64,000 nucleotides of DNA, taken from a virus. Shown here piece after piece: positions 1 through 64,000 of the stretch. The stretch lies in IMG/VR virus record IMGVR_UViG_3300027996_003225; one strand, 5' to 3'. Within the stretch, counting starts at the first letter, position 1; each line of letters begins with the position of its first letter. The notes beneath the pieces were generated by a model. The model worked only from the letters and a program-made list of their open reading frames with translations, searched no databases and was not told the origin of the DNA. Made by a program: the position numbers and the translations under genes.

Positions 1-608
1 AAGAAGAAACAGAAAGCGAATTGGACAAAATCTCAAAAAGAATTGGTGCCAACCGCCCTCAGAGATGGGATGCCACAAGCGAAGAGGAAATTAAAAACAT
101 GATGCAAAAAGCTGCATCTGAGATCGAAGACTTTGAGGGCATGGTTTTTCGTGATAAAAAAACAGGCAAAAGAGTGAAATTAAAAGATCCCAAGTATGTA
201 GAAAAACATCACATGCTGGGAGACACATCTCTCAAAAGACTGATCCCAAAAACAATAGAGGGAGAAGAAGATGAAGTAACTGCATACTTTCCTCACGTAA
301 AAGAATTGGTAGACGATATAAAGGAAAGACATGCAAACATCAAAAACAAAACTGTGGAAACTGTAAATCAGTTTCAGAAATACAAAAATCTTCCAAGAAA
401 AGAACTATGGGAGAAGGTTTCAAATATAGACAATGCTTTCATCAGAAGCATGGTAATGAAGCACGTTGAATGCGAAGATTTGGAATACGAGATAGAAAAA
501 GAACTCAAAAGAATTGCTGTAGCAACTGTTGAAAAAGACACTTATTTAGGAAAGCAGACATTCAGTTATGCTTCTCGAAAGTATTTAGACTTACTAGGAC
601 TCAAATAG
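1..608 (+). CDS. C-terminal part of a T4 Rnl1-like RNA ligase (5' truncated by window edge)
   Basis: Frame is open upstream of 21; FEGMVFRD...KRVKLKDPKYVEKHH resembles nucleotidyltransferase motifs IV/V of Rnl1-type ligases. Confidence 0.6.
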   Translation, partial: EETESELDKISKRIGANRPQRWDATSEEEIKNMMQKAASEIEDFEGMVFRDKKTGKRVKLKDPKYVEKHHMLGDTSLKRLIPKTIEGEEDEVTAYFPHVKELVDDIKERHANIKNKTVETVNQFQKYKNLPRKELWEKVSNIDNAFIRSMVMKHVECEDLEYEIEKELKRIAVATVEKDTYLGKQTFSYASRKYLDLLGLK

Positions 609-1366
609 TGAACGAAATCATAATCAAGAATAAGCAGCAAATAGATGGAATACGAATAAGCTGCAAACTTGCTGCTGAGACACTAGATTACATTGAGGAA
701 TTTGTAGTAGAAGGAATCACTACAGAAGAAATCAATAATATTGCAGCTAAATTCATAAAAGATAATGGAGCTACCTCTGCTCCACTGAACTACAAAGGAT
801 TTCCAAAAGAAACATGTATTTCCATCAACGAAGTAATATGCCACGGCATTCCAGATCAAACCGTCCTCAAGAACGGAGACATTCTGAATATCGACATAAC
901 CACAATCCTAGACGGATTCTATGGGGACACGAGCAGAATGTTTGCAGTCGGAGAAATAAACGAAACTGCGAAGGAACTGGTTCAGACGACCAAAGAATGC
1001 CTCATGATGAGCATAGAGACAGTGAAGCCTCAAAGTATGCTGTCGGGTATCGCCAAAGTAATTACCCAACATGCTGAATCTAACGGATTTAGCGTTGTCA
1101 ACGCATTTTGTGGTCATGGGGTAGGACTTGAATTTCACGAGCCTCCATTCGTGCAGCACGACTATAAATCTGTAAAAGACGGATTTCTAATCAGTCTGGA
1201 AGAAGGCATGATTTTCACAATTGAACCAATGCTGTGCGAAGGGGAACGCCAAGCAATGCTTTTAGAAGACAATTGGACGGCGATTACCACAGACAAAAAA
1301 CTGTCTGCTCAATTTGAGCATACAGTTTTAGTGACTAAAGGTGGATACGAAATATTGACTAAGTGA
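608..1366 (+). CDS. map: Methionine aminopeptidase type I
   Basis: CISINEVICHGIP, DILNIDIT, GDTSRMF, GHGVG..FHE, FTIEPM, SAQFEHT metal-site motifs. Confidence 0.97.
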   Translation: MNEIIIKNKQQIDGIRISCKLAAETLDYIEEFVVEGITTEEINNIAAKFIKDNGATSAPLNYKGFPKETCISINEVICHGIPDQTVLKNGDILNIDITTILDGFYGDTSRMFAVGEINETAKELVQTTKECLMMSIETVKPQSMLSGIAKVITQHAESNGFSVVNAFCGHGVGLEFHEPPFVQHDYKSVKDGFLISLEEGMIFTIEPMLCEGERQAMLLEDNWTAITTDKKLSAQFEHTVLVTKGGYEILTK

Positions 1367-1417
1367 AACAGATCAAAGGTGCCACCTGCACACCATAGGT
1401 TTTATGAATTTTTAATA

Positions 1418-2164
1418 TTAAACAATTGGTTTAACAGAATCGCTTTGAGCATCTTTAAGCAATTGAGGTATAGTAACCATTGCTGACTCTGTTAGTCTTT
1501 CGTACTCGTTGATATCTAGACTAAATATTCTATAGTGATGTGCAATCGGATTCCTCATAATCTGAGGCTTATATCCCTTGTGTTGCGCTTTCACCGTCAC
1601 AATAAATGCAGGACCAACTTGTGGCAAGTGTTCTGGCCATGGACCAACGGCTTCCCAGCACTCTCTTGTGGCCATCATCAGCCACTCCTGTACAAAGTCA
1701 ACCTTCTGTTGTTGCATGTAGTACGACTGAAGTTCGACTCCAACAATCCCAGCATTTTGAGACTCGCAAACGTTAACCAAAAGATCCAACCACGCAGGAT
1801 TTGTAACGACCACATCGCAATGCATGAAAACTATGTATTTTGAATCTTTACTTGCATTTTGATATCCTATATTACAAGCTTCGGACCAGTAAAGATTTTT
1901 ATCGTTTTTAACAACCTTAACCTCACCATCAATGTCATCTAGAAAATCCTGACTATCATTATCCGATCCATTATCAACAACAATAATTTCGTAATTGTTG
2001 TTGAAACTAGTTACGGCAATAGATTGCAAACAAATATTTAGGTATTCTGGTCGGTCACGATGAACGACAACTATTGATATCTGTTCTTCACTTCCGTCAT
2101 GAAGGTTGATCGTCATTTCTGGACGTTCTCCCTCCAGAGGATTGTGTGGGTTTTGATCTGGCAT
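1418..2164 (-). CDS. Glycosyltransferase family 2
   Basis: SIVVVHRDR..YL..CLQSI, EIIVVDNGS, FMHCDV. Confidence 0.85.
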   Translation of the reverse strand: MPDQNPHNPLEGERPEMTINLHDGSEEQISIVVVHRDRPEYLNICLQSIAVTSFNNNYEIIVVDNGSDNDSQDFLDDIDGEVKVVKNDKNLYWSEACNIGYQNASKDSKYIVFMHCDVVVTNPAWLDLLVNVCESQNAGIVGVELQSYYMQQQKVDFVQEWLMMATRECWEAVGPWPEHLPQVGPAFIVTVKAQHKGYKPQIMRNPIAHHYRIFSLDINEYERLTESAMVTIPQLLKDAQSDSVKPIV

Positions 2165-2165
2165 T

Positions 2166-2402
2166 TTAATCCTCTAATTCTATTTCGAAAGCACCAACCT
2201 CACAGAAGCATTCAGCATCTCCTTGCGGTGTGGCTATGTTTACTATATTGACTTTTCCGTCAGTCGAGTATTGGCTTTTAAGACTTTGCAAAAGACTATC
2301 TGCCTTTTTTGCACTACTAAATGCTTTTTCTGTTTTGATGAATACGTATTCACCTTCAACCTGTCTAGCAACTGTAATTACTGCAAATACATTTTTACTC
2401 AT
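2166..2402 (-). CDS. Hypothetical protein
   Basis: 78-aa ORF tightly packed in minus-strand run. Confidence 0.6.
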   Translation of the reverse strand: MSKNVFAVITVARQVEGEYVFIKTEKAFSSAKKADSLLQSLKSQYSTDGKVNIVNIATPQGDAECFCEVGAFEIELED

Positions 2403-2411
2403 ATTGACTCC

Positions 2412-2891
2412 TTAAACCCATTCAAACGAATAGACAGGTTCGACCCACATTGTCGCAATAGGATCTTTATTTTTTATCATCATAAATTCTTTTCCCAAAT
2501 TCATCAAGGTCAAAACAACTCTTCCCTCTGTCATCTGGTTTGGAGAAACTAAAAATAACCCCTTGCCAGACAGTTCTTCATTGACAGAAAATCGAACCTT
2601 GTACCCATTAGAAACATCTAAAGAAAATCCACAATCTATCTGAACAAATCCTCTATTGGGAATTCTAGTATATTTCTCGCCAGTGTAATCTTCTTCTTTT
2701 TCAGACAAGTTGGCAAACAGTCCCGCCATGTGGCTGCCATTCGAACTTTTGTAATGAGAAGGCATAAAGCAATCGTCATCAGCATCTATCTTTGTACAGA
2801 TACTTTTCACATCTGGACAGTCCCAATTTTTAACTTCTGAAGTGACCGGACTTGCTTCCGCTTTCACTCTAGGTTTATTTTTATTTTCCAT
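2412..2891 (-). CDS. dUTPase-fold protein, catalytically degenerate
   Basis: IDCGFSLDVSNGY, LTLMNLG..IKNKDPIA resemble the dUTPase scaffold; RSG, GxIDxxY and C-terminal motif V are absent. Confidence 0.6.
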   Translation of the reverse strand: MENKNKPRVKAEASPVTSEVKNWDCPDVKSICTKIDADDDCFMPSHYKSSNGSHMAGLFANLSEKEEDYTGEKYTRIPNRGFVQIDCGFSLDVSNGYKVRFSVNEELSGKGLFLVSPNQMTEGRVVLTLMNLGKEFMMIKNKDPIATMWVEPVYSFEWV

Positions 2892-2906
2892 GTATTAAAT
2901 AAGTAA

Positions 2907-3152
2907 CTAGGAATCAGAATTTTTCTTTTTTTGAATAGCTATAACGTAATTATTGAAATTTTTACGAAATTGTTCGTAGGCTCCTGGCGGATATTTTTTG
3001 GCCTTTTTAATAAGCTCATTTGTTAAATATGGATCTAAATTCTTGTCATTTATCCAATTTATAACATTCTCTAAACCAGGCTGTGAGTGCCACATTTTAC
3101 TATCCTTCTTCCCCGGAATTTGAATCTTTATCGGCAGATTGTACTCGCTCAT
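2907..3152 (-). CDS. Hypothetical protein (start moved to MSEYNLP)
   Basis: ORF in gene run; upstream start lies deep inside the neighbouring ORF. Confidence 0.55.
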   Translation of the reverse strand: MSEYNLPIKIQIPGKKDSKMWHSQPGLENVINWINDKNLDPYLTNELIKKAKKYPPGAYEQFRKNFNNYVIAIQKKKNSDS

Positions 3153-3477
3153 CGTCTTTCTCCATATCGTCTTCTTTATCAATCTCAAAGTTATTTAGAA
3201 CATCGGCCTGTTTCTGGGCATTCGCCCTCTGAATCATAGCAGATGAAATGTCCATAGGAATTGTAGGAGCATCTAATATTTGCTCCTGCATGATCGCCTC
3301 TCCTAATACTTTAACAATGTCTGCTGATACTTCTTTAAACTCCGAAGATTCATATGTTTTTGAATTTGAAAAATCATAAAACAAGACTTTGGACACTTTT
3401 TCACCATCAACAAGTAGCTCAACATGCATTGGAACCAAACCCGTCATAGATACTAGTGACATATTATTTTTTGACAT
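3100..3477 (-). CDS. Hypothetical protein
   Basis: 125-aa ORF. Confidence 0.55.
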   Translation of the reverse strand: MSKNNMSLVSMTGLVPMHVELLVDGEKVSKVLFYDFSNSKTYESSEFKEVSADIVKVLGEAIMQEQILDAPTIPMDISSAMIQRANAQKQADVLNNFEIDKEDDMEKDDERVQSADKDSNSGEEG

Positions 3478-3528
3478 TTAATCCCTTTAAACATAAATAA
3501 ATTAGCTTATGAAAATATAAGAGTAACA

Positions 3529-3963
3529 ATGATTAAATTTAAAGAATACATTGAAAAAAAAATGCAAGAGCAAAATACTGTTGGCAAGCACAACGATGGT
3601 GCCACCACAAATAATGCTGGAGCATATCTTGGGAGCGATTGGACTGGGAGCGAGCAAAGTCCAACAATGGGATATCTGGGACACCCTGTTCATTTACCAA
3701 GTCTAGACCTTGTGGTAAACATGCCAAGCCTCGGATTGCCAACAGTGAAAAGAAGTTCAAAAATCATACTAATTCAAAAGAACAAAAATCCAATATCGGT
3801 ATTTCTATCCGATGGAACAAAAATATTTTTAACGCTTGACGAATTCAATCGCATAAACGGGAAAAAACCCGAAGTAGGCAAGAACATTACCGTCACGTTC
3901 CAGCGTCATAATAAAAACAATTCAGAAGAAAACTCTAAAATTCAAAACATCATGTGTCACTGA
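3529..3963 (+). CDS. Hypothetical protein with CTS-like N-terminus (MIKFKEYIEKK)
   Basis: 144-aa ORF; CATAAATA upstream. Confidence 0.65.
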   Translation: MIKFKEYIEKKMQEQNTVGKHNDGATTNNAGAYLGSDWTGSEQSPTMGYLGHPVHLPSLDLVVNMPSLGLPTVKRSSKIILIQKNKNPISVFLSDGTKIFLTLDEFNRINGKKPEVGKNITVTFQRHNKNNSEENSKIQNIMCH

Positions 3964-4238
3964 CGTTGCTCTTCCCACTGGCTTTCCCAATTGTTCTCTG
4001 GTTCAAATCGAATGGCCTTATTAGCTGTTTTGTCTCTCCAAATGTTTGGATTAACTTTGTCGGGATCAATTCCAGGAAAATAAGGACCTGGTGAATAATC
4101 CTTCATCAATCTTTCTACAACTTTGTCTGTTATGCGATCAACTATTACTGGTCCTGCTAAGGACACAAATAGCAAAGCAACTGCTATTGCTCCAGCTACC
4201 CACATCAACTTGTTTTCTAAAATTTGCTTAAGATCCAT
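3957..4238 (-). CDS. Small membrane protein
   Basis: N-terminal hydrophobic helix LMWVAGAIAVALLFVSLAG. Confidence 0.6.
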   Translation of the reverse strand: MDLKQILENKLMWVAGAIAVALLFVSLAGPVIVDRITDKVVERLMKDYSPGPYFPGIDPDKVNPNIWRDKTANKAIRFEPENNWESQWEEQRQ

Positions 4239-4264
4239 TGTTTTTACCTCTTTCTATAATCTAG

Positions 4265-5254
4265 TTATACATCACTCTTTTTTTCTATCTTCAATAACTC
4301 AGAAAGAATCTCTTTATGTTTTTCAGATACTTTTTCAGGAACATCTAAAACTATCTTAATCAAAAGATTGCCTCTAACTTTTTGATTTTCCACAGAAGGC
4401 ATCCCTTGACCCTCCACTTTAAAAATCTGTCCAACTTTTGTGCCAGCAGGAATTTTTAACAACATGACAGAACCCAGTGTTCTTACCTCTACATGGCTTC
4501 CAAGAACAAGCTCTGCATACGAAGCTGATACCTCTGCCTCTAAATCTAAACCATTTGGGGCATAGGAAAAATAGTCATCTTCTCTTACCTTTATGGCAAT
4601 CAGCAAATCTCCAAAGCGACCATCAGGAGTTTCTTCTCCCTCGCCTTTCATCACAAGCTGACTCCCAGTCTGAACGCCAATTGGAATGTTAACTTTAAAG
4701 GTAAAATTCTCAACCCCATCATTGCCGCTCCCTCTACATTTGTCACATTTTTTAGAAGGCGTTTGACCTCTACCCTTGCAAACATTGCACTTGGCCTGTA
4801 AATTAAAAAATCCTTGCTGTATGTTTAAAACTCCCTTGCCGAGGCAGGTGCTACACGTTTTAAATTCTGTATAGCCCTCTGAGGAGCAGGATTTGCAAGG
4901 CTTGTTCTTCTCTACTTTTACATCTTTTTTACATCCTTGAAACGCATCTATCAGATCAATTTCTAATTCAACCAATATATGTTTAAGCGGTCTGACTTCC
5001 CAAGCTCTACGTCTAAAAGAAAACATGTCTCCGAACGAGCCAGAGACATGTCTATCGTATGAACGCCTTTTGATTGGATCTTTTAGAACATCGTATGCCC
5101 CACATATTGACTTGAACTTATTAGCAGCATCTGGGTCGTCAGGATTGGCATCAGGATGTGTCTGTCTGGCAAGGTTGCGATAAGCCTTATTGATTTCATC
5201 ATCGCCAGCATCTCTTGAGACGCCTAATATTTCGTAGTAATCAGGAGATGCCAT
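4265..5254 (-). CDS. dnaJ: Chaperone DnaJ
   Basis: J domain (DYYEILGV..HPD), four CxxCxGxG-type zinc motifs, C-terminal domain. Confidence 0.95.
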   Translation of the reverse strand: MASPDYYEILGVSRDAGDDEINKAYRNLARQTHPDANPDDPDAANKFKSICGAYDVLKDPIKRRSYDRHVSGSFGDMFSFRRRAWEVRPLKHILVELEIDLIDAFQGCKKDVKVEKNKPCKSCSSEGYTEFKTCSTCLGKGVLNIQQGFFNLQAKCNVCKGRGQTPSKKCDKCRGSGNDGVENFTFKVNIPIGVQTGSQLVMKGEGEETPDGRFGDLLIAIKVREDDYFSYAPNGLDLEAEVSASYAELVLGSHVEVRTLGSVMLLKIPAGTKVGQIFKVEGQGMPSVENQKVRGNLLIKIVLDVPEKVSEKHKEILSELLKIEKKSDV

Positions 5255-5269
5255 AATTTTACAAAAAGA

Positions 5270-5614
5270 TTATTCTTCTTCGACAATCCCGTGAATGTTA
5301 TGAATTTCCAAAAGAGCAATGACTCTTCCTTTTTCAGCCCCACGAGGGTCTGCGACTGCCAATCCTTTTCCATCCCAGAAGACCCTTTGGCCTACTTTGA
5401 TACCACAATTGTCATCAAACGCTGGTCCCAACTCCATGATATAAGCCTGTGGGGGGCCTTCGTTCTCCAGCCCATCTGGTAGAACTAAGGATGTATCAAT
5501 CATCTCTTCACCATTGATAATCTCTACAAGAATCTTCGATCTAAAAGGATGTACTGCTTTTATCTTTGGAACTTTGGCTGCTTTAGTTCCGTCTACGCCT
5601 ACAATGCTGCTCAT
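5270..5614 (-). CDS. GroES/Cpn10-like co-chaperonin
   Basis: VHPFRSKILVE..SLVLPD..IMELGP..IKVGQRV pattern; adjacent to dnaJ. Confidence 0.65.
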   Translation of the reverse strand: MSSIVGVDGTKAAKVPKIKAVHPFRSKILVEIINGEEMIDTSLVLPDGLENEGPPQAYIMELGPAFDDNCGIKVGQRVFWDGKGLAVADPRGAEKGRVIALLEIHNIHGIVEEE

Positions 5615-5685
5615 TTTGAAACCTCTTATCTGGTTAAAGTTGTATTTATTAAAATAGTATCTTGAACAAAATTCTAAAAATATTT

Positions 5686-6081
5686 TTATAAAGTGTAACT
5701 GAGGACGTTCGGTACTGTGTGTTGTATCGAAACATTCTCTGGAATTGAATTTATTTGAACATTTGAAAAATCATCTCCGTTCCTGTTAGTACCAGCAGAA
5801 TGAGTTTCTCCGATTTGGATGTAATGATCTGTCTCTGAGTTTACAAAAGAAACATAGGGGTTGTCGATACTGTGTCTGTACCAATCCCGACTAGTGGCTT
5901 GTACACTTAGATTCGCACTATTGAGTTCCGCATTTTGCGACTGAGCCAGATGTTTATTCTCATCTTTGTATTTTTGCACTATTGCATAGCAATTTGCAGT
6001 CATTTGCTCAAAGTAGCCTTCATATCCAGATTGATAAGCCTCTTCAAGCATAGATAGCAACTCTTGTTCTGAAATATTCAT
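5686..6081 (-). CDS. Hypothetical protein
   Basis: 131-aa ORF, stop overlaps next gene. Confidence 0.55.
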   Translation of the reverse strand: MNISEQELLSMLEEAYQSGYEGYFEQMTANCYAIVQKYKDENKHLAQSQNAELNSANLSVQATSRDWYRHSIDNPYVSFVNSETDHYIQIGETHSAGTNRNGDDFSNVQINSIPENVSIQHTVPNVLSYTL

Positions 6082-7040
6082 TCGCTAACGGCTCTTCCTT
6101 TTAGTGTTTCCCAATCTTTTTCTGGTCTGACTCTTAGATTGGTTTCCCATGCAGCAGACATTGTTGAACAATCCACATCATTAGACTTACAAAGTTGCAA
6201 AATAGCGTTCAAATCCTTCGGGAAGCAACTTCCGCCAAATCCATTTTTTCCATCCGGTCCCGGCACGCTCCAGTGAGAATTGCCAAGTCTTTCATCTTTC
6301 GTTGCATGTTTTGCCACTTCGTCATAATCGACATTGATAGCTTTACACAATTCAAAAAGTTCATTGGCAAATGAAACCTTAACAGCCAAGAAGCAATTAG
6401 TTGTATACTTCACAAGCTCTGCAACTGATGAAGATGTTTTAAATAGAGGGACTTCGGGAAATGAAGACTCAAAAACTTGACTAAGGATTTCCAAACTTTC
6501 TTCTGGTCCTCCTATGATGATCCTATTTTGATTTTTGAAATCTTCTACTGCATTTCTCTCCGTGAGAAACTCTGGATTGAAGCAAATATTGTTTTTGAAT
6601 TCTGAATTGAAACCATCAACTGTGCCAGGAGGCACAGTTGATTTTATTACCACAGTTCTAACTTCTTCAGAAAGATCATCCAACATCTTTAAGGCACTTC
6701 TTAAAATGCTCAAATCGCATTCGCCACTTTTATTCATAGGCGTCGGCAAACACACAAATATAGGACCATCTGTTTGAGACAAAACAGATTTATAGCCTTC
6801 TTCACACGATAGAGTTTTATCCACTTGCTCTACAAACTGTATGACTACATCTTCATGCTCTTCTGATCTTGGAACCCAATCAGGGATAAAAGACCTTTTA
6901 AAGCCTTTGGATATGTCATATGTGTTCACAGCAAAAGCGTGTTTGAAGCCCTCATACAAAGCACTTCCAACAAAGCCTTGTCCTATTATTCCTATGCTTT
7001 TCATCAAAATATTACCTTGGTTTATCCAAACAAACTGCAT
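6078..7040 (-). CDS. ugd: UDP-glucose/GDP-mannose dehydrogenase family protein (no C-terminal UDP-binding domain)
   Basis: IGIIGQGFVG, CLPTP, IKSTVPPG, NPEFL, KYTTNCFLAVKVSFANE, GFGGSCFPKD. Confidence 0.9.
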   Translation of the reverse strand: MQFVWINQGNILMKSIGIIGQGFVGSALYEGFKHAFAVNTYDISKGFKRSFIPDWVPRSEEHEDVVIQFVEQVDKTLSCEEGYKSVLSQTDGPIFVCLPTPMNKSGECDLSILRSALKMLDDLSEEVRTVVIKSTVPPGTVDGFNSEFKNNICFNPEFLTERNAVEDFKNQNRIIIGGPEESLEILSQVFESSFPEVPLFKTSSSVAELVKYTTNCFLAVKVSFANELFELCKAINVDYDEVAKHATKDERLGNSHWSVPGPDGKNGFGGSCFPKDLNAILQLCKSNDVDCSTMSAAWETNLRVRPEKDWETLKGRAVSE

Positions 7041-7215
7041 CTACTTCATTTCTACCATACCACTTTTCTCTTCTCATTGTGGCAAGGTCAAAACTTGCAA
7101 GACAGTCAGACAAATATTCTGCCAGTATCCAATCAGGAGTATTGGAGCCATTTTCCTTGCTGCAACAGTTTATTAAAGTTTCTAATTCTTCTCGAAAATT
7201 TTCTGGTGAACTCAT
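7012..7215 (-). CDS. Hypothetical protein (phage-like, NTPDWILAEYL)
   Basis: 67-aa ORF in gene run. Confidence 0.55.
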   Translation of the reverse strand: MSSPENFREELETLINCCSKENGSNTPDWILAEYLSDCLASFDLATMRREKWYGRNEVDAVCLDKPR

Positions 7216-7216
7216 T

Positions 7217-8704
7217 TTAATTACCTGTTTTCATACCTTGTGCCCAACTTATACCGTGTTCATAATTTGCAGTAACTGCCATTGTATGAGTTACCGCTTT
7301 ATATGTGGCAGAAGCAGATGCTCCATATCCGCTCTTCTTCCAGCTTGAAAATGGAAGGTGGGATTCGGCAGCAATCGATCCGCCGTTTAAGTAGAGCATT
7401 CCAGTTGTACATTCTTGCTCAATTATTTTATGCTTTCTGTAGTCGTCTGTCACGATTCCCAAAGCAAGTCCGTAATCAGTGTCATTATAAATTCTGATTG
7501 CGTCATCTAAATCATCAAATGGGATCAATACAACATGTGGACCAAAGACTTCGTTCTTTAAAAACTCTTTCTCGCCCCATTCACACTGATAAACAAAAGG
7601 TGTTAAAAAATATCCTTTTGGATGTGTGTTCTTAGTTGTGGAATCAGGAGATCCAGAAACTAGAACCTTGGCATCTTTGTCATCTCTCACCATTTGATTG
7701 AAAGACATAACTTTATCCATTTGTTCTTTGCTGATGATAGGTCCGTAAAAAGGAGCATCAGTTTCAAAGGGACAACCTGTACCAAGGGATGCAGCATGAC
7801 TAGAGAAATCTCTGGAAAACTTATCAAAGATCGATCTTTGAACCAAAATCCTGCTCGAACTTACACATCGTTGTCCACTTAGCTTGAAAGCGGAGGCGAT
7901 TGTTGCCTCTAATGCCAAATCATAATTTCCATCCTCAAATACAATTGTGGCGGACTTTGATCCACACTCCATGCTGCAAGTTTTTGTGAATGATTCTGCG
8001 CAGTGCTTTCTTATTTCCTGTCCTACTTCCGCAGAGCCAGTAAACAAGATGTGATCGACTTCCGATCTGACAAGGGCTTTTCCTGTTTCTCCAGCACCGT
8101 GTACCATGTTGTACACGCCTGGTGGGAAGCCTGCTTCGTCGTACAGCTTGGCGACCTTTTGTGCGATCATAGGTGTTAATTCTGATGGCTTATGCACCAC
8201 CGTGTTGCCTTCCACAATTGCTGGAGCAGATGACCAAAATGAACCAATCGCAAGAGGGAAATTCCAAGGACTGATGACTGCTATTACGCCTTTGGGTTTT
8301 CTTATTACTTTTGCATCTTTAGTTGACAGTTCAGATGCAATCACTTCTCCATAAGGCTGACGACCAGCAGACGCTGCCACTTGACACATATGCAGGGCTT
8401 CAATTACTTCTGCATGTGACTCGTTTGTATTCTTTCCTGTTTCAAGAGAAATGGTTTTAACCAAGTCGTCATGATCTCTCTTTAGCAACTGAGCGAGCGT
8501 GTCGAAAAAGTCTGCTCGTTGGACTCTGCTTACTTTCTTCCAGCCATGTTGAACCGCACGAGCGACAGATACAGCTTCCTCAACCTCTTGTTTTGTGCTC
8601 TCTGGAAAACTTCCCAAACTATCTTCTGTAGCTGGGTTTATGTTTTCAAAATCAGGGCGAGTTGGACAAAAATCGCCATTTACATAATTCATTCCTATAA
8701 TCAT
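7217..8704 (-). CDS. NAD(P)-dependent aldehyde dehydrogenase
   Basis: ISPWNFP, KPSELTP, FTGS, MECGSK (catalytic Glu), SGQRC (catalytic Cys), EVFGP. Confidence 0.95.
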   Translation of the reverse strand: MIIGMNYVNGDFCPTRPDFENINPATEDSLGSFPESTKQEVEEAVSVARAVQHGWKKVSRVQRADFFDTLAQLLKRDHDDLVKTISLETGKNTNESHAEVIEALHMCQVAASAGRQPYGEVIASELSTKDAKVIRKPKGVIAVISPWNFPLAIGSFWSSAPAIVEGNTVVHKPSELTPMIAQKVAKLYDEAGFPPGVYNMVHGAGETGKALVRSEVDHILFTGSAEVGQEIRKHCAESFTKTCSMECGSKSATIVFEDGNYDLALEATIASAFKLSGQRCVSSSRILVQRSIFDKFSRDFSSHAASLGTGCPFETDAPFYGPIISKEQMDKVMSFNQMVRDDKDAKVLVSGSPDSTTKNTHPKGYFLTPFVYQCEWGEKEFLKNEVFGPHVVLIPFDDLDDAIRIYNDTDYGLALGIVTDDYRKHKIIEQECTTGMLYLNGGSIAAESHLPFSSWKKSGYGASASATYKAVTHTMAVTANYEHGISWAQGMKTGN

Positions 8705-8713
8705 CTATATTCC

Positions 8714-9064
8714 TCAACAACTAAAGCTAGACCCGCATCCACAATTGGACTTTGCGTTTGGATTTGTAAACGCAAATCCACGCTTATTTATATCTTCATG
8801 AAAGTCTATCACTGTGCCATCCATATGAATGAGAGACTTTTTATCAATAACAACTTTCAAATCTTCTTCTTCCTTTAAAATGTAGTCATCTTCTGTGACC
8901 TCAGAATCATCTATGAACCCCAATTGATACTGGAATCCGCTGCACCCTCCTCCAACGACTCCTACTCGTAACACATTGACTTCAATTTCTTGATCTTTAA
9001 TAGTTGATCTGACCTCTTTTAAAGCCTTTTCTGTGATTTCTACATTTATTTCTACATTTGCCAT
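8714..9064 (-). CDS. iscA: IscA/HesB A-type Fe-S carrier
   Basis: LRVGVVGGGCSGFQY..F.NPNAKSNCGCGSSF. Confidence 0.95.
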   Translation of the reverse strand: MANVEINVEITEKALKEVRSTIKDQEIEVNVLRVGVVGGGCSGFQYQLGFIDDSEVTEDDYILKEEEDLKVVIDKKSLIHMDGTVIDFHEDINKRGFAFTNPNAKSNCGCGSSFSC

Positions 9065-9066
9065 GA

Positions 9067-10149
9067 TTAGCTCCAATATGATACAAAATAACACTTACCA
9101 GATCTCTCTCCCAATATGACCGGAGAAATAATTTCATTCCTAATTAAGTAAGAACATGCTTCTTTTTCGCAAAGCGTCTTAAATTTATCGACACAAAGTT
9201 GTTTTTCAAAGTCTCCAAAAGTATACAAAACGAATAGATGGTCAAACAACGCTCTATTTCCCACCTTATCAAATTTTTCTATTTTATTTAGAATTTTTCC
9301 AACTTTAGAAGAAGCCTTCAATGCAGAAGGAATATTGAAAACAGGGGAAGAAAAAACTTTTAGACTGTCATAATCCGAAAAATTATATCCATGCTGTTTT
9401 GCAAGAATTATTGAAGCATCGCCCATGTTCAAACGATTAAATCCATAATATGATTCTTCTTTTGTGGCAACACTATCCATGATCATCTTTGAAAACTCAT
9501 TGAGGCCATAAGCCTTTAGAGCGTTAGACTTTTCAGTAGCCAATTTAACTTCATCGTCAAATGAATCAACTCCATAACAATACTTAGAAAAATCGTCTGC
9601 CGTGCTCATCCATATGTCTAAGTCGATGCATACACGACTAGACTCTTTTTTGTTTCTAAGCTTCTGTACTTCACTTTTGTCTTTTAACAACCGAATATAC
9701 AGGGAAGGGTTAATCGAAGATTTTTTTAAATAAGAATTTAAATATTGCCTAGCAGACTTGTTAACATTATTTTGAATACCTGGGGTTTCTTTACTTGCGT
9801 AGTCTGATAAATCTATAAAGTCTAATAGGGATTTGAAGTTTGATGGGTTAAAAATGCCATTAAGCACATCAAAAATATCAGGATGCTCTACATTGCAGAT
9901 GCTTAAAAAATCATACAAGCAAGATCCTTTCTTGCCAAATATATTAACAATCTTTTTTTTAGGATTGTTTAAAAATAAAGTTTTATATGACTTCAAATCC
10001 TTGAAAACACATTTTGAAAACTTGCTTCTTTTGTTTATGTTTTTATAAACAATGTTTATAACTTTATTTTTATCTTCAATCAAAGCGTCCATGTTGAAAG
10101 CAACTCTTGAATCGAATTCGCCTAAACCGACCTTAATGCTGGATTTCAT
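9067..10149 (-). CDS. Hypothetical protein
   Basis: 360-aa ORF, no motif recognised. Confidence 0.65.
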   Translation of the reverse strand: MKSSIKVGLGEFDSRVAFNMDALIEDKNKVINIVYKNINKRSKFSKCVFKDLKSYKTLFLNNPKKKIVNIFGKKGSCLYDFLSICNVEHPDIFDVLNGIFNPSNFKSLLDFIDLSDYASKETPGIQNNVNKSARQYLNSYLKKSSINPSLYIRLLKDKSEVQKLRNKKESSRVCIDLDIWMSTADDFSKYCYGVDSFDDEVKLATEKSNALKAYGLNEFSKMIMDSVATKEESYYGFNRLNMGDASIILAKQHGYNFSDYDSLKVFSSPVFNIPSALKASSKVGKILNKIEKFDKVGNRALFDHLFVLYTFGDFEKQLCVDKFKTLCEKEACSYLIRNEIISPVILGERSGKCYFVSYWS

Positions 10150-10164
10150 CGACTTATTCCCGAT

Positions 10165-10713
10165 TTATTGTTTCAATGGCTCTATTAAACAATTCAAATT
10201 ATTTCCATTAAGTTTCGGCTTTGAGACCGCCAATCCAATATCTTTTAAATCTTCTATAATTCCGTCTAAGACTTCGAATCCCTGTTCTTTATGTGCGTTC
10301 TCTCGTCGTCTGTATTGCAACCTAAATTGCACCTTGTTGCCTTGAGCCAAAAATTTTCTAGCTGCTTTGACCTTTGTGTCTATGTCGTGTTTGCCAATAG
10401 ATGGCCTTAAGCGAATTTCTTTAGTTTGTGCAGTTTGAGAATTTCTTTTTTGATTCTTCTCTTTAATAGACTTTTCATATTTATGTTTGCTGTAGTCCAT
10501 TATTCGACAGACAGGAGGTCTAGAATTAGGAGAGATCTCCACCAAATCTAGACCATCTTTTCTTGCCATGTACTGGGCGTCCTTTATGGGCTTGGTTCCC
10601 AAGTTTTTCCCATCTTTGTCTATAACTACAATTGGGGATATTCTAATCCTTTCGTTTATTCTAACCTCGTAGTTTCCCGTGTCTCTGGAATTGTTATTTT
10701 TGTTGTTTTTCAT
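10165..10713 (-). CDS. infC: Translation initiation factor IF-3
   Basis: RINERI, GLDLVEISP..PPVCRIMDY, KEIRLRPSIGKHD; not followed by rpmI/rplT. Confidence 0.95.
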   Translation of the reverse strand: MKNNKNNNSRDTGNYEVRINERIRISPIVVIDKDGKNLGTKPIKDAQYMARKDGLDLVEISPNSRPPVCRIMDYSKHKYEKSIKEKNQKRNSQTAQTKEIRLRPSIGKHDIDTKVKAARKFLAQGNKVQFRLQYRRRENAHKEQGFEVLDGIIEDLKDIGLAVSKPKLNGNNLNCLIEPLKQ

Positions 10714-10721
10714 ATTTTTAT

Positions 10722-12353
10722 TTAGACTTTTTTCGCAAGCCCGCTTGTCATCCTCTCCAAAGCATTTGAAACATCATATGAGTCTAAGGAAACATTAATC
10801 AAAAACATTTCCTTAGCATTAAGGGCCTCGTCAACAACTGACTCTAATTCAGATTCAGTCTCTACCATCGCCCCTTTACCTCCGCCAATTATATCAACAA
10901 ACTTATGATAGTTCCAGTCAGGAATATCATTAAAATCCCCATCCAATAAAAATCTTTCTGTGGTATAACCATGATTATTCAATATGAATATAATTGGATT
11001 TAATTTATTCGCAACAATAGTGCTTAACTCCGTGCAAGACATTTGAAAAGCACCATCGCCAACTATCACAATAGTCCTGCTATCGGGTCTGGCAAATCCT
11101 GCCCCCAACGCTCCCGGAATTGATGTGCCCATACTTGTGTAAAATGCAGAACCTAAAAAAGCATTTTTGTGATGCATTGTTAAATCTGCTGCCCCAAACA
11201 AACTGTCGCCTATGTCTGCAACGACCGACATATCTTTTGTCAGCAAAGAATCAATTTTATCAAACAACCTTTTGCTCGTAATCGGAGTACCCGCAAGCGG
11301 AGAGAAACTCTTATTAGATCGAGTATTCACCACAGAAGGCTTGTTTGAATGGGTAGGAATCGAAGCCTCATCAAAAAGTTTATTGCAAAAGTCTTCAAAA
11401 TTTACAGAAGCATACATATGATTTTTAACTTTCAATCCTTGTATGCTGCAAGATACGGTATTCCTTTTTACAAATTTTGAAGGCATAAAGCTTAATGTCA
11501 TATCAGTGAGCATCGCCCCAAACATAAGAAGACAATCAGATCCCTCGACTGCTGCCTGCACTCCCTCTTGACTCGTGCTTCCAGCATATACGCCTAAATA
11601 AAGCGGATGAGTCTCGCCAATTACTGATTTGCTAAGAAGAGTTGTTGCAATTGGAATGTTCGCTTTTTCAGCAAACTTGACCAGTTTAGATCCAAGTCCA
11701 AATCTTGAAACCTCAATCCCTGCTAATATAACTGGATTTTTTGAATTATTTATCCAAGTTTCAACTTCTTCAAAAGACTCTTCTAAGTTTTGCAAATCTG
11801 TACTTGGAGAATCTGGAGTTCCCTGCTTGTAAACATCGTAACCAATCGGCTTGTCCGCAACGTCTCTTGGAAGCTCAATATAGATGGGCTGCTTATAGTA
11901 GTGAAGGGCTTCAAAAGCTTTATCGATTTTGTATCCCGCTGTATTCGGGTCGTCTAGAACAACAGACTCACATGTGAAATTTTCAAAAACTTCTTTTTGA
12001 CACTCGAATGAACGAACCATATGATGGAGCAAAACACCTTCGTCTCGCTCTTTCATTCCAGGCGAACCTGAAATGACAACTAAAGGAGACCTCTCAGCAT
12101 AAGCACATTGAACTGCATTTATAAGTTTTGCTGCTCCAACATTATATGTGACACAAACGCAACCAATACCCTTTATTCTAGAATACGCATCTGCTGCAAA
12201 TCCTGCGTGATTTTCGTCTGTGGTGTTGATCAAACTTATGTCTGAATTATTTAATTTTTTATAGAAATTAAGAACATAATCTCCAGGAACTCCAAAGACG
12301 TGTTCAATTCCAGAATTTTTCATTCTGTCGATTAAGAAATCTGACACTAACAT
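10722..12353 (-). CDS. TPP-dependent 2-keto-acid decarboxylase (pyruvate/indolepyruvate decarboxylase family)
   Basis: FGVPGDY, DENHAGFAADAY, GDGAFQM..NNHGY TPP motif; AAGGAG SD upstream. Confidence 0.92.
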   Translation of the reverse strand: MLVSDFLIDRMKNSGIEHVFGVPGDYVLNFYKKLNNSDISLINTTDENHAGFAADAYSRIKGIGCVCVTYNVGAAKLINAVQCAYAERSPLVVISGSPGMKERDEGVLLHHMVRSFECQKEVFENFTCESVVLDDPNTAGYKIDKAFEALHYYKQPIYIELPRDVADKPIGYDVYKQGTPDSPSTDLQNLEESFEEVETWINNSKNPVILAGIEVSRFGLGSKLVKFAEKANIPIATTLLSKSVIGETHPLYLGVYAGSTSQEGVQAAVEGSDCLLMFGAMLTDMTLSFMPSKFVKRNTVSCSIQGLKVKNHMYASVNFEDFCNKLFDEASIPTHSNKPSVVNTRSNKSFSPLAGTPITSKRLFDKIDSLLTKDMSVVADIGDSLFGAADLTMHHKNAFLGSAFYTSMGTSIPGALGAGFARPDSRTIVIVGDGAFQMSCTELSTIVANKLNPIIFILNNHGYTTERFLLDGDFNDIPDWNYHKFVDIIGGGKGAMVETESELESVVDEALNAKEMFLINVSLDSYDVSNALERMTSGLAKKV

Positions 12354-12383
12354 AACCGCTCCTTGGGGAATGCGAGGTTTAAT

Positions 12384-12427
12384 TATTTATAAATTACAGA
12401 ATAGCTCTCTGCCTGTCTTGGCGTCAA
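12384..12427 (-). promoter_or_regulatory. Sigma70-like promoter (TTGACG-18-TATTCT) plus T4-late-like TATAAATA upstream of the decarboxylase
   Basis: -35 at 12422-12427, -10 at 12398-12403, TATAAATA at 12384-12391 (minus). Confidence 0.45.
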
Positions 12428-12437
12428 TACCATTAAC

Positions 12438-13259
12438 CTATTCCGTTGTAGGAGAAAAAGGAATGTGAATTAAAAACCCTTCGCCTGTCGTTGGAAATCT
12501 CCTAACCCATTCGACACCTGATCCTATGGTGCAGCCAAAATCAGTAGGCGTAAGACTGCTAGGTGTGAAACTGGGGGTGACAGATGGGGCACTAGATGAA
12601 AGAAAGCTCACGCTCTCTTCCATTTTCAAAAGTTTAAATTCAAACCAATAACAACCAGGAAGACATGTGTTATTGGCGTTCCAATTATATACCAAAAGAG
12701 TTTCTAATAACTGGTCTTTTAAAGTTGTTCCGTCTTCCTGAGTTATGTCTCCCAAAACCAACTCTATAACAGCAGACGCATCCAAAACCCTAAATATCCT
12801 CATCGAAGATCCTTTCTTCCATGAAGACTCATTGGTTCCATTATATCCTCTCTGAACTTGAATTAACTTATTTGTTTCATCAAATCCAGTCACAAGCATA
12901 TGCTCAGGAAGTCTAACTCTATCCATGATGATGATGTCGCCAACCATCACCTGTTCAAACCCAATGTCGTCTGCCAACCTAAAGTAGGTATCAGATGTGT
13001 CAATGCTCGTCTTTAACTTAGCAATAGCCCACATGTTTGCCTCTAACACCAAAGACGTGTCTAGTTCCCCAGTGTCTGGGTCTGTCAAGTCTAAAGGACC
13101 ATCACAATCATCAGCAGCCAGTCTAAATGGCGGCTTAACATCGTGCCTTCTAATGGTAAAATCAGGACAAACATTGGACGGACATCCAAATTTATCTAAA
13201 CAGTTGGAGTTTGTCGTGAGATCACACGAAACTCCTATTCTCGCTCCTTGAATACTCAT
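12438..13259 (-). CDS. Virion structural protein, BppU/baseplate-upper-like N-domain
   Basis: FTIRRHDVKPPF..DLT..LVYNW..PGCYWFEF pattern typical of BppU_N-like domains. Confidence 0.55.
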   Translation of the reverse strand: MSIQGARIGVSCDLTTNSNCLDKFGCPSNVCPDFTIRRHDVKPPFRLAADDCDGPLDLTDPDTGELDTSLVLEANMWAIAKLKTSIDTSDTYFRLADDIGFEQVMVGDIIIMDRVRLPEHMLVTGFDETNKLIQVQRGYNGTNESSWKKGSSMRIFRVLDASAVIELVLGDITQEDGTTLKDQLLETLLVYNWNANNTCLPGCYWFEFKLLKMEESVSFLSSSAPSVTPSFTPSSLTPTDFGCTIGSGVEWVRRFPTTGEGFLIHIPFSPTTE

Positions 13260-13278
13260 ACAACTATATATGGAATAT

Positions 13279-13809
13279 TTATTCAAAAACTCCCAACAAC
13301 TCCATCTGGGAAACTCTATCTCTGATCCAATTTAAATTTCCTTCAAATTCTTGAAGGGTTACATTGCCTTTTTTTGCAATCTCTTGTACTTTTTGGATAG
13401 AATCAGCACTGTTTAAAGAAGATTTTGAATCTTTAGATTTATATGGAAAAAAAATAACTTTATCAATTTTATTTTTAACAATTTTGAGCATGCATTTTTT
13501 ACACGGCCTAGCAGTAACATAAAGAGTAGAACCATCTAAAGTTTGAAAGCCCAGTCTGCTAAAATCTATTGCATTTTCTTCAGCATGTTCCACGTAGTCA
13601 TATTTGTGAGGTCGTTCCCAATTTATATCTTCGTCCTTTATCGAAGATGGTGGGCCGTTGTATCCCCAACCCAGTGGACGATTCGAAGAATCTATAATAA
13701 AAGCCCCAACCTGTGTATCAGGGTCTTTCGAAAAAGACGCTGCCCACAGTGCCATGGCCATATATCTTTCATCACGACTAGGTACTGCTCTAGGCTTTTT
13801 CATTGTCAT
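13279..13809 (-). CDS. dCMP deaminase
   Basis: SKDPDTQVGA, GYNG, HAEENAI, PCKKC. Confidence 0.93.
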   Translation of the reverse strand: MTMKKPRAVPSRDERYMAMALWAASFSKDPDTQVGAFIIDSSNRPLGWGYNGPPSSIKDEDINWERPHKYDYVEHAEENAIDFSRLGFQTLDGSTLYVTARPCKKCMLKIVKNKIDKVIFFPYKSKDSKSSLNSADSIQKVQEIAKKGNVTLQEFEGNLNWIRDRVSQMELLGVFE

Positions 13810-14578
13810 CCCTTTCTATAATTCTTTGTTCGAAATCATTTGGATAAAGAGTAAGAACAAATTGATAATCTAAAGAACTATGATCGATTACAACATTTTC
13901 TGTTATGTGTGTTAAACAATGATTTAAAACTTTAGACGGCTCATAATAAAACAAATCATTAAATCTGAATTGTTTGTGGCCATCACTTCGTTGGTTTGCT
14001 CTATCTGACAAGATCGTGACAATGACTCCTTCGTCGCACAGGTTGAACATTTTTTCAAGAACAGAAAAAAGATATGCGTATTGATTGGGCGAATCAAGCA
14101 ATCTGAGATTAAAAGTCCCCGCAGCAATTACCCATTCAAAAGATTTCTCAAATTCTAAATCTAAAAAATCTCCACAGCCAAAGCTAATTCTTGAAGTCGG
14201 GATTAGTTCGAGACCTTCCCGATGAGGCAGGGTTTCCCACACGCTTTCTGCCTGCCTCTTCGCTTCTTGTATCACATCCTCAGATATGTCTATTCCTGTA
14301 TATGTCCAACCGCTTCTTTTATAATGGTTTTTGAACAAATAAGGCAAGAAGTCTCCAACCCCGCACCCAACATCCAACACACTGTCATAATTCGTTTGAG
14401 ACCCTTTAACATTCTTCATAATTACGTCAAAAATTCGACGCTGGTATCCTGAAGAAGACCAACTTGCAGCTTTCCATCCTGTTGCAGTTTCGTTCTCATT
14501 TCCGTTTCTAGAATGAGCAAGTCTGAGATTGTAAAAATTGTTTATAATCTCGCTTGTACCATTAAACTCAATACTCAT
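13790..14578 (-). CDS. Class I SAM-dependent methyltransferase
   Basis: SVLDVGCGVGD, YTGIDIS. Confidence 0.85.
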   Translation of the reverse strand: MSIEFNGTSEIINNFYNLRLAHSRNGNENETATGWKAASWSSSGYQRRIFDVIMKNVKGSQTNYDSVLDVGCGVGDFLPYLFKNHYKRSGWTYTGIDISEDVIQEAKRQAESVWETLPHREGLELIPTSRISFGCGDFLDLEFEKSFEWVIAAGTFNLRLLDSPNQYAYLFSVLEKMFNLCDEGVIVTILSDRANQRSDGHKQFRFNDLFYYEPSKVLNHCLTHITENVVIDHSSLDYQFVLTLYPNDFEQRIIERDDNEKA

Positions 14579-15117
14579 TTAATCATTATCTCCGAGAGCT
14601 TACACTTATCTTCGGTTTCTCTGGCTATGACAATATAGCGATTTTCATTCAGCCAGGATAGTGCTGATTTATTATTGCCCTCAATTAAATGCGGCAAATG
14701 AAAAGAAACATTAGAATCAATAAATTTTGTATCTTTCAAATCAAAGATATCGCTGCCTTGAAACCAGACTCCCATCCTTATTAAACACCTGCGAATTGCA
14801 ATATCAGAATAATGATCAGAATAGCCAGTCTGATGTTTATAATTAAAAAGAGAATCTATGTCGTGTCTATCATGTACAAAAACGTTGTGTTTAGAAATCA
14901 ATTCTTTAATCGAAGATATATCATTTCGAAAAAAATTCCAATAGGCGTCCTCATACATCTGCATTCCGAATTCCCACGAATACAGTTTAGCTTTGCACCT
15001 AAAGGCCCAAAACCAGTTTCCCTTACCGGCTTGCTTGCTAACGTTGCCTAAAAATTTATCTCTATTTTTCCCTAAATTTCCCACTTGCAAATAATGAATC
15101 AAATCAAAACATTCCAT
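14575..15117 (-). CDS. Hypothetical protein
   Basis: 180-aa ORF. Confidence 0.6.
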   Translation of the reverse strand: MECFDLIHYLQVGNLGKNRDKFLGNVSKQAGKGNWFWAFRCKAKLYSWEFGMQMYEDAYWNFFRNDISSIKELISKHNVFVHDRHDIDSLFNYKHQTGYSDHYSDIAIRRCLIRMGVWFQGSDIFDLKDTKFIDSNVSFHLPHLIEGNNKSALSWLNENRYIVIARETEDKCKLSEIMIK

Positions 15118-15427
15118 ATGTTAAATAAAAAAATAATGCTATTTGAAAAGAAGCTATGAAAGAAGCAACAGTCAACCCCCACTTCTTTTTAAAGAAATAA
15201 ATCAAAGGAATCATTAGAATTACGATCATAGTTCCTATCATTTTCAATGTCATAAATAAAGCGACATCTCCACCATCCGCTTCTATAAGCATTACTCCTA
15301 TTGGATTTTTTTCATGTTCTAAAATTACATCTGCTGTCTTAAACGTCCAATAAGAATCGTATATTGAAACAAAAACAATTATCAACATTAAAAGCGACAA
15401 GAAAAAAATTTGCATCTTTGCAAACAT
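15104..15427 (-). CDS. Membrane protein (DUF5658-like)
   Basis: Three hydrophobic segments, D..T..E.NP motif. Confidence 0.55.
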   Translation of the reverse strand: MFAKMQIFFLSLLMLIIVFVSIYDSYWTFKTADVILEHEKNPIGVMLIEADGGDVALFMTLKMIGTMIVILMIPLIYFFKKKWGLTVASFIASFQIALFFYLTYGMF

Positions 15428-15429
15428 AA

Positions 15430-15624
15430 CTAACCTTTTTTCTTTTTCTTTTTCTTTTTCTTCTTCTTTTTAGTTAAACTCTCCAACTCAAAAGGCGAAG
15501 CAGTTGACCTGCCGTGGACAGAGCCTACAACGGCCAGCGGCATCAAGCCAAGAGCGGCGGCATGTCTGGCCCTTGTGGATGCACTAGATTCTTTGGTAAT
15601 TAGCCAATCTTTGAAAGTAATCAT
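15430..15624 (-). CDS. Small protein with CTS-like N-terminus and poly-Lys tail
   Basis: MITFKDWLITKE...K12G; TATAAATA at 15653-15660. Confidence 0.65.
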   Translation of the reverse strand: MITFKDWLITKESSASTRARHAAALGLMPLAVVGSVHGRSTASPFELESLTKKKKKKKKKKKKG

Positions 15625-15723
15625 AAATGTATGTATTACTTCAAGATCCCATTATTTATAAAATTGATAAATGCAATTCCGACATTTTTCAATTAGAAAT
15701 TTATAAAAAAACAACCCTTCTAG

Positions 15724-15909
15724 CTAAAGTAGGGTTGTTTTTTCCAGTTTTTGAAGTTCTTCTAAGTGAGAATCTAATTCTTTCTCGGCAATCTCTATTC
15801 TTTTTATGTCAAAATTTAAAGGATTTTTTTTAAATCTTTCGCTAAAAATACTTAATTTTAAAAAAGTTTCATCTAGCTTTCCTTGTAAAATTGCGATTTC
15901 ATTTAACAT
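15724..15909 (-). CDS. Hypothetical protein
   Basis: 61-aa ORF in run. Confidence 0.4.
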   Translation of the reverse strand: MLNEIAILQGKLDETFLKLSIFSERFKKNPLNFDIKRIEIAEKELDSHLEELQKLEKTTLL

Positions 15910-16250
15910 TTACCCTCGTTTCTTAGTATTGCTTTATATTTTAATTTTCCAGATTTTATAAGAGATAGTTTTTCAAAATCCAAATCTCTCTTGGCGTTAT
16001 TATGAACTCTTTCTAAGGTTATTATTTTATTCCTTAAAGTAGAAAGCCATCTTTCTGAACAAACGTACCCTGTATGTCTAGAAAAATATTTTATATTTAT
16101 ATTGCCATCAAATGTAAAATAGTATTTTAAGAATTGTCTTTGAGACTCGTTCCTAAAATATTTGAATAAGTATTTTTTTTCTTTAGGCAAATCACAATGA
16201 AGAAACTCGCCTGATATAAATTTTAATTCTCTATCACTCAATTCCTTCAC
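15903..16250 (-). CDS. Hypothetical protein
   Basis: 115-aa ORF. Confidence 0.55.
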   Translation of the reverse strand: MKELSDRELKFISGEFLHCDLPKEKKYLFKYFRNESQRQFLKYYFTFDGNINIKYFSRHTGYVCSERWLSTLRNKIITLERVHNNAKRDLDFEKLSLIKSGKLKYKAILRNEGKC

Positions 16251-16701
16251 ACAACTCCAAATATATCAAAAGCAATCCTGCTGCGAACTGCTTTGGTATC
16301 TCCCTAATGCTGCACTCTTTGAAAACCGACATTACCAATCTAACATCATCGGACAACATCGCATCGTCCTCTTCTATAACCACGTCAGGGCATCGTTCAA
16401 TTTTTTCATAAGCTTCCAGAACTCCCGTGCTTATATCTGTGTTCAGAACCGTGCTGATATTCCTCGGAGAAAAAAGTATATCTTCTCCAATCTCTCCGCC
16501 AAAATAATATGTCTTATCAGAAAAAAAAGTTTGCATGTGCTTCTTTGCAACTGATTTAGCATCTTTTAAAAATCCCAAGAAGAAATCTCCCATTTCTTCT
16601 TGTTTCTCTTCAATTGCAACCACATCCTGTTCTTGATAACCCATGAAATACTCCGTCAAGCGAATAAGTGAATAGTCGATAAATCTTAAAATAAATAACA
16701 T
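16234..16701 (-). CDS. Hypothetical protein
   Basis: 155-aa ORF. Confidence 0.55.
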   Translation of the reverse strand: MLFILRFIDYSLIRLTEYFMGYQEQDVVAIEEKQEEMGDFFLGFLKDAKSVAKKHMQTFFSDKTYYFGGEIGEDILFSPRNISTVLNTDISTGVLEAYEKIERCPDVVIEEDDAMLSDDVRLVMSVFKECSIREIPKQFAAGLLLIYLELCEGIE

Positions 16702-16750
16702 ACCATGTCAATAGATACATTAGATATTTAAAAGAAAGAAAGGACGCAAA

Positions 16751-17257
16751 ATGAAAAAAGGAATTTTACTGGCATCTATGTTGTTTTCTATGATAATCTG
16801 TTCAGGATGCTCTAACAATTTATCTCCATTTAGCCCAGACATGAAAAATGAGATAAACAACCAAAGTGGGAGAATAGAAGACATAAAGAGTAATCAAAAC
16901 GGCCTAATGTTGGAGTTAATGAAACTTAGGAACGAACAACAGATTAATGCAGACAAAATTGAAAATTTTCAACAAGGTCTATTAAATCTTTCTGGAAAAA
17001 ATGAAAACTTTGGAGTTCAAATTTTACAGGGTGATGGGTCGCTGGTGATGGTTTTTGCGTTAGGAACGATTGCCATGATGTTGATTTACCACTACAGAAC
17101 AAAGTCAATAAAGAAAGAAAAAGCGGCAGGCATATTAGCACAGCAAATTGTAAACTACAACGATGATTCGTTAACAGATGGCGTATTCGTTAGCGCAATG
17201 TACACAGATGTAGAAAAAGATGTTTATGAGTTGATCTCAAAGAATCAAAATCTGTAA
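16751..17257 (+). CDS. Lipoprotein with coiled coil and a transmembrane segment
   Basis: MKK-hydrophobic-ICSGC lipobox; AGGA SD; TM LVMVFALGTIAMMLIY. Confidence 0.65.
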   Translation: MKKGILLASMLFSMIICSGCSNNLSPFSPDMKNEINNQSGRIEDIKSNQNGLMLELMKLRNEQQINADKIENFQQGLLNLSGKNENFGVQILQGDGSLVMVFALGTIAMMLIYHYRTKSIKKEKAAGILAQQIVNYNDDSLTDGVFVSAMYTDVEKDVYELISKNQNL

Positions 17258-17309
17258 GAGGTAAATGAGAAGATTTAAAAAACCCATTTGCAAATTGAAA
17301 TAATACAAT

Positions 17310-17585
17310 TCAGACATCGTATCCTTGCTTTATATTTTTCAACAAGGGGTATCCTTTACAATTATCACCCAGCGGCACACCAGACGCCGCTGGGTCTTTG
17401 CCTTTACTCTGACAAGATACAACCCACATTGAAATCTTGGCATCAATAAGAGACTTGTCGCTAATCTTATGTTTTAAACAATACCATTTATTCCAATTTT
17501 TCTCATCTTGCCTTAAATATCGACAGGTATTTGAATCCGATCCACCAAGAAGGCACACGTTAACTAGTTGATTTTTAGAAAGCAT
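17310..17585 (-). CDS. Small Cys-containing hypothetical protein
   Basis: 91-aa ORF. Confidence 0.55.
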   Translation of the reverse strand: MLSKNQLVNVCLLGGSDSNTCRYLRQDEKNWNKWYCLKHKISDKSLIDAKISMWVVSCQSKGKDPAASGVPLGDNCKGYPLLKNIKQGYDV

Positions 17586-17589
17586 ATTT

Positions 17590-18123
17590 TCACCAAATAG
17601 AAATTTCTTCCCCTATGTCAGATATCAAAGTACCATTTTGATGATCTATCTCATGAGCATAAACTACAGCATGCAAATCAGTCAACGTATCTTGAAAGCC
17701 TTCAAGAAAAAGACCTCCTTGTTCGTTTATAGACAACCTACTCCCTGTAACCAATATTTTATTAGACCTATCCACCCAATATCTTTTCAAAGTTCCGTCT
17801 GAATTTTTTAAAGAGAGGCAACCTTCTATGCCTCTCTTTGACTCGGATGCATCTTTAACCTCTGCATAAGAACAATTTACAAGATGATCGAATTCACCGT
17901 CTGGACTCTTTACTACAAAAAGTTTTAGTGGAACGCCAACCTGCACTGCTGACAGACCTATACCATCTGCTTTGATGCAAGCTCTTTCCATTTTGAGACA
18001 CAAATCGTATGCCTCAACCAAAGATTTGCAATCATCCTGAACGTCTTCTACAAATTCGCAATCAGGTATATCCTTTAAATCAACTATATCGGCCCCACGA
18101 AGAGGTTTTTTGTTTAATTTCAT
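17590..18123 (-). CDS. def: Peptide deformylase
   Basis: GIGLSAVQVG, EGCLS, HEIDHQNG. Confidence 0.93.
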   Translation of the reverse strand: MKLNKKPLRGADIVDLKDIPDCEFVEDVQDDCKSLVEAYDLCLKMERACIKADGIGLSAVQVGVPLKLFVVKSPDGEFDHLVNCSYAEVKDASESKRGIEGCLSLKNSDGTLKRYWVDRSNKILVTGSRLSINEQGGLFLEGFQDTLTDLHAVVYAHEIDHQNGTLISDIGEEISIW

Positions 18124-18383
18124 TTTGACAAAGCTTTTACTATTCCAGAAACTCTAGAATCTAACCAAACCTTCAAGTCCTCTGGATTGCCTCGGAGGCT
18201 AGTGGGAATCTTTAGTATCACAGGAATTTCTTCACCATCATTCACGATTAAATCTATATGTTTGTCTACTAGATCTCTAACAAGAGAAGATACCGAACAT
18301 CCCATCTTTTTAGATGAGTTCTTTAACAGTTCCTGCATTTCAGGCTCTACTGACAAACTCATTATCTTTAATTTTTTACTCAT
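18120..18383 (-). CDS. Ribbon-helix-helix (CopG-like) DNA-binding protein
   Basis: MSLSVEPEMQELLK..SVSSLVRDLV. Confidence 0.6.
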   Translation of the reverse strand: MSKKLKIMSLSVEPEMQELLKNSSKKMGCSVSSLVRDLVDKHIDLIVNDGEEIPVILKIPTSLRGNPEDLKVWLDSRVSGIVKALSK

Positions 18384-18392
18384 AATAAACCC

Positions 18393-18653
18393 TTAACCAA
18401 AATGTTGACGCAATTTTTGCTTTAATTCTTCTTTTTTAACATTTGCAGCCGTTTCCTTGGCTTTTCTTCTACGCTTTTCGCCTTTGCTCTCATAAAATTG
18501 CTTTTGTTTCCATTGAGCAAGAATGCCTGCTTCATTGCACTGCTTTTTAAATGCAGAAAACATTCCCTTAAACGCCCTTTCCTTCTCTTCTCTAGAAGCA
18601 TTGGGATTATATCTTTTTAACTCTACTCTAACTCTCGTGACGTTAGCCATCAA
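18393..18653 (-). CDS. rpsU: Ribosomal protein bS21
   Basis: FKKQCNEAGIL..KQFYESKGEKRRRK. Confidence 0.85.
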   Translation of the reverse strand: MMANVTRVRVELKRYNPNASREEKERAFKGMFSAFKKQCNEAGILAQWKQKQFYESKGEKRRRKAKETAANVKKEELKQKLRQHFG

Positions 18654-18661
18654 TAAGTTCC

Positions 18662-19804
18662 TTAAACTTTAGGTATTTTTATAAACCTTGAACCAAATCT
18701 TTTATTTTTTAGTTCTCTAACTTTTTTATAAGGGACAATTTCTTCTATTTCCGCTGTAGAAGGCCAGTTGTCCCTATTTAAATCGGGTAAAAATTTATCT
18801 AGTCTATTGGTTAATGCGTCAAAAACATTCACCTTCCAAGAAGTATTATCTCTATGACCTAATATAGTAGGAAATCCAAAAATATATTCTCTAGGGATGT
18901 CATCTGCCATCAGATCGTCTATTTCAAACTCTTTACAATTAGAATATCTGCTTCTCTCATCAAACGCCACAAAGGGGCATCTTGCTATAATTGATAATCT
19001 TGAAATGCCAGAGTAAAAATCTACAACAAGCCCAACATGCCTCATAGCTGCCAATATATGAGAGATGTCTCCGTCATTTATGTACAAACATTTATCTAAA
19101 AAATCTCCAGAAATATCATGAGTATATTTGTCAAGATACACAACTGGCTGGTATCCTTTAACCAGAAGGCTTTCAACTAGACCTATCCAAAAATTCTTAT
19201 CAACGTCCACATAGTTAATTCTTCCATTTTTCCAGTGCCTAGCAATAGAGTTTGGATATATAAACACTTTAAAACCTTGAGACTTACCCATATCTCTAAT
19301 GAACTGGTTCCCTAAAATTGCAGCCGAGGATATCGCTGGGAAATACTTTTTAACATTCTTGAATGCGTCAAAAAATCCCTGCTTTATTCCTCTATTGTAG
19401 AATTTTTGCAAGTCTTTATAAGAAGAACAGTCTACAAAAAAATGATTTAAATTTCTTTCGTATCTAACACACAAATCTGAATTGTTTCTCATCCCGTCAG
19501 TTTGACGATACATTGATTTCATTACAGATTTTTCGCTTATCGACCAATATTCATCTACATATGGAAATAGATTTTCATATCCAGTCCATGAGCAAAATAT
19601 AAAATATTTAGATGATTTTAATTCTTCTCTAAACCTCTTCACTATCAAAGAAGAGGCAATTGACATAGATCGCATATCGCCAAATAAAAACAAAACACAA
19701 ACATTGTCAGGATCTATCGATGTAGGAACATTGTTTGAGTCATATCTAACACGCTCGAAGCCACATTTATCAGCAGCATTTTTTAAAAATAGAGAAGAAT
19801 CCAT
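18662..19804 (-). CDS. GT-B glycosyltransferase, GT9/heptosyltransferase-like
   Basis: LFGDM near N-terminus; C-terminal LVVDFYSGISRLSIIARCPFV pattern. Confidence 0.5.
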   Translation of the reverse strand: MDSSLFLKNAADKCGFERVRYDSNNVPTSIDPDNVCVLFLFGDMRSMSIASSLIVKRFREELKSSKYFIFCSWTGYENLFPYVDEYWSISEKSVMKSMYRQTDGMRNNSDLCVRYERNLNHFFVDCSSYKDLQKFYNRGIKQGFFDAFKNVKKYFPAISSAAILGNQFIRDMGKSQGFKVFIYPNSIARHWKNGRINYVDVDKNFWIGLVESLLVKGYQPVVYLDKYTHDISGDFLDKCLYINDGDISHILAAMRHVGLVVDFYSGISRLSIIARCPFVAFDERSRYSNCKEFEIDDLMADDIPREYIFGFPTILGHRDNTSWKVNVFDALTNRLDKFLPDLNRDNWPSTAEIEEIVPYKKVRELKNKRFGSRFIKIPKV

Positions 19805-19808
19805 ATAT

Positions 19809-20978
19809 TTACCTAATTAAAACCTCACGCTCTTTCTTCATGTTTTGAGCCACTACATCAGATTCTAACAGACCAAATACATCTTCGTAATTTCCGACTT
19901 CCATCTCTGTTATACATTGATTGGTCAAAGACAATGCTGCTTCATTGTCGTCATACATATTTAAGTAATGACAAATGCAAAGTTTATTATCAGAAAAATC
20001 ACACAATTCTCTCCGATAACCCTCTTGCCCTCGACCCCAAATTTGATCTGGGCTTTCAAACAACAAGTACGGCGTGCCAACCATAGAAGCTAGTCGGGTA
20101 GAAGCTGTCCAGTACTGAATAGTGAAATTCAAAGAAGATATCAAAGCCAGAGTTAACTCTAAATCTCTAGACTCAGGCATCCTAGAAAAATCTACAACAT
20201 CCTCAACAGGACATGGCAGAGTACTTTGTTTCTCGCCAAGCCAAATAGGGCTATATCCCATATCCCTGAGCATTTTTATTAAATTAACATAAAACTCAGG
20301 CTGCATGTTTCTGCCATATGTTTTTCTTCCACGAGCAAATATTCCAACAGGGTTTTTCCCCAAATAATATTTTGCTTGATCTATTTTAAATTTTGATGGA
20401 TTAGGAGTTAACTTTGCATATTTTTTAAAACTCTTGGGATCTGAGAAAAGTGAAGGAATGACATCTTCACTTTCGCAGTACTTGCACTTCTTACATGGAT
20501 CAGTTTGTCCCCATGAAGCCCCGCAACTCTTGCATTTACATCCTACTGCAATTCTACCCATTTCCTGTGTTGTGATAACTCTTCCAAGTTTTTTCAAAGC
20601 CTTTTCTAAGTTGGATAGATTCTTGGAGTCATAATGAAAAGCCCTACAATAATCTCTCAAATGTTGAAACTCTTCTTTTATTTCCCAAAATTCATCTGCC
20701 AGATGCCGATATAAATATTCCCTACCAAACCAACCTACAATAATTACATATTTTCCAGGATTCTCACGAAGGATTCTGGGAATGCAGTACATGCATCCAA
20801 CAATCTCGCAACCAAATTCTGACAAGCTTGAAATAATTAGTATATCATCTGGATTCTTGGGCTTTGTTCTTGGATTGTTTTTAAATAAATTAAAACTTAT
20901 ATCTACAACAGGCTCTTCTGCCTCAATCGACTTCTTGTCGCCAGCATTCTGTGGTTTGGGTTTTATGATTCTACTCAT
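19809..20978 (-). CDS. GT-B glycosyltransferase, GT9/heptosyltransferase-like
   Basis: EFGCE near N-terminus; LALISSLNFTI..TASTRLASMVGTPYL. Confidence 0.5.
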   Translation of the reverse strand: MSRIIKPKPQNAGDKKSIEAEEPVVDISFNLFKNNPRTKPKNPDDILIISSLSEFGCEIVGCMYCIPRILRENPGKYVIIVGWFGREYLYRHLADEFWEIKEEFQHLRDYCRAFHYDSKNLSNLEKALKKLGRVITTQEMGRIAVGCKCKSCGASWGQTDPCKKCKYCESEDVIPSLFSDPKSFKKYAKLTPNPSKFKIDQAKYYLGKNPVGIFARGRKTYGRNMQPEFYVNLIKMLRDMGYSPIWLGEKQSTLPCPVEDVVDFSRMPESRDLELTLALISSLNFTIQYWTASTRLASMVGTPYLLFESPDQIWGRGQEGYRRELCDFSDNKLCICHYLNMYDDNEAALSLTNQCITEMEVGNYEDVFGLLESDVVAQNMKKEREVLIR

Positions 20979-21160
20979 TTAGTGTTACCCTTAGTTCTGT
21001 ACATCTTCGACGCATGTCCGCACTCAGGGCACCTGAACTGTCTACCCCCGCAATTCTTGCATTTTTTGATTTCTTTAAGATGATCTAGATCTGAAGAAAG
21101 TCCGGTAGACTTTTCTGCCCAATTGCAGGCTTTACATTTTATAAGAAACCTTTTATCCAT
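20975..21160 (-). CDS. Zinc-ribbon protein
   Basis: CKAC, CKNC, CPEC. Confidence 0.65.
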   Translation of the reverse strand: MDKRFLIKCKACNWAEKSTGLSSDLDHLKEIKKCKNCGGRQFRCPECGHASKMYRTKGNTK

Positions 21161-21181
21161 GAAATAATATAGTTAATAACT

Positions 21182-22438
21182 TTATTTTTTCATCTGCCTT
21201 AGAATTCTATTTCTTTCTTTTTCATTATACAAATCCCAAGTCTTAACCTTGGTGGCTTCATCATCGTCTTCATCTATCCCGCCACCGCCCATGCCGTAGA
21301 GGTATGCTCCCTTACCAAGTTTCCCTCCACCATTCCCTTTTTTCGCCTCTCCCAAGTCTTTACAAAGTTTAGGAACAGACACGGTAGAAGAAGAACTGCG
21401 AACTGAGCCTTCAATCCTGTCCCCATCAACCATTGCAAAGCTTATAGCGGTGGTCACCCCTTCCCATGTAACCATGTCATCAGACATGTCTGCGATCATA
21501 TCTCTATGCCTAGAAGGAATTATCCCCATGCCCACAACGGCCACTCCCTCATTGATATACGCTTTCTTAGTAGCCTCTGCTTTTGAATCAACCCAAAACT
21601 TTGGACGTTCAAAATTAACTATAGACTTCAAAGCAGACGGATGCCTGTATTCAAACAACCCTGACCACGCTTTGAATTCATACTCGGTTGCGTCATCAGC
21701 CATCAAGTTTTCAGTATCTGTGCTTATCCCAACCATCAAGGCAGTAGCCAACTTAGAGTCAATGTCATTATCTGGATCAAATTTTAGACCCGTTTTTTCT
21801 ATCAAATCATAGACGGTAGCCGAACAACTTCCTGCTTTCAAATTAATCCATAGACCTTGAAAACTAGCAGAAGGATTTTCCCTATGGTGATCAACTACAA
21901 TGTCAAATGTGACTTCATCACACAATCCCGCATTAACTGGGACTGTATCGCACAAAATATGGATACTATAGGGAGACTCTTTATGTATTTGGGCGTATTC
22001 GTCAACCCTTCTTAGATTGGGATCAAGAAGGTTGACCATCGCAACATTTTGCGGATGAGAAACTTCTCCAGAATAGAACAAATCACTTTCAATTCCATAA
22101 GACTTTTCTAACAACCACTGCATCCCCATCATGGAGCCGATAGCATCTGGATCTGGACACCTATGAGTGAATATCGCAGCCTTGTTGCAAGACTCTGAAT
22201 TGTTGCGATTTTCAAAGCCTGTAGCCTCGCTGAAAAAGGATTTAAACTTTGTGAAGTACGTTGCCCTTTTACCAGAAGCAGGCTTTTTTTTAGAAGTTTT
22301 TTCTTGAGAAGATTCTTCAACATCCTTAGCCTTGGAAGAAGCGGTGTTCATCTTATACCTTAAAAACGAGTCCTTTGTTCCTGAGAAAAGTAACGATACT
22401 AATATCTTTTCCCATGTCATCTGTGACACGAATGTCAA
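21182..22438 (-). CDS. DHH/DHHA1 phosphoesterase (NrnA-like)
   Basis: THRCPDPDAIGS, VVDHH, GISTDT, GSVRS..GGG. Confidence 0.88.
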   Translation of the reverse strand: MTFVSQMTWEKILVSLLFSGTKDSFLRYKMNTASSKAKDVEESSQEKTSKKKPASGKRATYFTKFKSFFSEATGFENRNNSESCNKAAIFTHRCPDPDAIGSMMGMQWLLEKSYGIESDLFYSGEVSHPQNVAMVNLLDPNLRRVDEYAQIHKESPYSIHILCDTVPVNAGLCDEVTFDIVVDHHRENPSASFQGLWINLKAGSCSATVYDLIEKTGLKFDPDNDIDSKLATALMVGISTDTENLMADDATEYEFKAWSGLFEYRHPSALKSIVNFERPKFWVDSKAEATKKAYINEGVAVVGMGIIPSRHRDMIADMSDDMVTWEGVTTAISFAMVDGDRIEGSVRSSSSTVSVPKLCKDLGEAKKGNGGGKLGKGAYLYGMGGGGIDEDDDEATKVKTWDLYNEKERNRILRQMKK

Positions 22439-22766
22439 CGATCCAAAACGAGTCTTTTTTTTCCTTCAAAACACAACGAGGATTTGTGCTAGAATTGAAC
22501 AACTTGATCAATTCATCCTTTGCCTTGTAAGAAGATGTAACTTCTAGAAAGGCCCAAACTTTCCTTCCGTCTTCAAGAACCAATTCAAACTCGTGACCAG
22601 AATTAACCCTTACTTGATTTATTCCAAAAACTCCAAAAGAATCAACAATTCCAGATGTGGAATTGTTTGAAAATGGAGACTTTATACTACACATGACAAC
22701 AAAGTTTGACAAAAGCAAAACAATCAAAATAAGCTTTAGCAAAGTATTTTTATTCATTTTAACCAC
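22353..22766 (-). CDS. Membrane-anchored hypothetical protein
   Basis: N-terminal hydrophobic helix. Confidence 0.5.
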   Translation of the reverse strand: MVKMNKNTLLKLILIVLLLSNFVVMCSIKSPFSNNSTSGIVDSFGVFGINQVRVNSGHEFELVLEDGRKVWAFLEVTSSYKAKDELIKLFNSSTNPRCVLKEKKDSFWIVDIRVTDDMGKDISIVTFLRNKGLVFKV

Positions 22767-22815
22767 TCAATATGATATGACACAATCCGCAAATACAAAT
22801 AGAAAAAGATGTTTT

Positions 22816-23367
22816 CTAAGCTTGTTCCTCACCATTGGACTTATCATTATCTATTATCGCATCATTCAATTCTAAAAGTTCTTCGCACCACAAACCATAT
22901 CTCGAAACATTCTGCGTGAAAACCAACAAGTCCAAAGGAGAAACCTTCCATTTCGGATTTCCGTCATCATCAATTTTCAACTCATTAGAATATTGAACTC
23001 TTCCAAATTCGTCTTTTACGACTTTTTTCTTCCCATTTTCAACCACTACCTCTGGTAAGAATTCAGCTTCCATTCGGGTCATGTGCAAATCTATGAATGC
23101 ATGCTTTTGGTCGGGGCCAAGTATTTGGTGCCATATATCTGAACAAATTACAATGCAAAAATCATATTTTGTGGCTTGCCATACTTTTGAAAACTCTGAA
23201 AATTTCTTAGTCGAACCCCAATTAAAACGATTATTTGTAAATGGCTTCGAATCTACAAAAGCAGCAGTGACTCGTGCTTCGTCTAAACGAGGAGAATGAT
23301 GAAAAGATTTCACATCGTTAATTGTTGTTTGAACAGTGTCAGGTACTTTCCAAGTAACAGGCATCAT
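22816..23367 (-). CDS. Putative phage metallopeptidase-family protein, HExxH degenerate
   Basis: YDFCIVI..W..L..AFIDLHMTRM..F..NVSRYGLW layout. Confidence 0.55.
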   Translation of the reverse strand: MMPVTWKVPDTVQTTINDVKSFHHSPRLDEARVTAAFVDSKPFTNNRFNWGSTKKFSEFSKVWQATKYDFCIVICSDIWHQILGPDQKHAFIDLHMTRMEAEFLPEVVVENGKKKVVKDEFGRVQYSNELKIDDDGNPKWKVSPLDLLVFTQNVSRYGLWCEELLELNDAIIDNDKSNGEEQA

Positions 23368-23576
23368 TTTTCCTTTTCTGTTTTTGTAATTTTAGATTTA
23401 ACTTTTTCGTTTCGATTAAAAATATGAAAAAGTGTAGACAAGAATAACATTCCAAGCACGAAAAAACAAATGTTATTGAATATGCTAAGAACGCCATCCT
23501 TTTCATAAGAGTAATATCCAACCAATACCGCTAGGGAAAGATAGGACAACGCAGACAAAGCATATAATATTTTCAT
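23364..23576 (-). CDS. Small two-TM membrane protein
   Basis: Two hydrophobic segments, basic tail. Confidence 0.5.
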   Translation of the reverse strand: MKILYALSALSYLSLAVLVGYYSYEKDGVLSIFNNICFFVLGMLFLSTLFHIFNRNEKVKSKITKTEKEK

Positions 23577-23580
23577 AAAA

Positions 23581-23610
23581 AAACCTTCCTAAAACTATTT
23601 AGGAAGGTTT
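23581..23610 (-). terminator. Intrinsic terminator-like hairpin
   Basis: AAACCTTCCTAAA-ACTA-TTTAGGAAGGTTT 13-bp stem followed by T-run on minus strand. Confidence 0.6.
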
Positions 23611-23641
23611 ATTCTTAATTATATCTGAATGAAAGTCAACG

Positions 23642-24418
23642 TCAATATGCTTGGCCAGAGGATATAGATTCTGGAGCCGAATGAGATAATTCGTCGCTCA
23701 ACTTGTCAAGCTTTTCTTTAAGAGACTCCATCTTTTTTTCCATTGCTTCTGAGCGTTTTCCCAAACCTAACAAAGAATTGATTTTGTCACCCATCTCGTG
23801 CAGTTTAGCCTTAGCTTCTTCGATTTTCTCAAGATCTTCTTCACTATATGTTACTCCCAATTGCTCTGGTTCCAACTCTTGGTCAGGACCAATCGTATTT
23901 GGACGGATAGGATTGGGGGATTGCCTTATTGCATCAGCAACTTTTTTGATTCCCTCTTTATCAATAACTGACTCTGTGAACACCTCTTTAGGAGCAAGCT
24001 CGCCATTCGCAGACATATTGTGAACAGTGTTCCAGTAGTCAGCATCTCGCTCAGACACGCCATCTGAAGGGTCTGAGTTCGTGGCTCCAAAAAAACTGAC
24101 GTTTGCAGTTTTTTGGGACGGGACGAAGTGGTTAGGAGCATTTTCGAAAACTCCATCGCTTTTTGCCTTTTCCCACTTTTCACACCAATCATCAAAGTCT
24201 CCTCTTTGCTCCTGCTCTCTGTCTTGGCCAAAAGAAGGATCGAATCCAGCAGAAGAAGAAACAAATGACTCGCTATCTGTCACTTTAGGCTGTGGATTTA
24301 AGTTTCCATTTCCATCAGTAATAGCACCTTTGGAAAAGTCTTCTTCATTCTTCGCTTTGTCCCATTTTTGACACCAATCGGCAAAGTCTTCTCTTTGTTG
24401 TTGTTCATAATCTTTCAT
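23642..24418 (-). CDS. Hypothetical protein with internal repeat and C-terminal coiled coil
   Basis: EQQQREDFADWCQKWDKAK / EQEQRGDFDDWCEKWEKAK. Confidence 0.7.
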   Translation of the reverse strand: MKDYEQQQREDFADWCQKWDKAKNEEDFSKGAITDGNGNLNPQPKVTDSESFVSSSAGFDPSFGQDREQEQRGDFDDWCEKWEKAKSDGVFENAPNHFVPSQKTANVSFFGATNSDPSDGVSERDADYWNTVHNMSANGELAPKEVFTESVIDKEGIKKVADAIRQSPNPIRPNTIGPDQELEPEQLGVTYSEEDLEKIEEAKAKLHEMGDKINSLLGLGKRSEAMEKKMESLKEKLDKLSDELSHSAPESISSGQAY

Positions 24419-24442
24419 AATAATTATATATGGTTTTCGAGC

Positions 24443-24655
24443 TTATTTTTTTAATTCTGGGTCGAAATAAATGGCCAAACTAGCAGTTGTGCTCTTCATC
24501 TCTCCAGAAAAATAAGCATCTCTAAGACGAGATATGGCTAAATTTGTTATGTTATACTTATATTCTAAATGTTCCCAGCTTTCATCGAAGCCTCTCATCA
24601 TACACAGTAGCTCGTCAATAATCTTCAAATCATCTAAACGATATTCTTTATTCAT
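24443..24655 (-). CDS. Hypothetical protein
   Basis: 70-aa ORF. Confidence 0.5.
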   Translation of the reverse strand: MNKEYRLDDLKIIDELLCMMRGFDESWEHLEYKYNITNLAISRLRDAYFSGEMKSTTASLAIYFDPELKK

Positions 24656-24666
24656 AACGATATTCT

Positions 24667-25263
24667 TTATTTATCAGGCTCAACAAGCAGTCTATCGATT
24701 TTCTCTTTTGATCTAAACTTAAACTCATCATGCCACCCAGTAGTTTTCCCCGTGTACCTCACGTTGCCCTTCAAAAACCTTCTCACAGCATACTCAGTAT
24801 CTGAAGTATATCTAATACTTAAGAGAGCTTCTTCAAAATTGTTCTCTACCCAATCATAGTTTTGGGAACAACGAAGCATCATGGTAAAAAACGACCTTCT
24901 CATGCCAGTCTTGGTCCAAAATGGAACAACTTTTATCCAAGAAATTGTTGATCTTTGAGTTGGGCCAATTCGAGACTTGTCTTTAAGTTTCAACTTGTTT
25001 TCGACTTTTCTAATAAACCTAGCAACATCTTCTGTTTGATGTTTCGAGTGAGAATATAAAATCCTTGTCACTCCCTGAGATTCTTGTTGAAACCATTCTC
25101 TGCAAAAGTACCACTTATTCGCCAGCCAAATTTCTTCGTTAGAAGGATGTGTTCGGGAGGAATGTCTAACTTTAGAAAAGGAACCTTGAGTGACTCGCAT
25201 TGCAGAAGATCGTTTCTCACCAGTATCATTAGCAACTTTCTTTTTCTCGCCAATAATTGACAT
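24667..25263 (-). CDS. Hypothetical protein
   Basis: 198-aa ORF, GGAG SD. Confidence 0.65.
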   Translation of the reverse strand: MSIIGEKKKVANDTGEKRSSAMRVTQGSFSKVRHSSRTHPSNEEIWLANKWYFCREWFQQESQGVTRILYSHSKHQTEDVARFIRKVENKLKLKDKSRIGPTQRSTISWIKVVPFWTKTGMRRSFFTMMLRCSQNYDWVENNFEEALLSIRYTSDTEYAVRRFLKGNVRYTGKTTGWHDEFKFRSKEKIDRLLVEPDK

Positions 25264-25282
25264 CTATTTTCTCCAAGGGTTC

Positions 25283-25768
25283 TTAAGAGCTTTCTTCTGT
25301 CAGAATGTTTGCTCTAATCGTAAGGCCATCCTCAGTGTTTTCGATGGCGTCATCTAAATTTATCAAAGAGACACAACTCCAGTGAGGATCATCACGAGGA
25401 ATATATTCCTGTTGGGTATAAAAGTAAACCTCAACTGTATAGCTGTATTTCTTTTTTGCTAAATCATCGTGAGACATCCCAGCCAACAAATCCTCCGACA
25501 TCTCTCTTGGAATCCGAATAGAATCTTTTTCATTTGCGTGAAGCAGTTTTCGCATGATTTGCATAACTGCTTCAATTTTTCCATCCCCTTGAAGCATCGA
25601 CATAATGTTTCTTTTTTCCATTCCATCAAGAAACTCAGCTTTGGCTGTGTAACAAGCCATAACCTGACCTCTCTGAGGCTCATGCCTTCTGACATCAAAA
25701 AAATATTGATCAAAATTTTCTTCCGTGATGACCAGCAACTCTTCTTTTTCTTTTTCTTCTTCACTCAT
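25283..25768 (-). CDS. Hypothetical protein
   Basis: 161-aa ORF coupled to dnaE C-half. Confidence 0.65.
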   Translation of the reverse strand: MSEEEKEKEELLVITEENFDQYFFDVRRHEPQRGQVMACYTAKAEFLDGMEKRNIMSMLQGDGKIEAVMQIMRKLLHANEKDSIRIPREMSEDLLAGMSHDDLAKKKYSYTVEVYFYTQQEYIPRDDPHWSCVSLINLDDAIENTEDGLTIRANILTEESS

Positions 25769-25769
25769 T

Positions 25770-28502
25770 TTATATTCCCACTATTGTAAAGCCTTCATCG
25801 TTTATATCTTTCAAAAGCTTTTCCTCTGCCTTGGAAGGCTCATGCTTTATTTCAACTTGTTCCGGTTTAGCCATGACGACGAGTCTGCCATCTGCTGCTT
25901 TTTCAGGTAGCTCCGAACGATTTCGTTTGGTCGGACTCTGAAAAACGTGACTGCTAAATCCGGGATCAGGTCGATTGATCCTCATTCTAAGAAAGTTACC
26001 TTGGCGGAATTCTCCGTCCCAATGCTCTATTTCTTCCTTAAATCTAACAAAATCATCTTCCCACATCGTCACCAGTCTTGTGTTAAAATTTTCATCTTGA
26101 ACAGTAAAAACATAATAAGGATTTCCCTTTTTAGAAAGCCTCTCCTGTAATGATGACTCCTTTTTAGGAAGCCCTTTTTTATCCAAGCTTACTATCTGAC
26201 ATTCAATTGGTGCCCAAAGCAAGGTTGATTCCTCATCAAAACGGTCAAAAGTCATTCCGCCTTTATAGTCAGGGCTGAACTCTATAGGATGCTGCCATGC
26301 GAATCCATAATACATCGATTCTGCAATGCCTAGCAACTCGTTGTAAACATTTTCAAATCCCGTGTCGATTTCTCCAGAAGGCATAAAATCAGCAAGAGTG
26401 ATTGGCAGATCAGAATCTTTCTTCTTCTTCAAAGATTCGACGTTTCTCTTGTACTTCTTTCCAATCTTTAAAATGTCTTCCAAATCATCTTTTAAGTGTT
26501 GGAAATTAAAATTCTCAAATTCAAATTCAGAAATGAAGAAATCTTTCTTAGGCAAATCTAATAAACCGCTTTTCAGAATCTCTTTTAAAAAGTTTTCAGA
26601 GGAACCATCGCCCCCATTCTTGTAAAGAACGTAGTCCATCTCTTCTACAATTTTTAATTTAGATTTATCCGCACGCTTATCTCTGTCCTGACGCTTTTTT
26701 GTTTCATGTTTAAAGTACTCCCAAAATTCATGGAGCACCTTTCTGTCTTCCTCTTCTCCGAAGCAATTTAAGGCAATCAAAGGCTTTAGAACTTTTGAAT
26801 CTGTGCCAAATCTTTGCAAGAAGTCATCAAATCCACTGTATGGCTGTCCTTCCTCGATCTTATGAGAGACATCTTCCCCTATTCCCTTAATGTCAGAGAA
26901 GCCCATATAGACCAAATCATCAACAATTTCCCAGTTCCAACCTGATTTGTTGATGTCTACCCTTTTTAGCTCTACACCATCTTTCTCTGCCTCAAGTTTG
27001 TAATCTTTAATTTTACCTGACTGGGTTTCGCATTGCAAAGTTCCACAATAAAACTCAATTGGAAAATGTGCCTTCAAGTAAAGAAGCCTAGACGAAATAT
27101 AAGAATATGCGTAAGCGTGGCTTGCGTTAAATCCGTACTCTGAAAAAGCTTCCACTTGATCCCACAGTTCTTCAACTTCTTTCTTTTCCCAGCCGAGATT
27201 TGATTGCCCACGACCAACGAACTGCTCTTTATATCGAGCAAACTCCTTAACCTTTTTCTTACTCATTGCTTTTCTGACTTTTTCGCAATGAATAAGCGGA
27301 ATGTCTCCCACGACATTCAAAATTTTCATAACCTGTTCTTGGTAAACCATAACTCCATATGTTCTGCCAAGAATTGGCCTGAGAATCGGATGCAAATCTC
27401 CATCCATGTCTGGAACTGGATTACTAACAGGCTCTTGTCCTCTTTTTCGCCTGATGTACGTTTTATCCATGTCCATATTAAGAGGGCCGGGTCTGTACAG
27501 AGCAGAATAAGCAGGTAAATCATCAAACCCTGTTACACCGCCTTTTTTAACCATCTCACGCATTCCATTAGAATCAAACTGGAAAATGCACTTTAGCTTT
27601 CCTTCATCCGCTAAAGCAATTGCTTTAGGGTCATTCAGATAGGCAGTATCAGACCAATCGTCATCCGTGCCATCCAAAGCAGATATTGTCTTTATGTGAG
27701 GATGATTCCTTTTGACTAACTCGCTGATGGTTACAATTCTTTTCAAATCCGTAACAACCAAGAGGTCAAATTTAATCAAACCCAAAGGGCCTAAGTCGGT
27801 TCCAGACAGCCCTTCCACAAATGCAGAAACATAAGCGTCGTCTTTGCCCTTAACCAGTGGAACCAGTTTATTGATTCTTTGATCAGAAATGATTAGCCCA
27901 CCAGCATGCATTCCCATTCCACGATTGCGATTTAAAAGCCTACGGGCAGCGTCTGCAACATCTGGATTGTCTTCGCAATATTTGCCCAATTTCTCAAATT
28001 GCTCTAAAGCTTTATCGAAAGTAAGAGTCTTGCCATCATTATCTTTCAAGCCAAGCTGAGTGGTTAGTCCTATAATTTCATTTCGATCCTTATCATGGAC
28101 CTTGGCCATATCAATTAAAGAACTTTTTATTCCGTAAGTTGTGTAGTTGCCAATTGCGCAAACATTTTCTTTTCCAAACTCTTTCGGTGCCCACTCAACC
28201 TTTAGATAATCACGAACTTGAGGTAAGTAATCTATATCAATATCTGGAAACTCGCCCTGTACAGAAACTGGTGGCAAATTTATGTCGAAATCATCGACCA
28301 AGTCTAAAAGATAAGCAATTAAAAGATTGTTTTCATTGTTTTCAAATTTAGCTTTTTTAGAATGAAGATCTACAAAATACTCATGTTCCGCCTGAGCATC
28401 AAGCTCTTTAAGCTCCTCTCTTAATCGCTCTTTATATTCAGAAGAATCTAAGCCCTTTTTGGACATTCCTTCCACGCAAAGTTTTAGTAGTTGATCTCTC
28501 AT
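25770..28502 (-). CDS. dnaE: DNA polymerase III alpha, C-terminal half (catalytic palm, fingers, HhH, OB); no PHP domain
   Basis: PDIDID, GMHAGG, LIKFDLL, SALYRPGP, TYGVMVYQEQVM, YGFNASHAYAY, C-terminal OB fold. Confidence 0.93.
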   Translation of the reverse strand: MRDQLLKLCVEGMSKKGLDSSEYKERLREELKELDAQAEHEYFVDLHSKKAKFENNENNLLIAYLLDLVDDFDINLPPVSVQGEFPDIDIDYLPQVRDYLKVEWAPKEFGKENVCAIGNYTTYGIKSSLIDMAKVHDKDRNEIIGLTTQLGLKDNDGKTLTFDKALEQFEKLGKYCEDNPDVADAARRLLNRNRGMGMHAGGLIISDQRINKLVPLVKGKDDAYVSAFVEGLSGTDLGPLGLIKFDLLVVTDLKRIVTISELVKRNHPHIKTISALDGTDDDWSDTAYLNDPKAIALADEGKLKCIFQFDSNGMREMVKKGGVTGFDDLPAYSALYRPGPLNMDMDKTYIRRKRGQEPVSNPVPDMDGDLHPILRPILGRTYGVMVYQEQVMKILNVVGDIPLIHCEKVRKAMSKKKVKEFARYKEQFVGRGQSNLGWEKKEVEELWDQVEAFSEYGFNASHAYAYSYISSRLLYLKAHFPIEFYCGTLQCETQSGKIKDYKLEAEKDGVELKRVDINKSGWNWEIVDDLVYMGFSDIKGIGEDVSHKIEEGQPYSGFDDFLQRFGTDSKVLKPLIALNCFGEEEDRKVLHEFWEYFKHETKKRQDRDKRADKSKLKIVEEMDYVLYKNGGDGSSENFLKEILKSGLLDLPKKDFFISEFEFENFNFQHLKDDLEDILKIGKKYKRNVESLKKKKDSDLPITLADFMPSGEIDTGFENVYNELLGIAESMYYGFAWQHPIEFSPDYKGGMTFDRFDEESTLLWAPIECQIVSLDKKGLPKKESSLQERLSKKGNPYYVFTVQDENFNTRLVTMWEDDFVRFKEEIEHWDGEFRQGNFLRMRINRPDPGFSSHVFQSPTKRNRSELPEKAADGRLVVMAKPEQVEIKHEPSKAEEKLLKDINDEGFTIVGI

Positions 28503-28508
28503 ATGAAA

Positions 28509-28537
28509 TTTATAACCTAAATCAATTACATTTGCAA
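28509..28537 (-). promoter_or_regulatory. Sigma70-like promoter with predicted start at or next to the dnaE C-half ATG (leaderless)
   Basis: TTGCAA (28532-37), 17 nt, TATAAA (28509-14), 6 nt, ATG; no SD. Confidence 0.55.
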
Positions 28538-28538
28538 C

Positions 28539-28940
28539 TTATCTTTTTCTTTTGACAACATTTGAATCTTTTCTCTTTCTTCTTCTTTTTGGCTTTTCTT
28601 CCTCTTTTTCTTCCTCAACCGGAATAGGTTCTGGATCGAGTTGAAGAACAGACGAATCGGTCCACTTATGTCGATCCCACACCTGAACTGAACGGTTAAA
28701 TTTTTGAAAAACCTTTTCTGCCTCGGTTTTTAAATCTTTTAAAGTGTTGCTTTCCTTGTAGTGAACGTAACAATTAGGATTATCTTCTTTAGACAAACCT
28801 AGAACATATCTGAACTCGTATTTGACCATTCCATATTCATCAAATTCTAATTCAATTTTAGGTTTTTCTTCTTCGCCTTCTATTATTTCCTCTTCTATTA
28901 TTTCCTCTTCTTTAATCTTCCTCTTTCTTCCCATTTTCAT
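28539..28940 (-). CDS. Hypothetical protein with charged termini (start moved to MKMGRKRK)
   Basis: ORF track 28539..29006. Confidence 0.55.
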   Translation of the reverse strand: MKMGRKRKIKEEEIIEEEIIEGEEEKPKIELEFDEYGMVKYEFRYVLGLSKEDNPNCYVHYKESNTLKDLKTEAEKVFQKFNRSVQVWDRHKWTDSSVLQLDPEPIPVEEEKEEEKPKRRRKRKDSNVVKRKR

Positions 28941-29184
28941 TCCAGTATATTTGAGTGTGTTTATTGTTTTTGGAAAGCCATTCATGAACGTGATGGAGTG
29001 TATCAATACAATCTTGCTCAGTGAAATCCTTTAGCCTCTTTTTCTTTGGGAAATATGAATACTCTGAACTATCCGACCAGCCCTCGCCAGCAAGCTCCAT
29101 CCCAAAGAGACCTTCTGCGTGCCCTAGAAACGAAGCCAGGAGAGACGTTACGTCTTGCAATTGTTTTAATTCATCAGAACTCAT
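28912..29184 (-). CDS. Hypothetical protein (start moved to MSSDEL)
   Basis: Sub-ORF of track 28912..29244. Confidence 0.5.
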   Translation of the reverse strand: MSSDELKQLQDVTSLLASFLGHAEGLFGMELAGEGWSDSSEYSYFPKKKRLKDFTEQDCIDTLHHVHEWLSKNNKHTQIYWNENGKKEED

Positions 29185-29186
29185 TT

Positions 29187-29444
29187 TTAATCCCAAATTA
29201 AAGTGCTTCTGTACCAATCCTTGACCCAAAAATGATCTCTCCACATGGGGTCAAGTTTATATGGATGCTCTTTGTAATAATCCATTAATTTTATATTCAG
29301 CATCCCTTTCATTTTGGCATACTCTACAGGATCTATTTCTTGGCCGCAATCCTGGCATGTATAGCTCCCAATTAAACTATACATGCCATTAAATGTTGCA
29401 TTGTCGTGTTCGCAGATTAAGTCATCATAACTCTGATGCATCAT
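29187..29444 (-). CDS. Hypothetical protein with possible Zn site
   Basis: CEH..CQDC. Confidence 0.55.
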   Translation of the reverse strand: MMHQSYDDLICEHDNATFNGMYSLIGSYTCQDCGQEIDPVEYAKMKGMLNIKLMDYYKEHPYKLDPMWRDHFWVKDWYRSTLIWD

Positions 29445-29553
29445 CTGGGGCTTCCTTGAAAAAGTCTAAGGGGTATTCAACAACCGCACCTGTCTCCAAC
29501 GGCTGAATTTCAAAAATCAAACTCAAGTCAACATATTGCCCGTGAAATATCAT
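29425..29553 (-). CDS. 42-aa ORF below track threshold (MIFHGQYVDLSL...)
   Basis: Fills the gap exactly between two minus-strand genes. Confidence 0.4.
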   Translation of the reverse strand: MIFHGQYVDLSLIFEIQPLETGAVVEYPLDFFKEAPDDASEL

Positions 29554-29952
29554 TTAATGATCTCCCTCAAATATGTTTCCAATTACTTCTATTTCACCCA
29601 GAAAATCACAATGTAACCAACCGCCGTTGGGAACCCAGATTCCCCAACATAGATTATCTAAAGTTTGATCACTGTTCCACTCAACAAACCCAACATATCT
29701 TTCGCCGCCAATATCTGAGTTGTCAAAAACAACTTTATCTCCCTCGTAAATGTCAACTCCATTTTTATCTACAAGACCAATCCACTGCTGAGTAATGATG
29801 CCTTCTATTGGATGTGACAACCGATGACAATTATGGCAGTCACTAGGGTTGGGACGAAAGCTGCTGCTGCATATGCCACGATTGCCAATATGCAGATTTT
29901 CCCTGAACATGCCAGAGCTTTGATCCCAGAATCTAAACCTAAACCTACTCAA
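29554..29952 (-). CDS. YopX-family phage protein
   Basis: FRFRFWD..QQWIGLVDKNGVDIYEGD..EVIGNIFE. Confidence 0.88.
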   Translation of the reverse strand: MSRFRFRFWDQSSGMFRENLHIGNRGICSSSFRPNPSDCHNCHRLSHPIEGIITQQWIGLVDKNGVDIYEGDKVVFDNSDIGGERYVGFVEWNSDQTLDNLCWGIWVPNGGWLHCDFLGEIEVIGNIFEGDH

Positions 29953-29971
29953 GTCATCTCCAATTTAAACC

Positions 29972-30190
29972 TCAATTATTTTCCGCAAATATCTCGTTAA
30001 AATAAGCCCTCGACGCTTCAGCGGTATCGTATCCGCTTGGATTAGTCTCCATGAAATCAGCAACATCTGCCGATGGACCAATTTGAACTAATTCTTCAAA
30101 GCATTCACGACATATGTAACCGTATGTATGAGAGTACCTTTCACACATGACGTTAGGACAATTTCCTCTGGCACAGGGAAGAACACTCAT
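29972..30190 (-). CDS. Small Cys-rich hypothetical protein
   Basis: C.R..C..C..C.EC. Confidence 0.6.
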   Translation of the reverse strand: MSVLPCARGNCPNVMCERYSHTYGYICRECFEELVQIGPSADVADFMETNPSGYDTAEASRAYFNEIFAENN

Positions 30191-30220
30191 TTCTTTTCCT
30201 TTGATATTAGAGTTTCAAAC

Positions 30221-30249
30221 ATCTTAAAAAAATGTCACGCATGAGTCAA
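30221..30249 (-). promoter_or_regulatory. Sigma70-like promoter
   Basis: TTGACT-17-TAAGAT upstream of 30190. Confidence 0.55.
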
Positions 30250-30284
30250 TAAAAAAAAGCTCAGTCATGCTTCATAACTCATAA

Positions 30285-30318
30285 TAAAAAAGCTCCCCTC
30301 GCAATGCGAGGGGAGCTT
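30285..30318 (-). terminator. Intrinsic terminator downstream of tmRNA
   Basis: AAGCTCCCCTCGC-3 nt-GCGAGGGGAGCTT stem plus T-run on minus. Confidence 0.85.
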
Positions 30319-30321
30319 CAG

Positions 30322-30677
30322 TGGACCGGACGGGAGTCGAACCCGTGTGTTGCGCTACCTATTCAAAAGCGTCTACCTGTATAGTTTGATGTTTGAGTTT
30401 CGCATCATTAAACCACAACAAACAAAGGTTTAAATCAACTATCAAACAACGAGTCTTAGTTCAAAAGTAGTTTGATTTGCTTTGAACGCATCCAGTATTG
30501 CGGCAAGTTGTCAAACGTCACTGGCAGACCTTTGAAACTTGGGCTACTTATAATTAAGCAGCCATAGCGAAATTAGTTTTGTCAACTAAATTTTTAATCG
30601 GATTTTTAAGGAGCCTTCCGATCAACTCCTACAGGCAACTCAAGAACTCAACAGCCAATCGATACCATTTCCAGCCC
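30322..30677 (-). ncRNA. ssrA: tmRNA (356 nt), tag (A)DKTNFAMAA*; CCA not fully encoded
   Basis: 5' GGGCTGG pairs with 3' CCGGTCC-A including G3:U70; T-arm ACGGG-TTCGACT-CCCGT; UAGUU precedes resume codon; tag ORF 30554-30583. Confidence 0.95.
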
Positions 30678-30687
30678 GTGTGTTTTA

Positions 30688-30716
30688 GTTATACGCAAAA
30701 AAGATATTTTTGTAAA
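30688..30716 (-). promoter_or_regulatory. Sigma70-like promoter of tmRNA
   Basis: TTTACA-17-TATAAC, 10 nt upstream of the mature 5' end. Confidence 0.6.
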
Positions 30717-30724
30717 CTTAATTT

Positions 30725-31045
30725 CTAATTTTTATGAGCATCTGCCCATTTTGAATCTTCTGGAATGTCGTGTGTTTTGACGTAATCTCGCCACTTTTCA
30801 TATCCATAAAGATCGATATATTCGCCTCTTCTTAGAGATCTTTTTTCTTCTGCCTGCTTGAGAATCTTTTTCCTATCTTGATCAAGCTTTGGATAATCGG
30901 CACGACCAGATTGCTGCGATGCTGCTGTATTCGCCCTCTTTAGCTTCTTTTCAAAAGATTTACTAGTTTTTCTCAACTCTTCCCGTCCTTCTAAGAACTT
31001 AGAAAAATTCATAAAATATTCAGTCTGTTTGTTGTGTGATTTCAT
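30725..31045 (-). CDS. Small basic protein (start at 31045, or at 31012 giving MNFSKFLEGREE)
   Basis: TATATAATAGT directly before ATG 31045; CTS-like motif at the second Met. Confidence 0.55.
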   Translation of the reverse strand: MKSHNKQTEYFMNFSKFLEGREELRKTSKSFEKKLKRANTAASQQSGRADYPKLDQDRKKILKQAEEKRSLRRGEYIDLYGYEKWRDYVKTHDIPEDSKWADAHKN

Positions 31046-31703
31046 ACTATTATATACCAGCATGGTAAAAATATATTCCAACATATTTCCAGGAAAAATC
31101 ACTGGCAGCGAATTCTGGAACAGGAATGGCCACTTAAATGACACCATCTGCTTTCTAAATGATTATTACAAATTTAATTTTTTATGTATACCCAAAAATG
31201 CCTCGAACACCATACGTAAAGAGCTTAATTCCAAAAGAGAAAAACTATTTTCCAAACTGAACAAGGATGAACAACTTTATCCAATTATCTGCTTTGTAAG
31301 ACCTGTGGATGATAGATTTTGGTCTGCTGTCAATACTATTTTGAGAAGAAAAAACGGCAGCACTAGAATGTTTTTAAGAAACTGCGATAGTATCGAGAAA
31401 TTAGCAGATTACATTGCCTCCGGTAACGACCCGCACCTTGCATCCGTTTCCGTCTTAACATCAAACATAAAACACACGGACATACGTTGGTATGATTTGA
31501 AGGTTTTAGACCAACTTAACATTTGCCACCCAAGCATAAATCGCAATTTTGACACTTTAGACACATTGAAGCAGCTTGACATATTTGGATCAAAAAAAAT
31601 CCAATCTTATTATGAAAAAGATTTTGAAATTTATGAAAACTCAAAAAAAGAGATTGAAAACATTAAGTTGAAGAAGTTATGTCATAAAAAAAGCCTGTTT
31701 TAA
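31029..31703 (+). CDS. Sulfotransferase family 2-like protein
   Basis: FLCIPKNASNTI (5'-PSB-like) and FVRPVDDRFWS (3'-PB-like). Confidence 0.7.
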   Translation: MLCDFILLYTSMVKIYSNIFPGKITGSEFWNRNGHLNDTICFLNDYYKFNFLCIPKNASNTIRKELNSKREKLFSKLNKDEQLYPIICFVRPVDDRFWSAVNTILRRKNGSTRMFLRNCDSIEKLADYIASGNDPHLASVSVLTSNIKHTDIRWYDLKVLDQLNICHPSINRNFDTLDTLKQLDIFGSKKIQSYYEKDFEIYENSKKEIENIKLKKLCHKKSLF

Positions 31704-31717
31704 AAACAGGCTTTTTT
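31686..31717. terminator. Bidirectional intrinsic terminator
   Basis: A-run-GCCTGTTT..AAACAGGC-T-run between convergent genes. Confidence 0.75.
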
Positions 31718-31742
31718 ATTTCGGCTTATGGAAATTCTTGTT

Positions 31743-32441
31743 TCATCTCATGTTCATATAGCTTTTCATGGCGTCAGGCATTCCATCTGGAAGTCTTCTT
31801 TCACTGTGTTTCGATCTTAATCTTTCGAGTGGACCCATTTCGTCATCCATGCCCTCTTCGTCGTCTTCCATGTCTTCGTCGTCAGCATCCATGTCCATTT
31901 CGTCGGCATCCATGTCTTCGTCGTCGGCATCCATGTCTTCGTCGTCAGCATCCATGTCTTCGTCGTCAGCATCCATGTCTTCGTCGTCAGCATCCATGTC
32001 TTCGTCGTCAGCATCCATGTCTTCGTCGTCATCCATGTCATCTTCAGTGCCCATGGGAGGACCAACCGCTTCGTTTTTATTTTGCATAAATGCATCAAAG
32101 CTTTCTGGCCATGTTTTTGCCTCTTTGCCGCTGGCATCTGTGTCTGGACTGTAGATTAAGTTTTTGTCGCCATCGTCTCCAAGTCCTTTTTCTTTGCCAC
32201 CATCTGCAACTTGCATCCCAGGGTCTTTACCAGCAGCTTTGTATGGTGCAGGCTTAGAAGTTTTACTTCCAGCTACGTCTTCCATACCTTTTCCATCATC
32301 CTTTAACTTACGACCAGCCTGAGACTTCTCTGGAGAAGCTGGGGTTGGACCGTCATAGTCAGCAACTTTTTTAGTGCTTGCCTTTTCTCTCGTCTTGCTT
32401 CTAGAGTCTATATACTCGTTCCAAGTTTTCCAATTGTTCAT
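31743..32441 (-). CDS. Acidic low-complexity protein with DMDADDE repeats; candidate internal head/scaffold-like protein
   Basis: MNNWKTWNEYID N-terminus; second WPESFDAFM motif precedes the acidic repeat. Confidence 0.7.
   Translation of the reverse strand: MNNWKTWNEYIDSRSKTREKASTKKVADYDGPTPASPEKSQAGRKLKDDGKGMEDVAGSKTSKPAPYKAAGKDPGMQVADGGKEKGLGDDGDKNLIYSPDTDASGKEAKTWPESFDAFMQNKNEAVGPPMGTEDDMDDDEDMDADDEDMDADDEDMDADDEDMDADDEDMDADDEDMDADEMDMDADDEDMEDDEEGMDDEMGPLERLRSKHSERRLPDGMPDAMKSYMNMR
31850..32043 (-). repeat. 21-bp coding tandem repeat, about 8-9 units (DMDADDE)
   Basis: catgtcttcgtcgtcagcatc repeated head-to-tail with no spacers. Confidence 0.9.
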
Positions 32442-32449
32442 CTTTTCTC

Positions 32450-32632
32450 CTAATGTGCATTTTCTGCTATTAGCATTATAATTAATAAAATGAGATAAAG
32501 CCCTAGGCCAGTGCCGAAAAATACAATGCCTAAAACAAATCCTAGTCTAACTGTTGTAGGGTTGATGTTTAAGTCTCTTCCCAATCCTGAACAGACACCA
32601 AACAAAACCTTATTGCCAAGATCTCTCTTCAT
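32450..32632 (-). CDS. PspC-domain membrane protein
   Basis: RD..NKVLFGVCSGLG..INPTTVRLGFV..GLGLYLIL. Confidence 0.88.
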   Translation of the reverse strand: MKRDLGNKVLFGVCSGLGRDLNINPTTVRLGFVLGIVFFGTGLGLYLILLIIMLIAENAH

Positions 32633-32698
32633 AATATACTCCTGTTTTATATTTAGTGTATTATGTGCTTTTTTTTTAAAGCATAAAGTATATATTGT

Positions 32699-33019
32699 AT
32701 GCAATTCAGAAAATGGCTAATAAAAGAAATGGCTCACATATCAATTGATGAACCAATCGACATTGGAGATCAAAAAAATGTATCTATGATTGATATGCAG
32801 TTTGAACTATATCCCGACATGACCCAGACAACTCTAGCTCACTGGATAGTCAACGGATTTGCCGCCAAAGTCCCAAATAGCAATTATTATATAGTTTTTG
32901 ACGGAAAAACAGGAAAAGCAAAGGTGTCCGATTCGACAGAGAACAAAATGCAAGTTCCTGGCGAATGGCACAAAATGGCTTATATGTCGAGCGATATGCC
33001 AGCTTGGAAATCTGCGTGA
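32699..33019 (+). CDS. Hypothetical protein with CTS-like N-terminus (MQFRKWLIKE)
   Basis: 106-aa ORF; AGTATATATTGT before ATG. Confidence 0.6.
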   Translation: MQFRKWLIKEMAHISIDEPIDIGDQKNVSMIDMQFELYPDMTQTTLAHWIVNGFAAKVPNSNYYIVFDGKTGKAKVSDSTENKMQVPGEWHKMAYMSSDMPAWKSA

Positions 33020-33020
33020 G

Positions 33021-34680
33021 TTATTGATCTGACCAAACACGATCAGTTCTTCCTAGAAAAGGCGCAGACTCAATTGCTTCGTCCATGGGAATGGGATCAA
33101 TATTCGAAAAAGATGGTTCTCCCGAAAATCTAAACTTAATTTGTTTTCCGCCACGAGCAGGACTCAAAAATCTAGAAAACAATAGACCATGCTTGATTGG
33201 ATCGACATCCGTTATCCCAAGACAGTAGCAACTAAGAGCACCAACTGCCGAGCCTCTTCCGGGACCGACTGCCGAAGAACCGCTGGAGCCATATGTCTCA
33301 AAGTACCATCTTCTGGCTTCATCGGTCATCATTTTTTGGATCAAAAAGTAAGAGGAAAAGCCTTTTTGGCAAATTAAAGAATATTCTTCTTCTATCCTAT
33401 CCAAATATTCTTTATTCCTAGGAATTTTCCTCTTAACAACCCCTTCTATGATTGATTCCTTAAACTTAATGTCAGATTCGCTAAATGCAGGAAGTTTGAT
33501 AGTTCTATCAAGCTTTACGCCTTTTGCTTTTTCGCAAAGGGCAACGGTATTTAACTTGGCCTGCTTAAGTATTTCGTAATCTATTACATCCTTGTAATCA
33601 CTTTCCCACTTCGCATTTATCTCTTCTTCTGACTTCATCCATAAGTTTGAATCTTGCAATTCGAACATATCAGCCATGTCATTCTGTGCCAACGCTTGTT
33701 CGATTTGCTTCATGGTTCTTCCTGTTTGAACCATAATCATCTTTCTCTGCATTTCGCTGTCTTCTTTGAGACAGTAGTGGCAATCATTTGTAACAATAAT
33801 TGGTAAATTATATTTTTGGCTGGCTTTTATTATAAACTCATCATAAGGCTTTTGTTTCGAGAAGTCTAAAAGCATTATTTCTAGATAGAAGTTTTCTCCG
33901 AACATGGCCATATATTTTTCGACCATCTCCATAGCTGGACCTTCGCCACCCACATCAAAAGCTTGTCCAATTTCACTGTTATAACAGCAAGAAGTGAATA
34001 TAATTCCTTCTTTATATTGCATGAGGACTTCGTGATTGACTCTGGGTTTCCTGTAGAAACCCCTCGTCCAACCCCAAGATGAAAGAGTAACCAGATTGCT
34101 GTAGCCTGTTTCATTATAGGCTATGGCAAGCAGATGATTCGATTTTCTTAACTTGGCTTGCTCTTCTTGCGTACCCAGACCTCTATTGAATTCCGTCATA
34201 GAAGGAATAGTGGTCGTGTCAGGCTGCAACTGATTTACATAAAGCTCACAAGCAAATATAGGCTCTAGGTTGTTTTCATCGCATGCTCTAATCTGGCGTG
34301 GGACAGAACCCATCGCACCATGATCTGATATGCATAAAAACTTTTGATTTACCTGTTTAGAATATTTTCCATATTCTTCAACAGTGGCGTATCCATCTAA
34401 GCACAAACTCCACAGTTTCTTGTGGTGTAGACTATATCATCACCCCGAAGGGTGTCGGACGCTCTGGCCTGTAATTAAGAGGACTGAACCTCTCAGGTAG
34501 TCGTTGCACGTTCCAAAAGTGTACTTCTGGCTTCGCTCAGGATTGCCCTCGACTTTACGTTAGGGTTTCCCTGAATTCATCCGATTTGCATGCAAGATTT
34601 CTCTCACATGGCCCCAGTTAGTTAAGGCTGAAATCAGTATGTCTGTGTAGATGTTCAAAACCTACAATCAGGTCTTTCAT
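33021..34680 (-). CDS. dnaE: DNA polymerase III alpha, N-terminal half (PHP plus start of palm); spliced: exon1 34625-34680, exon2 33021-34401
   Basis: Joined exons give MKDLIVGFEHLHRHTDFSLLDGYA; SDHG, ACEL, TSCC, NDCH, GPGRGS, YCLGITDVDP, FSRFLSPAR; GGAG SD before 34680. Confidence 0.93.
34402..34624 (-). mobile_element. Group I self-splicing intron, 223 nt, no internal ORF
   Basis: P: AATTCAGGGAA; Q: AATCCTGAGC; R: GTGCAACGACTA; S: ATGATATAGTCT; P1 with U.G, P2 (GAAA), P3 TCGGATG/CGTCCGA, P7, P8 (TTCG), P9, terminal G. Confidence 0.93.
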
Positions 34681-34740
34681 ATTTTACTCCTTTAGATTCA
34701 AGATACTTTTCAAATTCGCCAGCGTCATATTTGCCATTAT

Positions 34741-35265
34741 TTAATCTTTCCATTGTTTCCATTTGCCCGTCTTTTCATTTTTAAAGTAAAAAGCAGCTTT
34801 TGGATCTTGTGTGTCTACCTTGAAGAAAGGCTCAGATCCTTTTCTGTTTCTGCACCACTTGTTTTCAACAGGCGACTCCAGCATGGCTTCACGATTTACA
34901 ATGAACAGCCTTTTGTAATCGCCCCCGATTATCATCATATGAGTGGCATGCTCTTCTGCTTTGTCCCTTTTGCGGTAAGGGAAGTCCATTGTATGAAATT
35001 TGAAAGGAACGTCAAACCATTTTGTTCCCCAATCTTGCTTTATCTCGGCCTCAATTCTCCATTCACCGATACTCTTTTTTGAATGCGTTCCAGCAACATC
35101 CCATATCTTTTTAAATTTTCCTCTGCTCTCGTCTAAGTTCTCTGATATTTTTTTGAATCCACGTTGTTGTAAAAATTCCGTTGCCACTAGCTTTGCAGGT
35201 CCATCATACTTTTCGTACCTATCTTTGCAAAACCTTATATCATTAGGTTTTGGCATCAAATACAT
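34741..35265 (-). CDS. Putative PD-(D/E)xK nuclease
   Basis: WDVAG..RIEAEIK (D..ExK). Confidence 0.5.
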   Translation of the reverse strand: MYLMPKPNDIRFCKDRYEKYDGPAKLVATEFLQQRGFKKISENLDESRGKFKKIWDVAGTHSKKSIGEWRIEAEIKQDWGTKWFDVPFKFHTMDFPYRKRDKAEEHATHMMIIGGDYKRLFIVNREAMLESPVENKWCRNRKGSEPFFKVDTQDPKAAFYFKNEKTGKWKQWKD

Positions 35266-35969
35266 TCCTTAAACTTAGAGCATCTCCTTATCTTTGCTAT
35301 AGTTTCGAAACCTTTGGTTCCCAAAATCCCATCAGCAAAGCCGTAGTACACTGCCTCTTCCGCAGACATGTACCAATCACTCTTATCCTTGAGCTTTTTA
35401 TCTATCCAAGATATAATTCGTGATTCTGTGTATTCTTTCTCTAAAAAGAACTCTCCAATCTTACAGCGTCTAGCAAATATTTGCAACATACGTTTCATAT
35501 ATTTATTATTCATTTCCACAGCGGAGTTTACAGCTATGGAGTTATCATGCAAAGCTATAGAACCATGGTGAATCATGAATTCACAATTAGGCGTTAAAAC
35601 TCTTTTATCAGCCGCTTGCAACAAAATTCCACTCATAGAAGAAGCTTGTGCATAAGTAACAAACGTGACTGATGAGTTTGCAAATCTAATTGCATCAAAC
35701 ATCGCTAACCCATCGCACCAACTTCCGCCAGTAGAATGCATGTGTACCAGTACGTTTTCAGAATTCTGATTCTCTAAAACAGATAAATTTTTATTAAATC
35801 TAACTGCCATTCTGTAATCTACACCTGGTTCGGAATCGTCAGACAAAGGGCTTAAAGAACTGTGCAGAAAGAGTTCTCTTGTATAGTGATTGATATTGTG
35901 AGAGTGAACATCGCTGAGAAGCTGTTCAATTTCCGACTTTTTACGCAAACTATTTTTCGTTGTAGCCAT
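35256..35969 (-). CDS. clpP: ClpP-like ATP-dependent protease proteolytic subunit
   Basis: HSTGGS, QASSMS (Ser), FMIHH (His), DWYMSAEEAVYYGFAD (Asp); GGAGG SD. Confidence 0.88.
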   Translation of the reverse strand: MATTKNSLRKKSEIEQLLSDVHSHNINHYTRELFLHSSLSPLSDDSEPGVDYRMAVRFNKNLSVLENQNSENVLVHMHSTGGSWCDGLAMFDAIRFANSSVTFVTYAQASSMSGILLQAADKRVLTPNCEFMIHHGSIALHDNSIAVNSAVEMNNKYMKRMLQIFARRCKIGEFFLEKEYTESRIISWIDKKLKDKSDWYMSAEEAVYYGFADGILGTKGFETIAKIRRCSKFKECI

Positions 35970-36080
35970 CGCAACCTCCAAAAAAGTCTTTATTTAATTC
36001 ACTATTATATATCTGATTTATATTCTATTTATCTTTTTTAACTTCCTTCCTAGGAAAATATTAAAACTATTAACTTCAAA

Positions 36081-36121
36081 AATGTTCATAAGTCCTTTTA
36101 TTTAAAGAACTTATGAACATT
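36081..36121. repeat. 13-bp perfect inverted repeat
   Basis: AATGTTCATAAGT...ACTTATGAACATT between spoVR and clpP. Confidence 0.7.
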
Positions 36122-36219
36122 ATGATCTTTAGAGATCCCATTCTCAGCCTCAGATTGTTTATCACTCATTGCTTACATCCCTTTTGACTTTCTTTAATGC
36201 TTTTAGCAGGTCGAACACC

Positions 36220-37812
36220 CTATAGCGATTCGTATTCTTCTCTGGTCATGACGGCCACATCGCCATCCTGTGTTCCTACGCACCAATAAACTATTTCTTC
36301 GTCATCGGAACCAGTAGTAGACAACACCACATCATTCCCCCAAATGAATCTTAAAGACTTTAAAGTGGGGATTAAATCCGGCTCATACAAGCCTCTGCCA
36401 TCGGAGTTGTGCTCTAGCAACATGACTCCCTTGCCTTGGTGGTTTGGATCTACTAGATATATCTCTGGCAAGCCTCCATTCAAATGTCTTTTGATCAACT
36501 TACTTTTGATTGACTTGTGGTCACGATTTTCAATCTTGTACTCGCCATTTGGATATCTTTTCCATTCAAAAAACTCATATTTATTACAAAAATCTTCTGT
36601 GAAAAACTCCATCAAAGCTGTTAGGTCATTATATTGCTTTCGAACATCAAATATTTTATCTCTGCCTAGACCTAGATTCTTATCCCAATTTTCTTTTTCT
36701 ACTATATTGCTACATTCTTCGTACTCTTGGCCAAACTTGCCTTTATTCCACCTCTCTTCGATATCCAACAAAAGACAGAATCCTAGCTTATAAGGATTCA
36801 TCGAATACTTGCCTCCGAGAACGCCCATCTTGTGAGCGGAGTATTCAACGATGCCGCAGTCTTCGCCTGTCTGCCCTAAGCCACAAAGTCCCATTTCACA
36901 CATTACTGTATAATCTGTAAAGCTTGCCCATCCTTCGTTGAGCATTTTTGTAACTCTTTGAGGCGAAAAATATAAACTTTCCTCATACATCATGGAAAGA
37001 ATGTCTGACTGCCAAGGTTTCAAAGGAGCACTATCTCTTAAAAATCCCATAATGTCTTTAGTTGGATTTTTAAATATTCCAATTTGCTGTGCGGCCTCAT
37101 CTCGACTAATCTTTTCTTTTTGGCCATCAATCCATCTTTTAGGATTGATATAAGGCTCCATGTAATCACGGTCAGAATTTACACCTAACCTTTTAGGCTG
37201 CTTGTAGGTTCTCTCATCTTGTATGACACGATCTTTTACAACCTTTTCTTCCCAAGCCTTCGCTGAGTCTATCAAAGTTTCAATCGAGCAGCAGTGGTCG
37301 ATAAATTCTGTAACTTTCTCCACGCCCCAACGCTGCATGTATTTTCGGATGCGGGTTCCATGATTAGCAAGTTGGTTCATCATATTTTGCGAGGTGGGCG
37401 CAAAATATATGTTGTTCTTAAAAAAGTCATTGTGGCCTAAAGCGTGAGCAATAACCGTAACATTATCCACCAGCGTATTTGAATCCAAACAGTAGATGTA
37501 ACAAGGATTGGTATTAATAACCATTTCATAAATTCGGTGCATCCCATGCTCGTAACCTTTTTGAAGGCTTTCGTATTCCATTCCCCATTTCCAGTGTGGG
37601 TAACGAACTGGAAATCCTCCGTAAGATGCAACTTCACTTATTTCATCGTAAGTCAGCATCTGAACAACGGTGGGATAAAAATCGCAGCCGAAGTCTTTAA
37701 CTGCCTTGAATATGTCAGGCATAATCTTCTTAATCTCACTAGGAAGCTGAACGCCTGGCACAGTGCTGTCACCGAGAAGCAGAGAAGAGCCTCTGAAAAA
37801 TTTACTAGACAT
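36220..37812 (-). CDS. spoVR: SpoVR/YcgB family protein
   Basis: GGFPVRYPHWKWG, IYEMVIN, HALGHNDFFKNN, TKMLNEGWAS, NPYKLG. Confidence 0.95.
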   Translation of the reverse strand: MSSKFFRGSSLLLGDSTVPGVQLPSEIKKIMPDIFKAVKDFGCDFYPTVVQMLTYDEISEVASYGGFPVRYPHWKWGMEYESLQKGYEHGMHRIYEMVINTNPCYIYCLDSNTLVDNVTVIAHALGHNDFFKNNIYFAPTSQNMMNQLANHGTRIRKYMQRWGVEKVTEFIDHCCSIETLIDSAKAWEEKVVKDRVIQDERTYKQPKRLGVNSDRDYMEPYINPKRWIDGQKEKISRDEAAQQIGIFKNPTKDIMGFLRDSAPLKPWQSDILSMMYEESLYFSPQRVTKMLNEGWASFTDYTVMCEMGLCGLGQTGEDCGIVEYSAHKMGVLGGKYSMNPYKLGFCLLLDIEERWNKGKFGQEYEECSNIVEKENWDKNLGLGRDKIFDVRKQYNDLTALMEFFTEDFCNKYEFFEWKRYPNGEYKIENRDHKSIKSKLIKRHLNGGLPEIYLVDPNHQGKGVMLLEHNSDGRGLYEPDLIPTLKSLRFIWGNDVVLSTTGSDDEEIVYWCVGTQDGDVAVMTREEYESL

Positions 37813-37817
37813 ATTTT

Positions 37818-39050
37818 TTATCCTTGAATCTTCTTTTCTATTAAACCCGGTTTTCCTAATAAATCAATAATTGCTTCTCTGATTTTTACGTCTCTTTCTT
37901 CCTCTGAAATTTCAGAAGCAGGCCCCCAACTAGATACATTGTCTTCTGAGTCAGACATTATATCTGTGGTCACAACGTTAGAAGGAGGGCTTTCCGACAT
38001 TAAAACATTCTCATCTACATATTCTTTCAAGCTTCCCTTGTATCTCCAAGGCAAAATTTGAGCTATTCCTATAAAGTTGACAATATCTTCTGTGAATTGA
38101 TCTTTTATTATTTTTGAAAAGACTTCGTTGTCATTGTCCCAGTTTTCCCCGTCAGTAAAATAAATTACGTACACATTCCACTTTTCAGGAGGAAACCTAT
38201 TTTCCATCTGCTTTGAAATTAATTTCAAAGCAGATGAACATGTTGTTCCACCACCATATCGGTATTTATAGAATCTTTTCTCATCAACTTCCGAAGCTTC
38301 TGTGTCGTGCCAAATATAACATCTTTCGACACGTTTATAAAACTGCCTTATCCATAAATCTATCCACCAAGACATATCGCTAACAATATCACACTTTGTC
38401 TGGTCCATTGAAGCAGATCCATCACGAGCGAAAAATATAACAGCATTGCTCGATGGAACTTTTATTTCTTTATATCGCCTATACCTGCGATCACTGTTTA
38501 TCGGCATGATCATTTTTACAGGCTCCTTCATGCCGGGAATGGCATGGAGTTTTTCCAATTCTCCAGAAGCAGCCATTCTCTTCATGGCTTGCTGCATAGT
38601 TCTTCGATTGTGCCTTAAGGATTCTGGACCTTGTAATGAAATATCATTGTATTTAATTTTAATTTCATCATAAGTTTGATTTGGCTTTGGCTTTAAATCA
38701 GGAAGTTCTAATTCATCCTGAAGAAATTTTAAAACATCTTCCAAGTCTATGGATATAGTAACGCCATCAGATTGTCCTTGTCCTGCCTTGCCCTTGCCTT
38801 TTCCATCGCCTGGATCATCTCTCCCAACTACGTCTCCAGGTTTTCCACCGCCACGTCCGACTCCCTCGCCACTATTCCCATAAACAATATGTGGTATGTC
38901 TATTTTTGGGATTGTGATGTTTATCTTTTTCCCATCTCCACGAGTTCTAAATATAGATCCGTTTTTAATCCTCTTTTGAAGATCTTTTCTTATTCGGCCA
39001 GAATAAACATCTCTAAATCTTTTGTGGTCTTCTTCAATACGTCTTGGCAT
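37818..39050 (-). CDS. yeaH: YeaH/YhbH (DUF444) vWA protein
   Basis: LQDELELPDLKPK, DRRYR, RDGSASM (MIDAS), GGGTTCSS, YFTDGENW. Confidence 0.93.
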   Translation of the reverse strand: MPRRIEEDHKRFRDVYSGRIRKDLQKRIKNGSIFRTRGDGKKINITIPKIDIPHIVYGNSGEGVGRGGGKPGDVVGRDDPGDGKGKGKAGQGQSDGVTISIDLEDVLKFLQDELELPDLKPKPNQTYDEIKIKYNDISLQGPESLRHNRRTMQQAMKRMAASGELEKLHAIPGMKEPVKMIMPINSDRRYRRYKEIKVPSSNAVIFFARDGSASMDQTKCDIVSDMSWWIDLWIRQFYKRVERCYIWHDTEASEVDEKRFYKYRYGGGTTCSSALKLISKQMENRFPPEKWNVYVIYFTDGENWDNDNEVFSKIIKDQFTEDIVNFIGIAQILPWRYKGSLKEYVDENVLMSESPPSNVVTTDIMSDSEDNVSSWGPASEISEEERDVKIREAIIDLLGKPGLIEKKIQG

Positions 39051-39125
39051 TACTGAACCCTTTAGTAGTCTAAAATAAAGAGCCACCCCCACAAAGAAGT
39101 GAAGAGTGGCTCATCCTCTTTATAT

Positions 39126-41240
39126 CTAGGAGTCGTTAGCTACATCGCCTCTTGCAAATATAGAACCAACATAATCAAGAACATCCGTTGCGGATTTTTC
39201 GTTATATCCATGATGCTTAATCAAGCGGGACTTAATTGCATCAATTTTTTCTTGAACGTCTGGATCAACTACAGAGGCACCAAGAGAATTTAAAGCAGAA
39301 AGCTTTATGTGATCTCTAGTGTCTTCGAATAGTTTGGTTTGCAAAGCCTTTTGCAACTGTGGGTTACTATCCCACTTAAAGGTTTTGCTTTCATGGGCAA
39401 GATTTCCAATGAAAGCTGCCAAACTTCTGCGGAAGTCGTCAGAGCCAACTTCTGGAACATCAATTTTTTCTTCAATCGATCTCATCAACTGCTCATCTGG
39501 CAACTGTTCCTGTCCTGTGTACGGATTGGTCACTTTTGCCTTTTTAATGTATGCCATCACGTTATCGACATAATTAGTACAAAGTCTAATAATGGCATTC
39601 TCATCACCAACAAGTGCTTTTTGAACTTCTGTTTTCAAAATCTCATCTAGCTCTTTCATAGCAAAATCAACACAAGTGTTAAACCTACTTGCGTCCTCTT
39701 GATTAGAGATCAAAGAAGATCCGTCAAGTCCTTCACGAATTTCATTCAGCACCATGAATGGATTGATGTAATCATGGTGAGAACTCAAACAGTTAGAAAT
39801 CTTGTCCTGAACATATCGAGCAGAGACTCCGCCAGACATCCCTTCATTTGGATATTTATCTCGCATTTCTTTTACTGAATCTTCAGTCCAGCCAGGCATT
39901 GATTTTCCATCATAAAGCTTTGACTTCTCTACCAAAGAAATTTTGCCATCTTTATCATCTTGCAATCTTGTCAAAACCGCCCAAAGAGCGGCAATCTCTA
40001 AAGTATGAGGAGCAACATGCTGAGGAACTTTACTTTTGCCGTAATCGTTCTGATAAACTTTAAGTTCATCAGAAAGACTTAAAAGATATGGAACATCGAT
40101 CTTCACAGTTCTATCACGCAAGGCTTCCATGCTTTGATTGTTCTTGAGTTTTTCATACTCAGGATTATTTGTATGCCCAATTAAGACTTCATCGACCCCA
40201 ATCTGAGCGAACTTTTTCGGCTTTATGCTTCGCTCTTGAGACGCTCCCAAAAGATCGTACAAAAACTCTTGAGCAAGCTTCAGCATCTCAATAAATTCAA
40301 CAACACCACGATTCCCCACACAAAACTCACCATCAAAGTTGAAAGCTCTAGGATCACTATCAGATCCAAAGTGAGGAAGCTTCGCATAATTGATGTCACC
40401 AGTTAGCTCAGTAGCATCTTGATTCTTTTCGTCTTTAGGTTGAAAAGTTGCAATCCCGCATCTGTCTGCTTCAGAATAAACTTTTCTCACAACAACAATG
40501 TGCTCGTCAACAACCTTTCTCCAATCACCCTTGTGTATTTTCAAAAGTTCATCCATAAACTTTTTACATCTCGGATTAAGCTCCCCGTCGCAACGGAGTT
40601 CGTATGTTTGCTCTCCTTGAGGGTGATTCCCAAACTCTGCCTTTACTTCATTCAAATCTTTGAGAAGTTCTGCTCGTACTTTCATGGGCACTAACTTAAT
40701 GGGATCGTCATGCATCGGACAATCATCAGAATCATTTGTATAAATTCCATCGGACCCTGTTGGAAGGTTTTTCCAACGGTATGTATACCAAGCACCTTGG
40801 TCTGTTTGAGAGTATTCTTCCATGCCTCTTTTGATAAGTCGGCAAATTGTAGACTTAGACGAACCTACTGGCCCGTGGAGAAGAAGAATTCTTTTTTCGG
40901 TTCCGTACCAACCGGCAGCACCCCGAATAAATTTAACCAATTCATGTAGAGTATTGTCCAAACCATAAATTGGAATTTCATCATTATCAAAGAAGTTATA
41001 ATGGATATAGGTTTTTCGATACTTTTTAAACTCAGAAGTTCCAGCATTCATGATCATATCATAAACTCGCTGGTAAGCTGATCGGACTAAGCCTGGACTT
41101 TTATAACAACTATCAATGTACTCAGAAAAAGTCATTTCCTGATTAAGTGTTTGAAATTTACCAGTATCAAAAAATCCAGCAAGCTTGTCTAGCTTAGAAG
41201 TGCCTTCATGCTCTTCCTTGTTGAAATTTTCATTTTCCAT
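39126..41240 (-). CDS. prkA: PrkA/YeaG AAA+ ATPase/serine kinase
   Basis: LHGPVGSSKST, DEKNQD.TELTG, GNRGVVEFIEMLK, EALRDR, VAPHTLE. Confidence 0.95.
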   Translation of the reverse strand: MENENFNKEEHEGTSKLDKLAGFFDTGKFQTLNQEMTFSEYIDSCYKSPGLVRSAYQRVYDMIMNAGTSEFKKYRKTYIHYNFFDNDEIPIYGLDNTLHELVKFIRGAAGWYGTEKRILLLHGPVGSSKSTICRLIKRGMEEYSQTDQGAWYTYRWKNLPTGSDGIYTNDSDDCPMHDDPIKLVPMKVRAELLKDLNEVKAEFGNHPQGEQTYELRCDGELNPRCKKFMDELLKIHKGDWRKVVDEHIVVVRKVYSEADRCGIATFQPKDEKNQDATELTGDINYAKLPHFGSDSDPRAFNFDGEFCVGNRGVVEFIEMLKLAQEFLYDLLGASQERSIKPKKFAQIGVDEVLIGHTNNPEYEKLKNNQSMEALRDRTVKIDVPYLLSLSDELKVYQNDYGKSKVPQHVAPHTLEIAALWAVLTRLQDDKDGKISLVEKSKLYDGKSMPGWTEDSVKEMRDKYPNEGMSGGVSARYVQDKISNCLSSHHDYINPFMVLNEIREGLDGSSLISNQEDASRFNTCVDFAMKELDEILKTEVQKALVGDENAIIRLCTNYVDNVMAYIKKAKVTNPYTGQEQLPDEQLMRSIEEKIDVPEVGSDDFRRSLAAFIGNLAHESKTFKWDSNPQLQKALQTKLFEDTRDHIKLSALNSLGASVVDPDVQEKIDAIKSRLIKHHGYNEKSATDVLDYVGSIFARGDVANDS

Positions 41241-41361
41241 GAGAAGTTCCTATTCTATAATTTCGAAAGTTTGGAGAGTTTGGAGATTCTTGTTCCCGAA
41301 TATAAAAGAGTATAAGACCTTCTAGAATTATGATCAATGCTAATTTGTTTGATAAATTATT

Positions 41362-41730
41362 TTACTTAACCTCGCCAAAATTTTCGCCACTAGTGATGTC
41401 ATCGATCTGTTGACCAAACTTTTTAACATCAGCATCTCCATACGGATCAGTTCCCATTTTGCTAACAGCTTCTGCAATTTTTCTGGTCGCTTTCACACCG
41501 CCTGGTTTTTCCATTTTATGTTTAAACCTATAATCGTGCGAATTGTTAAACTTATCTGTTCCCTCTGGATTTGAAAAAGAAAAATTTGTAGAAGAAACCA
41601 AAGAAACTTTTGATTTTGATCCACATTCAGGACACTTGGCTTTTTTTATATTTTCTTCCCTGTTGGACATTGTAGACATGATGTCATAATCATGTCTACA
41701 TTTTTTACATTCTAATTCATAAAAAGGCAT
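41362..41730 (-). CDS. FmdB-like zinc-ribbon protein
   Basis: MPFYELECKKC..CPECGS..LVS. Confidence 0.8.
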   Translation of the reverse strand: MPFYELECKKCRHDYDIMSTMSNREENIKKAKCPECGSKSKVSLVSSTNFSFSNPEGTDKFNNSHDYRFKHKMEKPGGVKATRKIAEAVSKMGTDPYGDADVKKFGQQIDDITSGENFGEVK

Positions 41731-41732
41731 TT

Positions 41733-42059
41733 TTACTCCGAGTCTTCTTCGTTTTCGTTTTTATCTTGTGTTTTTTTATACATCAATATATACAGTAATG
41801 TATAAAGTTCGGCTATTTTTTTTGACTTGTATTCTGGTGATCTGAATCTCCAAAACCAACTTTTTTCTAATGTTTTACGTACTGTTTCCAAAACCTTGGG
41901 TCTAGGATCTTTTGTCTTAACTTCAACGTGCGGCACCTCAAGGTATTCTCGCATTATATCTTCTTCATCAAAATAACGTTCTTCATTGAAAAAATTATCT
42001 ATATCGTCCCTGAAATCTTCGTTGCCATCATAATCGAAATATCTCATCCTTTCCTCCAT
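41733..42059 (-). CDS. Hypothetical protein
   Basis: 108-aa ORF. Confidence 0.55.
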   Translation of the reverse strand: MEERMRYFDYDGNEDFRDDIDNFFNEERYFDEEDIMREYLEVPHVEVKTKDPRPKVLETVRKTLEKSWFWRFRSPEYKSKKIAELYTLLYILMYKKTQDKNENEEDSE

Positions 42060-42060
42060 C

Positions 42061-42591
42061 CTAAAAGGTAGCCTTGTATAATTTTTCTGCCTTTTCCCAC
42101 AGCTTAATTATCCTAGATTCATTAACGCTCATTTCGGAACTTATAAATCTTCGAGATATAGCACCAAAGGGTAGTACATTTTTATTTATGCACTCAGCTA
42201 AAACAAAGTTACCAACTCCATCTAAATAACTTACGAATGTAGATTGTTCATTAGATTTAGAAGAAGTAATTTTATCCCCTAAATAAGTGTCAACGGCCAT
42301 AACGTCAGAATTAATAAATAAAGTTTTTTCAAAATGTCTACTAAATTTCGTTTTAGCAACATTTAAATAATTTTGATCATTATATTGAGAAAAATTAATT
42401 TTACATCTTTTTGCCCAATTTGAAACAATATCGCTTTTAATAAAGTCTCCTCTTGCAAGTATGAAAACCTTTGCGTCTGGTAAATTCTTAACAATTGAAT
42501 ACCATGAGCAAAACGCCATCCATGGCTCAAATGGGTCTTTATCAATATTAATAACAACAGCTAAGTTGTCGCCAGTTTTAGAGATAGTCAT
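42061..42591 (-). CDS. Hypothetical protein
   Basis: 176-aa ORF. Confidence 0.55.
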   Translation of the reverse strand: MTISKTGDNLAVVINIDKDPFEPWMAFCSWYSIVKNLPDAKVFILARGDFIKSDIVSNWAKRCKINFSQYNDQNYLNVAKTKFSRHFEKTLFINSDVMAVDTYLGDKITSSKSNEQSTFVSYLDGVGNFVLAECINKNVLPFGAISRRFISSEMSVNESRIIKLWEKAEKLYKATF

Positions 42592-42673
42592 GTTTTAATT
42601 TAGTTACCAGTGTAAATTTTCAATAACTAAATAAACTACTTAGACTTACAATCGCAGTGACTGCTTTATTGCT

Positions 42674-42880
42674 TTATTCCTTTGATTCATCTTCTATCAA
42701 TTCTCCAGATTCAGCATCAACGATAGCAAAATCAGAAACATCCATTTTCAATGTTTCTACATACTCTGCACATGCAGCGAGCATTTCTTTCGCTTCTTCA
42801 ACATCAGAAGTAAACCACAATCCAACTTGAGGATGCTTTAAGGTTCTGCCTGTCTTTTTATTCAATAAAGTATACATCAA
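42674..42880 (-). CDS. Hypothetical protein
   Basis: 68-aa ORF. Confidence 0.55.
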   Translation of the reverse strand: MMYTLLNKKTGRTLKHPQVGLWFTSDVEEAKEMLAACAEYVETLKMDVSDFAIVDAESGELIEDESKE

Positions 42881-43269
42881 CCTATATTAGTATCAGGCGA
42901 TGGAACTTGAACCGTTGAGTTAGCATTATTTTGAGCTTGTCCAAATTGTTGAGGCTGACCTATGCCGCCGCCACGAACCGAACCAGATTTTGGCGTCGAG
43001 GGTGGGGACATATTAGAAGCAGGGGGAACAGGATTCGGCTGAGTGCCGGGACTCATGTTTGAAGCTGGTCTTTTGTTGTTTGTTTGCAATTTGTCAGACA
43101 CATTAAATGCCGATCTGGGCTTTTTAGAACTATTTAAATTATCTTGAGGATTGATGCCTGCCATTTGTGGATTAGCAGGTGCTACAGGGCTTTCTCCTGC
43201 CCTTCCTGCTGCGTTCATTCCTGTGGCACTTGCTCCCGTGCCTTGCTCAAGCCATTTTCTGAATTCCAT
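42877..43269 (-). CDS. Low-complexity P/G/N/Q protein with CTS-like N-terminus (MEFRKWLEQ)
   Basis: PASNMSP twice; TACATAATAGT before ATG. Confidence 0.65.
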   Translation of the reverse strand: MEFRKWLEQGTGASATGMNAAGRAGESPVAPANPQMAGINPQDNLNSSKKPRSAFNVSDKLQTNNKRPASNMSPGTQPNPVPPASNMSPPSTPKSGSVRGGGIGQPQQFGQAQNNANSTVQVPSPDTNIG

Positions 43270-43283
43270 ACTATTATGTAGAT

Positions 43284-43562
43284 ATGGGACGTAAAAAAAC
43301 GCTAATCAACAAGAAAAACAAGAAAAGATTAGAAAGCTGTGCTTTTTGCGAATGTGCAGACTATGAAATTTTAGATGTCCACAGAATAAACGAAGGAGCA
43401 GACGGAGGAAGATATACCAGTCACAACTCCTTGACTGTCTGTGCAAACTGCCATCGGAAAATTCATTCTGGAAAAATAAAAACATTCAGAAAGCATCTAA
43501 GCACTGGCGGATATGTCCTTCATTGTGAAATCGAAGGACAAGAACAGTTTTTGAAACTATGA
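43284..43562 (+). CDS. HNH endonuclease
   Basis: CAFC..DVHRI..N..VCANCHRKIH. Confidence 0.85.
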   Translation: MGRKKTLINKKNKKRLESCAFCECADYEILDVHRINEGADGGRYTSHNSLTVCANCHRKIHSGKIKTFRKHLSTGGYVLHCEIEGQEQFLKL

Positions 43563-43823
43563 TTACTTCTTTGCGTTATTGTCAGGCAAAAATTTTGCTG
43601 CATCGGCTGGCTTTAGCTGGCCGCTATCGATTGCTTTTATAACATTATTTTTTACAGCATCTTTTACGGCTTTAGAATCTCCACCACTTTTGATTGTTTT
43701 TGTGGTGTCTGCTTTAATTTGCTGGCTCAACTGAGAATTCTCTGCGTCCTTTTCCGCATTGCCCTGTTGTCCCACTTCCATCTCTTTAAGAGATACCCAT
43801 TTTTCAAAAGAATAATTATTCAT
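43563..43823 (-). CDS. Small protein with CTS-like N-terminus (MNNYSFEKWVSLKE)
   Basis: 86-aa ORF. Confidence 0.6.
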   Translation of the reverse strand: MNNYSFEKWVSLKEMEVGQQGNAEKDAENSQLSQQIKADTTKTIKSGGDSKAVKDAVKNNVIKAIDSGQLKPADAAKFLPDNNAKK

Positions 43824-43880
43824 AGTAATTTATCTATGTTTGAAGCGTAAATATTTAAAACTTTATTTAAGGATGGATAA

Positions 43881-44066
43881 ATGAAAAAAATACTAACTTT
43901 ACTAATTTTGGGAATGTGTTTTTCCCTAACTGGATGCTCTTCCGACGACTCTTCCTGCTGCTGTGAGGGGGATAAATGCCATTGTGTGGATATCGGTGCC
44001 TGCTGCTGTGAAGAAGGCAAATGCAAAATAGAATGTGATTGCGAAGGATGCGATTGCAGCAAATAA
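43881..44066 (+). CDS. Cys-rich metallothionein-like lipoprotein
   Basis: MKK-hydrophobic-LTGC lipobox, then 13 Cys in 42 aa; AGGA upstream. Confidence 0.7.
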   Translation: MKKILTLLILGMCFSLTGCSSDDSSCCCEGDKCHCVDIGACCCEEGKCKIECDCEGCDCSK

Positions 44067-44088
44067 ACGTTGCGCAGACCACATAGCA

Positions 44089-44613
44089 TCAAATAGGTTT
44101 CAACCTCGCCATAAACTCTATCTCTTCTATCATGGCGACAACGCCTTCTTTAATCAAGTCATCTACGGCTGTCTCTACTCCGAACCTTTTTCCGGGTCGC
44201 TGTAGATGATCCTTGTAGTCGTGACACAATATATCCTTAGCTCCACATCTAATTGATCCTAATATATCCCTCTTCACAACCTCTGCATCGTGGTTGCCAT
44301 CAATAAAAGCAAAATCTATTGATTCAGTAGTGGATTCAAAAAAATTATCACTAGACATGTGATGAACAATACAATTGGTTAATTTCCTTGCTTTTATTCC
44401 AGCTACGAAAGCTGCCTTCCATTCTTCAATAGGCCATATATCGACACAATGAATTTTGCCGTTGCATATTTCAGCCATTGGAAAAATTGATGCACCTTGA
44501 TATACGCCTATGTTGACTATATTCTGATAATTGTTTTCTTTGACAATCTCAGCCATTATTTGATATTGCTTATTTGAGCATTTTCCTCTCATGCCAGTAT
44601 ATAGTAATATCAA
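44089..44613 (-). CDS. Class I SAM methyltransferase (Methyltransf_24-like)
   Basis: IGVYQGAS, DFAFIDGNH, ILCHDY. Confidence 0.8.
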   Translation of the reverse strand: MILLYTGMRGKCSNKQYQIMAEIVKENNYQNIVNIGVYQGASIFPMAEICNGKIHCVDIWPIEEWKAAFVAGIKARKLTNCIVHHMSSDNFFESTTESIDFAFIDGNHDAEVVKRDILGSIRCGAKDILCHDYKDHLQRPGKRFGVETAVDDLIKEGVVAMIEEIEFMARLKPI

Positions 44614-44640
44614 ATAAATTGTATTTTTAAAAAGTTTGAG

Positions 44641-45420
44641 GTGTGGGTAAATAAATATATGATTAATGTCTTAATGTGTACTTATAAATCTGGCGATGTA
44701 TTGCCTTTATCTTTAAAGCCTCTTGTGGACTTTCCGGGAATCACCAAGATACTCATAGCAGATGGTCCTCATGGTGGCCCAATTAAGCCGGGAATAAAAT
44801 TTGATGAACCTTCTGTCTACAAGATAGCAGAAAAGTTTAACAAAAGTGGAAAAATACATTATGAGTATACTGACACCTGCAAAAACAGAGCATTGAAGAA
44901 CAACAGTGTTTTAAAGCACACTACAGACGATTGCAAATGGATTTTAAATGTAGACTCTGATGAGGTTTATCACGAAGATGGGTTGAAAAGGCTATTTGAA
45001 TTCATCCTCACTACTGGCAATGGGTACGATAAATATAGAATCAAAACTATTGACCCTATTGATGATTTTTTCCACGAGATCAGAATACCAGATTGGAAGC
45101 CAAGACTTTACAAATACAAAAAAGGATACATCTGTCCTCCGGGCGATTGTAGAGCACATCAATATGTTGTTGACCCAAACAAAATAAATTCTCACAGAGA
45201 AGCAATAGAAAAATTGCCAGAAGACATTTGTAAAATATATCATCTAAATGCTTTGAGAAACGCAAGTCTCCCACGCAAGAGAATTAAAACACTTAAGGAT
45301 GGTTCATATTGTTGGAGTGGCGGCAAAATGAAATTCTATTCTGAGAAATTCGAAATAGATCGAAAAGAAATACCTAACTGTATATTGAAATTAAACAAGG
45401 ATACATTGTGGACTATATAA
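44641..45420 (+). CDS. Glycosyltransferase family 2-like
   Basis: ILIADG, WILNVDSDE. Confidence 0.7.
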   Translation: MWVNKYMINVLMCTYKSGDVLPLSLKPLVDFPGITKILIADGPHGGPIKPGIKFDEPSVYKIAEKFNKSGKIHYEYTDTCKNRALKNNSVLKHTTDDCKWILNVDSDEVYHEDGLKRLFEFILTTGNGYDKYRIKTIDPIDDFFHEIRIPDWKPRLYKYKKGYICPPGDCRAHQYVVDPNKINSHREAIEKLPEDICKIYHLNALRNASLPRKRIKTLKDGSYCWSGGKMKFYSEKFEIDRKEIPNCILKLNKDTLWTI

Positions 45421-46082
45421 AATGGGCACAAACCGCAATAGAAAATGCTGGCAAAGAAGTTTCTAAGCTTAACAAGGGTGCTCTTATGGTTGACGGCATG
45501 TCTTCTACGAAGAGTCGCCATCTTCTTAATAATTTATGTGCATTTCCTGAAGCCGTTTATTTTGAGATAGGAAGTTGGAAAGGATCAACCATTATTGCTG
45601 CCTCGTTTGAAAATGAAGGTAAATTCTACGCTTTAGACCAATTCTCGTCTAAGTTTAAACAAAAAGAAAGTGCATCGGTAGACTTTTATGCTAACAAAGA
45701 AAGATTCTCTAAGCATTGCGATTATACTTTCTTCGAAGAAAACAGTTGGGAATTTGACGTGTCCAAGATAGAAGAAAAGGTTAATGTTTACTTCTATGAT
45801 GGAGACCACACTCCTGAAGGCACCATTAAAGCTTTTACGCATTACAATGATGTTTTCGCAGACACATTTATTATGGTGATGGATGATTGGAATAGAGGAC
45901 ACATTAGAACTTCCACTAAGGCTGCACTGAAGGGCTATAAGATACTCTTTGAGCAAGAGTTTTTTACTCCCGGTGGCAAGAATGACCCACATGGAACAAA
46001 AAGACTTGGATGCATGGAAGGAAGAGAAGTTGACACTTGGTGGAATGGTCTTTACTTGGCTGTGTTAGAAAAAACATCATAG
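45408..46082 (+). CDS. Class I SAM methyltransferase (Methyltransf_24-like)
   Basis: YFEIGSWKGST, YFYDGDH, MDDWN. Confidence 0.8.
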   Translation: MDYIKWAQTAIENAGKEVSKLNKGALMVDGMSSTKSRHLLNNLCAFPEAVYFEIGSWKGSTIIAASFENEGKFYALDQFSSKFKQKESASVDFYANKERFSKHCDYTFFEENSWEFDVSKIEEKVNVYFYDGDHTPEGTIKAFTHYNDVFADTFIMVMDDWNRGHIRTSTKAALKGYKILFEQEFFTPGGKNDPHGTKRLGCMEGREVDTWWNGLYLAVLEKTS

Positions 46083-46645
46083 TATTTGTCTGCAAACCAA
46101 TTGACTTCTTTAAGAAAACTTTCCTTGCATTTTGTGTCGATGTCTTCAAAATTATCACAGTGATATTCTTTGTTTGTATTTATCTTTATATCTAAATCTT
46201 CTTGACATATTTCAACGTCATTGATTTCAAAATCATCAAGCAAGGATTGCAAATAAACAATATCAGTTGTCATTTTTTCAAATCTTATCATCTTTATACC
46301 TTCTTCTAAATAGGAGTCTAGTATAGTGTAATGTTCTTTCATAAAAGGAACAACTGTTTCGCATTTAAATTTAGGTCTTCTATTGTATGCGGATAGAAAA
46401 ACATCATGAGGGTGACGAATTAGAATGGCTTTTTTTTCAACCTCTAAGTCTTTGAAAACATTCATCAAATAAGAATTAACTTCTCCATAAAAATCTTTTT
46501 GAAATCTGGGTTGGACTTTTTCTATTGGTGCTTTTCTTTGTATGCCCGGTTCATGCAAAACAGTCCAAACTTCAGACCTATTCATTAATTGGCTTAAAAA
46601 AGTAGTACCACTTCTCCCCATGCCTGTAATTGCAAAATTCTTCAT
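46052..46645 (-). CDS. Sulfotransferase-like P-loop protein
   Basis: FAITGMGRSGTTFL, VLHEP, LIRHP. Confidence 0.7.
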   Translation of the reverse strand: MKNFAITGMGRSGTTFLSQLMNRSEVWTVLHEPGIQRKAPIEKVQPRFQKDFYGEVNSYLMNVFKDLEVEKKAILIRHPHDVFLSAYNRRPKFKCETVVPFMKEHYTILDSYLEEGIKMIRFEKMTTDIVYLQSLLDDFEINDVEICQEDLDIKINTNKEYHCDNFEDIDTKCKESFLKEVNWFADKYYDVFSNTAK

Positions 46646-47268
46646 AGTTCTAGCAAAGCCCTCAATACAGTATTTTTTCTTTTTACATCTAGCACTTTTG
46701 CCCATTTGCTGAGGTAATCTTCAAATTCTTTCTCTGAATACCACCAATGCACATGCGTAGGATGATTGTAATGCTCCTTAAAGGGCACAGAGATTAACAT
46801 CTTGGCCGCAGGCTTAGTAAGCTTCTTTAAGCCCTCAAATATCTCCGTAGGGTCTTCTACGTGCTCGAAACAATGAGATGACCATACAGAGTCATATTCA
46901 GCTTCTTCTACCGTCTCATCTAGGTGTAAACACTCAAACGACACATCGTCTTGTATTTCGTGAGGCTGCAAGCCTTTGAGATAATTAGCTATTGCAATTG
47001 CTGTGCGGCTATTATCGATACCATGCACCTTGCGGCCTTTAAAGGCTAGGCAGATGTCAGAATGCCCTGAGCCGCATCCAAAATCAATGGTGTGCCCCGA
47101 TATCTCAGGATATGATTCTAACATGTCCAAGTATTCAAAATGCTTAGCCCAAAATTTGAAATACATTGTATGACGCTGCTTACTAAACATCCTGATATAG
47201 AAGATGTCATCTTCATCCCCTATGTCTTGTATGAGTTTAGCCAGTGTTGGGATGTCAGGCTCTACCAT
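46642..47268 (-). CDS. Class I SAM methyltransferase
   Basis: IDFGCGSG, GIDNS, SHCFEHVEDP. Confidence 0.85.
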   Translation of the reverse strand: MVEPDIPTLAKLIQDIGDEDDIFYIRMFSKQRHTMYFKFWAKHFEYLDMLESYPEISGHTIDFGCGSGHSDICLAFKGRKVHGIDNSRTAIAIANYLKGLQPHEIQDDVSFECLHLDETVEEAEYDSVWSSHCFEHVEDPTEIFEGLKKLTKPAAKMLISVPFKEHYNHPTHVHWWYSEKEFEDYLSKWAKVLDVKRKNTVLRALLEL

Positions 47269-48077
47269 GCGATATACTTACTCCAAAAGTCAATGTTGTC
47301 TAATATTGTTTGAGGATAGGTTTCGTCAACTGGGACCTTCGTAAGCGTTTGAACTTCGCCAGTCGAGAGCGTTCTGTCAAAAGGGTCTTGTTGTTTTGAA
47401 ATTCTTTCTTTAATCTTTTCTTCATCCGTGAACTTGTTTTTCATAAATTCAGGATGTCCTGCATTATTGATCTTGTAAGCAATTCCTTCAGGATCGGTAA
47501 GATAACTAAAGTGCTTGCCATCTGTATTTATGACACCAATGCCCTTGCGTTCATTTCGGAGTTTATAAATATTTTCATTCCGCTTTCTCAGTTCTCTGCC
47601 TGTAATGGCGTAAGAACATCTCCATCCCTTATTTGCGTCTTTCTGGCCTCTTTGCAGATTAATCTTGTAGTAATAGCAATGCATCGCCAGCTTTACGAAA
47701 CCATGCTCAGACGCAGCATCGATGATCCTCGGAAGGTCTTTCTTGTTGTTAATTTCATCAAGGTCAGAACAAATCAGCACATCGTCATCATCGTAATCAA
47801 AGAATCTTAAAACACCATTCTTTTGAATGGTGTCATTCGGCCTATGAGCATTGGGTGAGAATTCATCTTCAATAAAACAAAACTCTACTTTTGGATTGTT
47901 TTCATGCTTGTTGCCTTTTAAATTTAAAGGCTTTGGCAAACAATGCAGCGACTGATTCGATTCAATAAGAAATATCTTATCTACCGTATCTATTTCTTCA
48001 GCAACCTTCAAATCAAGAAGGTCGTATTCATTAAAAAAAGGGGAACAACTATAAACTTTCATTTTGACCACCACCAA
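47262..48077 (-). CDS. GT17 (beta-1,4-GlcNAc transferase)-like glycosyltransferase
   Basis: FFNEYDLL, LIES, ICSDLDEI, HFSY. Confidence 0.8.
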   Translation of the reverse strand: MVVVKMKVYSCSPFFNEYDLLDLKVAEEIDTVDKIFLIESNQSLHCLPKPLNLKGNKHENNPKVEFCFIEDEFSPNAHRPNDTIQKNGVLRFFDYDDDDVLICSDLDEINNKKDLPRIIDAASEHGFVKLAMHCYYYKINLQRGQKDANKGWRCSYAITGRELRKRNENIYKLRNERKGIGVINTDGKHFSYLTDPEGIAYKINNAGHPEFMKNKFTDEEKIKERISKQQDPFDRTLSTGEVQTLTKVPVDETYPQTILDNIDFWSKYIAW

Positions 48078-49201
48078 AAATTTCTATCTTTTTTATAACC
48101 AGGAAGTAATTCCATTACGGCTCTTTCAACTCCTCCCTCAAGGTCGTGACGACCTTTGTGAGCAGAAGCAATATCGTCTCCGCAAAGAACACCGTTCTTA
48201 GTTAGTTTGGGAAGCAACGTTTTAATTGTTTTTTTCACACTCTCATAGTCATGAGACGCATCAATGTGGCAAAATTTAACTGGTTTGTCTAATTTTTCCA
48301 GATAGTCAAAACAATCCATTTGATGTACTTTTACATTCCCTTTTGTGTGCTTCTCTATATTCTCATCAAAAATTGCCTTTACATCTACTGAAGCTGCGAC
48401 CTTGGCCGTAGGATGAAGCTTTCCTGTAACGTTGCCTTCGTCGATATTGCCCTTCCATGTATCGCAAGCATTAAAGGACATAGGCCATATTTTATTGGCA
48501 ATTGCTGAACAACTCTTTCCTTTCCAGCAGCCGATTTCTATAAACAAGCCTTCGTCAGAAGTATCCAAAGCCATATTGACAACATTAATTAAAGACTTAA
48601 CTTGATAGTCTGTATACTGATTCTCCATGTTGTCCGTGCTTCTTTTAAGGATCGTTAGGCCGCTGCAATTTGCATGATGCTCTAATTGATCCCAATCATC
48701 ATTAGAACTCAAAAACTCCTCAATAGCTGGTTTAAGTCCTTTAGCACCAGTGTTGTGACCACCAACAAGACCACAACTTTCTGTGTCGTGCATCACTATG
48801 TACTTAGTAACTTTGTTATGATGAAGTTCAAGCTCTTTCTTTAAATGATCGTATGTGTGAAAAGAATCAATGAAAAGCAAATCTGTTTTTTCTATTTCTG
48901 TTTCTACTGAACTCTCATGTTTAAATTCAAACTCAGTTCCTTCTGAAAGTTCTCCAATTTGCCCTACGCTTCCTTTTGGATGAATGTCGTATGTTACAAA
49001 TTTACTCGGCCTTGCGGCAAGCCAGCAAACCGTTGAAACTCCATGCCTTGCACCAAATTCAGTAACATGACTGCACTCTTTGGCAAGGGAAAGCATTCTT
49101 GGAAAATGAGCATTAATGTCAGAAGAGGTTTTCTCACATATTTTGTAAAGACCAGACAAAGTAGGGCTGTCGGATTCAAGATAGTCAATTAGTTGTTTCA
49201 T
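48059..49201 (-). CDS. Tandem two-domain SAM methyltransferase
   Basis: EFGARHG..LFIDSFH..MHD and EIGCWKG..HIDASH..GDD. Confidence 0.8.
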   Translation of the reverse strand: MKQLIDYLESDSPTLSGLYKICEKTSSDINAHFPRMLSLAKECSHVTEFGARHGVSTVCWLAARPSKFVTYDIHPKGSVGQIGELSEGTEFEFKHESSVETEIEKTDLLFIDSFHTYDHLKKELELHHNKVTKYIVMHDTESCGLVGGHNTGAKGLKPAIEEFLSSNDDWDQLEHHANCSGLTILKRSTDNMENQYTDYQVKSLINVVNMALDTSDEGLFIEIGCWKGKSCSAIANKIWPMSFNACDTWKGNIDEGNVTGKLHPTAKVAASVDVKAIFDENIEKHTKGNVKVHQMDCFDYLEKLDKPVKFCHIDASHDYESVKKTIKTLLPKLTKNGVLCGDDIASAHKGRHDLEGGVERAVMELLPGYKKDRNFWWWSK

Positions 49202-49242
49202 TTTTTCTCCTCAATATTCTCTTGCTTGTTTTTCGACATATT

Positions 49243-50235
49243 TTAATTTCCTTTTGATACGTACTCTTTCATTCCGATTGAAGAAAAATAAGAATCTCCA
49301 TAAATTCTAAAAGAGTCCTGAAGAGGTTGTTTTGCCTTGATTGCTTCTTTTAGATTCGTCTCAATCATGCCGTTACGACTCGAAATGTAATCGGCACGGC
49401 TCAAAATGCCCGCCTCAACAGATTGAACAGTTTTAACCGAACCCCATTCGGGAAGTCCGTGGTGACTGGCGATCAGATGAAGAACTTCATTAACCCAATC
49501 TTGCGTCACAAAGCTATCGCCTTGAAGTTTCTTCTTCTCTTGAGACACAAGTTCCATGCCATAAAACAAATGACCAATAGTTCTCTCTGTTGTCAATGTT
49601 TCTGCGATACCCATATCGTTAAGATAATAAGTTTCAACTTTTCCAAGATCGTGAAGAATTGCTCCAGAAAACAACGCATCTCTATTTATAAAACTGTATC
49701 TCTTGCTTGCATCTGCAATTGCTCTACATAGATCTAAAACTTCAGAAGTGTGAACAATTAGTCCGCCACCATAATTGTGGTGAACTTTCCCGGCTGCGGG
49801 GCAAGCTCTCAATTTTTCTACGTCGAATGTCGAAAGACATTGCATGGTGAACTTGTGATGCTTATCATCGTCCCAAAAGCTAGAATCAGAAATAAGATTC
49901 AAAGCAGACCTCATCTCTTCTTCAGATGCTTTTTCAAATTCTAATATAGAGTGCTCTTCTTGCGGCAGCGTTTCTTTAGTGAGCCTGTGAAAGCCTCTGA
50001 TGACGATGCTGCCCCGTTCGGCAAACTGGTCGTCATATCCTGTAATCTCAATAATGTCGCCCGTGTGAGGGAAAAGTGGCGACTCCTCAGCATTTGATGG
50101 TGCATTCCACATTAGAGACTTGATATTTCCGACACATGTTTTTAAAGCATTTTGCCAAAAGTAATCGCCATTCTTTGTGGTTCTTTTTTCCTGCTCAATT
50201 ACGAGAGCATAAATCGGTACTGGTAATTGTGTCAT
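49243..50235 (-). CDS. YhaM/Cbf1-like 3'-5' exonuclease (OB plus HD)
   Basis: N-terminal OB, PAAGKVHH..GGL..H, LHDLGK, SHHG, AD. Confidence 0.85.
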   Translation of the reverse strand: MTQLPVPIYALVIEQEKRTTKNGDYFWQNALKTCVGNIKSLMWNAPSNAEESPLFPHTGDIIEITGYDDQFAERGSIVIRGFHRLTKETLPQEEHSILEFEKASEEEMRSALNLISDSSFWDDDKHHKFTMQCLSTFDVEKLRACPAAGKVHHNYGGGLIVHTSEVLDLCRAIADASKRYSFINRDALFSGAILHDLGKVETYYLNDMGIAETLTTERTIGHLFYGMELVSQEKKKLQGDSFVTQDWVNEVLHLIASHHGLPEWGSVKTVQSVEAGILSRADYISSRNGMIETNLKEAIKAKQPLQDSFRIYGDSYFSSIGMKEYVSKGN

Positions 50236-50268
50236 AATAGGAATTTATACTATTTCGAGAATGTTGAA

Positions 50269-51699
50269 TCAAGATCGACTTGCCTTGTTTATTATTTCTG
50301 TTGTTGACATGCCTTCAAGCAATTCAACAAATCTAACGTCTTCCACCAAATCGGAGCCAATAACGACCTTGCCTTCCCAATCTCCACCTTTTACCAAAAC
50401 ATCAGGCATTATCTTTTTGATCAATGCATATGGAGTTTTCTGGTCAAAGGAAACGACAAAATCAACACATTCTAACGCTGCCAGCATCTTTACTCTATCT
50501 TCTAGAGGAATTATTGGCCGCTTGTCACCTTTTATTCTTTTAATGCTATCATCAGAATTAATGCCAACAACTAACTTGTCGCCAAACGATTTAGCTTCTT
50601 CCAAAACTTTTAAATGACCTGAATGTAATAGATCATAACACCCATTTGTAAAAACAAGTTTATAATCTCTTTCTTGAGGAGGCATTGTCAATTTATCTGT
50701 ACTCATAAGTATATCCGATGGTTTAATAGGCTTGTTGTGAGAGTTTTGCACATAAATTGCACCAGCCTCATAAGCAATCTCACATGCATCAATTATATCC
50801 ATCCCAACAGAAAGAGCCATGGCAAGGAAGGCGGCGAAGCAATCCCCTGCCCCAATTACAGATTTAGCCTTGATGCTATCCCCCGATCTGTAATTAAAGT
50901 GCTTCCCGCCAACCTTACCGTATACTCCGTCGCCCCCATTTGTAACAACGACAGCCATGCAACCGATTTTAGCTTGAAAATAATTGCACTGCTCTATCGG
51001 GTCTTCAATCCCAGAAAGCTTTTTGGCTTCAAGAAAGTTAGGCTTAAACACAGTACATCCACGCCACTTCTCAACCGGCCCATTTTTTGGGTCTACGATT
51101 GTTATAGTGTTTCCATCAGTGAGTGATGGCCAATCGACAAAAGTACCGTGAGAGTCTTCCTCGAAAATGCCTTTTCCATAATCTGAAAAGATTGCGACAT
51201 CAAAACTTGATTTAAGCCACTCTGTTTGAAGTCGATCCCTAGCTTTTATAAAGTGTTCAGATGAAAGTCCATAATTTTCCTTTTCAACATCAAGCCTGCA
51301 TAGGGGGAAATCTCTTTGATAAAACCTGTTTTTTGTTGGTATTTTTTGACCGTATGATTCTTCAATATTCACAGATTCGTAAAAATTGACTTGGTTTTCA
51401 TGCTGAAAACCAAGTCCCCAACTCTCAGAATTGAAAACTTTTAATGCCAAATCGTCAACATATCCCAAAAGTTCAACTCTTACAGGGAAGTGTTTAAATT
51501 GGGAGACAACATTGGCAGCACCACCAGGAACTGACTTTTCTGGCGATTCCCCTTCCATCAGCATCACAGGAATAGGGAATTCAGGACTGACTCGGTTTGC
51601 GCCAACTCTAAAATAGTTGTCAATCATGCAATCGCCAATAACTCCTATTCTTGGCGATTGCGTTTTGATGTTTTCTAAAAAAGTATTAAACTTATTCAT
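50269..51699 (-). CDS. hldE: Bifunctional heptose-7-P kinase / heptose-1-P adenylyltransferase
   Basis: GDCMID, GGAANV, SDYGKG, GAGD; FTNGCYDLLHSGH, GINSD, VKGGDW. Confidence 0.92.
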   Translation of the reverse strand: MNKFNTFLENIKTQSPRIGVIGDCMIDNYFRVGANRVSPEFPIPVMLMEGESPEKSVPGGAANVVSQFKHFPVRVELLGYVDDLALKVFNSESWGLGFQHENQVNFYESVNIEESYGQKIPTKNRFYQRDFPLCRLDVEKENYGLSSEHFIKARDRLQTEWLKSSFDVAIFSDYGKGIFEEDSHGTFVDWPSLTDGNTITIVDPKNGPVEKWRGCTVFKPNFLEAKKLSGIEDPIEQCNYFQAKIGCMAVVVTNGGDGVYGKVGGKHFNYRSGDSIKAKSVIGAGDCFAAFLAMALSVGMDIIDACEIAYEAGAIYVQNSHNKPIKPSDILMSTDKLTMPPQERDYKLVFTNGCYDLLHSGHLKVLEEAKSFGDKLVVGINSDDSIKRIKGDKRPIIPLEDRVKMLAALECVDFVVSFDQKTPYALIKKIMPDVLVKGGDWEGKVVIGSDLVEDVRFVELLEGMSTTEIINKASRS

Positions 51700-51733
51700 G
51701 ACGCAATAATAGAGTTACCTTTTTACAAATTAT

Positions 51734-51774
51734 AAAAAAAACGGGTGATCTATCGTAACTTAGATCACCCGTTT
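51734..51774 (-). terminator. Intrinsic terminator (14-bp stem) upstream of hldE
   Basis: AAACGGGTGATCTA-8 nt-TAGATCACCCGTTT with T-run on minus. Confidence 0.8.
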
Positions 51775-51843
51775 ATTAAGGAGAAATTGACCCAGTAAAC
51801 ATCAGGTCAACCAACACAATGGCGTTTGTGCAATCTAAAGTAG

Positions 51844-52149
51844 TTACTTCAAAGTTTTTTTAAAATGATTTTCACAAGATTTTATTGCAGGGTTCTTCTT
51901 ACGATGTCTTGAGATAATGCGTTCAGAAAAAGTTTTAGAATTTCTTCCCTGAAATTCTTCAATCACAATCGCATAGTAAGCATCGGGCATTGCGCCGTTC
52001 CCTAAAAAAATATGAGAATGGATGACTTTGTAGCAATTACACTTGCTTTCCCATATCCTTCGGTCGGATACGTCAGTGCGATCCTTTTTACATCGTTTTT
52101 TCCAGACAAGACTATTATTCCCCATACACTGTATTATGCGTCCTTGCAC
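51844..52149 (-). CDS. Hypothetical protein
   Basis: ORF coupled to guaC. Confidence 0.45.
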   Translation of the reverse strand: MQGRIIQCMGNNSLVWKKRCKKDRTDVSDRRIWESKCNCYKVIHSHIFLGNGAMPDAYYAIVIEEFQGRNSKTFSERIISRHRKKNPAIKSCENHFKKTLK

Positions 52150-53179
52150 ACCTTACAAAAGTTGTACACTTGCTAAGATCTTTTAATCTGGTTGCCCCAA
52201 CATAAGAACAAGCACTTCTTATGCCGCCTTCGATATTTTGGATAACATTCTGAACAGGGCCTTTATATGGTATTTTCACGACTTTTCCCTCTGCTGCACG
52301 ATGGCTTGCCATGCCCCCTGAATATTTGTCCATAGCGGTTTCACTGCTCATCCCATAAAAAATTAATGCTTCTTTTATATCTGGTCCAGCATCTGAATAT
52401 TCCCATTCGCCTTCACATTCCTCTGTGCCAGACAACATCCCACCAAGCATTGCGAAATCTGCACCTGCTCCAAAAGCTTTTGCAATGTCGCCAGAGGTAG
52501 TGCATCCTCCATCGGCGCAAACCAGTCCTCCAAGTCCATGTGCAGCATCGGCACACTCAATGATTGCAGACAACTGCGGGTAGCCAACGCCAGCAACAAT
52601 GCGAGTTTCACAAACACTGCCCGGTCCAATTCCCACTTTAACAATGTCTGCACCCGCAAATAAAAGTTCTTGTACCATTTCAGGAGTGCAAACATTTCCA
52701 ACCATCAAATCGATGGCTGGGTATTGCTCTCTAAACCTTTTAACTTTGTCAACGAAAGCTGCACTGTACCCGTTCGCCACATCTATACAAACATGCTGTA
52801 GCCTTTCTCCACAGCCCGTGCCTTGAAAAAAGACACGTTCGAATTTGGCCATGTCTGAGTCAACAATTCCAAGTGTGTACCATGCGTGATTGATAACTTC
52901 ATCTGATTCATTTTTGAAAAAATCAATTAATTCAGATGTTTTATAATGCTTATGAAGACAAACGTCCATTCCATGTTTTGCGAATTCTCTGGCCATATCC
53001 ATAGTGCCAACGGTGTCCATGTTGGCTGCGAATATTGGAAATCCGTCATACCAATTTTTTGAATTCTTATATTGATAAGTTCTCTTTATGACAACATTTG
53101 AACGACTTGCTGTCTCGGATCTCTTTGGCCGAATTAGAACGTCACAAAAATCAAGCTTAATGCCGTCTTCAATTTTCAT
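52115..53179 (-). CDS. guaC: GMP reductase
   Basis: LDFCDVLIRPKRS, AANMD, DVANGY, KVGIGPGSVC, EGK. Confidence 0.95.
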   Translation of the reverse strand: MKIEDGIKLDFCDVLIRPKRSETASRSNVVIKRTYQYKNSKNWYDGFPIFAANMDTVGTMDMAREFAKHGMDVCLHKHYKTSELIDFFKNESDEVINHAWYTLGIVDSDMAKFERVFFQGTGCGERLQHVCIDVANGYSAAFVDKVKRFREQYPAIDLMVGNVCTPEMVQELLFAGADIVKVGIGPGSVCETRIVAGVGYPQLSAIIECADAAHGLGGLVCADGGCTTSGDIAKAFGAGADFAMLGGMLSGTEECEGEWEYSDAGPDIKEALIFYGMSSETAMDKYSGGMASHRAAEGKVVKIPYKGPVQNVIQNIEGGIRSACSYVGATRLKDLSKCTTFVRCARTHNTVYGE

Positions 53180-53197
53180 TTTATAAATCCGTCTTTA

Positions 53198-53512
53198 CTA
53201 CCAATCTTTTTTATACTCAAAACCCTGAATGTAGCTGTCTTCCTCTTTCTCCGAAGGGATCAATGACCATTTTCCTTCATCGTCTCCATCTGCTTTGTTC
53301 TCTTCAAAACTTGTTGTATATTTTTGCTCTATATCTTTAATGGGCAAATCAGGTTGAGGATCATATGACCTTATCAAAAACCCACCTGCAAATCCTGCAA
53401 GTAAACCAATAAGTAAAACATTTAAAATTTCTGAGTGAATTAGGCTCTTGCCGTTCTCACTCTTTTCCGTTTTTTCCGACTCTTTTGTCATTTTCTGCCA
53501 ATTCCTTTTCAT
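53198..53512 (-). CDS. Membrane protein
   Basis: One TM segment. Confidence 0.5.
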   Translation of the reverse strand: MKRNWQKMTKESEKTEKSENGKSLIHSEILNVLLIGLLAGFAGGFLIRSYDPQPDLPIKDIEQKYTTSFEENKADGDDEGKWSLIPSEKEEDSYIQGFEYKKDW

Positions 53513-54002
53513 AGTTTAAAATTAAGAAGTAGTTATGATCCTCTACATTTGAAATTTTCCATTTTTTATCTAATTCAGGAAAAAAAGTATCACCTTTATG
53601 GCACTTAGCTTTGATTAAACTCACGATTACCGAGTCAACCAAATCGTTCTCAAGTACATACCGATACAATTGCCCGCCACCAATTATGTAAATATCTTTA
53701 TCTGGCCAAAGATCTTTTGAATAACCTAAAGCAGATTCAACAGATTCTGTTGAAATAAATGAATCATCTTGATGCATTGACTTTGGAAACTCTAAGCCTG
53801 TCGCATTAGAGGTGACAACAATGTTCTGCCTGTTTGGAAGAGGCTTTTTAGGAAGGCTATCCCAAGTTTTTCTTCCCATTACAACAACGTGATCCGTGGT
53901 TAATCTCTTAAAGTTTTTAAGATCTTCAGGAACGCTCCAAGGAATCTTTCCTTCATTTCCGATGACTCTGTTTTCATCGTGTGCAACAATTAATTTAATC
54001 AT
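53457..54002 (-). CDS. folA: Dihydrofolate reductase
   Basis: LIVA..NRVIG..IPW..EDL..FK, MGRKTW, RQNIV, IIGGG, GDTFFP. Confidence 0.95.
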   Translation of the reverse strand: MIKLIVAHDENRVIGNEGKIPWSVPEDLKNFKRLTTDHVVVMGRKTWDSLPKKPLPNRQNIVVTSNATGLEFPKSMHQDDSFISTESVESALGYSKDLWPDKDIYIIGGGQLYRYVLENDLVDSVIVSLIKAKCHKGDTFFPELDKKWKISNVEDHNYFLILNYEKELAENDKRVGKNGKE

Positions 54003-54871
54003 ACTGCAACTTCGAACTTTATTTCTGGCTCAGGGTTATAATCTTCTAAGACGAAATCAGAAGGCTTGTAGTCTTCAATTGAATTGGCTGTGGCGAAGAT
54101 TTTCAAAACGGGAGAATCAGGCTTGCCTCTAGAAAGATATTCCTCAACAGCTTCTATCTGATTGACATAGATGTGACTGTCTGCTGTCGTATGAATAAAC
54201 TCGTAAGGCTCTAAATCCGCTTGTTGGGCAAGCATATAAATCAAAGCACTATAGAATGCTATGTTAAAAGGAACACCAACAGGGAAATCACAAGAGCGTT
54301 GCGTAAGCATACCGCTAAGTTTGCCATCATGCGTATAACACTGGAAAGTGTAATGACAAGGAGGCAATCTCATTTGATGCATCATCTTAGGATTCCATAG
54401 GGAGAAGAGAATCCTTCTATCATTTGGATTATTTTTTAAAAGATCAACCATGTAAGCAAGTTGATCAAAACCACCTTCTCCATAAAGTGGATTAGCATTA
54501 ACTTCGCTTGAGCCGTTTCCATAGTGTCCACCAAAATGCCTAAGCTGGAAGCCATACAAGGGACCAAACGCACCGTCTACAAATCCATTTTCTTCTTCGA
54601 ACTCTTTGTCCAGCCAAGGAGTCCAAAACCCACAACCTAGATCTTTCAAATCTTGGTTTAAAGTGCTACCGGACAAAAACCAAAGAAGCTCGCCAACCAT
54701 TGATTTATGGCGAATTTTTCGTCTGGTCAAAAGAGGAAATCTCTCATCAATCCTATAGCGAGATTGCATTCCAAAAAGAGAAATAGTATCAACGCCTGTG
54801 CGATTTGTCTTTCTTATTCCGTGTTTTAGAATCTTTTCCAAAGCATCGTCATAATCTTGCATCAAATACAT
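53999..54871 (-). CDS. thyA: Thymidylate synthase
   Basis: RTGV, ELLWFLSG, LPPCH, QRSCD..GVPFNIAFY, HIY. Confidence 0.97.
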   Translation of the reverse strand: MYLMQDYDDALEKILKHGIRKTNRTGVDTISLFGMQSRYRIDERFPLLTRRKIRHKSMVGELLWFLSGSTLNQDLKDLGCGFWTPWLDKEFEEENGFVDGAFGPLYGFQLRHFGGHYGNGSSEVNANPLYGEGGFDQLAYMVDLLKNNPNDRRILFSLWNPKMMHQMRLPPCHYTFQCYTHDGKLSGMLTQRSCDFPVGVPFNIAFYSALIYMLAQQADLEPYEFIHTTADSHIYVNQIEAVEEYLSRGKPDSPVLKIFATANSIEDYKPSDFVLEDYNPEPEIKFEVAV

Positions 54872-54880
54872 TTAAGTTCT

Positions 54881-55039
54881 CTAAGGCTTTACTTTTGATA
54901 ATCTGTCTTTTATTTTTTCCAAAAGAGGCTCTTCACTCTCGTCGTAATCACGCACGAGTGCCAAACCACCAAGAGCCTTCTTTAAAAAATCAATTTCTTC
55001 AGATCGAAGCATGACAGGGTAAACCATTACATTTTTCAT
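54881..55039 (-). CDS. Hypothetical protein
   Basis: Short ORF between ppiC and thyA. Confidence 0.45.
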   Translation of the reverse strand: MKNVMVYPVMLRSEEIDFLKKALGGLALVRDYDESEEPLLEKIKDRLSKVKP

Positions 55040-55040
55040 T

Positions 55041-55316
55041 TCAATCTCTGGCTGTGACTTGTAGCAGATGATAACCAAACTGCGTCTTCACTGGTCCTTG
55101 CACTTCGTTCAGGGGGCAGCTAAATACAACTTGATCAAACTCAGGAACCATTCTTCCTCTTCCAAAAGATCCTAGCCCACCACCAGTTTGACCTGATGGG
55201 CATTTTGAATAATCTTTGGCGGCTTGTCCAAAATCCGACCCAGATTCAATCTCTTTTTTCAGTTCTAAACATCGTGCCTCTGAGTCTACCAAAATATGTC
55301 TTGCAGTCGCTTGCAT
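55041..55316 (-). CDS. ppiC: Parvulin peptidyl-prolyl isomerase
   Basis: ARHILV, YSKCPSG..GG.LG.F..G.MVPEF, VKTQFGYH. Confidence 0.95.
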   Translation of the reverse strand: MQATARHILVDSEARCLELKKEIESGSDFGQAAKDYSKCPSGQTGGGLGSFGRGRMVPEFDQVVFSCPLNEVQGPVKTQFGYHLLQVTARD

Positions 55317-55345
55317 CTTAATTCTCTCTAAAGTTTAAAAAAAAA

Positions 55346-55400
55346 GACGCCCCAGAGGATTCGAACCCCAAAGCCCAGCATCTTGTGCTTGCTAGAGCGT
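55346..55400 (-). ncRNA. Minimal tRNA-like structure (acceptor stem, one hairpin, T-arm), probably the 3' end of a longer RNA
   Basis: ACGCTCTAG/CTGGGGCGT stem, GGGG-TTCGAAT-CCTC T-arm, T-run after; too short for a full cloverleaf. Confidence 0.55.
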
Positions 55401-55641
55401 TATGGGAATAATCGTTTTTCAAATGAATTGCTTCAAATGAAAGTTCGGCTTCCCAAACCGCTGACATTGTAGTGTCAGGTTTTCTAATATAATTATTTTT
55501 AACTTAAGTAATATTTAAAATCTTCTTTATAATTAATAAGCAAAAACAGTCTCCTGCCCTTTGGCAAGGATACTAGATCAGTGTTCCTGCGACGGTAATA
55601 ATATAGTAATCAATCAGAATAATCAATGCCGAATTGAAAAA

Positions 55642-56040
55642 TTACATGGGTGACTGAGAATCCAAGCCTTGCAGAAGTGCGGTGTTCAACTGATCAACAG
55701 GAATCGTATAAACTTTGTTATCTGGATCTTCATAAGCACTGACTCTGATTTGCTTTCCATCATCGTCTTTTTTAAACTTTTTCTTTGTTGTATCACTTGT
55801 ATCGTTCATCATCTGGATTTTAGCATGGGTTATATTTCCATCAGAATCACGATCATACCCTAAAATTTTATATCCAGATAGGTTATATGAATTTCCACCT
55901 ATAGAAAACTGAGAAATAGTCTGCGGACTGTCTGCAACTAGTTCAGGGGGTATTCCTAGCTCGTCTTCAATTTGGTTTAAATAATCTATTTTTTGTTTTT
56001 GATATTCCAAAAAATCTCTAAATGATAAATTGTTGTTCAT
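55642..56040 (-). CDS. Hypothetical protein with CTS-like N-terminus (MNNNLSFRDFLE)
   Basis: 132-aa ORF. Confidence 0.65.
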   Translation of the reverse strand: MNNNLSFRDFLEYQKQKIDYLNQIEDELGIPPELVADSPQTISQFSIGGNSYNLSGYKILGYDRDSDGNITHAKIQMMNDTSDTTKKKFKKDDDGKQIRVSAYEDPDNKVYTIPVDQLNTALLQGLDSQSPM

Positions 56041-56070
56041 GCCTTATATACTCTATGAGTAGATCTTTTT

Positions 56071-56439
56071 TTGAGAAACATTAATATGAATAAATCTCCT
56101 GCATTTTCTGAATTTAGAAATCTAATGGACACATGGGACAAACAAGTCCTCCATGAGAACACAATAGACAATTTTATAGATAAAAACGGCCTTTTATTAT
56201 TTTTCACAAAAGGAAAAAATTGCTTTGGAGCACCAGAGCAAAGCAGGTTAATTTTTGCAAAATTAAAATCCGATGATGAAGATTGCGAAGAAGACGGCTG
56301 GAGAGATGAAGCATCCTTCGCCGCATTAAATTTACAAGATGCACTAAACGGTGAAGAAAAACAGCATATTTTTTCTAATAGAGACTTGAATTCTATAAAG
56401 ATAATAGACAAACGTGCTCTTTACGAGAAGTTAAAATGA
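56071..56439 (+). CDS. Hypothetical protein
   Basis: 122-aa ORF coupled to next gene (ATGA overlap). Confidence 0.6.
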   Translation: MRNINMNKSPAFSEFRNLMDTWDKQVLHENTIDNFIDKNGLLLFFTKGKNCFGAPEQSRLIFAKLKSDDEDCEEDGWRDEASFAALNLQDALNGEEKQHIFSNRDLNSIKIIDKRALYEKLK

Positions 56440-57119
56440 CCCTTCCTTTTGACAACACTAATAAAAATCAAAGAAAGTATCAGTGTTTTGTATGCGGCAG
56501 ACAATATATGTCTTTTTCTGAATTTAAGGAACATATATTAGAAACCCATGATGAAGGTCGTGAGTTTCTAATATGCCCATGCGAACACTGCGGTGCTCCT
56601 GTCAGGGATATGAGGATGCACTTCAAGGTGAAGCACCCACACTCTCCCATCCCCAAGAAGGGAATGATGAAAGCACTTGTCTGGAAAGATATGTCTCCAA
56701 AGAAAGGGAATTCAAAAGGCAAAAAAACTAAAAAGCCTAAATTCAGAGAAGGATATTACGAATCTGCAAAAATGAAAAAATCGCTCCACTACCGATCTGG
56801 ATATGAAGCGACAATATACGAATGCCTAGATTCTTGGCACAAGGTCGTGGCATTCGAAGTAGAGCCTTTCGAGATACCGTACATCTATAAAGGATCGGGA
56901 CATAAGTATATTCCTGATTTACTTGTTCACTACAAAGATGGAGAAAAAGAAGTTTGGGAAATAAAACCAGCAAACCAAACTACTCTTGAAAAAAATACCC
57001 AAAAATGGAGAGCAGCAGAGTTAGCATTAGAACATAGAGGGTGGAAATTCGTAGTTGTTACAGAAGTTGGAATAGATAAACTAAAGCAGTTGGTAAGAAA
57101 CCAATTTTTAAACGATTAA
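56436..57119 (+). CDS. C2H2 zinc fingers fused to TnsA-N/T4 gp4-like endonuclease
   Basis: CFVC..H..H and CEHC..H..H; YRSGYE..EP..IPY..YIPD..EIKP. Confidence 0.8.
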   Translation: MTLPFDNTNKNQRKYQCFVCGRQYMSFSEFKEHILETHDEGREFLICPCEHCGAPVRDMRMHFKVKHPHSPIPKKGMMKALVWKDMSPKKGNSKGKKTKKPKFREGYYESAKMKKSLHYRSGYEATIYECLDSWHKVVAFEVEPFEIPYIYKGSGHKYIPDLLVHYKDGEKEVWEIKPANQTTLEKNTQKWRAAELALEHRGWKFVVVTEVGIDKLKQLVRNQFLND

Positions 57120-57589
57120 TCGCCTTTAATTACTCTAAATGAATCTTCATCAAAGTGTTGCGTGCTGAACTCAAAGAGCCAAGTGTCTTTGATGCCTTCC
57201 ATCATATGCCTTAGACCAATAGGAATTTGAAACGTATCCCCTTCTTCTAAAACTATAATTCCATGTTGTGAAAATTGCTTTATCTCTAATTTTTCCCCGT
57301 CTGCTGTGATGGTTTGTCCTTTTTTATCAACAGGATACATTTGGTTTTTCATCAAATCAGAGTGAACATCATCATCGCTCCACCAAACTTTCAATTCGCC
57401 CTTATGCACATAAAAAGTTTCTGTTTTAATCTTGTGGTAATGAAAGCTACACTTTTTTCCACGCTTAAAAAACAAAAGCTTTCCACAATACTTTTCAGAA
57501 TTGACTATCCAGTCTTCATATCCCCACCCTTTTGAAACAAAGACTCTGCTAGGTTGAGGAGTTACTTCGTGCCCTTGAATGTGCCTCAT
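57116..57589 (-). CDS. Cupin (sugar isomerase-like)
   Basis: KGWGYE.W..YCGK.L..SFHYHKIKTETFY..RH. Confidence 0.8.
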   Translation of the reverse strand: MRHIQGHEVTPQPSRVFVSKGWGYEDWIVNSEKYCGKLLFFKRGKKCSFHYHKIKTETFYVHKGELKVWWSDDDVHSDLMKNQMYPVDKKGQTITADGEKLEIKQFSQHGIIVLEEGDTFQIPIGLRHMMEGIKDTWLFEFSTQHFDEDSFRVIKGD

Positions 57590-58296
57590 GCTATCGCCTT
57601 GTATCTATTTTTGATATATGGAACTACAATTTCATCAATCTTTTTATAAAGATCTTGAACAGTTCCATCATTACGAATAAACAAATGAACCAAGTCGGCA
57701 CCCTCTGGCAAGCTGGTTAGCTCATTGGGATCTAAATTTAAAAGGAAATCACCTGTGTCTCCCTCTACATTTGTTTTCTTCCAAAAGTCTACCGCAGGCT
57801 TGATTTGCTTTTCAGACCCATTGGGATCATCGTTTTCACGTTCTGGATGCCAAACTAAAATATTTGTGCCGTTAACCGAGAATATCTTGTCTAATTCATT
57901 TATGTATCTGGCATCTGAAATGATGACTGAATCTTCTCTATTTAAAAACGGCTTATTAAGCCACACATCGCCCTGAATTTCTCGAAAGCCATCGCCTATA
58001 AATTGTAAAGATTGCCTAACGGGCTTTAAAAATCCTGGCGGAGGTTCTGGAATCGTTTTCCACTTTTCGATAAAGTCCATATCGACACCAAAAGTGTCAC
58101 AAAAAACCTTTTTAACCCCTGCGGCGAATGCATCTCTCCGGTAAGAAAGGTTGAAAATGCTGGATGAGTTGAAAGGACTTTGTATTGGGCGGCGATCAAG
58201 TATAGCGGAATACAAGTAGTCGGCAATTGTGTCTTTACCATTTTGCATCTGTCCAGCTACTCCAACAGCGGCAAAATTTAGATTTTCGGCTATCAT
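57586..58296 (-). CDS. Deoxynucleoside monophosphate kinase
   Basis: GQMQNGKDT, FA..VK, R..LQ..G..FR, IISDARY.NE, NDG. Confidence 0.85.
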   Translation of the reverse strand: MIAENLNFAAVGVAGQMQNGKDTIADYLYSAILDRRPIQSPFNSSSIFNLSYRRDAFAAGVKKVFCDTFGVDMDFIEKWKTIPEPPPGFLKPVRQSLQFIGDGFREIQGDVWLNKPFLNREDSVIISDARYINELDKIFSVNGTNILVWHPERENDDPNGSEKQIKPAVDFWKKTNVEGDTGDFLLNLDPNELTSLPEGADLVHLFIRNDGTVQDLYKKIDEIVVPYIKNRYKAIA

Positions 58297-58360
58297 TTTA
58301 ATTTCCTGTTAAATATAATAAAATATAACACTAATTTAACTACAACAAGGTTGAAAATCA

Positions 58361-58639
58361 ATGGCAAAAAAAGTAGAAAAAACATGCAAGAACTGCCAAT
58401 TATACAACCAAAAGAGCGGAGAATGTAGTGTAATAGTCCTTCATGAAGGAGAAAAAATAAACATTCCTGTTGATCCAGAGGATGCATGTTTTTTTGAAAA
58501 TGAATTCATAGAAAAATATAAACCTATTCAGGACGTAAAACAAGTTAAGCTTTGGGTAGAAGATCCAAAAACTGGCGAAAAGACTACGGATGGAGTCGTA
58601 AAAATAGAATACCCAACTGATTTTTTTGGTGAAGAATAA
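58361..58639 (+). CDS. Hypothetical protein
   Basis: CKNC..C..C, coupled to next gene. Confidence 0.6.
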   Translation: MAKKVEKTCKNCQLYNQKSGECSVIVLHEGEKINIPVDPEDACFFENEFIEKYKPIQDVKQVKLWVEDPKTGEKTTDGVVKIEYPTDFFGEE

Positions 58640-58640
58640 T

Positions 58641-59762
58641 ATGGCGACATTGGAAAACTGCTGCGGAGGAGGAGGAGGAGGAGGGGTAGACTCAAACTGC
58701 TGCGGTCCTTTTAGCCTCGGAACGCCTGGCAGTGGTTGGTCCTCTTGTTGCGACAACGTTTGTCCGCCACCCGTTTGCTGCTGTGGGAGCGTTACGTTCA
58801 ATTATCAATGCGGTGGAGGCGGAACTGGTGCGTCAGACTGCTACCCTGTAAACCCATGCGACCTCTGTCCTCCACCTTGTGAAGGTAGCCCGCCATCTTG
58901 TACTCCGCCATCATATGACCCGCCCGATTGCATTCCATCTTGCTGCCCGCCGTCGTATGACCCACCGTCGTATGATCCACCGTCATATGATCCACCGTCA
59001 TATGAAGATCCACCAATCACGTCCAGCGTAGCGTTGAGATTTCGGTCCATTCTGCCAGAGGGTCATCCTGATTACTCGAATAATAGGTCAAATCTATCCT
59101 ATGCCTTGGAAGATTTTCCAGGAATAGAAGATTTTACGAATAGTTATATTGGCATGGAAAACAACCCCAACTATACCAAATTCGCTCGTGAATCTGGTTC
59201 GCATTTGCCAAGCCGTGAATATATTTCCAGCGAGGATTCTTTTGAGTCTCTTGGAGCCATTCAGTCTCTTGAAGTCACTCCCAGTCCATCTGTTATTGAC
59301 CCGTCCTGTTGTTGCGACCCATGTACTTGTGCAACGACTAGTGTCACCGTGACTTTCTCAGGTTGCTGCCTGTATATTGATGGGTGCAGCATCACCACTG
59401 TTGGATCTGGAGACCTAACATGGAACTCAGCATTCACTGCTGGCAGTTGCAGTGGGACAGTTTCTGTAAACGGGGACTCATCAGGAAGTTTATCTGTCGC
59501 AGACGGCGAGTCAGTCAGCGTATCAATCAGTGGCGTCTCAGGTGATTGCTGCAATTGTGAATTAGTATCTCAAACAGGTTGTGGAATCGCATTTGACAAT
59601 AGCAACCTCTACTCTCTTGTAAACGGGAAGTTAGCGTTAAACAAAAAAGAGTACATGAAGCAAAGAAACGCCCTAATCAAACACAGAGCGGAAACGAAAC
59701 TCAGAAAATTATCCAAAGAAAGAAAGAATTCTTTGCTAAACAAAATCAGAAGAAGAAATTAA
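58641..59762 (+). CDS. Cys/Gly/Pro-rich repeat protein with basic C-terminal tail
   Basis: About 32 Cys, SYDPP repeats, Ser/Thr/Gly beta-like region, K/R-rich end. Confidence 0.7.
   Translation: MATLENCCGGGGGGGVDSNCCGPFSLGTPGSGWSSCCDNVCPPPVCCCGSVTFNYQCGGGGTGASDCYPVNPCDLCPPPCEGSPPSCTPPSYDPPDCIPSCCPPSYDPPSYDPPSYDPPSYEDPPITSSVALRFRSILPEGHPDYSNNRSNLSYALEDFPGIEDFTNSYIGMENNPNYTKFARESGSHLPSREYISSEDSFESLGAIQSLEVTPSPSVIDPSCCCDPCTCATTSVTVTFSGCCLYIDGCSITTVGSGDLTWNSAFTAGSCSGTVSVNGDSSGSLSVADGESVSVSISGVSGDCCNCELVSQTGCGIAFDNSNLYSLVNGKLALNKKEYMKQRNALIKHRAETKLRKLSKERKNSLLNKIRRRN
58950..59009 (+). repeat. 15-bp coding tandem repeat x4 (PSYDP)
   Basis: ccgtc(g/a)tatga(c/t)cca units; a fifth copy near 58908. 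Confidence 0.85.
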
Positions 59763-61789
59763 GTTATATCCTTTGCGCTTTGACAAATTTTATCTATAGA
59801 TTCCTTTTTCATGTTCAAAATAGATTGAACTTTTCCTTGATTTGAAGAAACATCTTTTGCGTTCTTTATCCCAGCCTTCCAGAGTTTCTCTGCTCTGACC
59901 TTTCCTATATTTGCAATCCCACAGAGGGAGAGCAAGTGTGGTTTGACTCCATAATTAATTCTTAAACTTAGAGTCTTAAACCAATCTTTTTTGTTCCACT
60001 TGCAATTCATTTGATCTATTGCCTGCAAGACCTGAATCATCCTTGGAGCATCCCATTGCAGAGTTTTTGAAACTCCAGATATACTTCCACCGTGAATCCC
60101 ATTCATGAGACAATAATACGCATATCCAAATTTTATCTCTGGGTCTTTGAACTGAAATCTGCCGTAAGATTTTTGAACCATGCTTTTAAAGCCAGCCATG
60201 TCTTTCTTTTCAGCATTACTTATGATTCCCGCTCTTGCATTTTCTACGTTAGCAAGAGCCATGGCCACTCTTAAATCATTGTCTTCATATCCGCCATCAA
60301 ACACATCTTTAAAGTTTCTTCTTAAATCAGCAACATCAAAAGGACTGAAGTAAAACAAAGAAGCAACTGTTCCAATGGCAGTGGCTTTATAGATGCCATT
60401 GTCTTCTTTTATTGCCCTGCATTTCAAAAGCATATCAATAGTAGAATCTGCTATTTGGTCATCTAGATCCTTCGCTTGAAAGGATGCCAAGCTTTTTTCG
60501 TACCACTTATGCAGATCTTTTTTATTCTTAATCGATCCGTGGTGAATTTCACTGACTAAATGAAAAGCAAGAGTCTTGTACTTAGCTTTTTTTCCATTTC
60601 CAACATGTTCTAATAATCTAGACTCAATTTTCTGATGTGCTTTTAATCTACTTCTATGCTTTTCTTCATTGTTGTGAGGCAGAAGTATATAAACATCTCC
60701 ACGAGGGTCATATCCAGGTCTGCCAGCACGCCCTGCCATCTGCCATATATCATACGTTGCAACCTCTTGCATACCCCTGTGTACTCCGAGAATTATGACT
60801 CTACGAGCAGGCATGTTGAGACCCCAAGCAAGAGTTGAAGTGGCAACAATTATTTGTAAATTTCCTTCACGAAATTTCTTTTCTACAGAATGCCTTTTGT
60901 TCTTATCTAAATCTGCGTTATGAAACTCTGCTTCATATCCAGCTTTCTCCAAAGCCTTTTTAACCATATGCCCCGTTCTTTTGGTATGGACAAAAACGAT
61001 AAACTTGTCTTCTTTATAGTCGTTTATGATATTCAGGGCAGAATTTAGTTTTTCCTCTTCTATAGACTCATACTTTCCTTGAGAAATATAAGATTCATAA
61101 TGCACGCCCAAAGGACACGGCCTATATTCCGATTCAATTAAATACGTTTCTTTGCCTGTAAGTTGGTAGCTGATCCACTCGGCTATTTCTCCAACATTAG
61201 GCATAGTAGCAGACAGAAAAACAACTCTAGCATTGGGGGCGACTTGAGTAAGCTTCATCAAGCCAACTTCTAAATGATCGCCCCTGCCTGGTACGGTCAA
61301 AAGATGAGACTCATCAACGACGAGCGTTCCTATGTCTTTGAGCCACTCATTGTTTTCAGATTTATTGTTCCTGCATCTGGAGTTCAACATCTCAGATGTC
61401 ATCAGAACTATGTCTGAATTTTCAAGCTCTTTTTTTCTGGCCGCTGTCAGTCTGTAGTCGCCTGTACAAATGGAAAGATTACAATCTGCAAAGTGGTGAT
61501 TGGGATCGGTCCAGTCGTCAATTTTCTCTTTAGCCAATGCTTTTAGAGGTGCTAAGAACATGGCCTTGCCGCCACGCTCTCTAATCTCATGAGCCATGAT
61601 CATTTCAGAGCATATGGTCTTTCCCGCTGATGTCTTTGCTGCAACGATGACGTTGCAATCCTTATCGAATAATTCAAATATCCGACTTTGAACCGGATTG
61701 AAATTTTCAAAAGGAAAGTTTGCGTATGAAGGATATTGCTCAGTAGGAACCAAATCATTTTGATCAGTCAGATTTTTGACTGGTGGCAC
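59759..61789 (-). CDS. Ski2/Hel308-like SF2 helicase
   Basis: TSAGKT, DESH, SAT, TLAWGLN, QMAGRAGRP, C-terminal HhH; GGAG SD before GTG. Confidence 0.9.
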   Translation of the reverse strand: MPPVKNLTDQNDLVPTEQYPSYANFPFENFNPVQSRIFELFDKDCNVIVAAKTSAGKTICSEMIMAHEIRERGGKAMFLAPLKALAKEKIDDWTDPNHHFADCNLSICTGDYRLTAARKKELENSDIVLMTSEMLNSRCRNNKSENNEWLKDIGTLVVDESHLLTVPGRGDHLEVGLMKLTQVAPNARVVFLSATMPNVGEIAEWISYQLTGKETYLIESEYRPCPLGVHYESYISQGKYESIEEEKLNSALNIINDYKEDKFIVFVHTKRTGHMVKKALEKAGYEAEFHNADLDKNKRHSVEKKFREGNLQIIVATSTLAWGLNMPARRVIILGVHRGMQEVATYDIWQMAGRAGRPGYDPRGDVYILLPHNNEEKHRSRLKAHQKIESRLLEHVGNGKKAKYKTLAFHLVSEIHHGSIKNKKDLHKWYEKSLASFQAKDLDDQIADSTIDMLLKCRAIKEDNGIYKATAIGTVASLFYFSPFDVADLRRNFKDVFDGGYEDNDLRVAMALANVENARAGIISNAEKKDMAGFKSMVQKSYGRFQFKDPEIKFGYAYYCLMNGIHGGSISGVSKTLQWDAPRMIQVLQAIDQMNCKWNKKDWFKTLSLRINYGVKPHLLSLCGIANIGKVRAEKLWKAGIKNAKDVSSNQGKVQSILNMKKESIDKICQSAKDIT

Positions 61790-61814
61790 TTCGACACTCC
61801 TTCAAATAATAAAA

Positions 61815-61928
61815 ACTCACAGAGTCGGGAATCGAACCCGAATTAGGGAATGACCCTTTACAGATCCACTATCGACGCTCGTGCCACACGATATAGGGTA
61901 TTGAACCTTACACGCCGCATCTGTGAGC
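61815..61928 (-). ncRNA. 114-nt tRNA-like structured RNA with two T-loop hairpins
   Basis: Terminal stem GCTCACAGA/TCTGTGAGT, TAAGG-TTCAATA-CCCTA, GAT-AGTGG-ATC, TCGGG-TTCGATT-CCCGA, then T-run. Confidence 0.65.
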
Positions 61929-61948
61929 CGAAAGCTCCACCACTTCTG

Positions 61949-62248
61949 TTACGCATTCTGTCTTTTCTTCTTATCAGAAGATTTTTTGAAAGATTTTGAA
62001 TCTTCTCCATATCTCCTAATATTTTCTTTTTTAACATAATCTCCAACCATGTCAAGCATGTCGAACCATTCTGTACATGAAGAAGCGGCAGAAAGCCAGT
62101 TATCAACACTTCTTTCTCTTGATAAAAACTCTGCCGACTCTGCTTTGTCTCCACTCAGAGAATGAGTGAAACGAATCGATAGATAACGTAGATCTTCGTC
62201 AGAAAGCTTTCTGACATACTCTTTTAAAACATTCTCAATCTTTTTCAT
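61949..62248 (-). CDS. Hypothetical protein
   Basis: 99-aa ORF with GGAC/GAGGG upstream. Confidence 0.6.
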   Translation of the reverse strand: MKKIENVLKEYVRKLSDEDLRYLSIRFTHSLSGDKAESAEFLSRERSVDNWLSAASSCTEWFDMLDMVGDYVKKENIRRYGEDSKSFKKSSDKKKRQNA

Positions 62249-62263
62249 GAGTCCGTCCCTCTA

Positions 62264-62557
62264 ATGTTAGACCCTAGTGAATTTGAAAAAATAATACTTT
62301 CAAAATGGACAGAGTTCTTTGACAATAGAAAATTACTTTCTATTGCAAAAAAATTAGCAATAGAAAATCTAGACATAGATTCCTCCTGTCAGATTACAAA
62401 GCTAACTCTATCTCGTTTTGAAAAACAAAAATCAAGTTTTTTATTATGGATAGATTATACAATCCTAGAATATAAAAACAATATCACTTCGGCAACTAGC
62501 GAAATAATTTTGAACAAAGATGGAAAAACCATCCATATAAAAACAATTAAAAACTAA
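62264..62557 (+). CDS. Hypothetical protein
   Basis: 97-aa ORF. Confidence 0.5.
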   Translation: MLDPSEFEKIILSKWTEFFDNRKLLSIAKKLAIENLDIDSSCQITKLTLSRFEKQKSSFLLWIDYTILEYKNNITSATSEIILNKDGKTIHIKTIKN

Positions 62558-62856
62558 ACTACAGATAAAATGTGTTGTTCTTCTCCATTTTGCCCGATGG
62601 CTTGGTCCTCAAATATAAACTTATTTGTATCGGCGTTAAAACTCAATCCTAAATTGTAAGCATCCATAGAAGCAGTTCTGCCGTCTTGGGTCGCTATCAT
62701 CCAACAGTAATTGTCTTTCTTTACTAAATCGCCAACCTTGTCCTCTTGAACTGTCCCAATCTCTAGAACAATACCATCGGGTAAAATAAGTTCGACGTAT
62801 CCCTCTTCTAAAAGATGACTAATTAGAAGTTGTTGAATTTTTTTAGATTTATTCAT
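62554..62856 (-). CDS. Hypothetical protein
   Basis: 100-aa ORF, GGAG upstream. Confidence 0.6.
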   Translation of the reverse strand: MNKSKKIQQLLISHLLEEGYVELILPDGIVLEIGTVQEDKVGDLVKKDNYCWMIATQDGRTASMDAYNLGLSFNADTNKFIFEDQAIGQNGEEQHILSVV

Positions 62857-62942
62857 GTTTCCACTCCTGTATTTAAGTTATGAGCTTCCTTCTTATATAC
62901 AAATAATAAGAAAGGAAAACTTAAAAAGAAAACAAAAGATAG

Positions 62943-63410
62943 TTAATAAAAATTAACTGTGGTAGGGTCAATATATCCGTATTCAAAGCCTTCATAAACA
63001 CATCTTTCAACACTCTCTGACTCTTCAAGATTACTTTTCATTGGCTTCCCTCCATCATCTACTAACAAAGTCCAACAATAAATTTTCCTATTACCTCTGA
63101 GCATCTCCACAAGAGAGAGACGATGGCCGCCTAGAATCTTTTGGGCTAATTTTGCAACCAAGTTAAATGGTAAAAAGGGAGCATCTTTAGACATTACTTG
63201 TAATGTCTCTAAATAATGATTTTCATACTTTGCTTTGCTAAAATGTAGGATTATTCTATATCCATCTATGGTGCAATCTGTAATTTTTAAAAAATTTAAA
63301 TCATCTTCCCAAACTGGATCGCCTAAAGGAAAATTATAAGGAATTAATAAATTCCCCATATTCTTCATACGATCAATTATTTCATCTAATTTAAGTTTTT
63401 CATAAGACAT
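62943..63410 (-). CDS. Hypothetical protein
   Basis: 155-aa ORF, GAGG SD. Confidence 0.6.
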   Translation of the reverse strand: MSYEKLKLDEIIDRMKNMGNLLIPYNFPLGDPVWEDDLNFLKITDCTIDGYRIILHFSKAKYENHYLETLQVMSKDAPFLPFNLVAKLAQKILGGHRLSLVEMLRGNRKIYCWTLLVDDGGKPMKSNLEESESVERCVYEGFEYGYIDPTTVNFY

Positions 63411-63451
63411 AATGTACCTCAGAAGTATATATTGATAAGCATCTGATAAAA

Positions 63452-64000
63452 TTAAAATCTGTACTCAGTAGAGTACAGATTTTTTTCATCGTTCAAAGAA
63501 TTTAAAAGGTCATTGTCGCTTAATCCCATAGATTTTATAGCCTCATCTAATTTCTCTTTAGATTGTGATCTTGATAAATTAGACCACACTCCTGGCGAAT
63601 CTGAATCAAAGATATTGTTTTTTAAACGAGCTAAAAACCAATTCCTAACTTGTTCCATCCCTTTCGAAAGAATATATTCCTCGTGAAAAAACCCTAAAAA
63701 GTACAAAACTTCATCAGGATCTAACCAAAGAAAAGATGACCAAGGATCATCACACTTGTAACTTCTTGGAGCCATTGCCCAACTTGAAACGTCTACAAAA
63801 TGCAACAAAAGTTTAATCCAGTTTTTGACCAAGAAAGGATTAACGCAACCATCTGATTCTATTATTCTAAATTCTATAGTATTTCTATTCCTTCTGCATT
63901 TATGGTATGTGTTTAAAGAATAATATTTCATAGTTCCTAAAGAGTTTATTATCTCTCCATCTGAATAGTCACAATCGTGCTCAAACAAGTCTGTTAAACC
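63452..64000 (-). CDS. C-terminal part of a putative amidoligase (COOH-NH2 ligase type 2); 5' end probably beyond window
   Basis: KYYSLN..RNTIEFR..KNWIKLLL pattern. Confidence 0.6.
   Translation of the reverse strand, partial: GLTDLFEHDCDYSDGEIINSLGTMKYYSLNTYHKCRRNRNTIEFRIIESDGCVNPFLVKNWIKLLLHFVDVSSWAMAPRSYKCDDPWSSFLWLDPDEVLYFLGFFHEEYILSKGMEQVRNWFLARLKNNIFDSDSPGVWSNLSRSQSKEKLDEAIKSMGLSDNDLLNSLNDEKNLYSTEYRF

What the first reader, a model, noticed from the sequence alone, without database searches (positions are those of the whole stretch)
25770..34680. Intein-free split DnaE whose two halves share a duplicated, degenerate sub-domain
Seen: the N-half (PHP plus GPGRGS..YCLGITDVDP..FSRFLSPAR) stops just where DnaE normally continues into PDID. 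The C-half, 4.5 kb downstream beyond tmRNA, pspC, yopX and other genes, supplies PDIDID and KFD. Neither junction has intein blocks. The first ~85 aa of the C-half (LLKLCVEG..YKERLREELKEL..EYF..NLLIAYLLDLVD) are a decayed copy of the last ~100 aa of the N-half (KESIIEG..YLDRIEEEYSLI..SYF..ALSCYCLGITD), without GRGS. Established: the known split DnaE of cyanobacteria is rejoined by an intein; GRGS arginines bind dNTP phosphates. Inference: the active site is built in trans from two polypeptides, with the duplicated helices forming a pseudo-symmetric or domain-swap interface. The C-half has its own sigma70-like leaderless promoter, so the halves may be regulated independently.
Basis: partly seen in the sequence, partly recalled or inferred. 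Interest (0 to 1): 0.85.

Follow-up and report, generated by a model that had tools for sequence, protein, structure and literature searches.

The report
Two-gene phage DnaE with overlapping halves
This huge phage encodes its DnaE-type replicative DNA polymerase as two separate genes cut through the active site, with no intein. The break and a short sequence carried by both halves are conserved in more than a thousand relatives, so the enzyme is almost certainly put together from two proteins.

Summary

**The two halves**
- dnaE-N (exon 1, a 223-nt group I intron, exon 2; 478 aa once spliced) carries the PHP domain and the nucleotide-binding half of the palm (GPGRGS, LLFSRFLSPAR).
- It stops 4.5 kb before dnaE-C (910 aa), which carries PDIDID, K244/D246, fingers, HhH and OB.
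- tmRNA, pspC, yopX and other small ORFs lie between them.
- No intein, homing endonuclease or second intron was detected at the break.

**The shared segment**
- Both halves align to the same stretch of E. coli Pol III alpha, about residues 313-396.
- The C-half copy (residues 1-85) lacks GRGS and FSRF. The N-half tail has no Asp where the catalytic DxD strand would be.
- Both leftover copies are conserved.

**Distribution**
- The split is not an artefact. Independent assemblies repeat the arrangement, and 1564 stand-alone N-halves were found.
- Gaps between the halves range from 1 to 13 kb.
- Trees of both halves place the few intact genes of this clade inside the split clade (AU p 0.0004), which points to a later re-fusion.

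**Reading**
The most likely reading is a non-covalent two-subunit polymerase with a composite active site. How the two subunits fit together was not tested.

**Precedent**
The closest published case is the split minimal Pol III alpha of jumbo phages (Iyer 2021). This scan has already noted similar split DnaE genes on other DNA (e1-1940658, e1-3895680, e1-5338876).

The parts
34625..34680 (-). dnaE-N exon 1 (ATG 34680; encodes MKDLIVGFEHLHRHTDFS and the first two bases of the next Leu codon). It carries the HxH metal ligands of the PHP domain.
   Evidence: Sequence read. Junction fixed against the intron-less allele of a 94 %-identical relative (P0004 / L053). Spliced translation.
34402..34624 (-). 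ORF-less group I intron, 223 nt, inside the first PHP motif. If unspliced, the reading frame stops after ..FSLN.
   Evidence: Rfam RF00028, 90.7 bits (gathering score 50), hit at 34409..34634. Exact ends come from U at the 5' splice site, a terminal G, and the intron-less allele. A homologous intron sits at the same site in L043.
33021..34401 (-). dnaE-N exon 2, including the stop codon. It encodes the rest of PHP plus the nucleotide-binding half of the palm.
   Evidence: Pfam PHP 2e-29; DNA_pol3_alpha positions 17-98 of 260. 56 % identical to residues 21-433 of the intact relative. Aligns to E. coli alpha up to residue 396.
33153..33464 (-). N-half copy of the overlap (FKESIIEG .. LLFSRFLSPAR), which keeps GPGRGS (33249..33266).
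   Evidence: Coordinates. It is the most conserved part of the N-half (mean pairwise identity 0.81). G396/G398/R399/G400/S401 and L423-F428 are invariant in 50 homologues. Cis inteins sit inside GRG|S in P0032 and P0093.
33024..33152 (-). N-half tail. An invariant GG (33147..33152), preceded by the invariant Arg of FLSPAR (33153..33155), is followed by an amphipathic strand-like stretch (33120..33146) in the place of the DxD strand, but without Asp. The distal part is variable.
   Evidence: Alignment of 34 N-ends. R433/G434/G435 invariant. pLDDT below 50 when folded alone.
28503..33020 (.). 4.5-kb gap. It holds tmRNA 30319..30677 (-) with terminator 30289..30319, pspC 32450..32704 (-), an acidic-repeat ORF 31743..32441 (-), yopX 29554..29952 (-), a phrog_22735 ORF 29972..30190 (-), and further small ORFs on both strands.
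   Evidence: A 107-kb contig of a close relative has the same gene order. No endonuclease family matches any of the 10 ORFs.
28509..28537 (-). Promoter-like TTGCAA-17 nt-TATAAA, ending 6 nt before the dnaE-C ATG. This suggests a leaderless mRNA.
   Evidence: Sequence. A -10-like hexamer also lies 6 nt before the ATG in L007, L022, L029 and L012. Not listed by the consensus scan. No expression data.
25770..28502 (-). dnaE-C, 910 aa: metal-binding half of the palm (PDIDID 28230..28247; LIKFDLL 27759..27779), thumb, fingers, HhH and an OB fold.
   Evidence: Pfam. AF2 model with mean pLDDT 80.8. VIA Z 22 to Taq and E. coli Pol III alpha, and OB-fold matches for residues ~745-880. D87, D89, D91, K244 and D246 are invariant in 36 homologues.
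28248..28502 (-). C-head (residues 1-85): the degenerate but conserved second copy of the overlap. It lacks GPGRGS and LLFSRF, and has a conserved NENN in place of the GS loop.
   Evidence: Confidently helical in the model. In the two best-scoring structural matches it superposes on Taq 356 onward and E. coli 311 onward.

Best explanation
This is a naturally split C-family (DnaE-type) replicative polymerase made of two polypeptides that are not joined covalently.

Subunit N (478 aa after self-splicing of a group I intron) supplies the PHP domain and the half of the Pol-beta-like palm that holds the incoming dNTP triphosphate (GPGRGS, FSRF).

Subunit C (910 aa) supplies the three metal-binding carboxylates (D87, D89, D246), K244, and the thumb, fingers, HhH and OB domains.

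The catalytic centre exists only when the two associate.

The gene most likely arose by a duplication of about 85-110 codons around the break, for example by single-crossover insertion of DNA carrying an internal dnaE fragment, or by an internal tandem duplication followed by insertion. Each copy then lost what the other kept. The remnants, the C-head and probably the N-tail, were retained, most likely as scaffold or interface.

Shown here: the anatomy, the homology of the overlap, the absence of an intein, and the conservation.

Inferred: the assembly, the role of the remnants, and the mode of origin.
For: **Clean, complementary break.**
- Pfam profile positions 17-98 versus 100-259.
- The N-half maps to E. 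coli alpha 313-396. The C-half profile maps from 314 onward in one stretch.

**Homology of the overlap.**

**Conservation.**
- 1564 stand-alone N-halves were found, and the best 120 are 422-697 aa long.
- 49 PHP-less C-halves share the head.
- In the IMG/VR loci the N-half ORF ends 47-72 aa after GPGRGS wherever it is not intact. A C-half lies 1-13 kb downstream on the same strand wherever enough sequence is held.
- GRGS/FSRF are invariant in N-halves. DxDxD/KxD are invariant in C-halves.
- The GRGS segment is the most conserved part of the N-half (0.81). The C-head (0.49) is better conserved than the linker (0.31) or the OB domain (0.41).
- Inteins target GRG|S in some N-halves, and inteins usually sit in functionally important, highly conserved sites (the generalisation is my own knowledge).

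**Not an artefact.** The same arrangement occurs in a 94 %-identical relative seen on 24 or more contigs from several samples.

**Each half folded alone is least confident at the junction elements.** The N-tail 429-467 and the C-half strands 82-90 and 231-247 all fall below pLDDT 50.

**Precedents.**
- A split minimal Pol III alpha divided into NTP-binding and Mg-binding proteins (PMC7824862).
- The PhiKZ split family-B polymerase, which forms a stable 1:1 complex (PMC13648687).
Against: - There is no direct evidence of interaction or activity.
- No heterodimer model could be computed.
- The C-head occupies the canonical palm position in the monomer model. It is therefore unclear how the homologous N-half segment would reach the catalytic strands.
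- Low pLDDT is weak evidence.
- The whole genome is not held, so another polymerase in this phage cannot be excluded.
- A conserved NENN in the C-head could in principle replace the GS loop.
Confidence: 0.72

Rival explanations
1. Functional divorce. The C-half is a self-sufficient polymerase whose degenerate head, with its conserved NENN, replaces the GS loop. The N-half is an independent PHP exonuclease or pyrophosphatase subunit, analogous to a separate proofreader.
For: The C-head is confidently folded and sits at the canonical palm position in the model. N56 and N59 are invariant. The PHP metal ligands are conserved in the N-half.
Against: A mere proofreader would not need GPGRGS and LLFSRF, yet they are invariant and form the most conserved part of the N-half. 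Inteins sit in GRG|S. The break lies about 140 residues past the PHP/palm boundary. In Pol-beta-fold enzymes the GS motif is part of the catalytic core (established knowledge).
Confidence: 0.13
2. Covalent joining after transcription or translation, by an unrecognised split intein, a trans-splicing intron, or ribosomal bypass.
For: The same gene already holds a group I intron. Relatives carry inteins and odd short inserts. Phage dnaE genes fractured by split inteins are known (PMC2677866).
Against: No Hint or intein family matches, even at E <= 10. Invariant Gly-Gly follows the N-extein-like end, where an intein would need Cys or Ser. There is no HN plus Cys/Ser/Thr before PDIDID. The C-head is DnaE-derived, not intein-derived. 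No further intron-like RNA appears in 25000..36000 at E <= 10. The gap holds a tmRNA with its own terminator and ORFs on both strands. Joining would also duplicate the overlap.
Confidence: 0.03
3. A decaying or non-functional gene pair, or an assembly artefact.
For: The duplicated segment looks degenerate. The record is a metagenome-type sequence.
Against: More than a thousand homologues keep both ORFs open, with invariant catalytic motifs. The same architecture is found in independent assemblies. The remnants are under constraint.
Confidence: 0.02

Closest known systems
Split minimal DNA polymerase III alpha of group 2.2 jumbo phages (Iyer, Anantharaman, Krishnan, Burroughs, Aravind 2021, PMC7824862)
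   Same: No intein or other joining element is described. [quoted passage not shown]
   Different: That enzyme is a minimal core without PHP or the other Pol III domains, and it accompanies a family B polymerase. The enzyme here is a full-size DnaE (PHP, fingers, HhH, OB). No duplicated overlap, re-fusion or intron is mentioned in the passages I read.
Cyanobacterial split DnaE with a naturally split intein (Wu, Hu, Liu 1998; Caspi 2003; as cited in PMC2677866)
   Same: dnaE is encoded as two genes at separate places.
   Different: There the break is at another position. Each half ends or starts with an intein half that splices the protein into one chain. Here no intein motif is present and the flanks are DnaE-derived.
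'Fractured genes' of environmental phages: split intein plus a free-standing homing endonuclease between the halves (Dassa et al. 2009, PMC2677866)
   Same: These are phage-like replication genes, dnaE included, in two nearby pieces with unrelated DNA in between.
   Different: Both a split intein and an endonuclease gene are required there. Neither is found here.
Non-covalent split phage polymerases: PhiKZ DNAP-N/DNAP-C (family B; PMC13648687). From memory, also gp43A/gp43B of Aeromonas T4-like phages and the mobE-split NrdA of phage Aeh1.
   Same: The two polypeptides assemble without splicing. For PhiKZ a stable 1:1 complex was shown experimentally.
   Different: These belong to a different polymerase family or enzyme, with different break points. 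I know of no reported duplicated overlap.

Membership tests
C-family DNA polymerase, DnaE type (Pol III alpha) | N-terminal PHP domain with its metal ligands | tested here: met
   Pfam PHP E 2e-29. HxH lies in exon 1. DHG, E69, H106, C156 and D223/H225 are invariant in 50 homologues. The domain needs intron splicing to be complete.
C-family DNA polymerase, DnaE type (Pol III alpha) | Pol-beta-like palm with a GS motif and three catalytic carboxylates | tested here: met
   GPGRGS is in the N-half. D87, D89 and D246 (with K244) are in the C-half. All are invariant. They lie on two polypeptides.
C-family DNA polymerase, DnaE type (Pol III alpha) | Thumb, fingers, HhH and OB domains | tested here: met
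   Pfam finger 1.3e-39 and HHH_6 9.5e-13. VIA Z 20-22 to chains of 4iqj, 5fku and 2hnh, and OB-fold matches at residues 745-880.
C-family DNA polymerase, DnaE type (Pol III alpha) | One continuous polypeptide | tested here: not met
   Two ORFs lie 4.5 kb apart. The same holds in relatives.
C-family DNA polymerase, DnaE type (Pol III alpha) | DNA polymerase activity | not testable with these tools
   Needs biochemistry.
Split-intein DnaE / fractured genes | Hint-domain blocks: Cys or Ser at the start of the N-intein; His-Asn plus Cys/Ser/Thr at the end of the C-intein | tested here: not met
   No Pfam intein or Hint match at E <= 10. The N-half continues with invariant Gly-Gly. The C-head aligns to DnaE itself.
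Split-intein DnaE / fractured genes | Free-standing homing endonuclease gene between the halves | tested here: not met
   Ten gap ORFs were scanned with Pfam and PHROGs. Only PspC, YopX and two PHROG families of unknown function match.
Split minimal Pol III alpha of group 2.2 jumbo phages | Break between the NTP-binding and Mg-binding subdomains, with the halves in distant genes | tested here: met
   compared with the description in PMC7824862.
Split minimal Pol III alpha of group 2.2 jumbo phages | Minimal architecture: no PHP and no other Pol III domains | tested here: not met
   PHP, fingers, HhH and OB are all present.
Split minimal Pol III alpha of group 2.2 jumbo phages | Co-occurrence with a family B polymerase | not testable with these tools
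   No whole genome is held. None was seen among the window ORFs scanned.
Group I intron (the element in dnaE-N) | Rfam RF00028 above the gathering score; U at the 5' splice site; terminal G; an intron-less allele exists | tested here: met
   90.7 bits against a gathering score of 50. Ends at 34624 and 34402. Intron-less allele in L053.

The most novel reading that the evidence does not exclude
DnaE has a naturally permissive fission point between the GS motif and the DxD strand. Phages have used it repeatedly, and the fission can be reversed.

In this clade an insertion-duplication split the gene. The two overlap copies degenerated reciprocally and became a conserved subunit interface, possibly pseudo-symmetric or strand-swapped. 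One nested lineage (LR756511, L044, P0179, P0182, P0184, P0189) later re-fused the halves precisely, restoring the canonical spacing.

Other, unrelated DnaE lineages end at the same point without the RGG signature, which suggests independent fissions.
Probability: 0.4. Interest if true: 0.75.

Novelty: new variant of a known kind. Interest (0 to 1): 0.62.

Why it matters
Replicative polymerases are textbook single-chain catalytic subunits. Here a full-size DnaE is cut, without an intein, between the residues that hold the dNTP and those that hold the metals. The cut has been kept by selection in a very large group of huge phages.

If the halves assemble as inferred, three things follow:
- The Pol-beta-like catalytic core of C-family polymerases can be rebuilt from two proteins.
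- This would be a natural case of duplication followed by reciprocal degeneration inside one gene, apparently followed by a re-fusion.
- It would give a ready-made split site for engineering two-part polymerases.

It also matters for annotation. PHP-only "DnaE fragments" and PHP-less "DnaE" in viromes are not pseudogenes.

Tried and rejected
- **Intein at the break.** Pfam at E <= 10 on the N-tail and the C-head found nothing. The inteins found in relatives are complete cis elements inside GRG|S, away from the break.
- **A second or split intron, or another joining RNA.** An Rfam scan of 25000..36000 at E <= 10 gave only the tmRNA, the one group I intron and chance-level hits.
- **A homing endonuclease in the gap.** None was found by Pfam or PHROGs.
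- **Assembly artefact.** Rejected by independent contigs.
- **Whole-genome search for other polymerases.** No genome is held.
- **DNA-level relatives among deposited phages.** Only a 47-base chance-size match.
- **First small trees, with distant outgroups only.** They were inconclusive for the N region (AU p 0.052), so closer outgroups and more rows were added.
- **Structural search with the N-half model.** Sequence mapping to solved structures was used instead.
- **Heterodimer prediction.** Not possible, because the tool takes one chain and pieces at most 60 bases apart.
- **Literature searches.** Three searches found no description of this break in a PHP-bearing DnaE within the held library. 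That is not proof that none exists.


Full report
**Anatomy**

All the genes concerned are on the minus strand. The N-terminal gene has a 56-nt first exon (34680..34625). It is followed by a 223-nt ORF-less group I intron (34624..34402; Rfam RF00028, 90.7 bits) and a second exon (34401..33021).

The splice junction is fixed by an intron-less allele in a 94 %-identical relative (P0004 / L053). Splicing restores the PHP motif HLHRHTDFSLLDG and gives a 478-aa protein. If the intron stays in, translation stops after ..FSLN.

Pfam finds PHP (E 2e-29) and DNA_pol3_alpha profile positions 17-98 of 260 in this protein.

The C-terminal gene (28502..25770, 910 aa) starts 4.5 kb downstream. It matches DNA_pol3_alpha positions 100-259, DNA_pol3_finger and HHH_6. 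Its AF2 model (mean pLDDT 80.8) superposes on Taq and E. coli Pol III alpha with Z about 22 and ends in an OB fold.

The break therefore lies between the GS motif (GPGRGS, 33249..33266) and the first catalytic aspartates (PDIDID, 28230..28247). That is inside the Pol-beta-like catalytic core, not at a domain boundary.

**The gap**

Between the halves lie:
- a tmRNA (30319..30677) with a 14-bp terminator;
- PspC and YopX homologues and an ORF of phrog_22735;
- an acidic-repeat ORF;
- several small ORFs on both strands.

No homing endonuclease family matches any of the ten ORFs tested.

**No intein and no second intron**

No intein or Hint family matches either half. None matches the isolated N-tail or C-head even at E <= 10. 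The N-half continues after FLSPAR with an invariant Gly-Gly, and nothing resembling His-Asn plus Cys/Ser/Thr precedes PDIDID.

A permissive Rfam scan of 25000..36000 shows only the tmRNA and the one intron above chance level.

**The duplicated segment is real**

- The direct pairwise match between the C-head and the N-end is weak (E 0.029).
- Against the intact 1179-aa DnaE of the closest deposited relative (LR756511.1, L001), the C-half aligns from its residue 10 to residues 336-437. The alignment carries a deletion where GPGRGS lies. The N-half aligns up to residue 433 of the same protein.
- A profile-profile comparison of 21 C-heads with 34 N-ends gives 93.7 % probability, E 2e-7.
- Against solved structures, the N-half covers E. 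coli alpha 313-396. A profile of 36 C-halves aligns in one stretch starting at E. coli residue 314.

Both proteins therefore contain a version of the same segment of about 85 residues.

The N copy keeps GPGRGS and LLFSRF. The C copy has lost both and carries a conserved NENN where the GS loop would be.

Reciprocally, the N-half tail (invariant Arg-Gly-Gly, then an alternating hydrophobic stretch such as QIKFRFS) occupies the position of the DxD strand of intact genes, but has no Asp. This last correspondence rests on position and pattern only. It is an inference.

**A family trait, not an accident**

- A search with the N-half found 1564 proteins. The best 120 are stand-alone PHP plus partial-palm proteins of 422-697 aa, 59-94 % identical, from contigs up to 634 kb.
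- A search with the C-head alone found 49 PHP-less C-halves.
- In IMG/VR loci the N-half ORF ends 47-72 aa after GPGRGS. A C-half with PDxDxD about 90-110 residues from its ORF start follows on the same strand, 1 to about 10 kb away. In two records where it was not within 10 kb, it lies about 13 kb downstream.
- A 107-kb contig of the 94 %-identical relative repeats the window's gene order. That N-half protein occurs on 24 or more contigs from several samples. An assembly artefact is excluded.

**Selection**

- GPGRGS, LLFSRF and RGG are invariant in 50 N-halves.
- D87, D89, D91, K244 and D246 are invariant in 36 C-halves. So are C9, E30, Y42, N56, N59, L66 and G83 of the head.
- Mean pairwise identities:

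| Region | Identity |
|---|---|
| N-half, GRGS..FLSPA segment | 0.81 |
| N-half, RGG + strand | 0.59 |
| C-head | 0.49 |
| C-half catalytic core | 0.61-0.63 |
| C-half linker | 0.31 |
| C-half OB domain | 0.41 |

- Two relatives carry complete inteins inserted exactly in GRG|S. Inteins usually sit in functionally important, highly conserved sites (my own knowledge).

A nucleotide-binding motif kept this strictly in a protein with no catalytic carboxylates argues that it works together with the C-half.

**Structure predictions**

Each half folds confidently except at the elements next to the break. The N-tail 429-467 has pLDDT 33-41. In the C-half the PDIDID strand (82-90) and the K244/D246 strand (231-247) fall below 50, while the head is confidently helical.

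This fits a palm sheet that is completed only in the complex, but it is weak evidence. A heterodimer prediction could not be run.

**Evolution**

Only a few members of this clade are intact: L001, L044, P0179, P0182, P0184 and P0189. Their junction reads FLS(K/E)AR-x-D-aromatic-PD(A/V)D.

- In a 54-row tree of the N region they form one clade (100/100). It is nested in a starred clade of 35 rows whose other members, including deep branches at 33-41 % identity that share the RGG tail, are all split. The sister group is intact.
- Forcing the split rows into one clade costs 76 log-likelihood units (AU p 0.0004). The group was named after the tree was seen.
- A 42-row tree of the C region also nests the intact clade inside the split one. 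It is sister to a split C-half, with two changes forced by starred branches.
- A smaller C-region test gave AU p 0.0086.

All split members share a deletion of the GS loop in the C-head, so many parallel fissions are unlikely. The economical reading is one fission followed by one re-fusion.

Further short N-halves that end at the same point but lack RGG (P0208, P0226, P0233, P0247, P0273, P0290) lie elsewhere in the tree. They hint at independent fissions. Their partners were not checked.

The overlap architecture, gene 1..x followed by insert followed by gene y..end with y < x, is what a single-crossover insertion of DNA carrying an internal gene fragment produces. This is offered as the likely origin. 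It is an inference.

**Expression**

Three observations make separate transcription of the C-half likely:
- the tmRNA terminator inside the gap;
- plus-strand ORFs in the gap;
- a TTGCAA-17 nt-TATAAA element ending 6 nt before the C-half ATG.

A -10-like hexamer at the same 6-nt distance occurs in L007, L022, L029 and L012, which fits a leaderless mRNA. The element fails the strict consensus scan and there are no expression data.

**Comparison with what is known**

- The nearest published case is the split minimal Pol III alpha of group 2.2 jumbo phages, divided into NTP-binding and Mg-binding proteins encoded far apart (PMC7824862). It has the same topological break but is a stripped-down enzyme without PHP.
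- The cyanobacterial split DnaE and the metagenomic "fractured" dnaE genes rely on split inteins (PMC2677866), which are absent here.
- PhiKZ shows experimentally that a split phage polymerase can be a stable 1:1 complex (PMC13648687).
- Three literature searches found no description of this break in a PHP-bearing DnaE.
- Earlier notes of this scan report similar two-gene DnaEs on other DNA (e1-1940658, e1-3895680, e1-5338876). One other note reads such a break as an intein relic (e1-1943706). Nothing supports that reading here.

**Verdict**

The trans-assembled active site is the best-supported reading (0.72). The geometry of the interface remains open. This is a new variant of a known kind, the intein-free split polymerase. 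What is new is the conserved, reciprocally degenerate overlap and the evidence for a later re-fusion.

Noticed in passing
window 34402-34624 (-): An ORF-less group I intron interrupts the first PHP metal-binding motif of dnaE-N. A 94 %-identical relative lacks it, and L043 has a homologous intron at the same site.
   Followed up: yes
L002, L008, L009, L015, L019, L022, L040, L047, L004, L007, L011, L010, L026, L035 (about 20-60 nt upstream of the LDG codons of dnaE-N): In relatives, the 15 nt between the HxH codons and LDG are interrupted by several kinds of insert. There are 5-, 7- or 8-nt inserts that begin with a stop codon and shift the frame, a 6-nt in-frame insert containing TAA, and about 40-nt GC-hairpin inserts. 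These resemble translational bypass or frameshift sites, and this stretch is a hotspot for inserted elements.
   Followed up: partly
window 30319-30677 (-); L003/L005, L008, L010, L026, L027/L028, L032, L043, L050; L001 and L044: A tmRNA gene lies inside the gap between the dnaE halves in many split relatives. In L026, which has the shortest gap seen (about 1 kb), the tmRNA alone takes up about a third of it. In the two intact relatives the tmRNA lies 2-5 kb upstream of dnaE.
   Followed up: partly
L008 13360-13954: A tmRNA hit (56.5 bits) abuts and overlaps a group I intron hit (89.9 bits). The tmRNA gene there may itself be interrupted by an intron.
   Followed up: no
P0032, P0093 (relatives' N-halves): Complete inteins (a mini-intein and a larger one) are inserted exactly between GRG and S of the GPGRGS motif. 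Many cluster representatives of the family carry inserts of about 400 aa, which are probably inteins.
   Followed up: partly
L001 (LR756511.1), L044, P0179, P0182, P0184, P0189: The intact DnaE genes of this clade are nested inside the split clade in trees of both halves, which suggests a secondary re-fusion of a split gene.
   Followed up: yes
window 31743-32441 (-): An ORF of 232 aa with a long run of acidic DEDMDAD-like repeats. It matches no family.
   Followed up: no
window 35256-41240 (-): ClpP, SpoVR, DUF444 and PrkA homologues lie directly upstream of dnaE-N. They were identified through the syntenic genes of a close relative. The window also encodes DnaJ, ThyA, an IMPDH/GMP-reductase-like protein, a TPP enzyme, an aldehyde dehydrogenase and sugar-modifying enzymes.
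   Followed up: partly

Follow-up and report, generated by a model that had tools for sequence, protein, structure and literature searches.

An anticodon-less, tRNA-like three-way junction conserved directly upstream of ppiC in a clade of huge phages, with relatives in marine Planctomycetaceae

The punctuation of transcripts by tRNA-shaped structures is well established in organelles, where it is known from the t-elements, and in vertebrate nuclei, where it is known from mascRNA. In bacteria and phages, such punctuation is, to our knowledge, represented mainly by real tRNAs or by isolated cases. Phages also encode tRNA-like stable RNAs, and the species 1 and 2 RNAs of phage T4 are presumably kin by type to the element described here. 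The t-elements of plant mitochondria carry a GGTTCRANYCC motif and are located upstream of genes, where cuts by RNase Z and RNase P make the mRNA ends; the 5′ end of the mRNA is formed by these cuts, and the leader RNA gains a non-templated C or CA (PMC1920247). mascRNA serves as a handle for RNase P, RNase Z and CCA addition, which makes the 3′ end of the RNA upstream of it. For this, RNase P and RNase Z read an elbow consisting of the T-loop and two guanines of the D-loop, which serves as the reference point of their distance measurement (PMC11693755). RNase Z cleaves CCA-less precursors after the discriminator and is inhibited by C residues that follow the discriminator (PMC7479834).

The element in question is encoded on a stretch of viral DNA with a length of 64,000 nucleotides (IMG/VR record IMGVR_UViG_3300027996_003225), which is called the window in the following. 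The source of the window is a huge phage whose DnaE-type polymerase is split over two genes and whose closest phage relative is the 595-kb uncultured phage LR756511. The window also holds a tmRNA and a group I intron as well as genes for DnaJ, ClpP, methionine aminopeptidase, ThyA, DHFR and GMP reductase. No tRNA-processing enzymes were detected by Pfam among the 30 larger or neighbouring ORFs of the window that were scanned. On the minus strand, a gap of 325 nt separates an ORF of 132 aa (55642-56040) from the gene ppiC, and the element is located at the ppiC-proximal side of this gap. Our main reading of the element has two parts. We are confident, with a probability of roughly 0.85, that it is a conserved, anticodon-less tRNA-like three-way junction forming the 3′ end of a structured leader RNA that is tied to ppiC. 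By analogy with t-elements and mascRNA, we further propose, at a tentative probability of about 0.45, that this junction acts in cis by mimicking the upper half of a tRNA; it may form the 3′ end of the upstream RNA via termination and/or RNase P, RNase Z and CCA addition and may thereby set off the ppiC mRNA. The module is a new RNA family. The features of the module and its gene are as follows:

55400-55394, minus strand: 5′ strand of P1 (ACGCUCU), the acceptor-like stem; pairs with 55347-55353 at 7/7 positions; helix found by RNAalifold
55393-55371 (23 nt), minus strand: P2, the single hairpin between the P1 strand and the T-arm
55370-55354, minus strand: P3, the T-arm mimic UGGGG-UUCGAAU-CCUCU, with GGUUCGAAUCC at 55357-55367
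55353-55347, minus strand: 3′ strand of P1 (GGGGCGU), 7/7 paired
55346, minus strand: C at the discriminator or C74 position, invariant in all 8 homologues
55345-55337, minus strand: nine U, a terminator tail and/or tRNA-style 3′ trailer; a U-rich run is present in all 8 homologues
about 55324-55329, minus strand: ribosome-binding site of ppiC (AGAGAG), between the U-run and the ATG
55041-55316, minus strand: ppiC, encoding a parvulin-type PPIase of 91 aa (Pfam Rotamase_3, 4.7e-21)

The module (55346-55400, minus strand) is a three-way junction formed by P1, P2 and P3, followed by the C and the nine U. P2 consists of an outer helix (AGC/GCU), an inner helix (AGCA/UGCU) and a CAAGA loop and is followed by one linker U. 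Its internal loop places an A opposite a GG (55375-55376), and this sequence arrangement suggests that the GG could dock on the T-loop like G18/G19 of a tRNA. GGUUCGAAUCC directly abuts the P1 stem of 7 bp, which is the canonical arrangement of T-arm and acceptor; the bacterial homologues lack it. An exact GGTTCGAATCC occurs once in the window, while four matches, compared to 0.73 expected, are found at <=1 mismatch; among the additional matches are the tmRNA and a further tRNA-like element. The original prediction, made from this DNA alone, had described an acceptor stem, a single hairpin and a T-arm followed by nine T, with no room for both D and anticodon arms. This description holds, as P1 is fully paired and only 23 nt with one hairpin lie between the acceptor strand and the T-arm, which is incompatible with a tRNA cloverleaf. 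P1 opens with an A-U pair, preceded by an A at position -1; both features are atypical of tRNAs and of good bacterial RNase P sites and speak against processing of the tRNA type.

The U-run ends 20 nt upstream of the ppiC ATG, and the ribosome-binding site alone is located in between. Across all copies, this distance is 20-37 nt and harbours only a ribosome-binding site in each case. As this leaves no space for a promoter, ppiC must be transcribed through the element, which adjoins the 5′ side of ppiC in the window as it does in every homologue.

The element does not belong to any of the related families that were searched. ARAGORN found no tRNA in the window, and for 55200-55750 no match to tRNA (RF00005), tmRNA or YrlA (RF02553) was obtained from Rfam at E<=10. 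The only related Rfam match was to mascRNA-menRNA (RF01684); with 13.8 bits and E=8 it remains below the gathering score of 42.5, so that the element is not assigned to this family. It is not a YrlA RNA either, as its acceptor end is open and constitutes the 3′ terminus of the structure. The sequence features of a t-element are present, with the GGTTCRANYCC motif and the fold being located 20 nt before the ppiC start, and this applies likewise to the homologous phage loci. The sequence of an intrinsic terminator is also present, with a terminator scan calling 55374-55349 plus the T-run, and in all homologues P1 is followed by C and 5-9 U.

Searches with the two proteins that flank the element, together with one pattern scan of metagenomes, led to the homologous loci. 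They represent four further phage lineages and two marine species of Planctomycetaceae, in which the element is encoded at the equivalent position. The phage homologues are located on contigs with ppiC-thyA synteny. One locus (L009) is identical to the window. L044 (WLWF01008096), which has about 95% identity to the window, was the sole return of the metagenome pattern scan. In L010/L011, the upstream protein is 56% and the PPIase 93% identical. The PPIase of L055, whose 5′ end is cut, has 89% identity, and that of L145-L147 has 79% identity and is followed by thyA, matching the gene order of the window. The synteny of the window is also found in a lineage (P0002) with an upstream protein of 84% identity. 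In the two bacterial species, the copies are located directly 5′ of ppiC (L045/L046 in genome G155, L047-L057 in genome G001), the ppiC neighbours are ordinary chromosomal genes encoding a GDSL lipase and ferritin, and the 132-aa ORF is missing from these loci. In a different phage (L006), a real tRNA-Pro gene is located directly upstream of a PPIase gene.

A covariance model of the element (R1) scored the window's copy with 74 bits and the homologues with 34-76 bits. In the planctomycetes, it detected one copy per genome, in G001 and G155 only, while neither 150 genomes from the same order nor 38 additional relatives within the Planctomycetes gave a match. Likewise, the model had no match upstream of ppiC in 80 other bacterial loci and no match in the 595-kb phage LR756511 or in three IMG/VR contigs. 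A blastn search with 55000-56100 against the phage collection returned no match, and scans of IMG/VR with patterns derived from the element returned no homologue. Matches to the model with 25-29 bits in IMG/VR were rejected because they are the 3′ halves of tRNA-Arg(UCU) at prophage att sites, ending with GCCA. As the matches to the model are confined to a few genomes, the RNA family is narrow. In one metatranscriptome run (X20), a single contig was found that covers only 55767-56001, within the upstream ORF and without the element; three DNA runs added no variants.

The conservation of the module follows its helices. RNAalifold recovered P1 and P3 independently. In P1, 96% of the cells are paired across the 8 sequences, and two pairs have changed on both sides. 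For P1 and P3 together, 92% of the cells are paired across the 8 sequences compared to 30-68% with slid partners, three pairs have changes on both sides, and the covariation score, which derives from only about 7 independent sequences, is 0.247 compared to 0.172+-0.028 in shuffles and was reached by 8/500 of these. The stem of P3 covaries between G-C, A-U and G-U, and despite these changing stems GGUUCGAAUCC is invariant in the window's copy, L044, L055, L010 and L145. The GG at the 3′ side of P2 is retained in all 5 phage lineages. When folded alone, P2 adopts one topology in the window's copy, L044, L055, L145 and L045 with unrelated helix sequences. The outer helix has 3-4 bp and is separated from the inner helix of 4-6 bp by an internal loop in which 1-2 nt of the 5′ side face GG of the 3′ side. 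The terminal loop has 3-5 nt and is larger and less regular in L145. In L010, P2 is a stem of 3 bp with a loop of 9 nt that still contains GG and resembles a D-arm. MAFFT was unable to align P2 between phages and bacteria. The original prediction of a structured non-coding RNA with an anticodon-less tRNA-like 3′ module, for which a homologue search with covariation analysis had been suggested as a check, is thus borne out by conservation and covarying stems in 5 phage lineages and 2 bacterial species.

These alignments also bear on a possible coding function. The original prediction had regarded the region as free of ORFs, which is incorrect, as an ORF of 49 aa (55318-55467, minus strand) spans the element. 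If this ORF encoded a protein, the RNA structure would be incidental. The window and L044 (50 aa) both have an open frame, and an ORF of 49 aa was called at the equivalent place in the lineage with the 84%-identical upstream protein. However, the frame is cut short by a stop after 18 codons in L010 and 14 codons in L145, indels of +2/+1 in L044 shift the middle 15 codons to another frame, and conservation tracks the helices rather than codons. As the ORF is not conserved, the region is regarded as RNA and not as protein, and a coding function is scarcely credible.

As a second alternative, the element could be what remains, without function, of a tRNA gene or a tRNA-derived att site after loss of the D or the anticodon arm. 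In favour of this, the 3′ half of the element agrees at 21/24 positions with the 3′ end of tRNA-Arg(ACG) of G001 in the window's copy, a tRNA-Pro gene precedes the L006 PPIase gene, and the att-site tRNA halves give weak matches to the model (25-29 bits). Mimicry of one specific host tRNA had also been considered for the 21/24 match and was rejected, as the other lineages reach 17-18/24, which is the level of a generic T-arm; the same numbers speak against a relic. Furthermore, compensatory changes occurred in 7 lineages and purifying selection acts even in the bacteria, neither ARAGORN nor Rfam provided a tRNA match, and the P2 loops of 3-5 nt fit neither a D loop nor an anticodon loop after a simple deletion. 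Among 60 bacterial ppiC loci, there was no tRNA on the same strand directly upstream; the only two tRNA genes detected (L077) are encoded on the opposite strand. The element is not a decaying pseudo-tRNA, an outcome that would have overturned the original prediction; it is conserved with covariation, by which the relic reading is largely refuted, and we regard it as very improbable.

Caution as to a tRNA-like function is called for by the bacterial copies. Their P3 loop is UUCGGAG, UGCCGAG or UGCUGAG and, hence, no T-loop. The function that is common to all copies is therefore independent of the T-loop, and a role as terminator or leader must be part of the explanation. Between the two planctomycete species, the module has 80.6% identity, compared to 55-63% in other intergenic regions and 84-85% in coding regions, which indicates that the stems and the U-run are under selection in the bacteria without a T-loop. 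Termination, or a structure in the ppiC leader, is the simplest role that all copies could share.

The 3′ ends of the copies were compared with the end of a tRNA. T stem and P1 together have about 12 bp in the window's copy, L010 and L145, which is the length of an acceptor/T stack. In every copy, the stem is followed by U or A, by C and then by a U-rich run. L145, with a T stem of 5 bp, a stem of 7 bp, A, C and UUAUUUU, fits a tRNA-like end exactly. In L044, L055, L045 and L047, however, 1-2 extra nt between P3 and P1 interrupt the 3′ strand, which would be continuous in a true acceptor/T stack.

The element could be regarded as an ordinary Rho-independent terminator or attenuator, if a branched one, that forms part of the ppiC leader, with ppiC being expressed by read-through and the likeness to a T-loop having no function. 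This alternative is the one to be taken most seriously, and we regard it as less likely than the proposed tRNA mimic. Its strength is that the C and the U-run after the GC-rich base of P1 (ACGC/GCGU) are the most conserved feature, present in 8/8 homologues including the bacteria that have no T-loop, and that the terminator scan calls a site at the element. In addition, an alternative extended P3 hairpin beside the U-run can form in the window's copy, L010 and L145. Another terminator of the phage is located just 34 nt before a gene start, so that the layout is normal for this phage; the architecture of the element is not. The other terminators of the phage are plain GC-rich hairpins of 8-12 bp, and for this reason the element is counted as more than a terminator. 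Termination does not call for a three-way junction, for a P2 whose internal loop is conserved or for a loop-and-closing sequence of 11 nt that is invariant in 5 phage lineages despite stem changes. No conserved antiterminator was found on the alignment. The only candidate, an antiterminator or pseudoknot pairing formed by the 5′ half of H2 (see below) and the 5′ flank/ACGC of P1, which appeared in the minimum free energy folds of the window's copy, L010 and L145, was rejected, as it was 75% paired and this was reached by 231/500 shuffles.

Upstream of the module, the gap contains further elements:

55626-55598, minus strand: putative promoter-like site TTGATT-N17-TATTAT, containing the ACTATATTATT motif; consensus match
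55570-55552, minus strand: H0, a terminator-like hairpin (UCCUUGCC-AAAG-GGCAGGA) with a short U-run; from sequence and terminator scan
55491-55486, minus strand: -10-like box TATATT, a candidate promoter 8 nt before H1; consensus match
55478-55461, minus strand: H1, CUGACA/UGUCAG; kept in the window's copy, L044, L010 and L145
55460-55446, minus strand: H2, CGGUUU-GGGA-AGCCG; kept in the window's copy, L044, L010 and L145

The promoter-like motif ACTATATTATT at 55597-55607 was predicted to be identical to 21163-21173, and both occurrences were found, compared to 0.07 expected. L010 has a counterpart of the promoter-like site, TTGATT-N17-TATATT. The predicted hairpins TCCTTGCC/GGCAGGA, CTGACA/TGTCAG and CGGTTT/AAGCCG are all encoded on the minus strand. 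H0 probably ends the transcript of the upstream gene; L010 and L145 have a hairpin of other sequence at its position. A TATATT or TAATAT is located at the equivalent place in the window's copy, L044, L010 and L145 (alignment A2). H1 shows one compensatory change from G-C to A-U, and the conservation of H1 and H2 refers to the four phage lineages for which DNA is available there. The bacterial spacers contain possible traces of H1 and H2, but the similarity is too weak to support a claim. The predicted direct repeat TTCATTTGAA is present twice (55432-55441 and 55418-55427), as described, but at 0.98 expected occurrences this is not above chance, and the repeat is not conserved in the relatives. 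Instead of the single length of ~240 nt proposed originally, these motifs offer two candidate 5′ ends: transcription from the promoter-like site at 55626-55598, which is followed by H0, would yield an RNA of about 250 nt and transcription from the TATATT box one of about 140 nt.

Such an RNA might also act in trans. According to this alternative, the element belongs to a small phage RNA whose tRNA-like end binds or titrates a host factor that reads the elbow or the acceptor, with processing or modification enzymes, a tRNA-sensing defence or a toxin as candidate targets, and the location next to ppiC is mere linkage. The conservation of H1 and H2 in the phage lineages together with the -10-like box agrees with this proposal, as does the fact that the T-loop and the GG are conserved in phages only, which fits a role in infection. 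On the other hand, the element always lies directly before ppiC, moved to bacteria together with ppiC and is still under selection there, and it has no consistently adjacent partner gene, as the 132-aa ORF is missing from the bacterial loci. Action as a decoy for anticodon nucleases, as originally suggested, can be ruled out, since the element lacks an anticodon arm and its P2 loops have 3-5 nt. Overall, we regard a purely trans-acting small RNA as improbable.

A role as handle for RNase P, RNase Z and CCA addition is plausible on sequence grounds because of the stack of about 12 bp, the canonical T-loop, the possible elbow formed with the GG and the host-like N73-C-U-rich end. The latter resembles the tRNA genes of the planctomycete G001, of which 0/32 encode CCA, while all encode N73-C74 and, in most cases, a U-rich trailer. 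The same order, N73-C-U-rich, is found at the 3′ end of the element as in these CCA-less tRNA genes. The C that follows the discriminator in all copies, where it would be expected to inhibit RNase Z, speaks against this role, although all host tRNA genes carry it, too.

For the proposed cis-acting tRNA mimic, the following sequence of events is conceivable. H1, H2 and the junction would be transcribed towards ppiC as a leader or small RNA, and P1 together with the U-tract would stop part of the transcription. Alternatively or additionally, the tRNA-maturation enzymes of the host might recognize the tRNA-like elbow. RNase P would then cut at the 5′ side of P1 and RNase Z after the discriminator, before the CCA-adding enzyme extends the new 3′ end. 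The upstream RNA could thereby gain a defined and protected 3′ end, and transcripts reading through into ppiC would be set free as mRNA whose short 5′ leader starts at the U-run. The cassette may have been exchanged between the huge-phage clade and a genus of marine Planctomycetaceae, in which the T-loop would have drifted. In a more far-reaching version, which we consider a long shot, the released CCA-tailed mimic of 55 nt, tailored to its host, would itself act in trans on a reader of the elbow or acceptor during infection of marine Planctomycetes, its excision would switch on ppiC, and the mobility of the cassette would provide the link to the host.

The RNA and ppiC travel as one cassette, which has crossed between phage and bacterium. 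In a quick tree of PpiC (93 columns), the phage sequences, G001/G155 and P0011/P0026 are split from 123 others with SH-aLRT values of 95-96, and other Planctomycetota are placed elsewhere. The tree gives no order among the phage, G001/G155 and P0011/P0026 groups and, hence, no direction of transfer. The tmRNA gene of the phage ends with ...UCCAC-U, and its tag DKTNFAMAA is similar to the tag ANDNFALAA of G001. Based on the shared cassette and the likeness of the tmRNA, the host would be assigned to the Planctomycetaceae.

It is unusual to find a compact, conserved, anticodon-less element immediately upstream of a chaperone gene of host origin in a huge phage, and also unusual that its 3′ end reproduces the CCA-less N73-C-U ending seen in the tRNA genes of a planctomycete that shares the element. 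If the processing function applies, phages would use host tRNA-maturation enzymes to shape their mRNAs, and the module would be a small, portable part for RNA processing and termination. The shared cassette of RNA and ppiC would, in that case, tie an uncultured clade of marine huge phages to hosts from the Planctomycetaceae. If the element is only a terminator, it is an unusual, branched one and of limited interest.

Among the known systems, the t-elements (Forner et al. 2007, PMC1920247) resemble the element in that they are non-decoding, combine a GGTTCRANYCC T-arm with an acceptor-like stem and are located just before a protein gene. They are, however, organellar, derive from degenerate cloverleaves and have no sequence homology with the phage element. 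The phage and bacterial element, in contrast, is a three-way junction of about 55 nt with a U-run that could terminate transcription. mascRNA and menRNA, the 3′ modules of MALAT1 and NEAT1, are of similar size (58-61 nt compared to 55 nt), and mascRNA and the element have in common an acceptor stem, an arm with a canonical T-loop, two conserved guanines and the lack of a usable anticodon. mascRNA differs in being a vertebrate, nuclear RNA with a four-arm cloverleaf including an anticodon-like stem, whereas the element has three helices and a U-run and precedes a gene.

The species 1 and 2 RNAs of T4 and the mimics of the YrlA type (PMC4201824) share with the element an acceptor, a T-arm and an elbow without decoding. 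The phage stable RNAs and the YrlA mimics are located in tRNA clusters or beside Ro60 or DUF7873 genes. In YrlA, which is circularly permuted, the acceptor end is closed, while that of the element is open at the 3′ side. Unlike the phage stable RNAs, the element lies outside tRNA clusters, continues into a terminator-like U-run and is always tied to ppiC. Finally, Rho-independent terminators and attenuators have in common with the element a GC-rich stem that is followed by a U-tract, here at 20-37 nt before a gene. They differ from it in that the 'hairpin' of the element is a three-way junction with the T-arm of a tRNA and a conserved internal loop.

The ppiC genes of two marine Planctomycetaceae species, represented by the genomes G001 and G155 (loci L045-L057), are 80% identical to the phage ppiC, and in both species the same RNA module is found upstream of the gene. 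In the ppiC tree, the genes of other Planctomycetota are placed elsewhere, apart from those of G001 and G155. Taken together, this degree of identity, the common module and the tree position of the other Planctomycetota indicate a transfer of ppiC with its module between phage and bacterium. The tmRNA tags are also alike, with DKTNFAMAA in the phage and ANDNFALAA in G001. Together with the ppiC gene and module common to both, this similarity suggests that the host of the huge phage is a planctomycete. In G001, none of the 32 tRNA genes read (L270-L298) encodes CCA. C74 is encoded in all of them, C74 together with C75 in one, and a U-rich trailer lies behind most of these genes.

Further tRNA or tRNA-like ends were found in the window and at two other loci:

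61816-61928, minus strand: another tRNA-like RNA, about 113 nt long, with stem, T-arm and U-run in the window sequence
L008:5040-5212: tRNA-like end at a contig edge, with stem, small hairpin and T-arm
L006:2005-2082: genuine tRNA-Pro(UGG), directly upstream of a PPIase gene

In the second tRNA-like RNA of the window, the terminal stem is formed by CUCACAG/CUGUGAG, and the T-arm, UCGGG-UUCGAUU-CCCGA, is perfect. This structure is followed by UUUUU. About 25 nt past this U-run lie the ribosome-binding site and GTG start of a DEAD-box helicase gene (59759-61789). The helicase locus and the ppiC locus share one order: tRNA-like element, U-run, gene. The predicted fold of this RNA has a z-score of -2.4, and ARAGORN called no tRNA in it.

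L008 is a more distant relative, whose upstream protein is 45% identical to that of the window. Its element consists of the stem CGGCCC/GGGCCG, the small hairpin and the T-arm AUCAGG-UUCGAUU-CCUGAU, and the contig stops at this element. Ahead of the element stands GGUUUGGCGAAGCC, a sequence similar to H2, the conserved hairpin upstream of the ppiC module; a search with R1, the covariance model of this module, did not match the tRNA-like end. The PPIase of L006, an unrelated IMG/VR phage contig, is 50% identical to that of the window. The tRNA-Pro(UGG) was rejected as a homologue of the module and judged to be a chance placement of a phage tRNA.

The following further features of the window were considered:

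608-1366: M24 methionine aminopeptidase gene
4265-5254: DnaJ gene
21163-21173, minus strand: second copy of ACTATATTATT, 3 nt upstream of the ATG of an ORF
30286-30316, minus strand: classical terminator after the tmRNA, with an 11-bp stem, nine G-C pairs and six T
30319-30677: tmRNA of the phage
35256-35981: ClpP gene
55041-55316: PpiC gene

DnaJ, ClpP, the aminopeptidase and PpiC form a set of protein-folding and -processing genes. The ORF behind the second ACTATATTATT (about 21159-20976) encodes a Cys-rich protein of about 61 amino acids. If ACTATATTATT acts as a -10-type promoter element, the mRNA of this ORF would be nearly leaderless.

In contrast to the tmRNA, which has a separate terminator hairpin, the acceptor-like stem of the ppiC module directly adjoins the U-run.
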